Counted from the stretch's first letter, positions 1-64,000 are shown. The stretch: 64,000 nt of DNA from Paraspadella gotoi (GCA_051294375.1 CM119265.1:964089-1028088), one strand, 5' to 3'. The notes: generated by a model from the sequence alone, not told the origin. Made by a program: numbers and translations.

Positions 1-627
1 ACCAGTGACATCGACGCCGTTTTTGGCGCCACCTTAGAACGCGCACCCTCCTACCCTTCAACTGATTTCCGGCGACCTCTACTGACGATCCCGAAATCGA
101 GACCACGTCCTCGAGCGCCCGAAAGTCAGGTCACGCCTGATTCACGTCATCAATTGCTTGTTCCCCGCTCGGCCACTTCCGGAGTTCATTCCAACATCCG
201 CCTGATTAATTCCTTGCCGAGTTCGAACTTTCTGAATCCCGCCCCGTATTACTACACGCCTCATGAGAGCCATGCCATGCTCGCTCGCGCCATGCCGACC
301 ACTAAAACCACAATCCCCGCTCCTTTTCATAATCGGTCCCGAGTCATCAAAAATTCCGCTAATATTTTTCATCCTCGCCCCACGGCCGCCCCTAATGGTG
401 GCATGCCCGGGTCCCTTCGCGCCATGCCCCGCCCGAAAGAGGCCATGCCTTACTATCTCGTGACCGCCTCTCCCGTTTATCCCACCTCCCATAGGAGTCC
501 GTCTCTCTTTGCCTCCTCGACTACACGACATCTCGCTCCAGCTAATTCTTCCACTACACCTCGTCCCTCGTTTCCTCAACATCATCTTCCTTCCGCTCCT
601 ACTGATCCCCGAAGGAAAAACCCTTAA
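1..627 (+). CDS. 3' terminal coding exon of an unidentified Pro/Ser/Thr-rich protein (5' part outside window)
   Basis: GC-rich ORF (track ORF 154-627, apparently open further upstream) ending ...APTDPRRKNP-TAA, followed by AT-rich UTR-like sequence. No recognisable domain. Confidence 0.5.
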   Translation, partial: TSDIDAVFGATLERAPSYPSTDFRRPLLTIPKSRPRPRAPESQVTPDSRHQLLVPRSATSGVHSNIRLINSLPSSNFLNPAPYYYTPHESHAMLARAMPTTKTTIPAPFHNRSRVIKNSANIFHPRPTAAPNGGMPGSLRAMPRPKEAMPYYLVTASPVYPTSHRSPSLFASSTTRHLAPANSSTTPRPSFPQHHLPSAPTDPRRKNP

Positions 628-1431
628 GCACTCCTCATTGTCAAGACAAGGCGCGCGGACGGGCCGGTTGAGAGCGGTGTGGTCGCTTCGTGGTCCGTGT
701 CTTTACAAGGATGAGTGTCGAAAGAAACCCGATCGTCGAGATGCCTTGGCTTCTTTACATTTCAAATAGTATTTTTCGTTTTTACAATCTATGTTGGGCT
801 CAAATTTATCATTTACACGCCGGAATAGAAGCACTTAGTAATCAATCTTTATATGAATTAACTATTTACACAAAGTATAAATTATTTTTTATTTCTTTAC
901 ATCGCAATTCTTTCGTCCCCCCCCCCTTGATTTGTTACATTGGCGCTTTGGTGTCTGCTTTTTGTTTGGCGAATAATTAAGTTAAGAATACTTAACAATA
1001 CTTAAGTGACTTCCATTGAACTCGAGCCGATTTATTTATTATATCACGTTCGCACTTCAAACAGAAATCGTGACGTTTTTTGAATTAACTTGCTTACCAC
1101 CCCCCTCCACCTCCCCTAGCAGCATATTTCACGCTGATAGTTTTTTGGTCATTTCTCTGCGCGTTGATGACAATCATGAACATTACGAAGATTTAAGTTA
1201 TAGCTATTTTAGTGTGTAGACTAAAGGAGACAACCGTACTTATGATTGTAAATGCTGTGATCGATTCGTTTATAATTTAATTTGTATTTTACTTTATTTC
1301 TAAATTTTGTGCGTTGATTTATGAAATATTTGCTTTAATTTGATTTAGAAAAGATTTGCTTTGATGCACTTGGATGTAAATTAACTGATTTTGGTGACTT
1401 TTTTTCATGCAGCCGCCCCATTTCCTCGCAG

Positions 1432-1512
1432 CTTTTGTCCTTACCCCGTTCGCATTTTTGTCCTTACCCCGTTCGCATTTTTGTCCTTAACCTTTTTGTA
1501 AGTTTTGTCCTC
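1432..1512. repeat. 23-bp tandem repeat (TTTTTGTCCTTACCCCGTTCGCA), about 3 copies, degenerating
   Basis: Direct repetition visible immediately upstream of the first miRNA-like hairpin. Confidence 0.8.
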
Positions 1513-1541
1513 AACTTTATCGCTCATCTTTCCCTCTGTCC

Positions 1542-1612
1542 TTTTAGTGGGTGAGCTTTCTGGTCATGTTCTCTTCTAGTTTAACCATGACTAGAATCCT
1601 CGCTCACTAAAA
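1542..1612 (+). ncRNA. mir-279: pre-miRNA hairpin, miR-279 family (copy 1); predicted mature 3p arm 1588-1609 UGACUAGAAUCCUCGCUCACUA
   Basis: 5' arm TTTTAGTGGGTGAGCTTTCTGGTCATG pairs with 3' arm CATGACTAGAATCCTCGCTCACTAAAA using G:U wobbles that work only on the + strand. Seed GACUAGA matches the miR-279/miR-996/miR-44 family. Confidence 0.85.
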
Positions 1613-1712
1613 TGTGGATGACATTCCTCACCCTTCTTCAGTATTCAAGGCATTCCTCAGCATGCAAAGCATTCCTCATCGCGTATATTTTAATCTTCTC
1701 GTCCTAAGCCTA

Positions 1713-1790
1713 TTTTCGTTAGTGGGTTAGTTTTCTGGTCGTGTGACATTTCCTTCAACCATGACTAGAATCCTAGCTCACTAAACGAGA
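1713..1790 (+). ncRNA. mir-279: pre-miRNA hairpin, miR-279 family (copy 2); predicted mature 1762-1783 UGACUAGAAUCCUAGCUCACUA
   Basis: Same arm architecture with a different loop. The 5' arm GGGTTAG co-varies with the 3' arm CTAGCTC relative to copy 1. Confidence 0.85.
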
Positions 1791-1840
1791 GAGAGGCCTA
1801 CTGCAGCAATTGGGGGTTTCTCTCTCTCTCTCTTTCTTGT

Positions 1841-1919
1841 CTTTTTCGTTAGTGGGCGAGATTTCTGGTCCTGTTTCTCTTTAATTCATGACTAGACTTC
1901 TCGCTCACTAAACGAGAAG
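1841..1919 (+). ncRNA. mir-279: pre-miRNA hairpin, miR-279 family (copy 3); predicted mature 1889-1910 UGACUAGACUUCUCGCUCACUA
   Basis: CTTTTTCGTTAGTGGGCGAGATTTCTGGTC ... TGACTAGACTTCTCGCTCACTAAACGAGAAG imperfect stem with the conserved seed. Confidence 0.85.
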
Positions 1920-2074
1920 CGGTTTATGCTTTAAGTTTCACGTAATAAACGTCAAACGAATTTAAAAAAAAACATTTTACCGCCGAGAATAAAGAAATTA
2001 TTAATTTATAAATACAAAACTCATTTCGCGTCGTAATTTTCCTCTAAAGCTCAACCAATTTTCTTTTCTCTCCT

Positions 2075-2153
2075 CCTTCGTTGGTGAGTGAGTTTTCTGG
2101 TCGTGTCTTTACTTTTCACTCATGACTAGACTTCTCGCTCACTCAAACGAGGG
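2075..2153 (+). ncRNA. mir-279: pre-miRNA hairpin, miR-279 family (copy 4); predicted mature 2123-2144 UGACUAGACUUCUCGCUCACUC
   Basis: CCTTCGTTGGTGAGTGAGTTTTCTGGTCGTG ... CATGACTAGACTTCTCGCTCACTCAAACGAGGG imperfect stem with the conserved seed. Confidence 0.85.
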
Positions 2154-2348
2154 TCGGCTCATAAAGACTCAAATCAGAAACGGAGACACGAATAAAAAAA
2201 CAAACAAAAAAAAGAAAAAATAAAAGAACCGAAAGGAGTTAAAATCGCTTCATCATCGAAGAACAAAATAAAATTTAAAAAAATCGCTGCGCAAAAAAAA
2301 AACTCCGATTCAGTATCTCACTTTCTCTCGCCCTCCTCGGAAACTCAC

Positions 2349-5300
2349 CCGCGAACTTCTGAAGCAGCAGCCTCTTCATCTCCTCCTCTTCTTCCCGCTC
2401 CGCCGCGTCTTTTGCGGCCTTCCGCTCCATGGCGTCTCTGAAGGCGCGCTGCATCGAGCGTCGCTCCGTTACGCGACGCTTGAAGTCATTCTCTTCCTTC
2501 ATTCGCGCTTGGAACTCCTGTGAGAGTTGGGGGGTGACAGCGTTGGAAATGTGGACTATGAATTTGGAGTGGGTTGTTTTGGAAATTGGTTAAGGGTTAG
2601 CTAACTCTATAGAAAAAATATAATCTAATCTAAAAGAAAGTGAAACTTTGTGGCGATTTTAATAAGAGGATGTTAATCGGGTCTGAAGGAGGATTGACAC
2701 GACCCAGTCTGTCCCAAAGATTTCCTGGGGTCCGAAGACGTAGCAAAATTTCTTTAGTCACTGATCGATCGTAACTAAGTCTCCAGTGACTAGAAGTTTT
2801 GCTTACGACTTTTGCCCTCAAATTTCGACTTTAAACGGGGTGAAAAAAGGAAAAACAAAATGAATAAAAGTCGCCGTAAAAGTCGAAATCAAATGTGGGA
2901 GAAAAAAAGGAACCAATAATAAATAAAAATCAAAATAGTGATATTATAAACAAATGATTTTAATTATTGGCGTTAGATCCTTGAAATTCGGCCTCGGTTT
3001 TCCCGTTGATCTTTTCTCTTCGCCCGATTATTTGCGGCGAGATCAGCGCGAAAACCGTCGCCGGTCAAGGGTGCCCCTATCGCCTTCTACCCGAAAAATT
3101 ATTTTATACTCGTCGTTGGACTTCGTTAATTTTTATTCCTCGCTCGTTTTCTTTGCACTTGGATCATGTGAAGTCTTGATTTCTTCTATATTTTTATATT
3201 ACTATTAACTTCCGTACTTCTCCGTCCCTCTTACAATCAATTATTCCCATCCCTTTTCATATTCTTTTTGCTCTTTGCCTTCCCCATCCCACACTCTACC
3301 CATTTTCCCCCTCCCCTCTTCATCCCTCCTCTAACCTTTTCCTCTTCAGCCAGATCCAGCACGACCCGCTCCATCTCCTCCTTCGCGTCCTGCTCCTCCA
3401 TCATCTTCCTCGTCAGCTCCTGCAAGATCTTTGCTCCCTTGTCCAAGGCCGCCTTCTTGGCCGCCAGGCGGAGCGACTCTCTTTCTCGTTGCTGAGCGGC
3501 GAATTTGGCAATGCGGCTGAATAGTGAAGAGAGGAAGATTTGGTAAGTTTATTTGAGTGGGGGTTGGGTGGATTCAGTTGGGACGACTTCCAAGCGAGTG
3601 GTTTTCAAAAGTTTATACAATATGAGATGAATAGAATTAGCTAATTTTCATTCATTCAAGTGTGAAACTAAATCAAACTTGGCTTTTAAAAATGTAGTTA
3701 TAGTGAATATTTTAGTTTTTAACTCACTTGTTTTCTTCTTCCATCTGCTCTCTCTCCATCTTCTTCCACATTTCTCTCGCGGCCAAAAATTCGGCGATAA
3801 AATTCTTCATTGTCTCAGCCTTAAAGAGAAAGAATTAAAGGTTTCATTGTTTGTCTTTCTTTCAAAACTGACTCACCTTTTCCGCCTTGTTCCTCTTCTC
3901 CTGCTCTTCCTCCTCGTGCAACTTCCTCACCACCTCGTCCACGAGCAGCTTTTCCTTAAGAGCCTCCTCGTACTCTTCCTGCTTCTTCCTCGCCCGCTCT
4001 TCCTGCTGCCGCTCCAGATCCTGGTGGAGGAGTAAAAGGAGGAAGGAGAAGAAAGAGAAAAATTGAAAAAGAGAAATATTTAGACATAATTTAAAGTGTG
4101 AGCCCACAAAATGTACATATTATGGTGGATTAAAATCCACCAACCGTTCATCAGCGGCCATTGTGCAGGAGGCAAGTCATTCGCCTCCCAACCCAAAGGT
4201 CCGGGGTTCTAGCCCGGTGGTCGCCTAGCAGTTAAGAAGGACGGGGCGCTTATCCCGACTGTAGCACGGTGTTACAGCCTGATCCAAACCTCAGGGATTG
4301 CTTATATTGAACGGTTGTCACTAACTCATAACAATTATTATTGTCTCTTCAATATTGTACAGCAACTCGGCCCATCCTAATTTTTAATGTCCCATACCCA
4401 ATTTTCACCTGTTGATATTTGATCTGATCGGCGTATCTCTGTTCCGCTCTTTTCTGATCTAACGCCTCGGCTCTCTCCATCTCTTGCTTCATCCGATTCG
4501 CGATCTCCGCCTCTCGCTGGGCCTCGTCAAAATCGCGAGCCCGCTTCTCCGCCATCTGCGCTTGACGCTCCTTTGCTGAAGAAAGTGATTGGGTTGTTGG
4601 TCAATATCAAGGCTAAAAGAGATTAGTAGGAATTAAACTCTGGTTAAATATGGTAAGAATGTCGCAGTAACCAATTACCCTACGTAGTACTCTAATGCTC
4701 TGGCCAAGTTAAATGATTGAACTGATTTTCAATCATAAAGCAGTAAAAATTCAAAATCATCCTTAGAGATCATTAAATAGTTGCCGAGTTTTCTAAACCA
4801 CGGCTATCGAATTCCTTGGTCATCTTTCTCATTCCATCTTTCTCTTGCCATCTCCTTGATCTTAGTCTGTTGTTTATTCTCCGCACCCTTCCCAACACTC
4901 ACCAGTGTATCCCTCCTTGATCTTGGTCTGTAGTTCCCTCAGCTCGAGGCTGCTCTCCCTGATCTGACGCCTGATCCTCTCGTCCCTGTCCGTTTCCAGC
5001 TGAATCCTCGCCATCTCAGCCGCCAGCCGCTCCTCCTGCTCCTTCTGCTGGCAGCGGAGGAGATTGTCTCTCTCCGATTTTTGCTGGAGAGAGTGGGAGA
5101 CAGAGTGGAGGAGAGAGGGGGGATAAAGATAAGGGAAAGAGGGGAAAATAAGAGAGTGAAAAAGACCGGAGTGGAAAAATAATTAAACTAAAATGTAAAA
5201 AACAAAGTGAAAATGTAATGTAAACAAATGTAAAAATGAAAAAAGTCAAATGAAAATTAGTATTTTAAGTCTTCATTAGATAATAAATAAGCAAACTTTA

Positions 5301-6179
5301 ATCATGTCAATTCCAGGCTATTACAAGACATTTAACTTTTCAGAATCATATTTCCAAACTTGTATTTGTTTATTTTCGTCCAGACATTCATGCATGGGCA
5401 CCGTTTCACCCGAACGATCAACCAACTCCAAAGTCTCACCAACGCCTCTTCCATCTGCTTCTCTTGCTGCTGCATCATCATTCGTCGCTGGAAATTCTTG
5501 ATTCCCGCTTTTTCTTCTGCTTCGGAGAAAATTTCCCGACGAATGACCTGGAAGAGGAAAAAAGAATACGGAGGTTTGGAAAATGTGGAATTAAATTGAA
5601 AAGGGATAATTGTGGATTAAGGCGCTAATTGGGATAAAGAGTGCTATCCTCTTTAACCCCTCTTGCAGCCATGGAACGAGTCCTGAGCTAGGAACCATGC
5701 TTGAGGTTTACGGCCGTCCTCACGCTTCCCCGCAGGTAGATACCATTGGGGATCGATCCCGGTACTTAATAGGCATGAGCTGATAGTATTACTCAATGAG
5801 CCACCGGGTGACGACTGTTAATAGGCGGGGGTGACCTTATTGCAATGCCCGACTACATAAAGATTTATAATATATTATATTATTTTATTTATCTTTTTCT
5901 CGAATCAACTACCTCATTCTGATCCTTGATGAACTGCTTCATTTGTTCGTCGCCTGCGAACTCACCTTCGCCCGCCGCTTTATTCAGCAGCTGGACGATC
6001 CCGCGCTGCGGCAGCGGCTGCGGGTGTAGAAAGGGTTTCAGGGTGAGAAGATTAGAAAGAGATGAGTTTAGGTTGGAGAGAGGAAATATTAAGCGACTTG
6101 TCCGATTGTTAAAAATAAAAGGAAACGTGGAATTTTATGCGTCATTTTTTCCCTTACCCTCTCGAACCAAACTTACCAT
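2349..6179 (-). CDS. MNS1: Meiosis-specific nuclear structural protein 1 (axonemal coiled-coil, trichoplein family); 3' exons not found in window
   Basis: Phase-consistent GT-AG exons 6179-6177 (ATG only), 6017-5913, 5547-5440, 5083-4903, 4575-4409, 4020-3877, 3819-3728, 3516-3336, 2517-2349. Translation has RRQIRESSLELRELQTKIKEGY, DLERQQEERARKKQEEYEEALKEKLLVDEVVRKLHEE and EEEEEMKRLLLQKFA, matching recalled MNS1 (RQQVRENSIELRELEKKLKAAY; LKEKLMIDEIVRKIYEED; MLAKFAEDD). Confidence 0.9.
4121..4349 (+). mobile_element. ~230-bp interspersed repeat containing a tRNA-like (Gly-like) head; SINE-like family A
   Basis: 4154-4224 has an acceptor-like stem GCGGCCA/TGGTCGC, a B-box-like GGTTCTAGCCC and the anticodon-like ATTCGCCTCCCAA. 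Further copies at 44998-45224 (-), 45407-45622 (-) and 63918-64000 (+). Confidence 0.75.
5700..5820 (-). mobile_element. Second tRNA-derived SINE-like fragment (family B)
   Basis: Similar to 24460-24560. The minus strand shows A-box-like TGGCTCATTG and B-box-like GGATCGATCCC/GGTTCAATCCC. Confidence 0.45.
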
Positions 6180-6772
6180 TTTTATGATTTCTTTTAACAG
6201 CGACGGTCGAATCAAGATTGAAAAAAGTGGGAATCGTAGATTTCGGGTGAGTCGGAGAAAAATGATTAATTATCCGATGGACGAAAAGAAAGAAAACTGA
6301 GAAGAAAGAACAATTTTCTCACTAAATTCTAACGCGACGTAAATAAAAATATTTTCCGTTTTAAATCCAAGTTTGATGCGAATTAAGAAAGAGGACGTAA
6401 ATTTCCTATTCGTGTCTTTGCGCGCAAAGACTGAGATTTAAGGGTTTAACATTTAGTCTTTTATTAAAGATTAAAATAAATTGGCAATGTTATAAATTAG
6501 CTTCGCTGGTTCCGCCACACGATCATTGAAAATTGTTAGTTTGTATTTTTATCAAATTTTATTTAGTTTCCATTATGAGTATCAAAACATAATATTGGTG
6601 ATTAACATCGAGTAAATTTCTTGTTTTGATACTCGAATTATTTGAAAAAAGAATTGTTATATTTATGTCCATAGAGTTTCGGGTGTTGTTACATTAATTC
6701 TAGTCGTGTTTCTCTCAAATCTCGGGCCAGATGTTCTGTAAGCTTCCTCTGTTGTCATCCTCTGCTCAGTTC

Positions 6773-6997
6773 GTTGCTAAGCGACCGCCTAAGCCAATCG
6801 ACTCCTTCCCTTAAATTGCTCGTTTTTGTTCATCGTCCTTTCCTTTTAATGTTTTTGCTAGGTTAAACTTTTCCATTTAGTTTTAATCTCGTTAGTCAAA
6901 CTCTGACAACAAACTTTAAAGTTCTTCACGAAGTCGCAAAACTGAAAAAAAAACACAAAAAAATCTTCAATCTGAATCGAGGCTATGACGTCATTGG
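6773..6997. promoter_or_regulatory. Putative bidirectional promoter between MNS1 and CHTOP: RFX X-box (6773-6785), CCAAT (6794-6798), CRE TGACGTCA (6986-6993) with an adjacent inverted CCAAT
   Basis: GTTGCTAAGCGAC reads GTCGCT-T-AGCAAC on the minus strand, fitting GTNRCY-N0-3-RGYAAC. It lies in the 1.2 kb between the divergent ATGs (6179 and 7402). Confidence 0.55.
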
Positions 6998-7401
6998 GTC
7001 GTTTCCATTTGTCGAATCTAAGATTGAAAACAGACGCCGAATTTCTTTTCTTTCGCTATGACTGATTCTGGAATCAAAGGCAAAGCCTGATTCTCCATCA
7101 AAAGGAGACAATCTCTCCAGCATCCTTGAACACTCTCGACTCTAACCGACATTAGCCGACAGAGAACCCATTTGTCTTCCATTTTGACTTTTGCCCGAAA
7201 AACTGAAGATCATCTCTCCCGACCCTTTTAACGGACTTTCGCATTTTATTGTTCCTCCACAGAATATTGAAAGAAGACCTGGACCATTAAGTCGTTTGCC
7301 AAAGATTGGCTTCTTCGTCTTAACTTTGGGACTAAATTTGGAAAAAGCCTGGTGGGCCGAAATTAACTCTGTTGACTAAATATCTCCCTCTCTCGGCAGC
7401 C

Positions 7402-10400
7402 ATGTCCGGAATTCCCGGCAAAATCGTGCTCAAAAGCACCACCAAGATCAGCCTGACCGAACGGTACGGACCGAGAATGAGATTGGTGTCCGACAAGGCC
7501 TTGGATAGGTCGGACGGATGGACGGGCCGAGCGGCTCGTGATTTAGCGAAGGAGAATCGAGTGTGATTGGAATCGTATCTCTCTCCGAAATCTCAGAACC
7601 GCGAAGTTTTGAAAGGAGGTCGTTTAAAAGAGTGAGAGCGAGTCGATTAGCAACGACGGAGACAGAGACATCCCTCTTCGAGGAAGTCGTGGATGCGTTG
7701 GGTATCGAGAGAAAGCGAGACGGTTGGCAACGATGGAGACAGAGACAGCCCCGTTCGAGGAGGGCGTGGATGCGTTCGGTATCGAAACTCTAGGATGAAA
7801 AAAAGGTTTTGATTTCCTTGAGTAAGACGAATGCATCGCGAACCCGTCCTCAGTTTGTTGATGGAGAAAGTTATGATTAAAAAGATGGGTAAAGAGAGAG
7901 AGAGAGGTGGGCTCGTCTCTTTGCGCATGAGCGGAAGACGTGTCAGGTCGTGTTTCGGTGGCTGTGGAAAATATTTATATTAAGTTTATTATTATAATAT
8001 TTAATCCATTGTTAAATATTTATCCAATAAAAAATATCCATTGTGAGATTAATAACGTTTAAATATGTATAAAATTTTCCATATGTCTGAACTTTACTTA
8101 AAATTTGTTTGAAGTTCAATTATTGATCTATATTACATCCATCGTTCGGACCTGAACCCGTGTGAGAAATATTCAAAAGGGAGTCGAGACAAGTTTAATC
8201 CTTGGAGACACTTACCACCTGCAATGCGGCCAGACAGAAAAAGACTCCTTAAGTTTAAGAAAAAAATATTTCCCGCGATGATTGCGAGCGTCTCCCCTAA
8301 TTAAGAGATCTGGTATTTTAAGTCTATGGGGTTATTTGGATTTGAATTCATATCGTGCGATTATTCGACGCATCAATTGTTACAATCCTTGATCACAACC
8401 AAGATTCGCGGGCATTCGACAAAACGCGGCCGTTTATCAACAGAATGCCCAGCAAGTTAAGGTTCTACGGCCGGCAGCCGGAGTTTATAACGGAACAGGT
8501 ATGAGTATTCGATTGAAATTTTCTTATGAAATTGGTACAATCAATAAGAAAATTATTAATTCGGTCAATAAATAAGGTCTCTTGCCCCTTACTTAGCACT
8601 GGCTCTGGTGGGTTAAGGCCCCCGTCCCTTTTACAAGATGATAACATAGCCGGTCGCAGGACCCTGCAATAGTGATGTGAAAATTATAAAATTTAAGAAA
8701 ATTAAAATTTAGCCATAACTTTGGTAAATTAATTTTTTAATTTTATACATTAGTAAGCACCAGTGAGCTATATTTATATAGTAATAAGTATATAATAGGC
8801 TAAAATTTCAAATTCTTTTTTAAAAATTCTTTCATTACGTTGGTTAAAAATTTAAAAACAATATGCCAATTTTCAATTTCCAGCCTAAAAATATAGTTTT
8901 TTATAATTTTTACCTACTTTATGACAAAATTTTTGAAAAAAAAAACTATAGATTAGTATTCATTAATATGATAGTTTTCAAGATATAACTGCTAAATTTT
9001 GATTCCAAGCTTTCACTTGACCCTACCCTGCAAGCTTGAAAGCAAGACTCTCACGGTCTAGTGAGAGTGTGCTGCGCATTGGGATGGGGCTTCTCTTTGT
9101 AGGCTTTAGGTGGCTTTTGACCCTCAGAGACGCCCCCTGTCACTGGCGCGGTTACCCTAGAACGGTCTAGCTTTGCCAACGCAGAGAGATGTCGTTAGAA
9201 CTATGAATTTACCGCCACACTTCCCTATTTACCGCCACACTTCCCTATTTATTCTTACCCATTATAATTTTAATTTTATCGTATGAAATCAGTAGATTCA
9301 ACCAATATTATAGTTGAATTCTCTTCTCTGAATATTTTGCCTCCACGTCACAAGTTAGTATTTTTTTATTAATATTATATTATTATATTATTATACGTAC
9401 CACTTCATTGATAAGGCAGCGAAATGATGTGCAGGTTTATGAAATATAATTTGAGTCCAATTTTATAAAACTTTTATGAATACTAAAAAATGTTCTTTAT
9501 TTATAGTATTTTATTTCGTTTGTGGTCAGGTTTCCGTGGTCCCCTCGGCTCCACCAGTCCCCGCGATCGAATGAGACGAGACACTCAGACTTCCCAGCGA
9601 AACATGAGGTTGGCCCAACAGATGGCGAACAGGCCAGCGGTGCTCGCCGCGATGAAGCTTAAGCAGGTCAGTTTGGAATCGCTTAAATTTCTGATTCGTT
9701 TTAAAGTAGTATTTTAGAGAAACTGATGTTAAGCTTTAAAAAATTTGTAGTTATGCTTACGCGATTCTCATTGGTCGATGAAAAGTTCCGTAAATAAATG
9801 TAATTCGAATTAATAATAAATATTACTAAATTAAGCGTGAACCTTGATAATCGTTAATGAAGCAAAATATTCCGAAAACATAATTTTCCCCACGCAGCGA
9901 AGCCTCCGCTACAGATTGGGCACGCCCAACCGCGTCTCTCCTCTCCCGCGTTCATCGCTTCCGGTTCGAGCGCGACTCGGGCGCCTCCCGCGGACGAACG
10001 GAAGGACGGGCGGCTTCGGCGTCGGAAGGGGACGAGGTTGGGGCAGGGGATATCGAGGTATGGAATTTGGGCTTGGGCTGATTGGGCTAGGAGAATGTCA
10101 TGGAATTTTTTTGTACGGATGGTTTCCTATGGAACATGTCAGGGAAGGTAGTGGCTTTTTTATGTAAATTAGGTAGTAATTATTACACGTTTTTAGGCTA
10201 AGATCATGAGAATAACTTAATACAAAGGTAAAGACAAAACATGAACTAAAGAGATACTTTACCGATTTTCTATTTGCCCTTTAGGCCGTGGAACCAGAGG
10301 GTTGGCATTCGGGATCAGGTAAACCAGTTATGATGAAATCAGCAGAATGAGCCTTGGATAATTAGTACTTTTTCGAAATTTGTCCAAACTTAATCGTTGT

Positions 10401-11059
10401 TTTTAATGTTAAGTAATCGTTTGTGCATATGTTTCCTTCTAGTGCAGTCACGTGATAACTTAAAAATGTCTCCACGCGAGAAAGATACGGCGGCGCCACA
10501 TCTTGTGCCATCGGTTCAAGATACGGCGGCTCCACATCTTGTGCCATCGGTTCATTATACGGCGGCGCCACATCTTGTGCCATCGGTTCATGATACGGCG
10601 GCGCCACATCTTGTGCTATCGGTTCTTTGTCAATTTTTTTTCCGAAATTTTGAAATATTAATTTCGTCCTTATTCTTCCTCTATTTCTTATTTTCTTCCA
10701 CAAATCATCTTATCTTTGCCTTTTCCGATATACATCCCTGAATTTTTCCTCCCTCTCTCTCCCTCCATCCCTCCCTCCCCCATTCCGCCAAATCCTCTCT
10801 TCCCCTGTTTCCCTTCAGAGGACGCGGCGGATATCGCGGTCGATCGGCGGGCGTCGCTCAAGGATATCGGCGCGGCGGCGGCTACTTTGGCGGCGGACGC
10901 GGCCGCGGCGGTCGAGGTCGAGGACGCGGCGGTCGCGGCGGCGGTCGGCCCCGCGTCTCCAGGGAGATTCTGGACGCGCAGCTGGATCAGTACATGGCGA
11001 AGTCGCGAGCGACGTTGGACATGGAGTTGGACGTTTACATGGCGGGGACGGACGATTGA
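7402..11059 (+). CDS. CHTOP: Chromatin target of PRMT1 (Friend of Prmt1) orthologue
   Basis: Exons 7402-7463 ([21 protein letters not shown]), 9530-9666 ([23 protein letters not shown]), 9898-10057, 10285-10318 and 10819-11059 (RGG tract then [33 protein letters not shown]). These match the recalled CHTOP N-terminus and duplicated LDxxLDxYM C-terminus. The exon 1/2 junction is out of phase by one base. Confidence 0.93.
7651..7787. repeat. Diverged 77-bp tandem duplication in the first coding intron of CHTOP
   Basis: CAACGA(C/T)GGAGACAGAGACA...TTCGAGGA...CGTGGATGCGTT(G/C)GGTATCGA at 7651 and 7728. Confidence 0.75.
9071..9205. repeat. GC-rich interspersed repeat, also present inverted at about 44820-44945
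   Basis: Shared CATTGGGATGGGGC...CACTGGCG(C/A)GGTTACCCTAG(A/G)ACGGTCT...TTGCCAA segments. Class not determined. Confidence 0.65.
10484..10625. repeat. 36-bp minisatellite, 4 copies, in a CHTOP intron
   Basis: Unit GATACGGCGGCGCCACATCTTGTGCCATCGGTTCAN repeated head-to-tail without spacers. Confidence 0.92.
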
Positions 11060-12411
11060 GGTGATTTAACATCAGTGGGCATGGAAATGTTATGGTGGCT
11101 TGGTAGGGGATATTGCCTGTGATTCGCGGGCGCATCTGACCGTTCTTGGGGGGATCAGGGGGTTTCGGAACCTCCTTTGTCGAACGGTGGGGGAACGGAA
11201 CCAACCCAACATGGGTTCCGACCCTTAATCACTCAATCATTGGAGTTAGAGGTGTTACCAACTCGCCATCATGATTCATTTCCTTAAGTATTTATTATTA
11301 ATAATTTATAATTCGTCAATTGGTTTTGACTAAGTGGGCACTGGATAGATTGGGTTGGAAAGTCCAGGAGCGAATTCAAAAATGGTTTGGATCCAATTGT
11401 AGGAAAAGATGAAATCGTTGATTCGTTTTAATCTCGTTTTCTTTAGGATCGAATTTACGGATTTTTCTCATCATCATTCGCCGAAAAAAACGAACAACGT
11501 TGTTGTCCTTTTCTTTGTTCTCTTCTTTGTTCCCTTTATTCGTAACCTTTTCGTCGTCCTTTTTTCCTCTCTTCTCTTCTCTTCTCTTCTCTTCTCTTCT
11601 CTTCTCTTCTCTCACACACAATAAACTGTATTTTCCATCCTATTTTATTGTGCGCGTCTCCAATTGTGACGCAGATTTAGTGTTTAGAATTTTTCTCGCG
11701 TCGTAGGAAATAATCGATAAGTTTCTCTTTTCATTCAAACAACGCCGAATAATCTGTAGTCCTAATTATTTCATTATAATTAAGAAGAAAGACCTCATTA
11801 ATTCTAAGTTAACAATTGCTTATTCCTTACGACCGACGCCATCTTGGTTTTTTTTTTTCGCTCGATCCAAACGATCGAATTTGAAACTCGTAATGACTTT
11901 TTTCCTTTGTTTTTTTTCTCTCGAATGTTCAATTTGATGATCCAATTCGCTATTATTCGCGAAATATGGAAAAAATAAAAGATTTGTTGAAAAATAAAAA
12001 ATTTAAATTATTTACGTAATTTGTCGATACTCCGATATTCATAGATTAGTGAATTTAATTGAATCTAGATTAGTGGTACAAGATCTCTTTCATTGTCCCG
12101 CGTCAGTTTCGCCTTAGTCAAGTACCATTCATGATCCTGACAAAAAAAACAGAATGGATTCATCCCTGTTTTATTTAAACGGTTATGTAAAAGCGAACGT
12201 TCCGTGTTTAAAATCGGAAAGCAACCGAATGAGCTGTGTACTTATTTAATATTATTATCGTTCAGCGTTGGCGCTTTCTGCAGCAGCGCATATTAGGAAG
12301 GTGTCTCACTGAGATTGGCTGAAAAATGATCGTTTGTATTTATTGTAATAAGGTATTAAATTTAAAATCTACCTTAACCCAGGTCGGCGAAAGTTGTTTT
12401 ATTATTACATC

Positions 12412-12553
12412 TATGAAATTGGTACAACCAATATAAAAATTATCCATTCATTTAATAAATAAGCTATCTTGCCCCTGACCTTGGACAGGCTTTGGTGGCC
12501 CAAGGCCTCCATCAGTCTTACAAGATAATGACATTGCAGGTCCCTGCAAGCTA
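12412..12553. mobile_element. Representative of a very abundant ~150-bp non-autonomous repeat
   Basis: TATGAAATTGGTACAACCAATATAAAAATTATCCATTC...CTTGCCCCTGAC...ACAAGATAATGACAT...GCAGGTCCCTGCAAGC. It recurs near 8525, 17433, 17670-17872 (-), 24984, 25540-25690 (-), 27420-27533 (-), 43590, 55528, 59053 and 63044. Confidence 0.85.
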
Positions 12554-13815
12554 TATTATAGAAAAAATAGCTTCATTTACCTTTGACTTAAAAGGGAACT
12601 TTCAAGCACGTCGGCTTAAAATAGCCATACCCGATGAAATTTAAATGCTAATGAATACAGCGTTAAAATAATCTATCATGAGCATAGATTATAGTATTAA
12701 AATATTTTTTGTCAAAAATTCTTTTTTCTGAGGGAACTAGCCTTATTAAAATTATTATATTACTATCTTTAAATAAATATTAAAAAAATAATTACTAGGG
12801 TATAGAACCATATAAGAAATTTGTTTTCCATTGAAAGTATAGTTAAGGATGTATAAATTTTCGTTTGAGCTTGTACTCGCTCTAAATTTCGGACTCACCC
12901 CATTGAGTGCGGCTACCCCTACTTAAAACGACTTTTCAAACAGATTTTCGACTCGCCCACTCAATCGAATTTTCTTTATCCTCTTCCCTCCCACTTCCCC
13001 TCTCTCCCTTCTCCCCCCTTCCCCTCACTCCTCTCCCTTCTCTCCCCCTTCCTCTCCCTTCTCCTACCCCTTCCTCCTTCCCCCTCCGCGCGGATACTGA
13101 TCCTGCGGATCGGTTCAACGATCGAGACGAGAGAGAGAGACGATACGAGAGCGAGAGAGTCAGTGATGTTTTTGAGTTGCGCGATTCTCTCCCGGGTCGT
13201 TGATCCTGTGAACGTGATGCTTGTCAGTTGGTGATTTATTGTGAACCCATTGTCGTGATTTGAGAAGGGATGTCAGTTGATCAAAAGATAAAACTTATTT
13301 AATTATTAAAGGAGTAAATTCTCTCGTTTTTAGACGTATATTCAATTAATGATTATCAAAATTCTGCATTAACCGCCGTGTATAACTTGCAAATAATTTT
13401 CTGAACTACACGACATCGATCCTGGGAGAAACTCACCAAAAATATAATTGTTGCTAATACTTACGCAAGATTATATTAAGGTGGTACTAAGACTATTTGT
13501 GGTCATCTTTTCTTAAATTATTCCGAAATTCAATTGTTTCTTCCCTACCTTTATATCTGCAATCTCTTCCCTTTTCCCTGGCCCCATCTCTCTCTCTCTA
13601 CCCCTCCACCTTCTCCTCCCATCTCACTCTCTCTTCCTCCCATCTCTCTCCTTCCCATCTCACTCTCTCTTCTTCCCATTTCTCTCTCTTCCTCCCATCT
13701 CTTTCCTTCCCATCTTACTCTCTCTTCTTCCCATCTCTCTCTCCTCCCTTCCCTACCCCTTTTACCCTCTGCGCCCACGGGTAATTTGCGCCAACGCTTT
13801 GGTCGGAAGATATCG

Positions 13816-13860
<45 letters not shown>

Positions 13861-14621
13861 CCAGTTTTTGTTTGCCGACTCGGAAATTCAAAAACTCCGC
13901 CGGGAATTAATTTTTCTCTTTTTTTTTTTTCGTTTGCTTTTTCTTTATTTTGCTGCTTCGACGAAGCAGCGAGCGAATTACGCTCATGTTTACATTTTTG
14001 TTTATACATTGTTGTTCTATTTCGACACAAGTTAATATTAATTTATGCTCAATTTTTATCCGATCTATATATAATTCCGGTTCGCCTATAATGACAATTT
14101 GATGGTTACGAGATTGAAATAGCGTAGATAACTAAACGGATGTAACCTTTTAGTCACTCCAATCACCCCAATGTCATTATCGAATAATTCGATCGCTCCT
14201 TTCCAAATTTTATCTCTTCTCAAATTTGTCCGTTCGATATTTTAAATTCGCCAAAGAAAATGTTTTTTTTTTTACCCTTAAATTTTAAAAATTCGAAAAT
14301 CGTAAATTTGGCTCCGAACGCAATTCATTCTCTTTTTTCTGAAATTCTGGATTTTTTCAATCGTAAAATTGTAATATTTACTTTGTCGCCGAGATTCTCT
14401 TTAAATTGTCACCTCTGGTCATTAAATGCTTGAAACTTTCCCATTAAAAACAAATTTTTGAACAACTTTAATCCGATTTAAACGTTTCACTTTCACGCAT
14501 GTCATTGAATCCCGCTGACATTAGTTGTAAAATATTTATTTTTATCAGCTTGATATAAAGATCTTTAAAAAAAAAAAAACCTCGACGTTAGATTCACCTT
14601 GAGCCATCGTGATCTAAATTA

Positions 14622-14697
14622 CCTGGCACTTCCCTATATCTGCCTGGCACCACATTGCATCTGCCTGGCACCTCCCTGCATCTGCCTGGCACCTCCT
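14622..14697. repeat. 21-bp tandem repeat (CTGCCTGGCAC...), about 4 copies
   Basis: Direct repetition; it explains the RCQADAG repeat in a spurious ORF. Confidence 0.8.
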
Positions 14698-17233
14698 CGC
14701 TTCAAATCCTTGTTTCGAGACAAAGTTTTTTTCAAACTCGATTGCGACAATCAATGTAACTTTTTTTATTTTTAAAATTGTAATTTTTCTCTGTCGGTCA
14801 TCATTTTTGTATTCAACCAAAACTTCTGGTTAATTTCTATCTTTGATAATAAACCCTTCGCCCTCGTTGGCTTAAATTTCCAAGGTCAGTTCATTTGCCA
14901 AGTGGAGCACACCCTTTATCAAAACAGATCAAAGTAAAATACGATCGATGTTGAAAACTGCTAGTAGTTGATTTCGAAATACAGTTTCGACTATTATTAC
15001 TCTGAAGTTTCCAAACAGGATTGCGAAACAATATATTAATGTCCCCAGACTGATTTTTTTTTTTCTCTTAACCAATTCTGTTTTTAAGCGGAAAGACTTT
15101 CGTAAAAGGGTTTTACTACTCATTCAGAAGTTCAATTCTAAAAATGTCAGATTTTGTTTTAAAATTGTTAATTTTCCATCCAAACATTCTCTGAACTCTT
15201 CTTTCCTCTTCTGCCCCCCTCTTCCTATTTCTCACTCTCTCTCTCTCTCTCTTCCTTTTCCTTTTCTCAAATTACAGAATCCTCAAACTTAATTTGAAGA
15301 GGAAACGCCTAAAGGCTTTTCTATCTTTTTCAACTCAAAAAGACAAAAAAAGCTAAAAAGGAATAAAAATATCAATAAAAAAAAAGAGAAAAGAGAAGCC
15401 AGAGAATGAAAGAGAGTTTTTGTCGGAAAACTGCTTGGGGGCGAAAGAGCAAGCAAAAACGGTCGGCGTGAACTTCAGGCTAACCTCTCGTGTTTAGCGA
15501 CTCTTGTTAATATTAATTATCGTGATTTTGGAGGAGAAATAATTATTATTTTTTTCGAGTTTCGACGCATCCAACCTCGCGAAGCTGATCGTAATATTTA
15601 TTTTTTCCAACTGTAATAATGTACGTAGTATAAAAGATTTTTGATACCAACTTAAAAAGCATTTTTTTCTCGGCTTATTTTTACATTCGCCGACCGGGAT
15701 TTTGCGGTCGGTTATTTTTTTTTTCGTTTATAGAAATATTTTTTTTCCCCCCGTTTATAGAAATCTCGTTAAGTAAAAATTAAAAAAGGATACCAATAAG
15801 AGTAAAAAAACCTTTTTATAATTTTTTTTTCTCAAAAACTCCCCGAACTACCCTTAAACCTTAACTACCCTTAACCGAATTGTTAACCATTTAAAAAATA
15901 TAATATACAAAAAATAATTAAAATAATTATTCGAACAAATAATATATACAAATTTTTTTTAATTAAAAAAAAAAAAGAAATGAAAAAAAAATTATATTAC
16001 TGCGCAAACTGAGACCATGTTAAAGAGAAAACAAAATTCAATGGATTAACAAAGTAGCAACCGTTGGTAGCTAAGGTTGCGGACATCGAATAGTAAAGTT
16101 ATCCTTTTTCTCAATAAAGCCGGTCTATTAGGAATTGTTTTGCTTTGACAAATCCAGTTTATGTGCTAAATAAATAAAATTAAATTAACGTTTTTTTTAA
16201 ATCTGAAGCTATTGTAATCGGTTTATTACTCATTAAAGCCTTTGGGAAAAAAAATATTACATAAAGCCAAAGGGTCGACGATATAAACAAGAACGGTAAT
16301 TCAAATGTATTGCGCCGCAGCGACTGCCTTATCACGTGTATTTCTCGTAACATGACATGACTACAATAACTTTTTTGGCCCGTGTATTTATGACATGCAT
16401 TGCATCAAAATTTCGTCTTTTATCTCTTATAGTTTTAGGATTTCCTAAAGGCGACGCTAGAAGTCTTAGATTTGGGGCTTTTTTCTTTTCTTAACAAATG
16501 AGAAACCAACTATATGCAAATCATATGCATTTTTAATGTAAGTGGGACAAACCGACGGGCATACCGACATACCGACAGACCGACCGAAAAGTGACGAGTT
16601 GCTCCGCCAGTACTCTTTTTTGTAGTAGGCTTTTTTTAAATATTATAAACTACCAAAGATAAATCCGTTTAAAAAAATTGCTCGTTTCACACTCACAAAA
16701 CTTTGCCAAGTTTAATACAAAAAAAATCTCGCATCCTTTTATTTTTTTCTGTTCGACGAACGATTATTCTTTCTTTCAACTTTCAAACGATTTGGATCTT
16801 AAGTTTTGAGTTTTTGTATACAATATTAATCGTTTCCGGATGTTTTTCTTGTACGAGTGTTACTAATCCATTCGTCATTTGTTAAAAATAAGATCTTTTC
16901 CTAATTTCTTCTTTTTAGACTTTATACCGTTTCATGACTCATGACGAAAAAAAAGTTCCCGGGACGAAAAAGCGACACTGATTTTACGTCTTCAAACGTC
17001 TCGACATTTTCGTGGACAACCTCGACGCATCCGATCTTAAATTCACGTGTCGGCGTCTCTTCTCGACCTCATCGGTCAACGACTTAAACCTTCTGCAAGA
17101 GCTTTCATAGCCTCTTTCTTGGCGATCAACCGTCATTGTGATTGTCCTCATTCCTTGTCCCGTTTCTCCAACGTTTCTTTTCCTGACTCTCTCCTCTTTC
17201 TCCCTCTCCTCTCCCGCCCCTCTCTCCTTCACA

Positions 17234-19208
17234 ATGTCCACCCCACGCTCCCTCCGCAAAAAACTCGTTGTGGTCGGAGATGGTGAATGCGGAAAAACAT
17301 CTCTTCTCATCACTTTTTCCAAAGACGAATTTCCGGAAAACTACGACCCCACTGTATTCGAGACATACGTGGCTGACATAGAGGTGGAGGGAAAACCGGT
17401 AAGTATTGATGATTAATTAAAACTCATACATATATGAAATTGGTACTACCAATATAAAATTTATAAATTCATTTAATAGATGAGCTATCTTGCCCCTGAC
17501 TTTGGACAGGCTTTGGTGGTTTAATGCCTCCATTCCCACAAGACAATGACATAGCAGGTTCGCGCAAGCTTTAAATTCCCCGATCTAATACTTTGTGGTC
17601 CTTTTATACAATTAAAACATGTTATACCATTTCAATTGCCAGGTACTCTGGGAGTGAATAAACGAAACCGTGAGAGTGTCTTGATTGAAAGCTTGAAGGA
17701 TCCAGCTATGTCATTATCTTGTAGAATCCTTAACCCACCATAGCTATGTCATTATAGCTATGTCATTATCTTGTAAAATCCTTAACCCACCATAGCCTCT
17801 CCAAAGTCAGGGGCAGGATAGTTTATTTTTAACATGAAAAGATAATTTTTGTATTGGTGGTAACAATTTCATTGACAAAACCAGCTGCGGCTATAAAGAC
17901 TGAACTAGATATACTTTATCGAGATACGAGGTCAAAACGAAGTGATAAATCTTTTCTTCTCGAATCCATAAAAATCGGTTCCCGAGATTTATTTCTTCAA
18001 ATATAATTAAATCTTAATTAATTCGCCTCCTCCGCCTGCTGCTTCGTCCCGCTCCGCTGCTGCTCCTGCCGCCGCTTCTCCCGCGCCGCTGCTCCGCCGC
18101 GCCATTCCTCCGCCTCCTGCTTCCCCCCCCCCCGCAGGTGGAGCTCGCCCTCTGGGATACAGCGGGTCAAGAGGACTACGACCGACTCCGCCCTCTCTCG
18201 TATCCCGACACGGACGTGGTCCTCATGTGTTTCGCCGTCAACAATCCCGACTCTTTCGATAACATCCCCGAGAAGTGGACGCCCGAAGTCAAGCATTACT
18301 GCCCCACCGTTCCAATCCTGCTCATCGGCTGCAAGCGGGACTTGCGGCAGGTTAGATCGGGGGACGGTTTTGACAAAAAAAACAAATTTAAATTTTAAAG
18401 CACGGCTCAATTGGTAGTTAGTGCAGACAGCAACATTGTTTGTTATATAGTCAGTTTAGTCACATAGCAACAATGAAAACAGTAGTTAATAAGCAACAGT
18501 CACGAATACGTAAGAAAATTTAAATATGAAGCTGTTTTTCACACAAGCCGGTAAAACTGAATGAAACGTCTTTCGTATCCGTGACTGTTGCTGTGTTATT
18601 ACTGTTGTCATTGTTGCTGTTGTTAATACCGATTCTGTTGGCTTCGACATTTTAAGTTTGTCTTTGTCTTCCACATCATTTATTTGTCTCCCTTGGCCTA
18701 TCCCCTTATCCTCGGACCTATCCTCCTATCCTCGGACCTAACCTCCACTTCCTCCTTGTCCCTCCTCCTCCCCTAACCTCCTTCAGGACGAACCAACCCT
18801 CAAATCTCTCGCCGCCCGCAAACTCAAGATGCCTTCGGTGGACGAGGCTCGATCAATGGCCGATCGCGTTGGTCAGTTTTCTCTCTGACTTGATCAATTT
18901 TGAAATGTGACTAATTATAATTATAATATAAGTTAAACGTTAAATGATTAACTAATATAAAAAAAATTTAAAAATGTTCTAACAAATACGTACTTAAATT
19001 AAATTAAATTAAAGTATTAAATATTCAGTGATATTCTCTAATTCTTTGTGATACTTGGTGACACTCTACCTCCCCTTTCCCAGGCGCAGTGACCTACGTG
19101 GAATGTTCGGCCAAAACGAAGGAAGGCGTTCGGGAGGTGTTCGAGGCGGCGGCGAGGGCGGCTCTGACCAAACCTTCTTCGACGGTGACTTGTTGCAAGG
19201 CTTTGTGA
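17234..19208 (+). CDS. RhoA/Rho1-like small GTPase, divergent paralogue, 195 aa
   Basis: Exons 17234-17398, 18138-18350, 18787-18871 and 19084-19208 in phase. Motifs [75 protein letters not shown], and C-terminal CCKAL*. Confidence 0.95.
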
Positions 19209-20235
19209 CGGCTGGGGGGGGGGTTAGGTGGGAGGAAAGGGAGGTGGTCTTTGTGGGTTGAGGTGGTTCAAGATTGGGTTGGTGAAGGACCGGGGCGAGT
19301 ATGAAGAGAGAAAGGCCGAGGTTAGAGAAATATGGTCTTGGAAGTGAAGAGTGAAAGATGGAGTAAAAATATGTTTTGGTCCAAATGTAGAGGTGTGATC
19401 AACAACTTAAACACGATTATTCGAAAAAGGCCTTTACTGACTTTAGCTGAAAAGTTATTAAATTGGTGACCCGCTTTGTTATTGCTCGTTAAGTTGCACA
19501 ATCCAACAAAAATGCTATAATTTCGAAAAATAGTTTTATTGTGTCTTCACTTATTTATTCGCCGTATTATTTTAAGTCGCCGTTTTAATTCTAGTCGCTT
19601 TGTTACATTTTCTTATGCATTATATTTTTATGCTGTATTTTATTCAAGTTGTTAAATTAGTAGTATTAATTGAAAGGAGATTTTTCGTTAAAGCAGAAAA
19701 AATACAGAATTTTAATTATTCATTAAGGCTAATTAAAAATTTGTAGATTCATGAAAAAGATTATTCGGCCGCTGTTGGTTGGAAAAAAAAAATTATTTGC
19801 TTGTAATAAAATTCACTAAATAATGGGAAAGTCGTCCGTTTTCATAACGAGATTAATGAAAAGATATTTAATTAGAATGGAAAACCTCGGAAAAAGTTAG
19901 CCATTTATCGCTGTGAAAGTACGACCGAGGTTGTAGTTCATTCAAATAGCGATGTCGGCGGCGATTCACGCACGAGTCGCAGGTGTGGTTTCAGTGCTTT
20001 ATAATTAAGGCACGACATGTTACACCCTCTTTTCTACCTATTCAGTGTAACCGTTTAACAGCGATTTCCTTCATATATTAAAGGTCCGAATAATATTATA
20101 AATCTATTTAGTAATTTTTTGAGTTGAAATTTAATTTTCATTGCATAACTTTAAATCCTTATCGGGATTAAGGGAACTTTGTCATATGTTCTTCTTGCCG
20201 TTGTTCATATTTATAAGACTACAAATTTAAGGTTT

Positions 20236-20295
20236 ATTAGACAAATTGAAACTCAAATGAAACTTAACTTTCATTTGAGTTTCAATTTGTCTAAT
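20236..20295. repeat. Perfect 27-bp inverted repeat with a 6-nt loop
   Basis: ATTAGACAAATTGAAACTCAAATGAAA-CTTAAC-TTTCATTTGAGTTTCAATTTGTCTAAT. Confidence 0.9.
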
Positions 20296-21662
20296 GAAAT
20301 GAGGTCGGGTTAGTCGAAGTCTTTATAGGTAAGTTAGTTAGATACTGATAACATTTGGAAAGAATAGAGGCATCATCCTTAGGACGAGATCTCAAGAATG
20401 ACTTTACCATTACTTCAAAATGCCAAGTGCTTTAAGAATTTTGAAGGAAAGTCTCCCGCATTTTTCGGTGACGGTCAGCGGACGAAGAGAGAGGTTCTCT
20501 ATTGTCACGAATGCCAGCATAATACTCTGTGATAATCTTAACGAGTAAAGTGCTACCATTCGCGAAAATATCGACCCTAATATTTTATTTCATGTTTTCC
20601 CCAGTCGCACATTTTGCACAAGTTCATTACTTTATCAACAAAAAAAAAGAAACAAAAAAACTGCACTGATTATTTTGAGGAGTTATAAAATTCAGATAGG
20701 GAGCCATCAAAAAAATTTAAATATCAAATTAATTTATGTATATAATATAAACCAAGTGTCTATTTTCATGTGAATTTTTTTTTTTAAATTAAACTTATGT
20801 TTTATATTTAAAATTTATATTTACTTAGTTAAAGGTTATTTTAAAGTTTTCTCTCGATTTGGAAGCGTCCCTCAAAAAAATGCATAAATAGACTTTGATA
20901 GAAAAAAACCGTTAATCTTATCATAAAATAAAAATCATTTGCTATTCACGAAATGAGATTTTTATTGTGATAACGAGCTTCGCACTTTGCATTGAGCAGT
21001 GAGTCACATCGAAGTGCGTGAGGCGGGCCTGTCCGTGAAACCGGTAACAACCTCTGACGTAGAGACTTGTGTTGAAAGAACAAGAAGATTTAGCCGTTTG
21101 AGGTCTGATGCTACATGATCTACTCTTCTACCTTTGAGCCTTTTCTTTCTGTATCTTTGTTTAACTTGACGTGTCTTACTTTATTTTCAGTTTACTCACT
21201 ACACTATCTATCTCTTTTACTTGCCGAGAGGCCAGGCAGTAGGCAAAATCTACCTTTAGCCAGATACCCATCTTCCCAGATATAGCTGATAAGCCCATCC
21301 CAAATTTATTCACCTACTTTATGCTGAGAGCTATGCCATTTCGAAGCTGCAGTACATTTTGTATAATTTTCATGTAGCCTGATATTGTTTTAATCGACAT
21401 TCAAAATCCAGTTAAACTGATAGGGGATTCAGTTTTTACGCTTTGATTACAAAATTCTTCTCTTTTTTTCTCAACGATTTCAATCTCTGGTCAATTTTAT
21501 CAAGTTTCATCTCAAATTTCCTTTTAACGATTAAATTTATTTTGAGAGAATTTCTCTGTAGCGATGTGACATTATTACCACCAAGTACAGGGTGTTCCGT
21601 CGTCGTTACTGTGCCTGTAGGCTTTTGTCAATGGCAAGCGCCCTCAATCCTTAATTAGCCAA

Positions 21663-22256
21663 TAGCCATAGCCCATGAAATTTAAATGCTAATGTATACA
21701 GCGTTAAAATAATCTATCATGAGTATAGATTATGATATTAAAAGATTTTTTGTCAAAAATGCTTTCTTTTGAGAGTACTAGCCTAATTAAAAATATTATA
21801 TTAGAGCAAAAAAACATTTTTAAATCTTATATTTTTGGATAGATTCTGATAGAGCATAAAAAGTTAAACAAGAAATATAATTACAGCTTTTAAAAATTCT
21901 TACATTTTCTTAATAAAATTTAAAAAACTGAAAAAATCATCGAAAGATGATGATGACAATTTTTTATGGTTTTTCTTATTTTTGACTCACTCATAAAAAT
22001 ATTTAAAAAAGAATTATTCGTTGTGCAGATAACTTTTTATGAGCTATTTGAATCTGGTCTTAAAATTTAAAAATTGTAAAAACAATTTTTGGCCTTTATC
22101 TATAAATAAATATTTAAAAAATTAATTACTAAGGTATAGAGCCATATAAGAAATTTTTTGTCCATTGAAAGTATCTTAAAAATGTATAAATATTCGTTTG
22201 AGCAATGTACTCACTCTAAATTTTTGACTCACCCCATTAAGTTGGGCTACCCCTAC
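21663..22256. mobile_element. AT-rich non-autonomous DNA-transposon-like element
   Basis: An internally deleted copy at 12621-12921 shares both ends (ATAGCCATA.CC.ATGAAATTTAAATGCTAATG ... GACTCACCCCATT...GGCTACCC). Related pieces at about 28580-29180, 46750-47170 (inverted), 24150-24400 and 53089-53125. Confidence 0.7.
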
Positions 22257-23282
22257 CCTTATGATACGGATTTAAGCATCGGATAGGTTGCATAAAAAAT
22301 ATAGAATGGTTAATCCTACGTACTGTATTGTCGCTGACAAAAGCCGCTCTATCTGATGGTCCGGAACCTCCGTGCCGGGATACTTAATGTCAACTGTCAT
22401 GGCCCGCTCTTCTCGTCTCTTTATCCTCTGCGGATTATTTTGCTTACTATTCAAGATTTAAAACATTCTACTTGTCAAAATATTAACATCGTAAGGAGTA
22501 TTTTTAGTCTCTTAGCTCCCTCTCACTAAAGATTAAATAAAAATGAAAACTCTCGTCGCAAATTCACAAATTTGTTCTATTTTAATTTAAAGTTTGAATG
22601 AAATTCGTCCGAATTTGGCTTCGCTTCAAAGTAGATGTAGATGATTTCAAGAAATTACGATTTTCGTTTCAAGGTCTTTCCGATTTTTCATAAAACAATT
22701 TCACTTGCGGTTTTTCTCTCTTCTTTATGAAACTGGTACAACCAATATAATATAATATTTTCGACTCATTTTATCGCGAACTTCAAACACTGCTTAATAA
22801 ACGAAACAAGTTTGAGCAAACAATGTCGGATCTGCCCACGATCATTAGCGGTAATTAATTAATTTATATAAACTAAAATAATTTTTTTTTTGTCTTTTCA
22901 TCACTGATCACGACAAAAGCAACGACGATGGCGATGACGACAATAATGCCGATAAAGATTGACTTGATTGATTGATTAAATAATTAATTAATTTATAAAT
23001 AAATTGATTGAATAATGAATTAATTAATTATTAAGTAATTGAATAATTAACTGATTAATTATTTGATTAATACATTTTGCATTTACATTTAATATTAAAA
23101 GAAAAAGAAGCATAATTAATTAGTGAAACAGGTTTTTTTGTTTTTTTCATTTAAACTCATTTCCACTAAGACGATTCCATCGAAACTTGATTTCCAGCTT
23201 AATCACACACTTTCTTACCCACATACAACATTTTAAGTCAATCGCCCCGTCCACCTATGAGTAATTGGCGTTCAAATAGTGA

Positions 23283-23598
23283 AATACATTTTTCTGTTTT
23301 TTCCATTTAAACTTATTTCCACTCGCAGGATTCCATCGAAACTTTATATCCAACTCACACACTTCCCTACCCACACACAAAATTTCATTCCAATACATCC
23401 ATCAAATCACGAGTAATTGAGTTTTTTGCTAAGGTGGGACGGACGGACGGATGGACATCGTTTTTTTGCATAAGTTATCATAATTCGATATTCTGACATA
23501 ATATAAGTGAATGCCCGACAAGATTGGGGGGGTGGACCAATGGACTGACAAAGTGAATTATAGAGTCGTGATCTGCTGAAAGCAGATTCGCCTAAAAA
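23283..23598 (+). mobile_element. DINE-1/HINE-like (Helentron-associated) non-autonomous element
   Basis: Conserved core, (GGAC)n microsatellite, and terminal stem-loop GATCTGCT-GAA-AGCAGATT followed by CTAAAAA. Inverted copy at about 62610-62815. Confidence 0.65.
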
Positions 23599-23871
23599 TT
23601 AACACGTTATTTTGATTGTCACAAGCAATTGTAGTAAATTATCCTACACACAACTTTTAAGCTGTGGATAAGGCATTAAAGTTGGCTGAAGAACTTCTTG
23701 GGCTTGGCGGAACAGGTAAAAACTAAGAGCTCAATAATATAAACAACGCAAAATTTTAAAAAATTTTAATATTTTATGTATAGTTAATAATATAGGAATA
23801 TTTAAAGTTTATCGTATTATTATAAATCATGAAAAAATTTTATTTTAAATTCAGAATTTTTAAAAACGGAT

Positions 23872-24140
23872 NNNNNNNNNNNNNNNNNNNNNNNNNNNNN
23901 NNNNNNNNNNNNNNNNNNNNNNNNNNNNNNNNNNNNNNNNNNNNNNNNNNNNNNNNNNNNNNNNNNNNNNNNNNNNNNNNNNNNNNNNNNNNNNNNNNNN
24001 NNNNNNNNNNNNNNNNNNNNNNNNNNNNNNNNNNNNNNNNNNNNNNNNNNNNNNNNNNNNNNNNNNNNNNNNNNNNNNNNNNNNNNNNNNNNNNNNNNNN
24101 NNNNNNNNNNNNNNNNNNNNNNNNNNNNNNNNNNNNNNNN
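23872..24140. other. Assembly gap (Ns); two further short gaps at 31864-31888 and 53064-53088
   Basis: Runs of N. Confidence 1.
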
Positions 24141-24666
24141 TAAAATAAAAAAACTATAAAATTTATGGTATGATGATGATTTTTAAGGGTTTTCCCCCTA
24201 TTTGACCTACTTCTCATCGAAATATTGAAAAACTAGACAACTGAAAAACTAGATAACTTTGTATGGGCTATATGAATTCGTTCTTAAAAAATAAAATTTT
24301 TACAAAAAAAAAAATTGATTGCCTATGCTTCACTAATTAAAAAAGTGATAGTAAATATTGAAGTATAGGATGGACAAATTAATTTTATATTACAGAACTC
24401 CTAATGATAAAAAGTGATCAATTTATGCCCGCTTCATTATACACGCTCCCAAAGCAGTTTACGGTCCTTCTCACGCTTTCTGTTGTATCGGTATCAGGTT
24501 GGGATTGAACCCGCTACCTGATCCGATGGCTTTTATCAATGTGCCACCGGGTCACAACTGAAGGATTGATATTTCTATGCTGGGCTAACCTGGGCAATGC
24601 CCGCTTCACATCTTTCTTCAACCCATTCATCTTAATTTTCCTTCACCTCATCCAGACGACTACGAC

Positions 24667-27600
24667 ATGGCCCCCTCTTCCTCAACCATCCCTTACCCTT
24701 TTTGTCCCTCCACGCGCCTCATCTTTGCCACGATGGTTGCACTCGGCGCCTTCACAATTTACGCTCAACGAGTCTGTCTCAGCATCTCGCTCGTGGCTAT
24801 GGTGGAGTGGCACCCGGAGATGGACCCTGGAGCGGGTAAGGTGGAGCCATGGAGTTGGGTGGGTTTGAGGGAGGGTTGGGGTTATTTGCAGGTGTGAGGT
24901 GGGGGAAGAAGATTGGAGTTGTCGTAAGGGAATTCTGGAGCAGGAATAAAATTTCAACTGGAGCCTCCAGTGGAGGCGAAATTCTATGAAATTGGTTCAA
25001 CCAAAATCATCAATTTATATACATAATAAATGAGCTCGTATATCTTGGCTCCGACTTATTAAAAGCGATGTGGGTTCTAGCCGCGCTTTGGGGCATCCTT
25101 GGTAGAGCTAGAAGGGGTAACCAACTACTTGTATTGACTAAAAAAGAACTAACCAGCTAAGTCCTAAGGTAGAGTTTAAAGTTGAGTTTAATCTGAAAAA
25201 AAAGTAGCAATTTTAAGTAAGTGATATGATGATATTATATCAAACTTTTTCGTGCCATTTGGATATAAATATTTTCTTTGACATCTGTTTTGTTTCGATT
25301 CAGATACCGATTTAGCGGCGATGAATACAACGAATACGACGACGACAGAATCGGACAAGCGGCACTGGGATTCGCGAATTCAAGGTTAGGATTTTTCAAT
25401 TTGTCTAATCGATTTTGTAGTCGTGTAAATTTTACGGCGAAACAAAATTGAAAACTAAGACGAAAATGGGAATTGATCTATTGGTTTACACAGTGCACAC
25501 ATACTAAATCACTCAGATAATGTGAATAAACGAGACTGTGAGAGTCTTGATTGAAAGCTTGCAGGGACCTGCTATGTCAATATCTTGTAATAATAATAAT
25601 AACCACCAAAGCCTGTCCAAAGTTAGGGTCAAGATAGCTTTTTTATTAAATGAATGGATAATTTTTATATAGGTTGCACCTATTTCATAATTATTCACTC
25701 ATTCTTTTGTGAATCGTGATTCATTTACTCATTGCATAGTATATGTCATCTATTTTCTGCCTTTTTCCCTCAGTCTTCTTTTTTCTTTTTTTCTCGCTAA
25801 TAAAATTAATTATTCTATTTATTTTTAAATATTAATATTATCCTGAACCCCCACGCCCGAAAGGTTCCGTCCTTGCCTCCTTCTTCTACGGTTACATCTT
25901 CACTCAAATTCCCGGCGGATTCCTGACTCGTCGCTTCGGCGGTCGAATCATCTTCGCCGCCGGCGTATTCGCTTCCACGCTCTTCACGCTGGCGTCGCCC
26001 CTCGCTGCCAAAACTCATTGGCGGTTGCTCTGGGCGGCGAGATTCTTGGCCGGGTTTGGGCAGGTGAGGGACGGATAAAAATGTTCCTCTATGTTTAAAC
26101 TCCCCCCCTTCTTGTACCCTACGACTTTAGGGTCTCGTCTTTCCCACCGTCAACGGCATGTACTCTCTCTGGGTCCCGCCCGCCGAACGATCTTTCATGA
26201 TCGCCTTCTTGGAGGTCAGATGGTCGTTGGTGACAGCATTGTAATAGAATTGCCTCGTGACTAAGTTTTCTCCGCTTTTCGATTGGAACAATTTCAAAAA
26301 TTCGTTATGGAAAATTGATAAGTTGATTAGTGGAAACATGGTTTCTAAAACAAGGCATCAAAACGTTGTTGTTGGTTTAATTATAAACGTTGATAATGTT
26401 GTTATATCAGTTCTCCTTTTAATCATTTAAATAAACTTGAATATTCCTAAACGACAAATTATTTGTTATTTAGCCAAGACATATTGTTATCGTATTCGTA
26501 AAATTAGTTAATAAAATCTATGAAACGTAGGTGGGCGTCTTATTGGGCGTGATCATTCCACTTCCGGTCGCGGGCGTCATTTGCGATTCTATTGGATGGG
26601 AACTCGTCTTTTATTTGTTGGGCGGAGTTGGTCTCGTCTGGACGGTGAGAGAGAGACAGAGAGAGAGAGAAAGAGTTGGATTGGGTTGGGAGACCATTGC
26701 ATTGGGTTAAGAGATAAAGCGTTAGCCGAATGAGCTATTACCGCGCTGTTTAACAGATTAGCTTCATCCATCGGTAAGTGATATTAGGTCACTGCAACCT
26801 TACTAAAACATTCCAGGTAACCAAGACTCATAATGATTCACCTTCAGTTCGCTTGGCTCTTTTTGATCACCGACTCTCCCTCTTCACATCGTCGAATAGA
26901 CGAAGCGGAGAAGAAATATATCGAGGCCTCGTTGGAGAGGGAAGGGGGAAAAGGTGGGTTGGCTGGTATAAGGTGGTGGTTGGGATGGTGGAAGGAACGA
27001 TGAGAGCGGAGAGAACAAGGTGGGCGAATGAAAAAGGGAGTTTCGTGTTAAAAGGGTCGAGGGAACCAGGGTAAGTTTAAAGGTAAGGACAATCATAATT
27101 ATCAAGAGATAGAGAATAAGGAATATTCCGGAAGTTGATAATTCAAACTTTATTTTATTTGCAATTAATTCTTGAGTAAACGATCCTCCAAGGAATCTCC
27201 GGGTCGAATCGTGGACTCCTCGATTACCCTTGGCTCCACATCCTCTTCAGTCCAGCGACTCTGGCCATTTACGCGGCTCATGTTTCCTTCAATTGGACTT
27301 ATTTCATTTTTCTTACCTCAACTCCTAAATTTTTACGCGACGTATTCCAGGTGAAAGCGGGACAAAAATTACAGAATTATGATTAAAACAGTTATTTAAA
27401 ACATTACACCACGAGTCTTGAACTCTTGATTGTAATCTCGCAGGGTCCTGCTATGTTATTAATTTATTTATTGTAAGATAGCTTAGTTCATAAATGCAAG
27501 GATAATTTTACGATGGCTGTGCCAATTTCATATGTCTTTAAGTGATTATATTGCTTTAATATTTAATAAAATTTGTATGACGGAAATATAAATGGGATAA

Positions 27601-30600
27601 AGACGGATAGATAAACCCGACCATTGACGAACTCCCTTCTCGACTCCCTTTGTTTTTCAGTACGATATGAAATCTAACGGAATACTATCAGCTTTGCCAT
27701 ACGTAGCGTATCTTATTGTAGCGCTATTAGTAGGGAAGGCCGCTGATCGAATGACGCAACGGTGGATGACGACGGCGGCGACTAGGAAATTGTTCAACAG
27801 GTGAAATGGACAATTGGACATTGATTGTCGTTGGTTCAGTGAGCAAGAAAGGCGTGAAAGTTACGGATAAAAAGATAAGTTTATGACAACGGGAGGATTG
27901 CCCGTGATACTCGGGGGGAGGGGTATCTCACCAACTGGCGTAGGGGTTGCGGACCCTCGGTGACCGCCTCGTGTCACTGGCGTGATTACACCGGTCCCGT
28001 CACATTTAAGCCAGAACCAGGATACCACAGGGATCGAGCCAGGACTTACGGTTGAGATGATTTAGCCCGCTCAGCCCTTGCAGACGAGGCTGAGGACGGA
28101 GAACGTTGAGTCGTACTGCCACAAGGTCTTTATCGTATTCCTCCGCCTTTCCCCTTTCTTCCCTCCCTCTCTTCTTCTCCCCCGACTCTCCCCCACCTTC
28201 CTTCCTTCCCTCGCACTCCCTCCTCAGTCTCTCTCTCGGCCTGAGGACTCTCTCCCTCCTCCTTCTCTCTCTCTTCATCCACTCTCCCTCATTTTCAGTC
28301 GCCCTCGTCATTTGCGCAACTGGATTCGGCGGATTCGTCTGTTCAGGTGGTAAACATGATCACGTGACTAAACTATGAAACATTTGCGCAAGGATAGTTT
28401 TCTCGTGGGCAATTCCGTGATGTTTCGCACGGGTAAACTATTATTTATTAACTTTACGATTATGAAGCAATATGCATAAGTTCAACTACGCATTTCGTGA
28501 GTTATTTACTTCACAAAACGCCTCATTTTTTTCTTAAATTAGGAATTTGTTGTTTGTATGTTATTAATAATTGAAAATTAGGGTTGGGTATAGTAGCGGT
28601 AGCCGACCAAATTCAAATTTAATGGGACAGCATTAAACTAATCATTATTGGTATTAATTATTGTGTTAAAATATTTTTTTGCAAAAATGTTCCGAACCAT
28701 GAGTTAATTCGCTAATTAATATTATTATATCGTATATAATGTCAAAAATTTTTTTTGGATATTTTAAGTTTTTTAATTGATTCTGATAGAGCTTAAAAAG
28801 TTTAAGCAAAAAATATAATTACAACTGTTTTATTACTAAAAATTTAGTAAAAACTGCTAAAATCATCGGATGATGATGATGATTTTTAAGGTTTTTCTCA
28901 ATTTTAACCCACTTATCATCAAAATATTGAAAAAAATAATTATACTTTGTGTAGATAACTTTCATAAGCTATTTGAATCTGCTTTTAAAAATAAAAATTC
29001 AAAAAAATTTTTTGGACATTTCCTATCTATAAAAAAATAATAAAAATTAATTACAATGCTTTTGCCATTTTTAGAAAATTTTGCTCCATTGAAAGTTTTC
29101 TCAGAAATGTATGAAGTTTTCATTTGGAAAGGTTCCCAAATCAAACTTCTGACCCACATCATTGACGAAGTTTGGCTCTAGTTATAGCTTAAGGATTGAG
29201 TAAGTGATTAAGGTTAGAGATTAAGTTAATAATTAGGAGGTAAAGGATTAAGTATTTCATTGTAAATATGATGGACCGACAAACGAACAGACCAAGAAAA
29301 GGAAGGCGGCGAATAAAATCAGAATAGAATAAAATAAAAATAAAGTTCCTCCTTCCGCCTTTCTCCACTTTTTTCTAACCACTTTTCTCCAATCCCAATT
29401 TAATCCTTACCTTCCCCCCTTTCCTTTCCTCTTATGTGTTTCCCTCTTCCCTCTTCCTCTGACCTCTTCTTCTTGAATACAAAAAACATACCCTCTTTCA
29501 TTAAACCTCGCCTACATCTTCCCGCAACTACCCCTAATTTGTGTGTACAATCAAACTTCTCTTATAGCTTTTTCTTCCTCCTCTTTCTTTTTCCCCGGGC
29601 TCGCATCCTTCTCCTTTTCCTAATCCTCTCTTTCCTCTTTCCCGACAGTTACCTTAGCAGAGACACGTCACCTCTCTTAGTCTCAGACTCTCTTCGATCA
29701 TGAGAGTATGCTAACTATCCCTAAAAAGGGCTATCCACTAGTGCGCAAGGCCAACACCCCCTCGACATCGCCCCTCAATTCGCGGGCGTCGTCTTCGGCG
29801 TCTCCAACACTCTCGCCGCTTTCCCCGGATTCGCTGGACCAGAGATGATGGGGGCGCTGACTTCGGCCTTTCCCCCGACGGAGGCGTGGAGATACGTCTT
29901 CCTCATCAGCGCGGGAATAGAGGCCTGATCCCCAACTCCGATCCCTTATCCAAGGCTCGATCTCCTTACCCAAACCTCGATCCCCAACCTTAATCCTCAT
30001 CCAAGCCTCGATCCCCAACCCAATACCAAGCCTCAATTCCTTCATCCCAAGCCTCGATCTCCCAACCCCTTCAATCCCCCAAACCCCAATTCCCCTCACC
30101 GCAGGCCTCTATTCCCGCGCTGATGAGGAAGACGTATCTCCACGCCTCCGTCGGGGGAAAGGCCGAAGTCAGCGCCCCATCATCTCTGGTCCAGCGAATC
30201 CGGGAAAGCGCGAGAGTGTTGGAGACGCCGAAAGACGACGCCCGCGAATTGAGGGGCGATGTCGAGGGGGTTCACTAGGAAGCCTTTAGGGGGGTGAGAG
30301 GGGAGGGGGAAGAAGAGGAGGAGGGGAAGATGGGGAAGGGAAGAGGGAAACACATAAGAGGAAAGAAAAGGGGGGGAAGGTAAATTTGGATGGAAAAGTG
30401 GTTAGAAAAAAGTGAGAAAGGCGGAACTTTATTTTTATTTATTCTATTCTGATTTTATTCGCCGCCTTCCTTTTCTTGGTCTGTTCGTTTGTCGGTCCAT
30501 CATATTTACAATGAAATACTTAATCCTTTACCTCCTAATTATTAACTTAATCTCTAACCTTAATCACTTACTCAATCCTTAAGCTATAACTAGAGCCAAA

Positions 30601-32410
30601 CTTCGTCAATGATGTGGGTCAGAAGTTTGATTTGGGAACCTTTCAAATGAAACTTCATACATTTCTGAGAAAACTTTCAATGGAGCAAAATTTTCTAAAA
30701 ATGGCAAGAAGCATTAGTAATTAATTTTTTATTATTTTTTATAGATAGGAAATGTCCAAAAAATTTTTTTGAATTTTATTTTTAAAAGCAGATTCAAATA
30801 GCTTATGAAAGTTATCTACACAAAGTATAATTATTTTTTTCAATATTTTGATGATAAGTGGGTTAAAATTGAGAAAAACCTTAAAAAATCATATCATCAT
30901 CCGATGATTTTAGCAGTTTTTACTAAATTTTTAGTAATAAAACAGTTGTAATTATATTTTTTGCTTAAACTTTTTAAGCTCTATCAGAATCAATTAAAAA
31001 ACTTAAAATATCCAAAAAAAATTTTTGACATTATATACGATATAATAATATTAATTAGCGAATTAACTCATGGTTCGGAACATTTTTGCAAAAAAATATT
31101 TTAACAACAATAATTAATACGCAATAATGGTAGGGTATCAAGATGGCATTTAGATTTTCAAAAACGTTTACACAAGTGATCACACATATATATACTTTAA
31201 TTTAAAACACCTTTTATTTCGATTTGAAATTTTCAACATGAGAGATCCCGGTTCGATTTTTATCTGCTCCGAAATTATGCAAATTAGCTTAAGATCGAAT
31301 TTGTCAGATAACGATGACGCTCTTTATTCGCGTATTTTAAACGTTTATAATTGTAATATTATAAATAATTAAATATTAAAGTTTTTTAGAATATATATTT
31401 TATAAATATAAATAGTTATAGTATTTATACTAATATAAATAAGACAAAATAGCATTTAAACGAGAGCTTGAATGCTTCTTTACCTACTAAAATAGAAAAT
31501 CGAACAGATTTATGCATAAAACATAAAATTAACTATTTTGCTTGCTTAAAATCCTTATTACATATTATAAACTTTATAAATTATATAATTCAATTGTTTA
31601 AGTTACCATTATATGTGCTTTAATAAAAAGGTAAATAAGAAAAAACTTGATAACTAAGAGAAAATAAGCAATAAAAGTAAAATATTAAGATAAATAATAA
31701 TATTATAATATTATCAAAAATATTATTAAACAATATTAATAATAATATAAATAATATTAATATAACTATAATTAATTTAAAAAAATGATATTTTAAAACT
31801 ATTTGCAAAGAAACAATTTAAATTGTTTAAATTCTTAATGAATATTTTCTATAGCCAAATCCTNNNNNNNNNNNNNNNNNNNNNNNNNTGAGGATTGGGT
31901 TGAGGGGATTAGGGTTGGGGTTTTGGATGAGGGGATTAGGGTTGGGGATTGAGAATATGGATGAGGGGATCGAGGATTGGGATAAAAGTGAGGATTGGAT
32001 TCAGATCGAGAGATACACAAGAAGATGAGCATTTCGCTTGTGTTTGTCTCTCTTACTTAATATAGAAAAGTCAGCTGGAATCATAATCATAATTAAAAGT
32101 ATGAATTAGTAATATAATAATTGAAATATTAATTATTTAGCTATGTATAATATAACAATATTAAACCTTCAAGGCAATAGAATCAAAATTTTACAACAAT
32201 ACGCAATAATCCACAAATTAATCAGCTACGATTATACTTGGTCATTCAGGACTGATAGTCTTCGCCTGTTTGTCATCTGGTCAGGTGCAACCGTGGGCCA
32301 AGACCCCACCAGAGCATCAGGCCGTCTGCGCAAGCCCGTGGGCGGGCTGTCGCGAAGGCTGTCGTGCCGTCAGGGCTGAAGAGGATGAGGGAGGCATGGT
32401 GGCGCTATAA
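24667..32410 (+). CDS. SLC17 (sialin/Picot-like) MFS anion transporter; model incomplete around the fold-back region
   Basis: Exons encode RLIFATMVALGAFTIYAQRVCLSISLVAM (24667-), GSVLASFFYGYIFTQIPGG (about 25863-26063), GLVFPTVNGMYSLWVPPAERS, GWELVFY, TDSPSSHRRIDEAEKKYIE (26848-), YPWLHILFSPATLAI, SNGILSALPY (27661-), LDIAPQFAGVVFGVSNT...WRYVFLISA (about 29750-29926) and last exon 32250-32410 GLIVFACLSSGQVQPWA. All are SLC17 hallmarks. Confidence 0.9.
29927..31129 (-). repeat. Inverted (fold-back) duplicate of about 28643-29926, probably an assembly or amplification artefact
   Basis: 30103-30270 is the reverse complement of the SLC17 exon, and about 30340-31129 mirrors about 28643-29450 with small indels. 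Confidence 0.85.
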
Positions 32411-33914
32411 GGAAAAAAGGGGAGGGCGTTAACAATGTATAGATGTATATATTAGATACTGTAAGTTTTGAAATTGTTTACCAGCATACATTTATTTTAA
32501 GTTTATATTTAATATTAAATTATAATTTTTGATTTTTCATATTTTTGATGTTTTTCGTTCAAAATTTGATTTAAAAGTAAACTTTAGCCAGTTAAGTAAT
32601 TATTATTTGACAAGGTACAGTTATTTTTAGCTACTTTATAAGTTTGATAGTGAGAATTACCATGAAATACGAAAGGGATTTGTCAAAAAGAATTTTCAAA
32701 ATGTTTGTAGTCGGGCATTGCATAAAGCCATCAGGTCAGAGTCATGTTTATAATCGGGGGTGAATCTGGCCGACTAATTATCATTAATGCTGATCTTTAA
32801 TTTACGAGTTAGTTGGAAAGTTTTTAAAATATCTTGTGGTAATTATTGTAATTAAGGATTTGTTAAAATTCGGTGCCATGTTAACATAAAAAAAGTAAAT
32901 TGTAACAGAAAATAATAGAGTCGCTGGTTAACGTTGAGGTCACATGATCCGTTTGTCTTTTGTTTCGTTTGAATTGAAATCGATCCTCGCTCGATTCTCG
33001 AGAGGAAAAATATGAAATGAAAATAAATGGTAGATAATTTGAGAGATATGAAATAACTTTAAATAAAATCATCATAATTATTTTTTTAGTTTTTGTGATA
33101 ATAGAAGAAAAAAGAACGCGAGCAACATAATATGAAAAAGTGTTTAATATGCATTAAATCATTTAGGTGAAATATGAAAAATAAAATGATTCTAAAAAAC
33201 AATTCTTTATTTTTTATTTTTCCTTTTTTTTTCCTTTTCACTTTTAATCTTTTCATTTTTTTCCTTTTTAAATCGCAACAAAAGAGAAAAAAAAATCTTG
33301 TTTAGGTTTTTTTTTAATTCGCGTCTGAAAAACGGAAAATAGTTCGACTGTGGGAATTTCCCTGATTTGTCCTTTTTCAATTTATTCATTATTTTTTCTC
33401 TCTTTCTTTTATTTACGCTAAATCGATTTTTATGGTGTTAAATCACTTTATTCACAAGTAAAAATCTGAATATAATAGGGCTAATTTGATAAAGTTTAAG
33501 CTTTTAAATATATTCAATCTGTCAAGCTAAAAGTTTGTATTCTTATCATTATTCTTATATGTTTAAAAATCGCAGTTAAATGATTTAAATATTTTACGGC
33601 GAATAGTTTTAACCCTGTCGAAGTGTAGCGAGCGATCCCGTAAAATCCCACGAGTATTAAATGGCGATAGCGAGACGAAATCCGCATTTAGAGTAATCGC
33701 ATTTAACGTATTTGGTTGCAAACAAAATGTATTATCGAAGGGAAAGTAACAGAAAAGTCTGTTTTGTCAATGTTGTTTTTTTTTTTTTTTTGTTAAGTTT
33801 AATAAATTATTTATAATTTAAAAGGAAGATATTTAAAATCATGGTTGTCACTTTATTTCTTTTTTCTTCCTTTCTCCTTTCCTTTTTTTTCACTACCACG
33901 TCTCTCTCTCTACC

Positions 33915-34178
33915 CACTTTTCTCCTATCTTTTTTCCCTTTTTCTCCTATCTTTTTTCCCTTTTTCTCCTTTCTTTTTTCCCTTTTTCTCCTTTCTTTTT
34001 TCCCTTTTTCTCCTTTCTTTTTTCCCTTTTTCTCCTTTCTTTTTTCCCTTTTTCTCCTTTCTTTTTTCCCTTTTTCTCCTTTCTTTTTTCCCTTTTTCTC
34101 CTTTCTTTTTTCCCTTTTTCTCCTTTCTTTTTTCCCTTTTTCTCCTTTCTTTTTTCCCTTTTTCTCCTTTCTTTTTCC
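33915..34178. repeat. 22-bp polypyrimidine minisatellite (TTCTTTTTTCCCTTTTTCTCCT)n
   Basis: Direct repetition; source of the F/S/P-rich and K/R/E-rich spurious ORFs. Confidence 0.9.
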
Positions 34179-36490
34179 CCCCTCTTTCTTTCCTCCCCTC
34201 TCTACCCCCCCCCTTCACCTCCATACCTCATTGTTTCTCGGAGCAAAACAAAAAAATATCCGCGGTCGCGATCCAGTTTGACCGGAATTCATTTCGACAG
34301 AACTCGTAATCCTCGCCTGTCGTAACGATGATTCGTAAAGGATAAAAGCGTGAATGGTGTTACGACTGTTGGCGACGGAGTTGTCGTGTGGAGCCGTCCC
34401 GTCCTGTTTTTGGCGAATTAAAAGTCTTTATGGTTCACTTGGTTTCAGACGATGGCGGCGGCAGAAGACGTGGGGTTTAAAAAATATTGATATAAAATTA
34501 ATAATAATAAGAATATTTAATATGAGTAACGTTTCTTTTACATGAAACATAATTTTAAAACTATGGGGAACTCAAAACTTTTTAAGCGTTGTTCATAATT
34601 TATGATCATTATGACAATCATACTACGTCACCTCCACCTTCGTCTGAGAAATTTGCGATTGAACCCAGCGAGAGAAAGAAAGAGAGAGAGAGACTATGGA
34701 GTGAGAGAGAGAGACGAGCCAGACTCTCCTCTTCACGAAATTGCGGCCTTTAGTCACGGATCCGACGGCGATAAACAATAAACAGTAAAACTTCCAAAAT
34801 TTTGTCCCAAAAATAAACAACAAATTTTGACTCGTAAATTTTTTTATGTTTTTAAATTTTTTCCAAGTTTTGCAAAAAAAAAATTTAAAAAGAATAATAT
34901 TAATAACTCTTTAAATAATCATTTTTCATAATAACATAATGGTTAATGTTTTGGTTATCCCAATAGGTTTGTTATACAGAAACTATATAGTAAATCTATA
35001 CTTAGCTATTTTCTTTACTTTTATTTTCCCTTCTTTGCGTTTGAAGGCTAATTTATCCCCACAAGGTCGAGTCCAGGTCGCCATTCGATTTGCTCACCTT
35101 TTACTACTGCGATTTGACTCTCTCTAGTTTTCCTCTACTTCTTATTTAAAGTCTATTTTATAACAATGTCAGAATTTACCAAATTTGTTTCTAAATGACT
35201 TCAAAAAGGGATCTATGAAGGTTAATTTTTGTCATTGGAAAAAATTACCGTAAAATTCTATTTTATTTTTATCCTTCCCGTCCTCTTACCTCTCTTTTCT
35301 CTTACCTCTTACCTCTCTTTCCTCTCTCTCTTTCCTCCTACCTTCTGCGCCCTTTCTTTTCTTCTTATCTCTCCCCTCCCTCCCTCATCTCCTCTGCACT
35401 CTCTCTCCCTTCTCCCTCTCCCCTTTTCACCTGTCTCTCTCATTCTCATTTTTGAGTCAAACGACCACAAGTTTTCTCCAAACTCAATTTTTCTCTTTTT
35501 TTCTCAGTTCGAATCAGCAAAAAAAAGTCAAACGCGTAGTTTTTCATAGGTTCTAATTAAGTAACTATGGACCTTGAGAACTGTCGTTACGGGATATTCG
35601 ATCGTTTTTGTCGATAATAATGATGGGCCCGAGCTATTTTGAAAATACGTCGAAATGCCCCTGGGGTTGTTTTTTCGATTTAAAACTCTCACTGTAGTAA
35701 TATCATCAGTATTTAAATTAATTAAACTTTACGTATTCATGTTTGTTTTAAATTGAGTTGGAAATTAACCCCGATTGGCTCACAAAACAAACAGAAATCA
35801 CCTCGTGAACCGAATAAACTTATCAGTAATTTTTTTTTTCCTTTTTCGTCATAACAAACTTATTCACTTTACGGTTCATCGTGACTTTTTAGTCCTTGCG
35901 CGTGTTCTTTGTTTTGCATGCGAAATTTACACGTGCTAATTTTATTTGCACGTCATTGATCATGCTTTTTCGAGCTTTTTCGGATTTTAGCTACACTTGG
36001 TTTGTTATTTCGTTTCATTTCTTTCACAATTTATATTAAATTTTATTCAATATTCCAATCCCATAGCGCCAAATTCCGCTCATTCAAAAACCCTCCCCTT
36101 AAATACTAAGCCTTTCTTTCAAAATGTTTTGCTTCTTGTAAAAATTTTGACGACCGACGAAAGGATTATCCATTGTTGTGACCGGAAAATCTCCGTGTCG
36201 CCCAATATTGTAGTTTTCATTGTAACTTCATCCGATTGGATATTCCCTCTTTTGTCTTGCAAATTTTTTTTCCCACCAATGAAATTTGCATAAACCCATT
36301 ATTCACAATTCCATGTTTTTTATCGTTTGGTTGGTTATTAGCTTATGGCTATTCCTTACAGACTCTGGAAGACTTTTCATTATGATATATATATATATAT
36401 ATGTGTGTGTGTTTTAGTTATTATTAATAAAATAGGATAACTTTCTTTGAATTTTTCCAGGAGGTTGAGTATATCGTCCCGGCGTCGACG

Positions 36491-39400
36491 ATGTCGCATT
36501 CTCAATTCGACCAATCGCGAGGCTCCAATCGTCGCCCCGTTGTCGAAATCGACGTCAGCGACGAATCAACGTCGAGCAACGAGACCGTCGACCGTATCCT
36601 CCAATCAGAAACCCAGTTTCTGCATCGCGACATCGTGAAGAAATTCGACGGCCAATCGGACGCCCGCAATAGAGACACGCACCATGAGGAAAAACGTTAC
36701 AAAACTTCTGACCAATCATCGTCCTCGACGAAACTTTGTTCGCGCCGTTTCGACCAATCGTCGAGCGGTATGGAACATTATTCGCGTCAAAGCGAACGTT
36801 TTAATGATTATGCGGAACCCGTAATCTACAATCGCCATCAATTGACAAACAGAGAAAATGAAAGAAGTCGTAACCATTCATCGAATTCCATGGAGAATCA
36901 ACGCATTTCGCAGAATCGCTACCATTCAGCGATTTCTCCAGATCACCAACAATCAGCAACTGAACTTCGCCCGCGCAGTCGCCATCCATCAGCAAACTCC
37001 CTCGAATTCGGTCCCAGAAGCCGCAAACCCTCTTCGACCTCCAACGAACTTTATTCCCGCGGTTGTAATCAATCCACGAGTATTTCCGACCTTCAAACGA
37101 GTCGCAACAGTTCGTCAATGTCCGCGGAATTCTCTCGAAGTCGAAATCCATCCGCCACTTCCTCCAAACTTTCTAGAGAGACTCGATTGGAGTCTTCGGA
37201 CTCTCGTTCGCCTAACCAAGATCACGTGATCCAACCGGATCGTCACGCGGTCATTCCAAAGTCACATTCACGAGTGATGCCGTCACAACCTCAAGCTTCT
37301 TCTCGCAGACGATCGAGGAACTTGGACGACGAGTCACGACCTTCGAGTCGCCGCCAATCCGCCCTCATTCCTGAGCCATGTCATTCAAACTGCCGTCAAT
37401 CGGCGCCGTCTCCCGAACCATGTCGAAGGTCATGGCATTCTCCTCAACCATGTCCATCAATCCCAGATCAATCTCCCGATCCTTCTCCAGCAAACGGCCC
37501 ACAACATCCCGATCCTTCTCCATCAACGAGTTTACAATCGGCTCCTTCTCCCGAGCCGCGTCCCCCAAGCTGCTCGTCCGCGCGCTCTTCCAGGGAGCTC
37601 GTCTCCGCTTCCGAGATGCGAGAGTTGCTGCTGGAGAATCTGCCCGAGTCTGCCGTCGAAGCCATCATGGCGCGGGCGGCGAGGTTGGGGGCGGAGTGGG
37701 CGAGAAGAGGGGAGGAAGAGGAGTGGAGGGAGGAGGAAGAGGATGAGGAGGAGCGGTTGCCGGACATCGTGCCTTTCGATGGGTCGGCGGGGATGAAGCA
37801 GGACAAGGCACGAATGGACAAAGTGAGAGAGGACAAAGGAAAGGACAAGAATGGAAACGATCACATTGGAAACGAGACAAATAACCTGCCAAATGATTTT
37901 CAAGAGGAAAATAAGAAGAGTAAGAAAAATAAACAAAATGACATCGATCGAGAGAAGAAAAGTAGGATCGATGATGATGAGCGGCGCTGCGAGACGAGAA
38001 GATCGAAAAAATCAACAAAAGGTCAATGGAAAAGGAAAAGTTATTCCGACAACGAAGTCGATAAAAGAAGATTAGAAGAAGATGAGAAAAATGAAAAATA
38101 CGATAAATATTACGATCAAAATGCGGAGGTTTATGAAACGCGAGAGCGGATCCACGATAACTATGACTACTACGATAAAAACTGTGAGAGGGAAAGCGAT
38201 CAAAATCTTAACCGTTGCGGGAATATCGAAGTTCTTGTGAAAAAGGATAAAGATAAGCGGAGAGAGAAAGTCTCGCGATACGAAGAGGAACGGAACGAGA
38301 AAGACGACGACGACGACGACAGAATTAAACCGGAAACGAATGAAAAAGAGGAGGAGGAGGAGGAAGAAGAGGAAGAGGAGGGGTTAGAGGGCATGGAGTT
38401 GGTGCCCTTTCGTCGTCGGGTGGAGGACGACGACGACGACGACGAACCCGTCGTCGGGGCCGCCATCATGACCAAAGTAAATTAAAGTTCGTTTTGCGAT
38501 TGGTGACCAGAATTTTATTTCATCAAATTAGCAAAAATAATAAGATTTCGATGTGTAATTTTTGAAAAAAAAAATGATTAAAAATCTAATAATTGTCTTA
38601 ATTAAATAAATGAAGCATATTATATTATATATATATATTATATATTTTCGAATAAAATATATATTCCAGAAGACAACAATGTCCCCATCCCAAACATTGA
38701 TAAATAATGTTATATTTAAATATTTAACACAAAAATATTATAACAAATAAATAAGATCATGAATAAAAAATAAAAAATTAAGATAGTAAAACAAGTAATT
38801 TTACAATTTTCTTAAATCTTTTTATAATTATGTAATAAATATCTAATAATAGATAATTTATTTTTCTACCACCAGGTGATCCAATTATCGGGCGTCGGTG
38901 ACGACGGAATGAGAAACAATTTGGCGACAATAACAACAACAACAATTCGATCCGACTCCAATTCGAAAGAATCGACTCCATTCGGGAAAGGAGCATCGCC
39001 TGTCAGGAAAGGAGCTTCGCCTGTTAGGAAAAGTGAGTCGCCTGTCAAAAGCTCTTCCGAAATTAGAAATTCCCCACCGAAAAAGGAATTGTCGCCTGAT
39101 GAGAAAATAGCATCGCCTGATAAAAGAGCATCGCCTGATAAAAGAACAGCACGAGAAGAAAAGTCATCTGAAAACTCTGAAGATGATTCATCTGTAAAAC
39201 TACAAGCTTCTCAGATGAAATCATTTTCCGACGAAATATCTACAGGCAGCCAAGCATCGAGTAAAGATTCCTCGCCCGCTCAGCGATCGCCCGTCGTCGC
39301 TGCGAGCAAAGATTGCTCTTTTGTTCAAGATGCGATCAAAGCCTCGACTCCAGTCAGTTATGCGAGCAAAGATTCTTCGCCCGCGTCTCGTGCGAACAGA

Positions 39401-42400
39401 GGACAGAGTTGGGATTCGGAAGAATCTTTTCCTTCGTGGAAAGGATCGTCCGCGTCGCCCAAAGAGACGTCGTCTTCGCCGTCGTCGTCGAAGGCTTCGA
39501 CCAAAGGATCAATTCCGTCGTCAACGGCCTCTGAAAGGTCTTCGTCTAGATCCGTACCTGATAAAGCATTTTCTGCACTGGATAAAGCATCTTTTAAACC
39601 AGATAAAGCATTTCCTGCCGATAAAAGAGTTGTGGCTTTTAACAGAGCAGTCACTTCACCTGATAAAGTGATTACTACATCTGATAAGGAAGTTCCTGAA
39701 CGCCAAAATGCAATTGATTCATCTCAAGTTGCTGTTGATTCTACGGCTGCAGATAAAAATATATTTGACTTATCTGAGATGGGAATTCCTGCAATATCTA
39801 CAAACTCTGCACATTGTAATGATATTTCTCTGACAAAGAAAACGTTTGTTGAAATCGAAAAAACGGCTAATGATATGACGGAGGTATTTTCAGAAGCTTC
39901 AAAGGAAATAACGAAATTGCAGGAAGAATCTCTGTTATCGGAAAGGCTAACACCGATTTTGCAACAATCTGAAAAGGAATCGAGCATTGAAAACAATTCA
40001 AATCCAAAAGTTCTTACCTCTAGCAAAGAATCTTCTATAAGTTCGGAAAAGGAATTGATTTGTGACAAATCTCCAAGCAGAGGATCTTTGAAATTAAGCC
40101 ACAATGAATCGTTAGCATCCAGTCAAAGATCCGCAGCAAACGATGAAAAATCAACAGCATTTTACAGCAAATGCGATGCTAATGATGAAAAATATCCACC
40201 ATCGAGTAGCAAATCCGCAGTAACTGGTGATAGATCAACTGTATTTAGCAAAAATTCCACAGCAACTCACGAAGGATCTACTGTATCTAGCAGCCAATCT
40301 GTGGCAACTCATGAAGGATCAACTGTATCTAGCAGCCAATCTGTGGCAACTAATGACGGATCAACTGTATCTAGCAACAAATATGTAGCAACTCGCGAAG
40401 GATCTACAGTATCGAGTTGCAGCGAACTTACGGCATGCAGCGAGGATTCTCTCATCTCCAGTAAGTCTTCATCTCTGCTGAAAGAAGAATTGACGAAGAC
40501 GAAGAATACGACGATGGCGACGATGACGGGAACGACGATGACGGCGACGTCCAAAACCAAGTCACTTCCTTTGATGGGAAAGTCCAGTTTAGCTCTGATG
40601 TTTAACATGTGGAGAAAGAGCGGGGACGGGAGAGAGATGGAGTCATTAGGAAAAAGGGAGATGGAGAGGGATGGAAAGAGGAAGAAGGCGGCAGCGGAGA
40701 ATGAAAAGGAAGCAATTAAAGAAAAGTCCGCAACGCTGCCTGTCACCAAAAAAAGATCTGCTACGATTGCTACACCGAAAGAGAAGTCTGCTACACCGAG
40801 AGACAAGCATGCTACAAAAGAAAAGTCGGCAACTCTGGCTGCGGTCAGACAAAAGTCTGCAACGCTTCCTGCAACGAAATCGAAGGCACAAACGATCGAT
40901 CGATCTGTGGAAGATTCTGACCAAGGTTCTGAATCTGATTCGATCACAACGGAAGATTTTGAAGAAGAAAACTCGGAGACGAAAAAGAAAATCGAAAAAT
41001 ATTTGAAGAAGAAAGAAAAGATGCGTCGTCAGTCAGTCCGAAGTTGCGTCTCCGAATCGGGATTCAAATTTGGCGCCAAAAATAAGATGGAAGAAAACAA
41101 AAGATTTTCCATCTCTGGACTTTTTAATCGTTTGGTCAAATCGTTCAGTAAGGGCGACGTCGGTGGAGAAAGGTGAGGATTTTGTTGGAGCTTTAAGTAT
41201 AAAGACCCTTAGTTTAGTATCCATTGCTTCATAGTTTAATTAAAATAAGTTCTGATCGTTGCGCGCGTATTTATTCTTATTACTTTGTTGATTCGGTCAT
41301 GGTTAAATGAAAATTATAATCTTTTAAATAATTAGTCACCTTAAGATTTTTGTTTACTATTAGTTGAGTTCATATTCGTAATATAAGGTAAATAAAATGC
41401 ATATTTACTCTTCTCCTTTTTCATCCTTTTCCCCCACCCAAAACAGCCCTCTACTCCGCCCCCCAACTCCAGATCCCACGTGCACCGACGCTTGCTGCAA
41501 CAGCTACCCCATGCGGCACGTTCCCCGCGGCTCCGCTGCTGAGTCGGACGGAGCGAAGCCGCTGCGCCGCGGTCGCTTCCTCATCATCAACATCGCCAGC
41601 GCCGCTGGCCGGGCGCTGCGGGAAGGCGCGAGGAAAGACGAGGAGATGATGGTGGAGGCTTGGGGGCAGATGAGGTTCCAGGTGAGGCTTGGGGGCAGAT
41701 GGGATTCCAGGTGAGGCTTGGGGAAGATGGGGTTCCAGGTGAGGCTGGGGAAGATGGGGTTCCAGATGAGGCTGTGGTAAGATGGGGTTCCAGGTGAGGC
41801 TTGGGGGAAGATGGGGTTCCAGGTGAGGCTGGGGGAAGATGGGGTTCCAGATGAGACTGTGGTAAGATGGGGTCCAGGTGAGGCTGGGGAAGATGGGGTT
41901 CCAGTGAGGCTTGGGGGAAGATGGGGTTCCAGGTGAGGCTTGGAGGAAGATGGGGAAAGATTTGGTCACTAGATTTGCTGAGCTTTATATGTATACTATA
42001 CTATACATTGTATAGTTTAGGCGTTTTGGCTGCTGTCAGTGCGAGCGTTAGTTTATCAAATGTTAAATACAGACCCAACCCTTACACGAACTTACTTTTA
42101 TTCCAATCTCAGAGGTCCGCTAACTTATCTATTTATCTTACCCCAGGTCCGCCTCGGTCTCAGCCCCTCCACCCTCTCACGCGACCTCACTTCCCGCGAA
42201 ATCCTCCAAGTGTTGGAGGCGACGGCGACGAAGATCGATGAGGACGACGACGCCTTCGGTTTGATGGTCATGAGTCACGCCTCCGACCACGAGTGCGTTT
42301 TGGGTCAGTATCCGTCCAAGCGGTGGTCTTTGGTCGCATTCTTTAGATCTGTGTTTAATTTTTTTTTCTTTTTAACTCCCTGTAGTTTAGCTTTATTTTT

Positions 42401-43482
42401 CTATAAGAAGCTTAATATTTATAAATTAATGAAATTTTAAAATCATTAATGAATATAATGCTTAAATTTAAATTTTGTTTTGCATTAATTTTAATTCTCA
42501 GGTTCGGACGGTCTCCCAGTTTCCGCTGCTCAAATCGTAGCTTACTTTTCGGCCGAGAGATGTCCTCCACTTAGAGGGAAGCCAAAGATGTTTTTCTTTC
42601 AGGTGAACGAGAAAAAAAATTTAAATGAGCTAAAATTACTTGAATATTCATATTTAACTCTTATTGTTGCATGTTAAAGTTTAACAAAACCAAACTCATA
42701 ACCTCGTCCTTCTTTCCCATTCAGTTAAGCCGCTCCAAAAAGATCATGACGGACCTCCTTCCCTCCCACTCTTCCCCTTCCTCCTCCTCTTCCTCCTCAT
42801 CCGCCACCGCCTCCCGACGTCTTCCTCTTTGCGACGATTCCGTCTTCGTGCAAGCCTTCGTCGACGGCACGCCCCCTTTGAAGTTCGAGGAGACGGGGAG
42901 TTGGTTCGCGCGCGCTCTCGCGGAGACGCTGGACGAGTACGGCGGGAAGGCGGATCTGTTGACCGTGTTGACGAGGGTCAATGGGAAGATTCAGGTGATT
43001 TGGATTTGGGCAATTGGGCATACGTTTTGGGGATAATAAATAATGAATTAGTTCTGTGGTATGATCGGCGGAATTTGTGTGAATTCATGAATGAATTTTT
43101 TAGTGAGATGTAATCTGAATAGTGTTAAACTTAAACTTTAAGTGAAACTATACTCATTTTTAATCAAAACTTATTCACTCTTTCTTCTTGGCCACCCCCC
43201 TTATCCCCACGAAAAACACAGTCCAAAGATCGTCCCCTCCTCCCCGTCCACAAGGAATGGACCCCCGTCTCTCGCTCCTCTTCCTCTTCCTCCTCCCTTC
43301 GCCTCCCCATCGTCGTTTCCCACTTGACGAAAGACTTGTACCTTGACGCGACGGCCATCGCCCCCTGCCGTCTCTCGCAGGCGACGCCGCCGCCAAATCA
43401 GGACATAGTCGACGCGCTGCTTGAGAGTCCGACGAGGAGGAGGAAGGGGCTCAAGCTCTACAGCTTTGATGGAGACTTTTGA
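36491..43482 (+). CDS. Caspase-fold (peptidase C14A-like) protein with a ~1,450-aa low-complexity Ser-rich/charged N-terminus, predicted catalytically inactive; 1,768 aa from Met at 36491
   Basis: Phase-consistent exons (36461)36491-38476, 38876-41172, 41447-41681, 42147-42303, 42502-42602, 42725-42994 and 43222-43482. Caspase motifs: YPM..PRG, RGRFLIIN, REGARKD, DAFGLMVMSHA, LGSDG, FSAERCPPLRGKPKMFFFQ|LSRS, TGSWFARALAETL, DLLTVLTRVN, SHLTKDLYL. Confidence 0.88.
41652..41957 (+). repeat. ~29-bp tandem repeat (about 10 copies) spanning an exon/intron boundary
   Basis: Unit GTGAGGCTTGGGGGAAGATGGGGTTCCAG; the first copy is the last 30 nt of exon 41447-41681. Confidence 0.9.
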
Positions 43483-44424
43483 GAGAGAGAGATGGAGAAA
43501 AGCTGGAGAAGTTGATGGTGTCTGAGTTTGAGAGTCCCGACTCAAAGGGAACTCTATACAAGATGTAGTTTTAAGGGGCTGGCTATGTGAAATTTTTGTG
43601 CATATGCCTCATACAACCAATATAAAAATTATCCATTCATTCAATAAATAAGCTATTTTGCCCCTGACTTAGCACAGGCTATCACATTCACGCTCGTTTT
43701 CGTTCGCTATTGATTGATATAGATCAGAACTACATCAGTGGCGAGTTTGATATAGAAGCCGCAGCGAATTTATTTTTTTAGATTTTACCAATTTTTTTAC
43801 TGTTTGGACGTGTTGTTAATCCAAGTCTAATTTATACTTTGGCGGTTTTTTGCCCCCAAAATCGGTTTGTTTTTTTAGTTTTACTACGATTGGTTTGGTT
43901 TTTGTAGAATAGTATTTTATGGATCAGTATTTTTTATAAACCCAGTTGAACCCTCATACATACTTTTTTATTGGCCCCATTCCCGAAAAATCTGTTTTAA
44001 GTCTTTATTTTGTAACAGGAAAGACAGAATTATACTTTTCAGTTTTTTGTAAAAAAAAAATATATAAATAAATAGCTTTGTTGGTTATCCGGCGGCGTGA
44101 TTATTTAATATTTATTGGTTTTTTACCCGATTTGTTATTTATTTTCCGTTTTTCATGATGTGTTTCGTTGTTGTTTTCTCAGGAAAAAAAATAATTGAAG
44201 AAAAAACTTTTCAGAAGAAACTGGAAACTGGAGGTTTTGTCAAGAAGTAAAACCGCGCGGCTGCCTTATTAGTCTCTCCCCTCCGATTTCAAACTGCAAA
44301 CTGACTTGGGAATCCTGATGGGCCATAGACATCCGCGAGCAGTTCTAAACTCTACTCTTTGATCATTGAAGCCTTTTCCTTTCTTCCTTCTTTTCTTCTC
44401 TCCCTCCCCCCTCTACCGGTCACC

Positions 44425-47400
44425 ATGAACACCATGCAGCAAGCATTGATGGACGAGATTCCCTTCGGGAGTCCGCCTCACAGGGCCGCCGCTCAGAACG
44501 CGAATCACATCAATGGTAAATTATGATAAAATGATGATAATTATGATGATTATGATCAAAGATGCGATGCTTATTAATTATTATTTTCAATTATGATCCA
44601 AGAGGCGATGATGGTAGTTAACCGCTACTTGATCTAATAGTGATGGTATACTAATATTTATTATCGTCATTTAAAGATGCTCGCATTTTGTGATAAATTT
44701 CTGCAAAATGATTCCAGTGTGGCGGTATATTCACTCTGCCTCATATCCGCCATCATTCGGCCAATCCCATGGTTCGGAGGGGGAACGCACCATCCCAAGC
44801 ATTACATTCCATCCATACTGTGGATTAAACAGTCCTAATGACTTACCTCTGCCTTGGCAAGGCGAGACCGTCCTAGGGTAACCTCGCCAGTGGCAGGAGG
44901 TCCCCAAAGCCAACAGTGAGATGCCCCATCCCAATGGGCATCGCAGGCAAACTGATTGTTGCCACAATGGCGTACTAATATTTATTCTCGTCTGGTTAAG
45001 AGACAGTAATTATTATGTGTTAATGACAGAACCGTTCAATACAAGCAGTCCCTGAGCTTTGGATCAGGCTGTAACACCATGTTACAGGCGGGTTAAGCGC
45101 CCCGTCCCTCTTAACTGCCAGACGAGCACCGGGCTAGAACCCCGGACCTTTGGGTTGGGAGGCGATTGACTTGCCTCCGGCACCAATGGCCACATGAACG
45201 GTTGGTGGATTTTAGTCTACCATACTTCCCCCCCCTCCCGTAGGGAGAAGTCTTGTCTTTTCAGTGAATTTTTGTTGTTGATGGAAAGTTCGTCACCAAG
45301 TTGAGGCATGTCGCCTGATGTGTTGTGGGCAGAAAGTGCTAGGTTGAGGCATGTCGCCTGAAAGTGTTGTTGTTGCTGTTGTGTTCGGAAGTCGGGCTCA
45401 CCAATAAAGAGACAGTAATTATTATGTTTATGACAGAACCGTTCAATATAAGCAGTCCCTGAGCTTCGGATCTGGCTGTAACACCGTGTTACAGGCGGGT
45501 TAAGCGCCCCGTCCCTCTTAACTGCCAGGCGACCATCGGGCTAGAACCCTGGACCTTTGGGTTGGGAGGCGAATGACTTGCCTCCGGCACCAATGGCCAC
45601 TGGTGGATTTTAGTCCACCATACTGGTTTATTTTGCTCCCAATTAGTGTTCCGATAACCGTTAACTGTTAACGGTTATTAACGGTTAAAAATAATTTTAA
45701 CTTAACCGTTAATATATTTATTTTAACGGTTAAATTCGGTTAATTTTCAAATGTGATTTTTTTATTTTTTTGGTATGAAATCTTTAAATTTAAAAAAAAA
45801 ACTATTTTTTTTTTGTTCTCTCTTATTCTCCTCTCCCCTTCTTACCATATTTTTACCCATCTCTCTCTTCTCCACTTTTTTCCTGCTTTTTTCCTTTATT
45901 TTTTTTTTCTATCCTAATCTCTCTCTTATTCTTTCTTCCTCTTTATTTATCTCCTATTGTTTCTTTCTTTTTCTCTCTCACTTTTCCCTTTTTTCTTTCT
46001 CCCTTTCTTTTTTCTCCTTTTTTCGCCCCTTGCTTTTACCTTTTTCCTTTTTTTTTGCCCTTCCATGCAATATATATTCAATTTAGCTAAAATTAAATAA
46101 TCCCTCTTATTTTACTTTTTCTCTCTTTTTCTATCCTTCTTTAAAACGATCAAAGAAGCAAATGAAATAAAACCAAATGAATGAAAAAAATTAATAAAAA
46201 ACAAATAAAAAAAATAATTTAAAAAAATTTTAAAATTAATAATAGAAAGAACAAATCTTAAAAAAGACATTAAGGCTAACTAAAACTATCCTTCAATAAT
46301 GATGATATACTTTTTAATTAAACTGAAAAATATATTTATTATTCAATAAATCTTTTGATCAATCGATAAATCAACCAGTCTATCAGTAAATAAAAATTTA
46401 TATTTATATTTATCATCAATGACCATTGGGTCATTAAGGCGTAGTGAAAGTTGCATTCAAAAATTCAAAAAGTCAATTATGAACATACCATCAGTGAACA
46501 TTAATTTGTAAAAAAAAATAATTTTATGTTTTTTAATTTTCGCAGTAGGTTATAAAATCAAAAAATTTCAAAATAGGCTTTTCTTAATTTTGGTTGCAGA
46601 TTTAAATTCCTCGTCAAAAGTTGATAGAAAAAAATATAAATCATTTTTAAAAATTCTTTCATTAAGTGGGTTAAAAATTAAAAAAACTATATTTGATATA
46701 TAAAAAATTTATTTTCAGCTTAAAATATAGCTCTTTCTAATTTTTGACCCTAGAATGATTATATGCTCAAACGAAATTTTTACATTTTTAAGTATAACTT
46801 TCAATGGACAAAACATTTCTTTATGTGGCTCTATACCCAAAAAATTTTTTTTTAATATTTATTTATAAATAGGAAAGGCCAAAATTTTTTTTGATAATTT
46901 TTAAATTTTAAGACCAGATTCAGATAACTCATAAAAAGTTGTCTACACAAAGTATAATTCTTTTTTAAATATTTTCATGATGAGTCAAAAATAAGAAAAA
47001 CCGTAAAAAATCATCATCATCATCATCTTACGATGATTTTATCAGTTTTTTTATTTTTTCACATAGAAAACGTAAGAATTTTTATAAGCTGTAATTATAT
47101 TTCTTATTTAACTTTTAATGCTCTATCAGAATCCATCAAAAAATTTTAAGATTTCTAAAAAAAATTTTATAATATTAAAAAAGACAAGTAATATTTAATG
47201 TATTAATCAAGACGTATAATATAATTTTTTTTGAAAAATGATTGTTTAAATATTTAGTCAAGACAACTAAAAGTACTTTGCTAATAGTCGAAATTGTATA
47301 TTTATCTCTGGAGTTGGTCCCTACTGTTAAAACTAACATTTTTAACGGTGAACCGTTAAGATCGGTTAATTTTATAATTTTATTAAGATTTAAAACAAAC

Positions 47401-50400
47401 TAAAGTATTTAATGATATTTTATTTTAACTCTGGCTCCTGAATGCGCTGATAAAGACTTGAAACAGAGTCGAAACCTGTCTGTTTTTTATGTCAAATAAA
47501 ATTGTAGTTGTAACAAAACAAATATTTTTGCTAATCTCATAACACATTGAAACGAAAGGATACCATCAAATTCTCATTCTATATTTTGTTTTCTTTCTTT
47601 CTTTTGCTTTCTCTTTTTCTTTCTCTACTTCTTCTCTTCCTCATTATTTTTGTAGTTGTTTAGGTTCTTAAACGCTTGTTTTCTGTTGTTAGTCTTTCAT
47701 AAACTATGACCAATAGGAGTAGTAAAATTTCTCATTTAACTTTAATTAAAATCCCATCAACGAGAGGACTGAAGCGATCTTGCCGGGGAGCGAAGGCGGA
47801 CTGGAGGAGCAGCAGGAGAGCGGCAGGAGAGCAGCAGGAGAGAGGGAGGAGATCGAGAGATAGCCCATGGGCTACCCAACGAATAAGACTGAAGGAGAGT
47901 TGGGGGAGCCAATGAGAGGGATCGTGACTTTGAGTTGAGAGAGAAGATCTGTAGAGATTCATTCTGTTCTCCATCGTCCTAGTGTTCATGTCTCGTTCTA
48001 TCCTTCTTTAGTTGTGTAAATAAATACTCTGTTATTTTGACCACATTTGTCTTCACGTTATTGTGGTGGCAGACAAGGACCGTCAGCCCCACCGCCTCCG
48101 ACAAATTCAGCACGCTACCGTAACGGAGAAGTCAATTGCGTTTCTTTTTTTGAAAGAAATAAAACTTTTCGAATAAAAGGTAACACGGTCAACCAAATCG
48201 AAAAATGCCTCAACTACCGTTCATAAAGAAGAATGACGACGACAAAAAGGACGAGAGGAGAGACATCCCGCCGAGCGACTGGAACAGGCCAACGTCTGTT
48301 GATCTCGACGACCTCCCGCCAAAGCCCGGCGCGGAACGGTGGACGAGTAGCAGAGGAGCTGGATAGGTTCCACATTGGAGAAAGGCGCCGAAGCGAATCG
48401 GAAAGAGGCGCGGCCGGCGCACGCCACGCCGGCCACCGTCGACGATGGACCTCTCGAACGACGAAAACCGCGTAATCGGACTGTCTGAGAGCATCAATAA
48501 GGTCTTGAACGGAGGGAAATCGGCTTTTACCTGGGAAACGAACGCCAAGCCACGCGACGACACGCTCTGGCTGGTAAACGACTCCGCAAGGAACATAGCC
48601 GCCTTCGAACGAATGCGACAGCTCCACACAAGAGTAGAACAGGCCGCCGATGTGGCAAACAAGACGGCAGCCGTAGTCCGCAAACTTCGAATCGCGCCTT
48701 CAACCGCCTCGAGGAGTTAATCAAGGAACCCGGCGCGGCAACGCCCAAGAGCCCGCCTCCAGGTTCTCCGTCCTGCCAGGCCGCCTCGCTCCACGCCGTC
48801 CGCTCCGGCGGCGCTGGACGGGAACGACGACGGGACAGCGACGCCTCCGCACGGTGGTTACGCGACATCAAGCTGGACCGCCGACGAAGCGACGAAAAAG
48901 CCGCGCGATTTTTTGCGCGGCATCTACAAAACGCTAAGAACCTGCGGGTTTCGACGAGGAGAAGAAACGAGCAACTAAGGCGCTGCTCGCCCGAGACGAG
49001 CAAGCCAGCGTCTACGTCGACCCGGTGGGCGGCAGGCCTATGGCGCGGCCTGGTCGCATGTGTGAGAGGACGTCGATTGGGGCGCAGAAGTCGCGGACAA
49101 GGTTGTCGTCACCGTGGACCCGGAGGAGCATTCCGAAAGCGGACTAGCACTGGTCAACACGGTCTATAGAAAATCGACCGCGTCGCGGAGGACGAACGAC
49201 CGTGCGATCGCCAGACACGTCGAGGCTTCTCACAAGCGCTGGAACCGTCAGCACCAGGGATAACGTCTAACGATGACGTTTCCGCGCTCATTGCGGAAGG
49301 GACGCGCCGAGACTCGCAGCGAATCGAGTGGATCTACGTGGCTACGTTGACGCGCGCGGAGGACAGCGCACTGCCGCGCGCAGATTTCATCAACCGGTGA
49401 AGGAGGCGACCGTCAGATACTTCACCGACTCACTGCTTCAAAAAGGGACTCTCGGACAAAAACCCGGGAGAAAGCGCAAACGCCCTCTACCAGGGAACAA
49501 TTGCTCAGGAAAACAACAACCAAGAGAGTTTGCTGGAGAAGTTGTAAAGTCAGTAAACGAGCTGAGAAGGCGGCGCCGCCAGCCCCCAACCACGACGAAG
49601 ATGGCGCGGCTGCGACCAGAGGAGAGAACACTGGAGAACCAGAGGCTCTGCCGCGAACAGGATGGCCGCGGCCCGACGAAAAGGCGCAGGGAAATGGGGG
49701 AGAGAGAAGGGGCGTTTCCCGCGAAAATAGATACAACAAATTTGATGTAAAACGCAGAGATTGCCAGATTTGAAGATTGTGAGGAGAAAGTTTGTTTGAT
49801 GGTGAAATAAAGAAACCTGAAATATATTCAAAATCTTTTTCGAAGAAGACCCGAGCAGTGAGCAGAAACAAAAAAGCTAGCCAGGAGGGGAAAAAAGGAT
49901 TAAAGGACATGGCGGGGGAAATACAAACCAGGCCCGCCCACGAGAAGACTAACAGAATTCACCGATATCGCGATGTCATTTAAAGAAAATCTGCCGCAGG
50001 CAGACTGCACAAGTTGTTTAAACGCTAAACGCCAGAGATAGGTCATCTCTCGCGGATGTCGATGTTAAAGGGCAGCAAGGAGATGCGACACTGGAAGGCG
50101 TAGAGAAAGAGGCATTAACAAAAAGGCTAGGATTTGTGAAAATTATGCCGAGAGCGAATAAGGAAGCCGGACAGAGAAGGAGACGGAGAACTGGAAAAAT
50201 GGTGAAACAGAGGAAAGGACGAAGTGGCACAGCCACAAAAGAATGAGAAGTGGAACAGGCTAGACAAGTACACGCGAAGGGGAGAAGGTGGTCTATAACC
50301 CACTTACCGGTGGTCGGAAACCCCGAAGGCGAGTCAATGCACATGGCGACGATCAGAAGGGTTGAAGCGATCCACGAGCAGAAACTTCGAACTGCCGCAC

Positions 50401-53400
50401 CCCGACCGCCGAACGAGAAAGGCGAAAGCGCCCCTCGCCGCTAGCCGACCAGATTTGGGTGGATCTAGCCGGGACAAAACCCAGCCCGACCCCGCGACGA
50501 ACGGCGGCCGTGACCGCCTCGGGAACAGTTACATACCAGCCGTAGTGAGCGGCGCGCCTGCAAGTTGCCTCTACGGACACGGCGCCTCCAATCAACACGA
50601 CCAAGAAGATCTGTCGACGAGTGGTCCCTACACAGAAAGATCTTATTGAGGAACACCGGTCCGAGATCACACTGGAATGGCGTCGGGTCATAAAGAGACT
50701 AAATCTGAGAGTAATGTTTCCCAGAACTGGGTCCTAGACACAGTTTTTTCGTCTCGCCAGACGAGAGGACAAGATTACATAATCGGCACCGCCACCACGG
50801 ATCCAGGCCCAGCGGAGGAGATGTGGGTAGTGGCACCAGCGCAAACAAAAGGTATGCAAGTTGCTTACATGCAAAAAAACCCCATAACGCACCGTCAAGA
50901 ACAAACGGACGCGCTCAAAAGCCGCGAGGATGGCTAGCCCACCGCTGCGTCGACGAGGAGACGCAAATCCCGTTGTACGCCGAAAGAGACGAGGGAACTG
51001 CCGGGGTGACGGTGAGAGCGCAGGACGTACTGGAAAATCCCTTGCTGAGCGAAATGGATCATCGAATCAGCCGATGAAAAAACGACCTGTTTTGCTCAGC
51101 AAGCAGAAAGGCTCCGCATGCGTCGAATTGCCCCCGGCGCCCCGGGTTTCTGGGGGAAGCTAGGCTTGATCATCACGGAAGAAGCGAGGGACGAACTTGG
51201 CCTCAAAACGAGATCACCGCCAGACCGTACAAGTGATTTATCAGGCGAATCGCCACGACTACGAAAAGTCAGAAAGAAATTATTCCACCGACAACGATCG
51301 TTCACCACGAACCGTCGGAAGCCGAGATCGAAGCCGCCCATGAGGCCAGAGAAAGACGCCGAACAAAGCACGACGACAGAGGCAAAGACGAATTTCCTCC
51401 GCCCGTTCAAGGAAATAGATAAATCCCTAGCGGATAAGGCAAAAATCGTCTGGACGTTCGTCTGGGAATCGAGATGTGTTTTGGCGAAACTTATAAATGA
51501 CGTGCAAGGAGGGCTTCCTAAATTATAAAGTCCGATCCTAGGATTCACAAAGAGAAAACTTACCAAAGCCCAGATTCGTAAATCAAGGCCCATAAAGAAG
51601 GCGCACTAAAACGATACCTCGAAGTGTACGAAAAGCCGGCGTTGTGTCAAGAACCTCAGGGGAAGCGTACTCAAAACGCGTTCCTCTAAAGAAAGCCAAA
51701 TCACACGGCCGAAAATCAAAGAGAAATGGATGACGAAACATTCGCGAAACAATGGCGCCTCATATGTGACTTATCAGCGTGTGAACAATTAACTATCGAC
51801 TTTTGCTACTGAACCTCAGACAATAGCCGTCGATACTGGAGGGATATAAACCTCACGAGCTCCATGCTCAGTCGACATTCTCGATGTTTCACCAAGTTAA
51901 ATCTACCGACAGATGCAAGCCAGTCACGCTTTCGCCGGGTGCTGGCCACAATTGGCAGATGAATAAGTTCAATGGGAGGAGTAAACAGCATAATTACTCC
52001 AGGCCATCCTTGACGAGATATTCGCGACCTGGGTAGGGAGTGAAAGGTTTCCTCATCTCACGTCGACGACCCTCATCCTCACCGCAAAATCACCGGAAGA
52101 GATGGCACAATGACTCAGAGAATTCCTCGAATATGCAGACGAGAGAACGTGTCCTCAAAGTGGACGAAAAGTGTCCTCCTCCGAAAGGACGACATCAAAA
52201 TACTCGGATCCAGCATTCGAGAGCAAGCTCGGCCACAGCGCGAAAAACTAGAGCACAGGTGGGGAAGTGAAAATTGCGCGAAATGAAACGCAAAAGGACC
52301 TTAGAGCCCTGCTTGCTTCTCTAAATTACTACGCTGCTTTCACTACCGGTTCTCCTTACTTGGCGCAGCCGTTGCATGCCCTGACGCTGTGTCGACAAGG
52401 CAAATTCCGTTTTGACGAGACGCACAAGAAGGCCCTCGAAACGCTGGTAGAAGAGATAAAATCAACACCCAGGGTTAAATTTCTAAACGAATGCCAAAAA
52501 TAAAGAATGCGAATACAAGATAGACGCCGACACCAGCACGAGCGCAATGGGAGGGCTCATCACAGCCAAGCAGAAAGGGGTAGAATACCCACTGTGGTTT
52601 TTCACTCAAGTCATTCCCGGAGGAATACAGAATAAAAACACATTAATCTCCTAGAAACGCTGGCATTTAACATGATGGTAAGAAATTCAAAGGCTACATC
52701 TGCTGGACGAAGGTGGCGCTAATACACGGACTCAACAATACTTTAAACGAGTCATGGAAAATGCAAACACGACCAAACAACAACTCTTACCGACGAATGT
52801 GCTAAGGTGGATAACCGAGATCAAGCAGGAGTGCACCCGTCCCGAGGTGATCTTATAAAGAGTGAAGACAACCCCCGCCGACTTCCTAACGCGTTTTACC
52901 GAACAAGGACAAATAACCCATTGGACACGCCTTTCCTCCCCGCGGGATTCGATGTCGATGGCGAATACGAAGCGGGATACACCGAAAACCCCCATAACGG
53001 GGAAACTTGGCCCGGACACCTGGAACTGAGAACAGGTGGAGCGCCGACCCTGCCATTAATAGCNNNNNNNNNNNNNNNNNNNNNNNNNAATTTTTGATTC
53101 ACTCCATTGAGTGGGGTTACCCCTATTAACAGTTAAGCGAATTTCCTAAAAAATTAACGGTTATCGGATCTCTACTCCCAATTATCTTGCATTTATATTC
53201 ATTTAAAGATACTCGTATTTTGTGATAAATTTCCGTAAAATGATTGCATGATAAATTGTAAATTAAACGGTTCAATTTTAAAAGGGGCGTTGCCATGACA
53301 ACCGTAACACTTATCGCCCTCTCCGCTTCAGGCGACGCGACGCCGCCGAATATCCTCGACCCTCCCCCCCTCCCGTCGTCGGATCCTGACTCGGCCGCGC

Positions 53401-56400
53401 CTTACAGCGATGGCAAAGTCCAAACTTGGCTCGCGGTCAATTCCCCGCATTTCGTGTTGCCTCCATCGCCGATGGCTACAATGGACGGTAAAGGATTATT
53501 AATAATAAGAGATATTGTGGCAGTACCACTTGCCTCACCGCTGTCCGTCCCGGGCCCCGTTTAAATGACATCATCTCGTCTAAACCGTGCGTCGCGGGTT
53601 TAATCCTTGAATATCCTGGTGACTGGACTGAATTAAACAATCCAGCAACAGGATACGGTTCACAAAGGGTCCACAGCCCCTATCCTAGTTTATCTGATAC
53701 CCCGTGCCTCGGGTATCAACAGCCTTAAATTATTTCTAATGCTTAGTCTATTTCTCTCCCTCCCATCCCTGTTTCTCTTTCCTTTAGATGACCTCTCCTC
53801 AGAAGTCAGCGCTTCCAACGATTCTTCATCTGATCACGTTAACTTTGCTTCTACCGGCGTCGTTAACGGCGACACCGTTAATGGCTCCGTTCCCGCCATC
53901 AACAGCGGCGTCGTTAGTGGAGTCCTGGCTAGCGTCCCTCCGTCTGATATGAGATATCTACCTAACGGCGTGGCCTACTGTCCGACTTCTTATCCCACCG
54001 GCACTATCCCTCGCCCAGTCACTTCAGCCGGCGTCGTTAATTACCCCTTTGCATCTACTGGCAATACGCATTATGCCATCACATCTACTGGCAACACGCA
54101 TTACCCCATCTCATCTTCCAGCACTGCTCTTCACCATGTCACCTCCGCTGGCGTTGCTAATTATCCTGTCACTGTGGCTGGATCCTTCACCTACCCAGTC
54201 ACATCTGCAGAATCTGGACCGCATCCAATCACATCTGCCGGTGACACTTCTTATCCCATCTCGTCAGCCAGCACTGTTAATTTCCTTGTCACATCTACTG
54301 GCCCTACTCACCCTGTCACATCAGCAAGTGCTACTCACCCTTTGACATCAGCAAGTGCCGTTCCTCATGCCATCGTGTCTGAAGGTCCTCATTCTGTCAC
54401 ATCTGCTGGCAATAATCATCATCCCGTCCCATCTGCTGGCAATACTTCTCATCCTATCACATCTGGAGGTCCTCTTCCCGTCACATCTGCTGGCAATACT
54501 CCGCAATCCGGCGAAATTCCCGTCCTTCATGTTGGCGTCTGTTCTCCCCCCGGCGTCGGTGGTACGGGATATCCCGTTCCTGACAACGGCTCGTCTCAAA
54601 ACGGACTCAACAACTCAATTGGTGGCAGCAGTGGCATCGCTAACGGCAGCGGCGGGAACAACGTTGCGGAAGGAGTTTTGGTGGGCGGCGGCTGCGGCGG
54701 TGGCTCCGCTAAATCGGGAAAGCATAAAAAGATCATTGGTACTACAGTTCCCGGTCGACCGGATATGATAATAGGTTCTAACATGTTAATTTTATTGATA
54801 GAATTTATATTAAATTGAATTGTGTTCGTTAAGATAAAGTAAGGGAAATTGAGATCCTGAAAATAAATCGTTCAATGTGATTAAACCTTTCCCCCCTTCT
54901 CCCTAATTCTAATTTCGCCCTCAGGAGAGGACGGGAACCCGCGACCCAAGAAATATCAGAACTCCTACATGTTGTTCTGTCGCGATCATCGCTCGATCGT
55001 CGCCAAGGAAAATCCAGAGGCCACGCCCATCGAGGTCGCTCGGATTTTGGGACAAAGATGGCGGGATCTCTCTCCGGGTGAGTTAGAGAGAGATGGAATG
55101 AAGTATTATAAACTCACCCACGTCCTAAAACTAAATTCGTTTCCTTACCTTCTCGCCAGAGACGAAGCGACCTTACCAAGATCAAGCAAGAAAGGACAAG
55201 GACGAGTGGGTTGCCAAATATGGAGATTACAAAAATTTGGCGGGAATTCCGAAGAGGAAGTTGAAGACGTCTGGAAGCAGCAGCGGCGGCTGCGGCGGGG
55301 GCGGCAGCGCCAAAAAGCCAGCCCAAAATGGATCGTTGACCCCTGGCGGTCACTTTGCCGCTCAAAGTAAGTTTACTTTGTCTTTGCATCCTAAAATGTT
55401 AATCTTTAAATGTTATGGCTTATGATTAAAATGTTAGTCTTAATGTGTTAATTTTAATGTTTTTCTTAAATGTTTTTCTTTAAATGTTAATATTTAAATG
55501 TATTAATCCTAAAATATTAAACTTTGAATGAAATTGGTACGACCAAATTATCCATTCATTTAATAAATAAGCTATCTTGCCCCTGACTTTGTCCTTAGAA
55601 TGTTAATCTTAAAATCTACGTACTCCTCTCATATTTAAGCCCCCACCCCGATTTGTTTCCAGGCAACGTTCAACAACAAACGACGATCACAGTTTTCCCA
55701 GATCAAGATCGATCTTGTCTGGAATCGATTTCTCCCTCATCCTCCTCCATGCCAGCCTCTTCCATGCCCGCCTCTTCCATGCCTCAAAACTCGATGCCCG
55801 ATGGTTGGACAAACGCTGGAAGTCATTTTTCGGGTGAGTTATTAAGAAAATAAAGTCGTTGGTTTAATTTGAAAAATTTAAATCAACTTGAAAGGAAATA
55901 ACAAAGAATAAAAACTTTGTTTACAAACAAAACGTTTGTACGATTGTACGTTAGAGTGGAGCACTCAAGAACAAAAAATTTATTTGAATTATTGAACAAG
56001 GATATTTAGATGTGAGATAGTATGATTAACTATTACAAAAAATATTTTGTTCATATATAATGTTCAATCACTCAATCTTTTCATCACTCCACCCTATTGT
56101 ACGTGTATTGTATTGTATTGTACAAACGTGTTACGTGAATTAAAAAAATAATCGAACTGACTTGAAAAAGAATAAATATAACAATGTTCAAATGTGAATA
56201 ATAATAATATTTTATTTCGATAAAAAAGGAGAGAAAATACAGTTGTTTTGTTTTTTTTCTTAAGATTCGAGTTGTAACTTTTTTTGAATATGAAGGACGA
56301 CGACGACAATAACGACGACCAATTGAGGATTCACGGTAGTTCGGTGAAAGGATTCTTCGTGACTGAAGTCATCTTGATGACTGTGATCAATTCGAGTCAC

Positions 56401-57253
56401 CAGAGTGTGATGGGATTGTGAACTTTGCCATCTCTAGTGAATTTACATATATGACAACCTGCTCCACCTACTTTTATTCCTCCTCCCCCAACCCGCTCCA
56501 GCTTCCCGCCCCACTTCCCCCGACGCCTCCTCCACTGGCATTTCAGAAAAGCTCTCCCAATTCCGCGTCGGCCGATCCGCTCCTTCCGAAGCCGTCAGCC
56601 ACTCTCAGCCGCAATGGCCCGCCCAGGGCTATCCCAACGCCCCGTCGCGCCCTCGATCCTTCGACGCTCAATCCATCGTTTCTCCGCCGACTCATTCCGG
56701 CAGCCCCGTCTTTTATCCGGCCGACCGTCGCCCGTCCGGCTGCCCGTCCGGCGACCCTCCCGGCCAATCCGTCTCTACGGGTCATTCTCTTCCTCTTCCT
56801 TCTACCAGTCATCAAACCTTCTCTTCTCTTCTTCCTCCTGTCAGCGCCATTCCATTTCATTCGCCCTACAACTTTCCCGCCACCGCAGCAGCAGCGAATC
56901 CCTGGGGCGGCGGAGGCGGCGGCGTGCTGCCGGGCATCTCTTTCGGCGGCGTCCTCGGCGTCGGCGGTGGTGATGGACCAGACGCTGATTATTTCAAATC
57001 TCAATTCGCTTGGTCGATTCCCGATCCTCATGTCCGACAATCGAGCGACGCTTCCCCGACTACCCCGACAACGACGACGCCCGAAGGCGGCGTCAATACG
57101 ACGCGGCCAACTCCAGGCGCCGAGGTTAATTCGACGCCGGGTCACGCCCACTTTTTGGCGCCGCAACAGATTGCGTTTTATTCCGGCGTCGAGAATTATT
57201 ACTGGGGCGCCGAGGGGATTCCGCCTTATGGAGGAGGAGAATTCACTGAGTAA
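44425..57253 (+). CDS. Single HMG-box protein (non-SOX type) with long low-complexity flanks
   Basis: Phase-1 exons 44425-44515, 53332-53487, 53788-54774, 54925-55077, 55160-55366, 55663-55833 and 56502-57253. HMG box RPKKYQNSYMLFCRDHRSIVAKENPEATPIEVARILGQRWRDLSP|ETKRPYQDQARKDKDEWVAKY. Linking the first exon across the 8.8-kb intron is inferred. Confidence 0.82.
44998..45622 (-). mobile_element. Two nearby copies of SINE-like family A (44998-45224 and 45407-45622)
   Basis: Reverse-complement matches to 4121-4349. Confidence 0.8.
47444..47570 (+). mobile_element. Penelope-like pLTR remnant with a minimal hammerhead motif (47444-47483)
   Basis: GCG-CTGATAA-A-GACTT-GAAACA-GAGTC-GAAAC-CTGTC, then AATAAAATTGTAGTTGTAA...AAAGGATACCA tail shared with the other copies. 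Confidence 0.65.
47651..53063 (+). mobile_element. Heavily frameshifted Ty3/gypsy LTR retrotransposon in intron 1 of the HMG-box gene; truncated by a gap, left boundary approximate
   Basis: LTR-like region with AATAAA (about 48018) and PBS-like TGGTGGCAG (48064). Broken protease DTGAS motif (about 50575), RT WRLICD..RVN (about 51753) and xVDDxL (about 52060), connection KDLRALLASLNYYAAF...LAQPLHALT, and RNase H-like DTS..AMG and LETLA. Confidence 0.8.
53289..53302. promoter_or_regulatory. Near-palindromic RFX X-box GTTGCCATGACAAC
   Basis: One mismatch to GTTGCCATGGCAAC, 30 nt upstream of HMG-gene exon 2. Confidence 0.5.
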
Positions 57254-58391
57254 ATTGTGACAATTGCGTCGTGACGGTGTCAACGTGACAGCGTCGACGT
57301 GACACGAACGTTGCGGGATGACGTCGTCACTCAACGTGACGCGTTAACGAGTCCGTCCCTTTTTGTATCGATCGTGCCTTTGTCACGCTCGCCGTAGCAG
57401 TGGTTGCAAAGGGCATGCAAATGTTTCTCTGAATTAATTCTAATATTGTCTATGATGAAATCACAAACTTGGCGATAGGTGATAATTTTTAAATGAGATT
57501 TTTATTAATATTATGCGTTTAATATATTTTTCGTGACTACCGCGTTTCTCTAAATGTTTTCTCAGAATCTCGTTCTGCGCTTTTTATTTTGTTTTATGAC
57601 AACCCCATCTATCTCAAATAAAATTCATATTTCATTATCGTTTTAATGTTTTTTTGTTTTGTTTTGTTTTTTTTTTTACCAAATGACACTTTTTTAAATA
57701 TTGAATTTTTTTACGAATGTTTTTATAAATTGAAACCCAATCAACAGTGAAATCAATTAATTATTGAATTAAATTCATTAATCAATAAGTAAATTCAAAC
57801 CCTAGCTAAAAGAGACTTTCAATTATTTGGTTCAGTTAGTGTAATTTTTTATCTTCTTCTTTGTTGTGTGATGGTGTAACCTTTCGAGTGGCCGAGTAGT
57901 TCTAGCTTTTGTATTTCTTTTTTTATCTGTACATCTTTGTTTATAATTTTTGGTGTCATTTTTTTAAAACAAATTTTCGAGTTTTTTTTTTATGGGAGAT
58001 TTTTATTAAAAACGTTTTTATTTCTGTTAAAATATAAAATTGCGAAAAATCGTTTCTCTTTAATTCGGTTTAGCTGTAATTTACAATGAGGGACGCTAAC
58101 TACATTTCATTTTAAAGTAATATAACTCTTATTAGTTTTAAAAGCTTTTAATTATTATAGCAAGTTTTAGCAACTGCGAAGAATCTCAAAGGTAAGCAAA
58201 GTTCTAAAGATGCATGAAAAGAAAGAAAATCACTATTATCGCTAATTCCCTGAAAAGCAATAATCCGTTTTTTTTTTTGTTTTTTTTACAAAAACCTTTT
58301 TTCTTTTCAATCCGACTGGGATATATTCACAATTATATTCGCATAAATGTTTTCCCCATCTCATTTCTTTGGTTTCCCACTGCTTCCCATC

Positions 58392-59781
58392 TCATATCCT
58401 CTCCCAGTTCTCCTTTTCTTCATCCCATCTCACTTTCCTAATCGCTCTCCATCTGCCCCTCCGGCCGCCGGCGATCCTTTCCGGCAGCGAACGCCCTTTC
58501 CTGATGCTAAACCACTCTGAAGTGCAATCGCTCTTGTTGAGAATTCCCTCCATCGTACAGAAGCAGCCGATGCGTACATTGTTCATCCAGATGTGGATCG
58601 GAGCGCCGGGGTAACACCTGTTCCAATTTGGATGGGATCCGGGGAGGGTTGTTGCAATTACGGGATTGTGTCCACATTGATTTCATAACCTTCATTCGAT
58701 AAATAAGCTGTCTTGCCCAAGACTTTAAAACATTCTAGGGTCGGTTCAGAACTCTCTCTTTCTTACAAGATGATAACATCAGGAGCCTCCTTGTGTTGGA
58801 GTTACTATTACTACTACTACTATTACTATGCAGTATCATCAAAATACTGTGTATAAAAATGCGACCACCCATATAAAGTATACTATAAGTAATATTTTTC
58901 TTAAGTATCGCTTTGATTGCAACCAACCTACCACCATCTACTGAACTCTTTCTCATCCTATTTACCCTTTTAATTGTATAAAACTGAAATGCCATTGTTC
59001 TTGTATCCTTTTGACCTCAGTTACGACCTTTTTGTTTGTATGCCACATTGTTTTGAAATTGATTCAACCAATATAAAAAAAAAATTATCCATGCATTCAA
59101 TAAATGAGCATTCTTGTCCCTGACTTTGGACTGGCTAGGGTGGTTGCAGGCCTCACAAGATAATAACATAGCAGGTCCGTGAAAGCTTTTAATCGGGACT
59201 CTCTCTATCTAGTTTAGGGTGACTTTTATTTTAAGTGGTTTTTCATGGTAATTATCCTTTCTTTTTCGTTGTTTGAGAGATTAACAAAGTTTGATTTTTA
59301 TTTTGCAACGAATTTTATTTTTATAAGAGCAGACATGTTTCGGCTCACAATACGAGCCTTCTTCAGCGCACATGAGTTATGAACTTGATACAAGTTTTTA
59401 GTTAAAGTAAAGAGAGAGAGAGAGAGAGAGGGTTAAAGGTTTCCAACAAAGAATTGAGTAAGGACAGTGATCAGTGGTGAGGACAGATTTTTGGAAGTGG
59501 CTAGTTTGAATAAGTTTTGAAAAGAAGTGAAAATTGGTGAGAGAGAGAGAGAGAGAGACAAAATAAATAAATAATTACATTTGAGCAATGTACAACATAG
59601 ATAAAGATAATGGAAACTGTTTAATAACAAATTGAAATAAATTAATTTTTGAAATTGAAATTGAAAAGTTGAAAATTGAAATTGAGAAGTTGAAAATTTG
59701 AGATTTTAGAGAGATAGATAAGTAAAGATTGTAGTGAAATATAAGAATTAAGAAAGAGCTCAAAATGAGCTGGGCCCCCCC

Positions 59782-59825
<44 letters not shown>

Positions 59826-60409
59826 TTTAACTAAAAACTTGTATCAAGTTCATAACTCATGTGCGCTGAAGAAGGCTCGTATTGTGAGCCGAAACATGTC
59901 TGCTCTTATAGAAAAACTAAAATTCGTTGCAAAATAAAAATCAAACTTTGTTAAGTGGTTTTTCAAAAACCGCGGTCGGCGAAAGTAAAATTGAGCCCTA
60001 GTTTATTTACTCCCTGAAGACCTGGCTCCCCCTCACGATGAAGGTGTATAATGTTTAAAAGAAAGTTGCAATTTCATGAGAGGATCGCATCTGTTCAATT
60101 ACTATCGACTGATGGCATCTCTCCATCCTAACCATTTTCCTTTTCATTCTACCTCAGTTACCTTACCTCCTTTTTAACTCACCCGCATTTCTTAATCTCG
60201 CATTTCCACTTTCCATCGACGCAGTAGCATTGATTACAATACTCGTCCGGGCCGTAGGTCCCGTTAAGAATCTTGTCCTTTCTTTCGATCTGCATGGGAT
60301 CGCATTCCGCGTTGGGATCTCTGACTATCTCCGGTTTCTTTTGACATCCGTCGATGAGGACGACGAAGACGAGGACGACGAAGAGGAAGAGGCTTTTCGT
60401 GGAAGACAT
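58392..60409 (-). CDS. Small secreted cysteine-rich protein, pacifastin-like, 150 aa, 2 exons
   Basis: Exon 60409-60183 has a signal peptide (MSSTKSLFLFVVLVFVVLIDG) and C-x21-CNQCYCVDGKWKCEIKKC. A phase-2 splice leads to 58617-58392 CYPGAPIHIWMNNVRIGCFCTMEGILNKSDCTSEW... The CNxCxCxxGxxxCxxxxC pattern is pacifastin/VWC-fragment-like. Confidence 0.7.
59329..59369 (-). ncRNA. Minimal type I hammerhead ribozyme motif
   Basis: Minus strand reads GCG-CTGAAGA-A-GGCTC-GTATTGT-GAGCC-GAAAC-ATGTC-TGC. Confidence 0.78.
59863..59903 (+). ncRNA. Minimal type I hammerhead ribozyme motif
   Basis: GCG-CTGAAGA-A-GGCTC-GTATTGT-GAGCC-GAAAC-ATGTC-TGC: intact CUGANGA and GAAA boxes, 5-bp stem II, palindromic ACAUGU helix III and GUC cleavage triplet. 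Confidence 0.78.
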
Positions 60410-61138
60410 CGTTGTCTTATCAATAGGAGTACAGGGTGTGTCGCAAAGAATTCGAGACTGTATTGTTAAAGTTAAGACGCAATTGGTTTCATTAACCTTT
60501 TTTTAACGAAATAGTTATTCTTAATCGACGATTAATGTTTTTAGATATGAATGCTTCGAAGTTATACGAAAAAGACGTCAGTAATACGGAAGGAATAGAA
60601 ATTAAATTTGATGAAATGAAAAATCGAGGAAATAAAAAAAAAGTTTATTTGGATGTAATCTAAGGGGGAGTCCGCGTCAGAGACCCCGGTTTGATATAAA
60701 ATTAGATACAAAAATAAGAATACATTCATTTTTTATTTTTAGCTTCTTATGATCAATGTAAAGAAATCTTAATTTGAAAAAAAAATATATTAGTAACAGT
60801 AGAAAAACTTTTTATTATAAATTTTATTTTAAAACTTCCCTTAACCCTAACTACCCTTAATCCTTAATTACCCTTATTTGTTTGAGCTAGAAAATAAATT
60901 GTTTGTTTATGTACGAGTTTTATTAAGAAATAAAAATTTTAGATCTGTTTTGGCTTCAATCAGGGCAAAAAACGTATTGATTTATGAAATAAATATTTTT
61001 TCAGATTTTGAAGTTTGAAAAGAGAAAGTCTATAAAAATATTTGTTTTACAAATCAGTTTATTTTTATGCTGATGAAGGTTTACATTAAAGCTGAAACAT
61101 ATTTAAAATTTTTTTTTTTTAATTTACAACTGTCAAAA

Positions 61139-61265
61139 GCGCTGATAAAGACTCGAAAATCTCTGAGTCGAAACATGTCTGCAACTTATTAATAATAAAA
61201 TCGTTGTAACAATTCAAAATTCCTTGTAAATCTCTATACAACAATGAAAAAAAAGGATATACCAT
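61139..61265 (+). mobile_element. Penelope-like pLTR remnant with a minimal hammerhead motif (61139-61182)
   Basis: GCG-CTGATAA-A-GACTC-GAAAATCTCT-GAGTC-GAAAC-ATGTC-TGC, then AATAAAATCGTTGTAA...AAAGGATATACCA. Confidence 0.7.
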
Positions 61266-62394
61266 GGATTTTTTTTTAATAAAATTTGTTATACATATAC
61301 AAATAATTTATTTTAAACAAAAATATCAATTAAAATAAATTTAATTATTATTAATTATATAATTATAAAAATTATATTATTGTATAAAAAAGTATATATT
61401 ACTGTAAAAACAAAAAACTCGATGATATAGGGAAAATAAAATTAAATGGATTAACAAAGCACCGACCATTGGTAGCTAAGGTTGGTTGCGGACATTAAAA
61501 AAAAGTATTAAATCTAAATAAAATTCAAATTTTAATAAAAAAAATTAAAAAATTTAAATATATATGTATATTTTGTATTATTGTATTATTATAATATTGT
61601 ATTATTGTATAGTATTACTGTGCTAACAGACTCGACGTTTAAAGGAAAAAAAAAGTAATGCGAATAATAAATTACCAAGTAGTAAAGGTTAGTTATGATC
61701 ATTGAAATTTAAACTTACCTTTAATGATTTTAACCTTAATCTTTAATCATGAATATTAATCCTCAACTTAACTTTTATTTATAATTTAATTTTAAATTTA
61801 AAATTAAGAATGTTTTTAAATTTTAAACAAAACCGTGAATGTTAAGAAAATACGGCCAGATTTTTTTTTTCGCTTTCACCGAACGGGATCTCTGAAGAGC
61901 CCCAATTATGTTCGATTTTTCGAGACGAAAACGACAACAACAACGACTACAACAACAACAACGACGACTTAGGTCGCGACCTCTGAAAAGATTCTGGAAA
62001 AAATCCAGACTTTAATCTCATTAGTTCGATTTTGATGAAATAAATCTTGGACGGTTTTGGAGTAAATCTTGGTAAATCTTAGATTTGGGCGGTCGTGAGG
62101 GAAAAGGGTGTGACCAATCGGTCTCAGTATTGATTGATTATGAAAACAGGACTGACATCAGTAAAAAGTGTTGACATTTTTGGAATACAAATAAAAACGG
62201 TAATTTCAATATATTGCGCCGCAGTAACTTCCTTTCACGTGTATTTCTGAGTGATCACGTAATTAAGAACGTAATTAAGATGGCATACACTGTATCAGAA
62301 TTTAATCTTTAATTTGTTTAATTTATTTTTTAATTTGTTTAATTATTTCTTTTGTAGACATAGTGAAAGGACTTCGTTTCGTTGCGTTTTTAAA

Positions 62395-62596
62395 TTGAAA
62401 GAGAAAACAAAGTTTGTTTTTTGTTTACAAACAAAGAAGTTTATTTCTTTAAGTTTGTCCTTGGTGAAGACTCGAAAAAGAGTCGAAACATGTCCACTTA
62501 AAGAAATCAACTACGTTGTTTGTAAACAAAAACAAACTTTGTTGTCTCTTTCAATGATTTTTTTCAAAATTATAACGTTTCACAAAGGTCATACCA
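62395..62596 (+). mobile_element. Penelope-like remnant: degenerate hammerhead (about 62460-62496) inside a ~60-bp inverted repeat
   Basis: CTTGGTGA-A-GACTC-GAAAAA-GAGTC-GAAAC-ATGTC. 62395-62454 is the imperfect reverse complement of 62497-62555, and the tail reads AAAGGTCATACCA. Confidence 0.6.
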
Positions 62597-63356
62597 AATA
62601 TGAACTAAATTTTTTTAGTCGGATCTGCTTACAGCAGATCCCGACTCTATAAAGTATAATCCACTCAATCTTGTCGAATTATAATAAATTATGCAAAAAA
62701 AAAAAAAAAAAAAATGATGTCCGTCCGTCCCCCTTAGCAAAAAACTTCAATTACTCGTGATTGGATGGATGGATTGAAATGAAATTTTGTGTGTGGGTAG
62801 GGAAGTGTGTGAATCACAAACTTATTCTGTCTGTCCCTAACTTAGCCTCTCTTCACCATTGAACACTGTCCTTTCTCAACTCTGTGTTGGAAAACTTTGC
62901 CCTCCCTCTGTTTGACTTTCTCTCTCTCTCTCTCTCTCTCCCCCTTCTTTATGCACAAAGTTCGAAATGTGAACCGAAACATGTCCGTTTTTCAATTAAT
63001 AAACTCAATAAATTCAATTTTTTCTCTATAAGTTGTCGATTTGTATGAAATTGGTGCAACCAATTGGTGGTTCAAGGCCTTCATCACTATTACAAGATAA
63101 TGACATTGCAGGTCCCTGCAAGCTTCAATCAAGACTCTCCTTAGAATGAAACTCCAATTAATCATGATTATATCAAACTTTTTAAAAGCCAAATGAATCT
63201 AGCTGAACCACTGGCAAAAACCAGTTTTAACACTTGAAAAATATTGAGAGAAAAAAAAAAAACCACGCCCCAAAATTAAAAGGAAATATCAATACCCGAT
63301 CTTCAATTTATTTTCTTCCTAATCCCAATTATCAATTCATCGAATTTAACTCAACA

Positions 63357-63556
63357 ATGAACTCGGACAAGCCGGACGTGTACTCGCGCCACAATCAACT
63401 CCAACGCCATTACGCCAGGATTCCCTGGCGCGAGTTGAGACGGTCCGTAGACACGTTGCCCGGTTTCGATCGTGTCTTGGATTTGGGTTGTGGCAGCGGA
63501 GAAGTCACCAGGAATTTGGCAGAATTTCTAGCTGATCTCCCGAGGAAAGATGGAAG
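63357..63556 (+). CDS. First coding exon of a class I SAM-dependent methyltransferase, juvenile hormone acid O-methyltransferase-like (continues beyond window)
   Basis: MNSDKPDVYSRHNQLQRHYA...DRVLDLGCGSGEVTRNL has SAM-binding motif I plus a JHAMT-type N-terminal Y...N.LQ segment. It ends at donor AG|GTAAAT. Confidence 0.72.
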
Positions 63557-63566
63557 GTAAATAACA

Positions 63567-63607
<41 letters not shown>

Positions 63608-64000
63608 CTGAAATAAAAGAGACAATTTGACAATTAAGACAATAAGAAGATTAAACGATTAAACGATGAGTATTGAGCAAGAAAAATTGCACTAATGGCA
63701 CTAAAAATAAAATTCAAACAATTAAGGATCATTGCGGACATTGCAAATTGGAAAAGTATTAAATATATCAATGAAAATCATGAGTGAATTTTAGCATTAC
63801 ACTAGGCCATTTGCTATTTTTTTTTTTTTTTAGTCATAGACAGAAACTTGGCAAATGAAAAAAAAGTAAATACTATCATTATGGTACCTAACATTTATAC
63901 TAGGCCATTGCCTCTTTTATGGTGAACTAAAATCCACTGACCGTTGATCAGCGGCCATTGGTACAGGAGGCCTGCAGGTCATTCACCTCCCAGTCCAATG

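Follow-up and report, generated by a model that had tools for sequence, protein, structure and literature searches.

Described pseudo-caspases and the locus among them

To our knowledge, only a small number of pseudo-caspases have been studied in detail, the most familiar of them being dependent on death-effector domains. It is established caspase biochemistry that a Cys>Ser exchange ends cleavage and that fold and binding persist; this is the change carried by CASPS18 of Aedes aegypti, a short protein adjoining its active paralogue. According to the available text of the respective papers, CASPS18 is called a decoy and enhances CASPS19 (PMC4840389), and FLIP(L) regulates caspase-8 in both directions by forming a heterodimer with it (PMC7586951). 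The C. elegans proteins CSP-2 and CSP-3 have been reported as inhibitors, although, according to PMC3591282, the CSP-3 phenotype was not reproduced. The C163S form of caspase-3 folds, binds and sequesters substrate and does not cleave it (PMC3002157, text in part), and a change at the Gly of the SHG motif has been reported as disruptive in human caspase-12 (PMC11630849, text in part). A survey of 60 lophotrochozoan genomes described many unusual prodomains, and a term search of its main text, with the supplements outside scope, returned no mention of inactive or pseudo-caspases (PMC11463336).

The window analysed here, a 64,000-nt stretch of Paraspadella gotoi DNA, holds a gene for a pseudo-caspase, that is, a protein with a caspase fold that has lost its catalytic residue, is expressed and is under purifying selection. 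Like cFLIP(L) (CFLAR), it joins a complete caspase fold to conserved inactivating substitutions. However, cFLIP has two DEDs and Arg315 and Tyr360 in place of His and Cys (PMC7586951, available text), whereas the protein here has His and Ser, is DED-free and carries a predicted disordered region of 1,467 aa. With CASPS18 and the dipteran caspase-like decoys, as far as the available text describes them (PMC4840389, PMC3141678), it shares the predicted loss of catalysis and may share an origin as a duplicate of an effector-type caspase; it differs from CASPS18 in lacking a paralogue within the window and in carrying a giant N-terminal region and an L3 loop that is both remodelled and invariant. 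Drosophila Strica/Dream also has a long Ser/Thr-rich prodomain without a death fold, but in the available text Strica homologues keep their catalytic residues (PMC3141678), and here the Ser-rich region accompanies a domain whose catalytic Cys is absent. In C. elegans, CSP-2 keeps the Cys (VCCRG) and CSP-3 is without the whole active site, whereas here Ser stands at the Cys position; the parallel with CSP-2 drawn in the original prediction is therefore looser than implied (PMC3591282, available text).

Natural loss of the Cys is also seen in some domains of the insect tandem caspases P0002, P0003, P0005 and P0006, with a single case of Cys -> Ser (EASKG in P0003, Anabrus simplex XP_068084304). 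Those Cys-less domains are fused to active caspase domains, whereas the dead domain here is the only one, and no second caspase motif was found within the 64-kb window. No account of the subfamily or its architecture turned up in a literature search; most subscription journals and supplements lay outside its scope, so a listing in a genome-paper table is possible. The earlier suggestion of an undescribed protein holds for this combination of features but not for dead caspases generally: in a scan of ten ordinary caspase proteins, 4 of 16 motifs had no Cys.

Gene structure

Seven exons, with GT-AG introns throughout, join to 5,307 nt and encode 1,768 aa with one stop, which is terminal. The two huge exons predicted to run in phase with five caspase exons are thus part of one frame. 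The features are as follows.

36461..38476, + strand: large exon 1, ATG at 36491 (36491-38476, 1,986 nt), aa 1-662
38876..41172, + strand: large exon 2, 2,297 nt, aa 663-1428, covered by X1 contigs (see below) and spliced to exon 3
41447..41681, + strand: exon 3, in which the large subunit of the caspase begins (RGRFLII from 41565), Arg64-equivalent kept at 41619-41621
41655..41955, no strand assigned: minisatellite, 28-nt unit, 10.7 copies, from the exon 3 donor into part of intron 3
42147..42303, + strand: exon 4, catalytic His kept at 42276-42278, next Gly -> Ala (SHA)
42502..42602, + strand: exon 5, encoding ...CPPLRGKPKMFFFQ, the final residue being the Gln of the QACxG position
42725..42994, + strand: exon 6, L-S-R-S, its first Ser replacing the catalytic Cys (42728-42730), then conserved IMTxLL, a Ser-rich linker, the small subunit and LKFEETGSWF at 42878-42907
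43222..43482, + strand: exon 7, coding part, last beta strand RLPIVVSHLTKDLYL (43300-43344), then a 45-aa tail

Read in any of its five other frames, each large exon contains 10-68 stops, so the long open frames are not an effect of composition. The first donor in the minisatellite is the exon 3 donor that is spliced in X1. A strong acceptor, in frame and 30 nt 5' of the ATG, ends at 36460; the exon with ATG 36491 is therefore probably preceded by another, and the protein may extend slightly beyond its modelled N-terminus. The gene upstream, an MFS/SLC17-like transporter (Pfam MFS_1), has its apparent end near 32410 (judged by eye), and given this end and the acceptor at 36460, an extra 5' exon may lie within 32.5-36.4 kb. 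A TPH-domain (MNS1-like) gene is a neighbour, and the host is an animal with spliceosomal introns.

Transcript evidence

Contigs from one run of one study (X1), presumed to be RNA, were aligned to 38800-42775; X2 and X3 covered almost nothing of this interval and carry no evidential weight. X1 contig 5 (2,033 nt) joins 41172>41447, 41681>42147, 42303>42502 and 42602>42725, that is, 4/4 of the junctions within 38800-42775. All of these joins are GT..AG, and depth is zero in bins that are wholly intronic. Both 41172-41447 and 42602-42725, which the original prediction had singled out for confirmation by RNA, are therefore spliced in this contig. The spliced RNA reads Q-L-S-R-S where QACRG would be expected, and because no letter differs between X1 and the window over 42725-42775, a second individual also has Q-L-S-R-S.

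At the 42602>42725 joint, extra letters between the two sides are possible; read depth in the two bins concerned is as expected if coverage stops at the donor and resumes at the acceptor. The original prediction had named another acceptor restoring QACxG as a threat to its reading. None of the seven AGs listed for 42610-42860 would do so (by eye), and the sole in-frame micro-exon candidate in the AG and GT lists, 42630-42665 (by eye), encodes no Cys. No alternative acceptor or micro-exon giving QACxG was found among these candidates, and the RNA uses acceptor 42725.

A further X1 contig aligns from acceptor 38876 precisely and has 125 additional letters ahead of this point; X1 carries 0.62 of the sampled words of 36400-43700. 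Since this share would have a ceiling of 0.45 without exon 1 (the expectation with exon 1 is 0.60-0.65), exon 1 is probably present in X1, and junction 38476>38876 is supported indirectly, by the word share and the contig start at 38876. Exon 2 is covered by overlapping X1 pieces, with no single contig across. The 689 nt of contig 5 that remain past exon 5 fit exon 6 (270), exon 7 (261) and 158 nt of 3' UTR; a UTR of 158 nt would bring the contig end near the AATAAA that lies 3' of exon 7 at about 43643. Junction 42994>43222 is supported indirectly, by the length of contig 5 alone.

Caspase domain and its substitutions

A profile of 11 reference caspase domains found one caspase domain in the spliced protein, at aa 1468-1725 (131.6 bits, profile positions 16-256 of 261). 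Pfam PF00656 matched exons 4, 5 and 6 in order, with exon 6 (E 2.5e-5) alone above the curated cut-off, and the PDB matches were caspase-3, -7 and -9 chains (exon 5 against a caspase-9 chain, E 7e-6). Identity to the reference caspases is 23-30%. On these matches, the protein is a member of the caspase family by descent with a complete p20+p10 domain, in agreement with the original prediction. The phase-0 intron between Q and the position of AC lies where human caspase-3/6/7 have theirs.

Near-invariant positions were defined as those on which 10 or more of the 11 references agree (40 positions), and 26 of the 40 are kept, including Arg1486, His1550, GKPK, Gln1592, GSW and, within the last strand, its Pro and Leu. 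The losses comprise Gly1551>Ala, Ala1593>Leu, Cys1594>Ser, Gly1596>Ser, Arg1645>Lys and nine others. In caspase-3 numbering, in which Arg1486 corresponds to Arg64, the equivalents of Arg64, His121 and Gln161 are kept, and the changes are C>S, SHG>SHA, G165>S and R207>K. The S1 pocket would accordingly keep two of its residues, Arg64 and Gln161, with Lys for Arg207, and TPPLK/QKSLK stands where active caspases have the YYSWR-type S2-S4 wall. The last strand, RLPIVVSHLTKDLYL, is similar to the effector type; in caspases this strand is the dimer strand.

Each substitution named in the original prediction was recovered: QLSRS for QACRG in both the DNA and the spliced RNA, SHA for SHG, and Lys for the P1-binding Arg, on which the alignment to caspase-3/7 chains and the 11 reference domains agree. 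Its sequence GTPPLKFEETGSWF was also verified. With the QACxG Cys and the His-Gly pair both altered, the protein is predicted to be catalytically dead and not an active caspase.

Homologues and selection

HMMER with exon 6 as query against 1.84 billion representatives gave 13 matches. The best was P0001 (E 1.7e-19), called as one exon of 92 aa on a short contig. A second search, with a profile of exon 6 and P0001, found P0029 (3 members) and P0030, 3 of 144 candidates being retained. The three homologue clusters P0001, P0029 and P0030 are each 51% identical to exon 6 of the window and 75-82% identical among themselves. Two of the matches, P0004 and P0008, were rejected as homologues, being repeat proteins and not caspases.

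P0001 and P0030 open with (M/Q-L)-S-H-T-R-K-I-M-T-N-L-L, in which the Ser occupies the Cys position; the P0029 call starts downstream of this position, so that the Ser is kept in 2/2 homologues that reach it. LKFEETGSWF is invariant in 4/4 family members and is, at 10 residues, the longest invariant run (permutation p 0.011, for a run chosen after the fact), with 39/83 columns invariant overall. In ordinary caspases, by contrast, the residues after the Arg vary freely among the reference domains. The family further keeps M-T-x-L-L behind the Ser and A-x-x-R-x-P-x-C-x-D-S ahead of the small subunit; Lys occupies the Arg207 position in all four members, and G165 is replaced by Ser or Thr. D1602 of the window linker is Asn in the homologues, and the linker has no conserved Asp cleavage site. 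All three homologue calls end K-I-[KR] then Val, and a donor GT at this point is probably shared. Since the Ser and LKFEETGSWF are conserved in the homologues, the dead site and remodelled loops appear to be old and maintained. To judge from these alignments, the gene belongs to a conserved pseudo-caspase subfamily and is not a decaying copy, with the long region known from this species alone. Conservation of the Ser and of the remodelled loop in these homologues is support that lay beyond the reach of the original prediction.

Longer homologues of exon 6 were absent from 445 candidates in a weak search, and no homologue of exon 4, which could have been checked for the His, was matched. In metagenome_contigs no locus was confirmed as homologue DNA, and the pattern KFEETGSWF had no match there or in genome_contigs. 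In a tree of 12 rows, which covers neither P0004, P0008, P0012, P0013 and P0014-P0027 nor the Cys-less domains of P0002/P0003/P0006, the first domain of P0009, the exon-only homologues or any Strica sequence, the domain could not be assigned to any parent clade, the end branch is 3.3 and an effector origin is not confirmed.

Within 38800-42775, X1 and the window show 26 exonic differences, 12 synonymous and 14 not. The resulting pN/pS of 0.35 (p 0.008; 26 sites, one other individual) was obtained without transition-bias correction, which would weaken the effect. Exon 2 alone gave 0.42 (p 0.032), and the caspase exons alone held 2 synonymous and 0 nonsynonymous differences (p 0.057). The ratio agrees with purifying selection as supporting, not decisive, evidence. 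That an intact 5.3-kb frame speaks against a pseudogene is now strengthened, since the frame is open and expressed, with a pN/pS of 0.35 and conserved homologues.

The long N-terminal region

The non-caspase share of the protein is 83%. By score, 79% of aa 1-1467 is unfolded, whereas one half of the caspase domain scores 8% and the other 0%; the prodomain of Strica is several times shorter than these 1,467 aa. The part encoded by exon 1 (aa 1-662) is Ser/Arg-rich and Pro-rich, followed by acidic and basic blocks, and is predicted to be disordered, with isolated charged helices at aa 373-421 and 472-604 in a single-sequence AlphaFold model. The exon 2 part (aa 663-1428) is Ser-rich with short tandem repeats, and single helices are predicted at about aa 983-1034 and 1354-1389. 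Mean pLDDT of the single-sequence models is 48 for exon 1 and 43 for exon 2; no helical bundle appears in either, only isolated helices, a weak result for models made without an alignment. No Pfam match to CARD, DED or Death was obtained in the two big exons or in 16 + strand ORFs of 30300-36490 (chosen from 90 listed), so that the reported lack of CARD and DED stands on negative scans as well as bundle-free models. An Atlas look-up of aa 360-440 gave no usable match and has no weight either way.

The region contains eight S/T-P-x-K/R motifs versus 2.8 expected, a number reached in 0/500 shuffles (a cluster at aa 703-751, and aa 923 and 1061). These motifs are not independent, because 6/8 lie in or beside short tandem repeats. 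Motifs for PKA, DxxD, KEN, LIR, SxIP and RVxF were not above shuffles in the long region, and DxxD-G/S/A sites numbered 0 versus 1.7 expected, which is not significant.

Possible functions

A maintained dead fold must bind something, and we infer a decoy or scaffold role. We see about an even chance that the caspase domain, predicted to be dead and preceded by 1,467 aa of predicted disorder, acts by forming a dimer with an active caspase and setting the activity and location of that enzyme. We rank this reading first because FLIP(L) and CASPS18 are reported to act in this way and because the protein retains the core and the last strand. These two elements, a dimer surface judged from the sequence of the window protein, would allow pairing with an active paralogue, as cFLIP pairs with caspase-8. 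The remodelled invariant L2 (IMTxLL) and L3 (LKFEETGSWF) loops may determine how the partner is contacted, or they may seal off the dead site. The long region may replace CARD/DED as a targeting device, its charged helices serving for binding and its S-P-x-K/R motifs as possible cell-cycle kinase switches. The effect on the partner could go in either direction, inhibition or enhancement. Against pairing stands the invariant loop on the substrate face, for which a substrate- or new-partner-binding role would fit at least as well.

Since conservation is strongest on what was the substrate face, two further explanations are real rivals. The dead groove might grip Asp motifs, either uncut or as new C-terminal Asp ends, while the long region tethers or protects them and no caspase is paired. 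Effector caspases open the groove by a loop rearrangement, and this rearrangement may not occur here, as no linker Asp site is conserved; the exchanged S2-S4 wall and the Ser/Thr at G165 also mean that the canonical groove is altered. We consider substrate gripping rather unlikely, even with Arg64 and Gln161 kept, a basic residue retained for Arg207 in the family, the invariant run on the substrate-binding loop, and the His kept in a fold whose C163S form sequesters substrates in caspase-3 (PMC3002157, text in part). Alternatively, the fold may have been co-opted outside cell death, as a dimerising or binding module at the end of a large disordered structural protein (e.g., germline or cytoskeletal) with a non-caspase partner. 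The preponderance of non-caspase, largely disordered sequence is in keeping with such a scaffold, as are a domain so diverged in identity and branch length that nevertheless has its own invariant surface and, without significance, the lack of DxxD-G/S/A sites. Characterised pseudo-caspases, however, mostly act on active paralogues in the available text (PMC4840389, PMC7586951), and we hold co-option, too, to be rather unlikely. We put forward only tentatively a dedicated reader, in which the His/Ser site, Arg64-Gln161-Lys207 and LKFEETGSWF would bind one specific ligand, either an end left by caspase cleavage or a partner unrelated to caspases, while a phospho-regulated disordered scaffold of 1,450 aa would carry the reader into a cellular structure; the subfamily would then be one without a death fold, possibly outside cell death.

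The remaining explanations dispense with a binding role. An active protease with a Ser nucleophile, forming a His-Ser dyad in the caspase fold, might be suggested by the His kept in the window protein and the Ser in 3/3 sequences covering the Cys position. Yet Cys>Ser is a one-base change that recurs in other dead domains, such as EASKG of P0003, and catalysis is very unlikely because C163S caspase-3, the standard inactive form, does not cut (PMC3002157) and because a change at the SHG Gly, here Ala, is reported to disrupt human caspase-12 (PMC11630849; both sources in part), which leaves this idea hardly tenable. A decaying duplicate, or a chimeric model with large exon 1 taken from another gene, is highly improbable: the open frame, spliced contig and empty introns, the pN/pS and the conserved homologues argue against decay, and exon 1 ends in a donor, not in a stop and polyA, with a contig leaving exactly at acceptor 38876 and a word share that needs exon 1. 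In its favour are the start of the X1 alignment at 38800, which places 38476>38876 outside it, the lack of a single contig spanning exon 2, and expression drawn from one run of one study with presumed RNA.

Significance

That dead caspases recur is already known from cFLIP and CASPS18; new here are the conservation of a dead site and a remodelled loop across species and the unusual architecture. The reach of the finding is limited to a restricted lineage and a non-model animal. The conserved substitutions and loop supply exact residues for testing. A conserved subfamily in which the His is kept, the Cys is replaced by Ser and a remodelled substrate loop is frozen, with a disordered region of 1,450 aa in at least this species, would show another way of regulating caspases or of reusing their fold.

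Neighboring genes and repeats

Four features of the window flank the gene for the pseudo-caspase, in which Ser replaces the catalytic Cys:

2278-6026, - strand, TPH-domain gene, MNS1-like (Pfam PF13868 in three of the four exons tested)
18018-19205, exons of a Rho-family GTPase (Pfam Ras, E 1.9e-22)
44426-57260, HMG-box gene downstream of the pseudo-caspase (Pfam PF00505, E 1e-11)
47650-53060, LTR-retrotransposon-like element, degenerate, its frames broken in many places

The GTPase exons, judged by eye, diverge unusually from typical RhoA. The HMG-box gene is strongly diverged and includes a low-complexity repeat exon (53788-54750); the retrotransposon-like element sits between its exons. Stretches resembling reverse transcriptase and RNase H were recognized by eye in this element, and a Pfam scan of it returned no match.

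In the MFS/SLC17-like transporter gene upstream of the pseudo-caspase, an 816-nt inverted repeat spans 28643-31129 (arms 28643-29452 and 30337-31129, matching at 96%), and between the arms lie one exon of that gene and an inverted 173-nt copy of it (29756-29927 and 30102-30271, matching at 98%). The repeat represents either a fold-back duplication within the gene or an assembly artefact.

Possible 5' exon and insect multi-caspase chains

A small exon may precede the pseudo-caspase main exon at 34449-34469, with its own ATG in a context matching that of the main ATG (36491) and a weak, phase 0 donor at 34470; if used, it could lengthen the N-terminus by 16 residues. Four insect proteins from the homologue search (P0002, P0003, P0005 and P0006) carry two or three caspase domains in a single chain, one domain in each being without the catalytic Cys. 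These chains are built-in pairs of pseudo-caspase and caspase.
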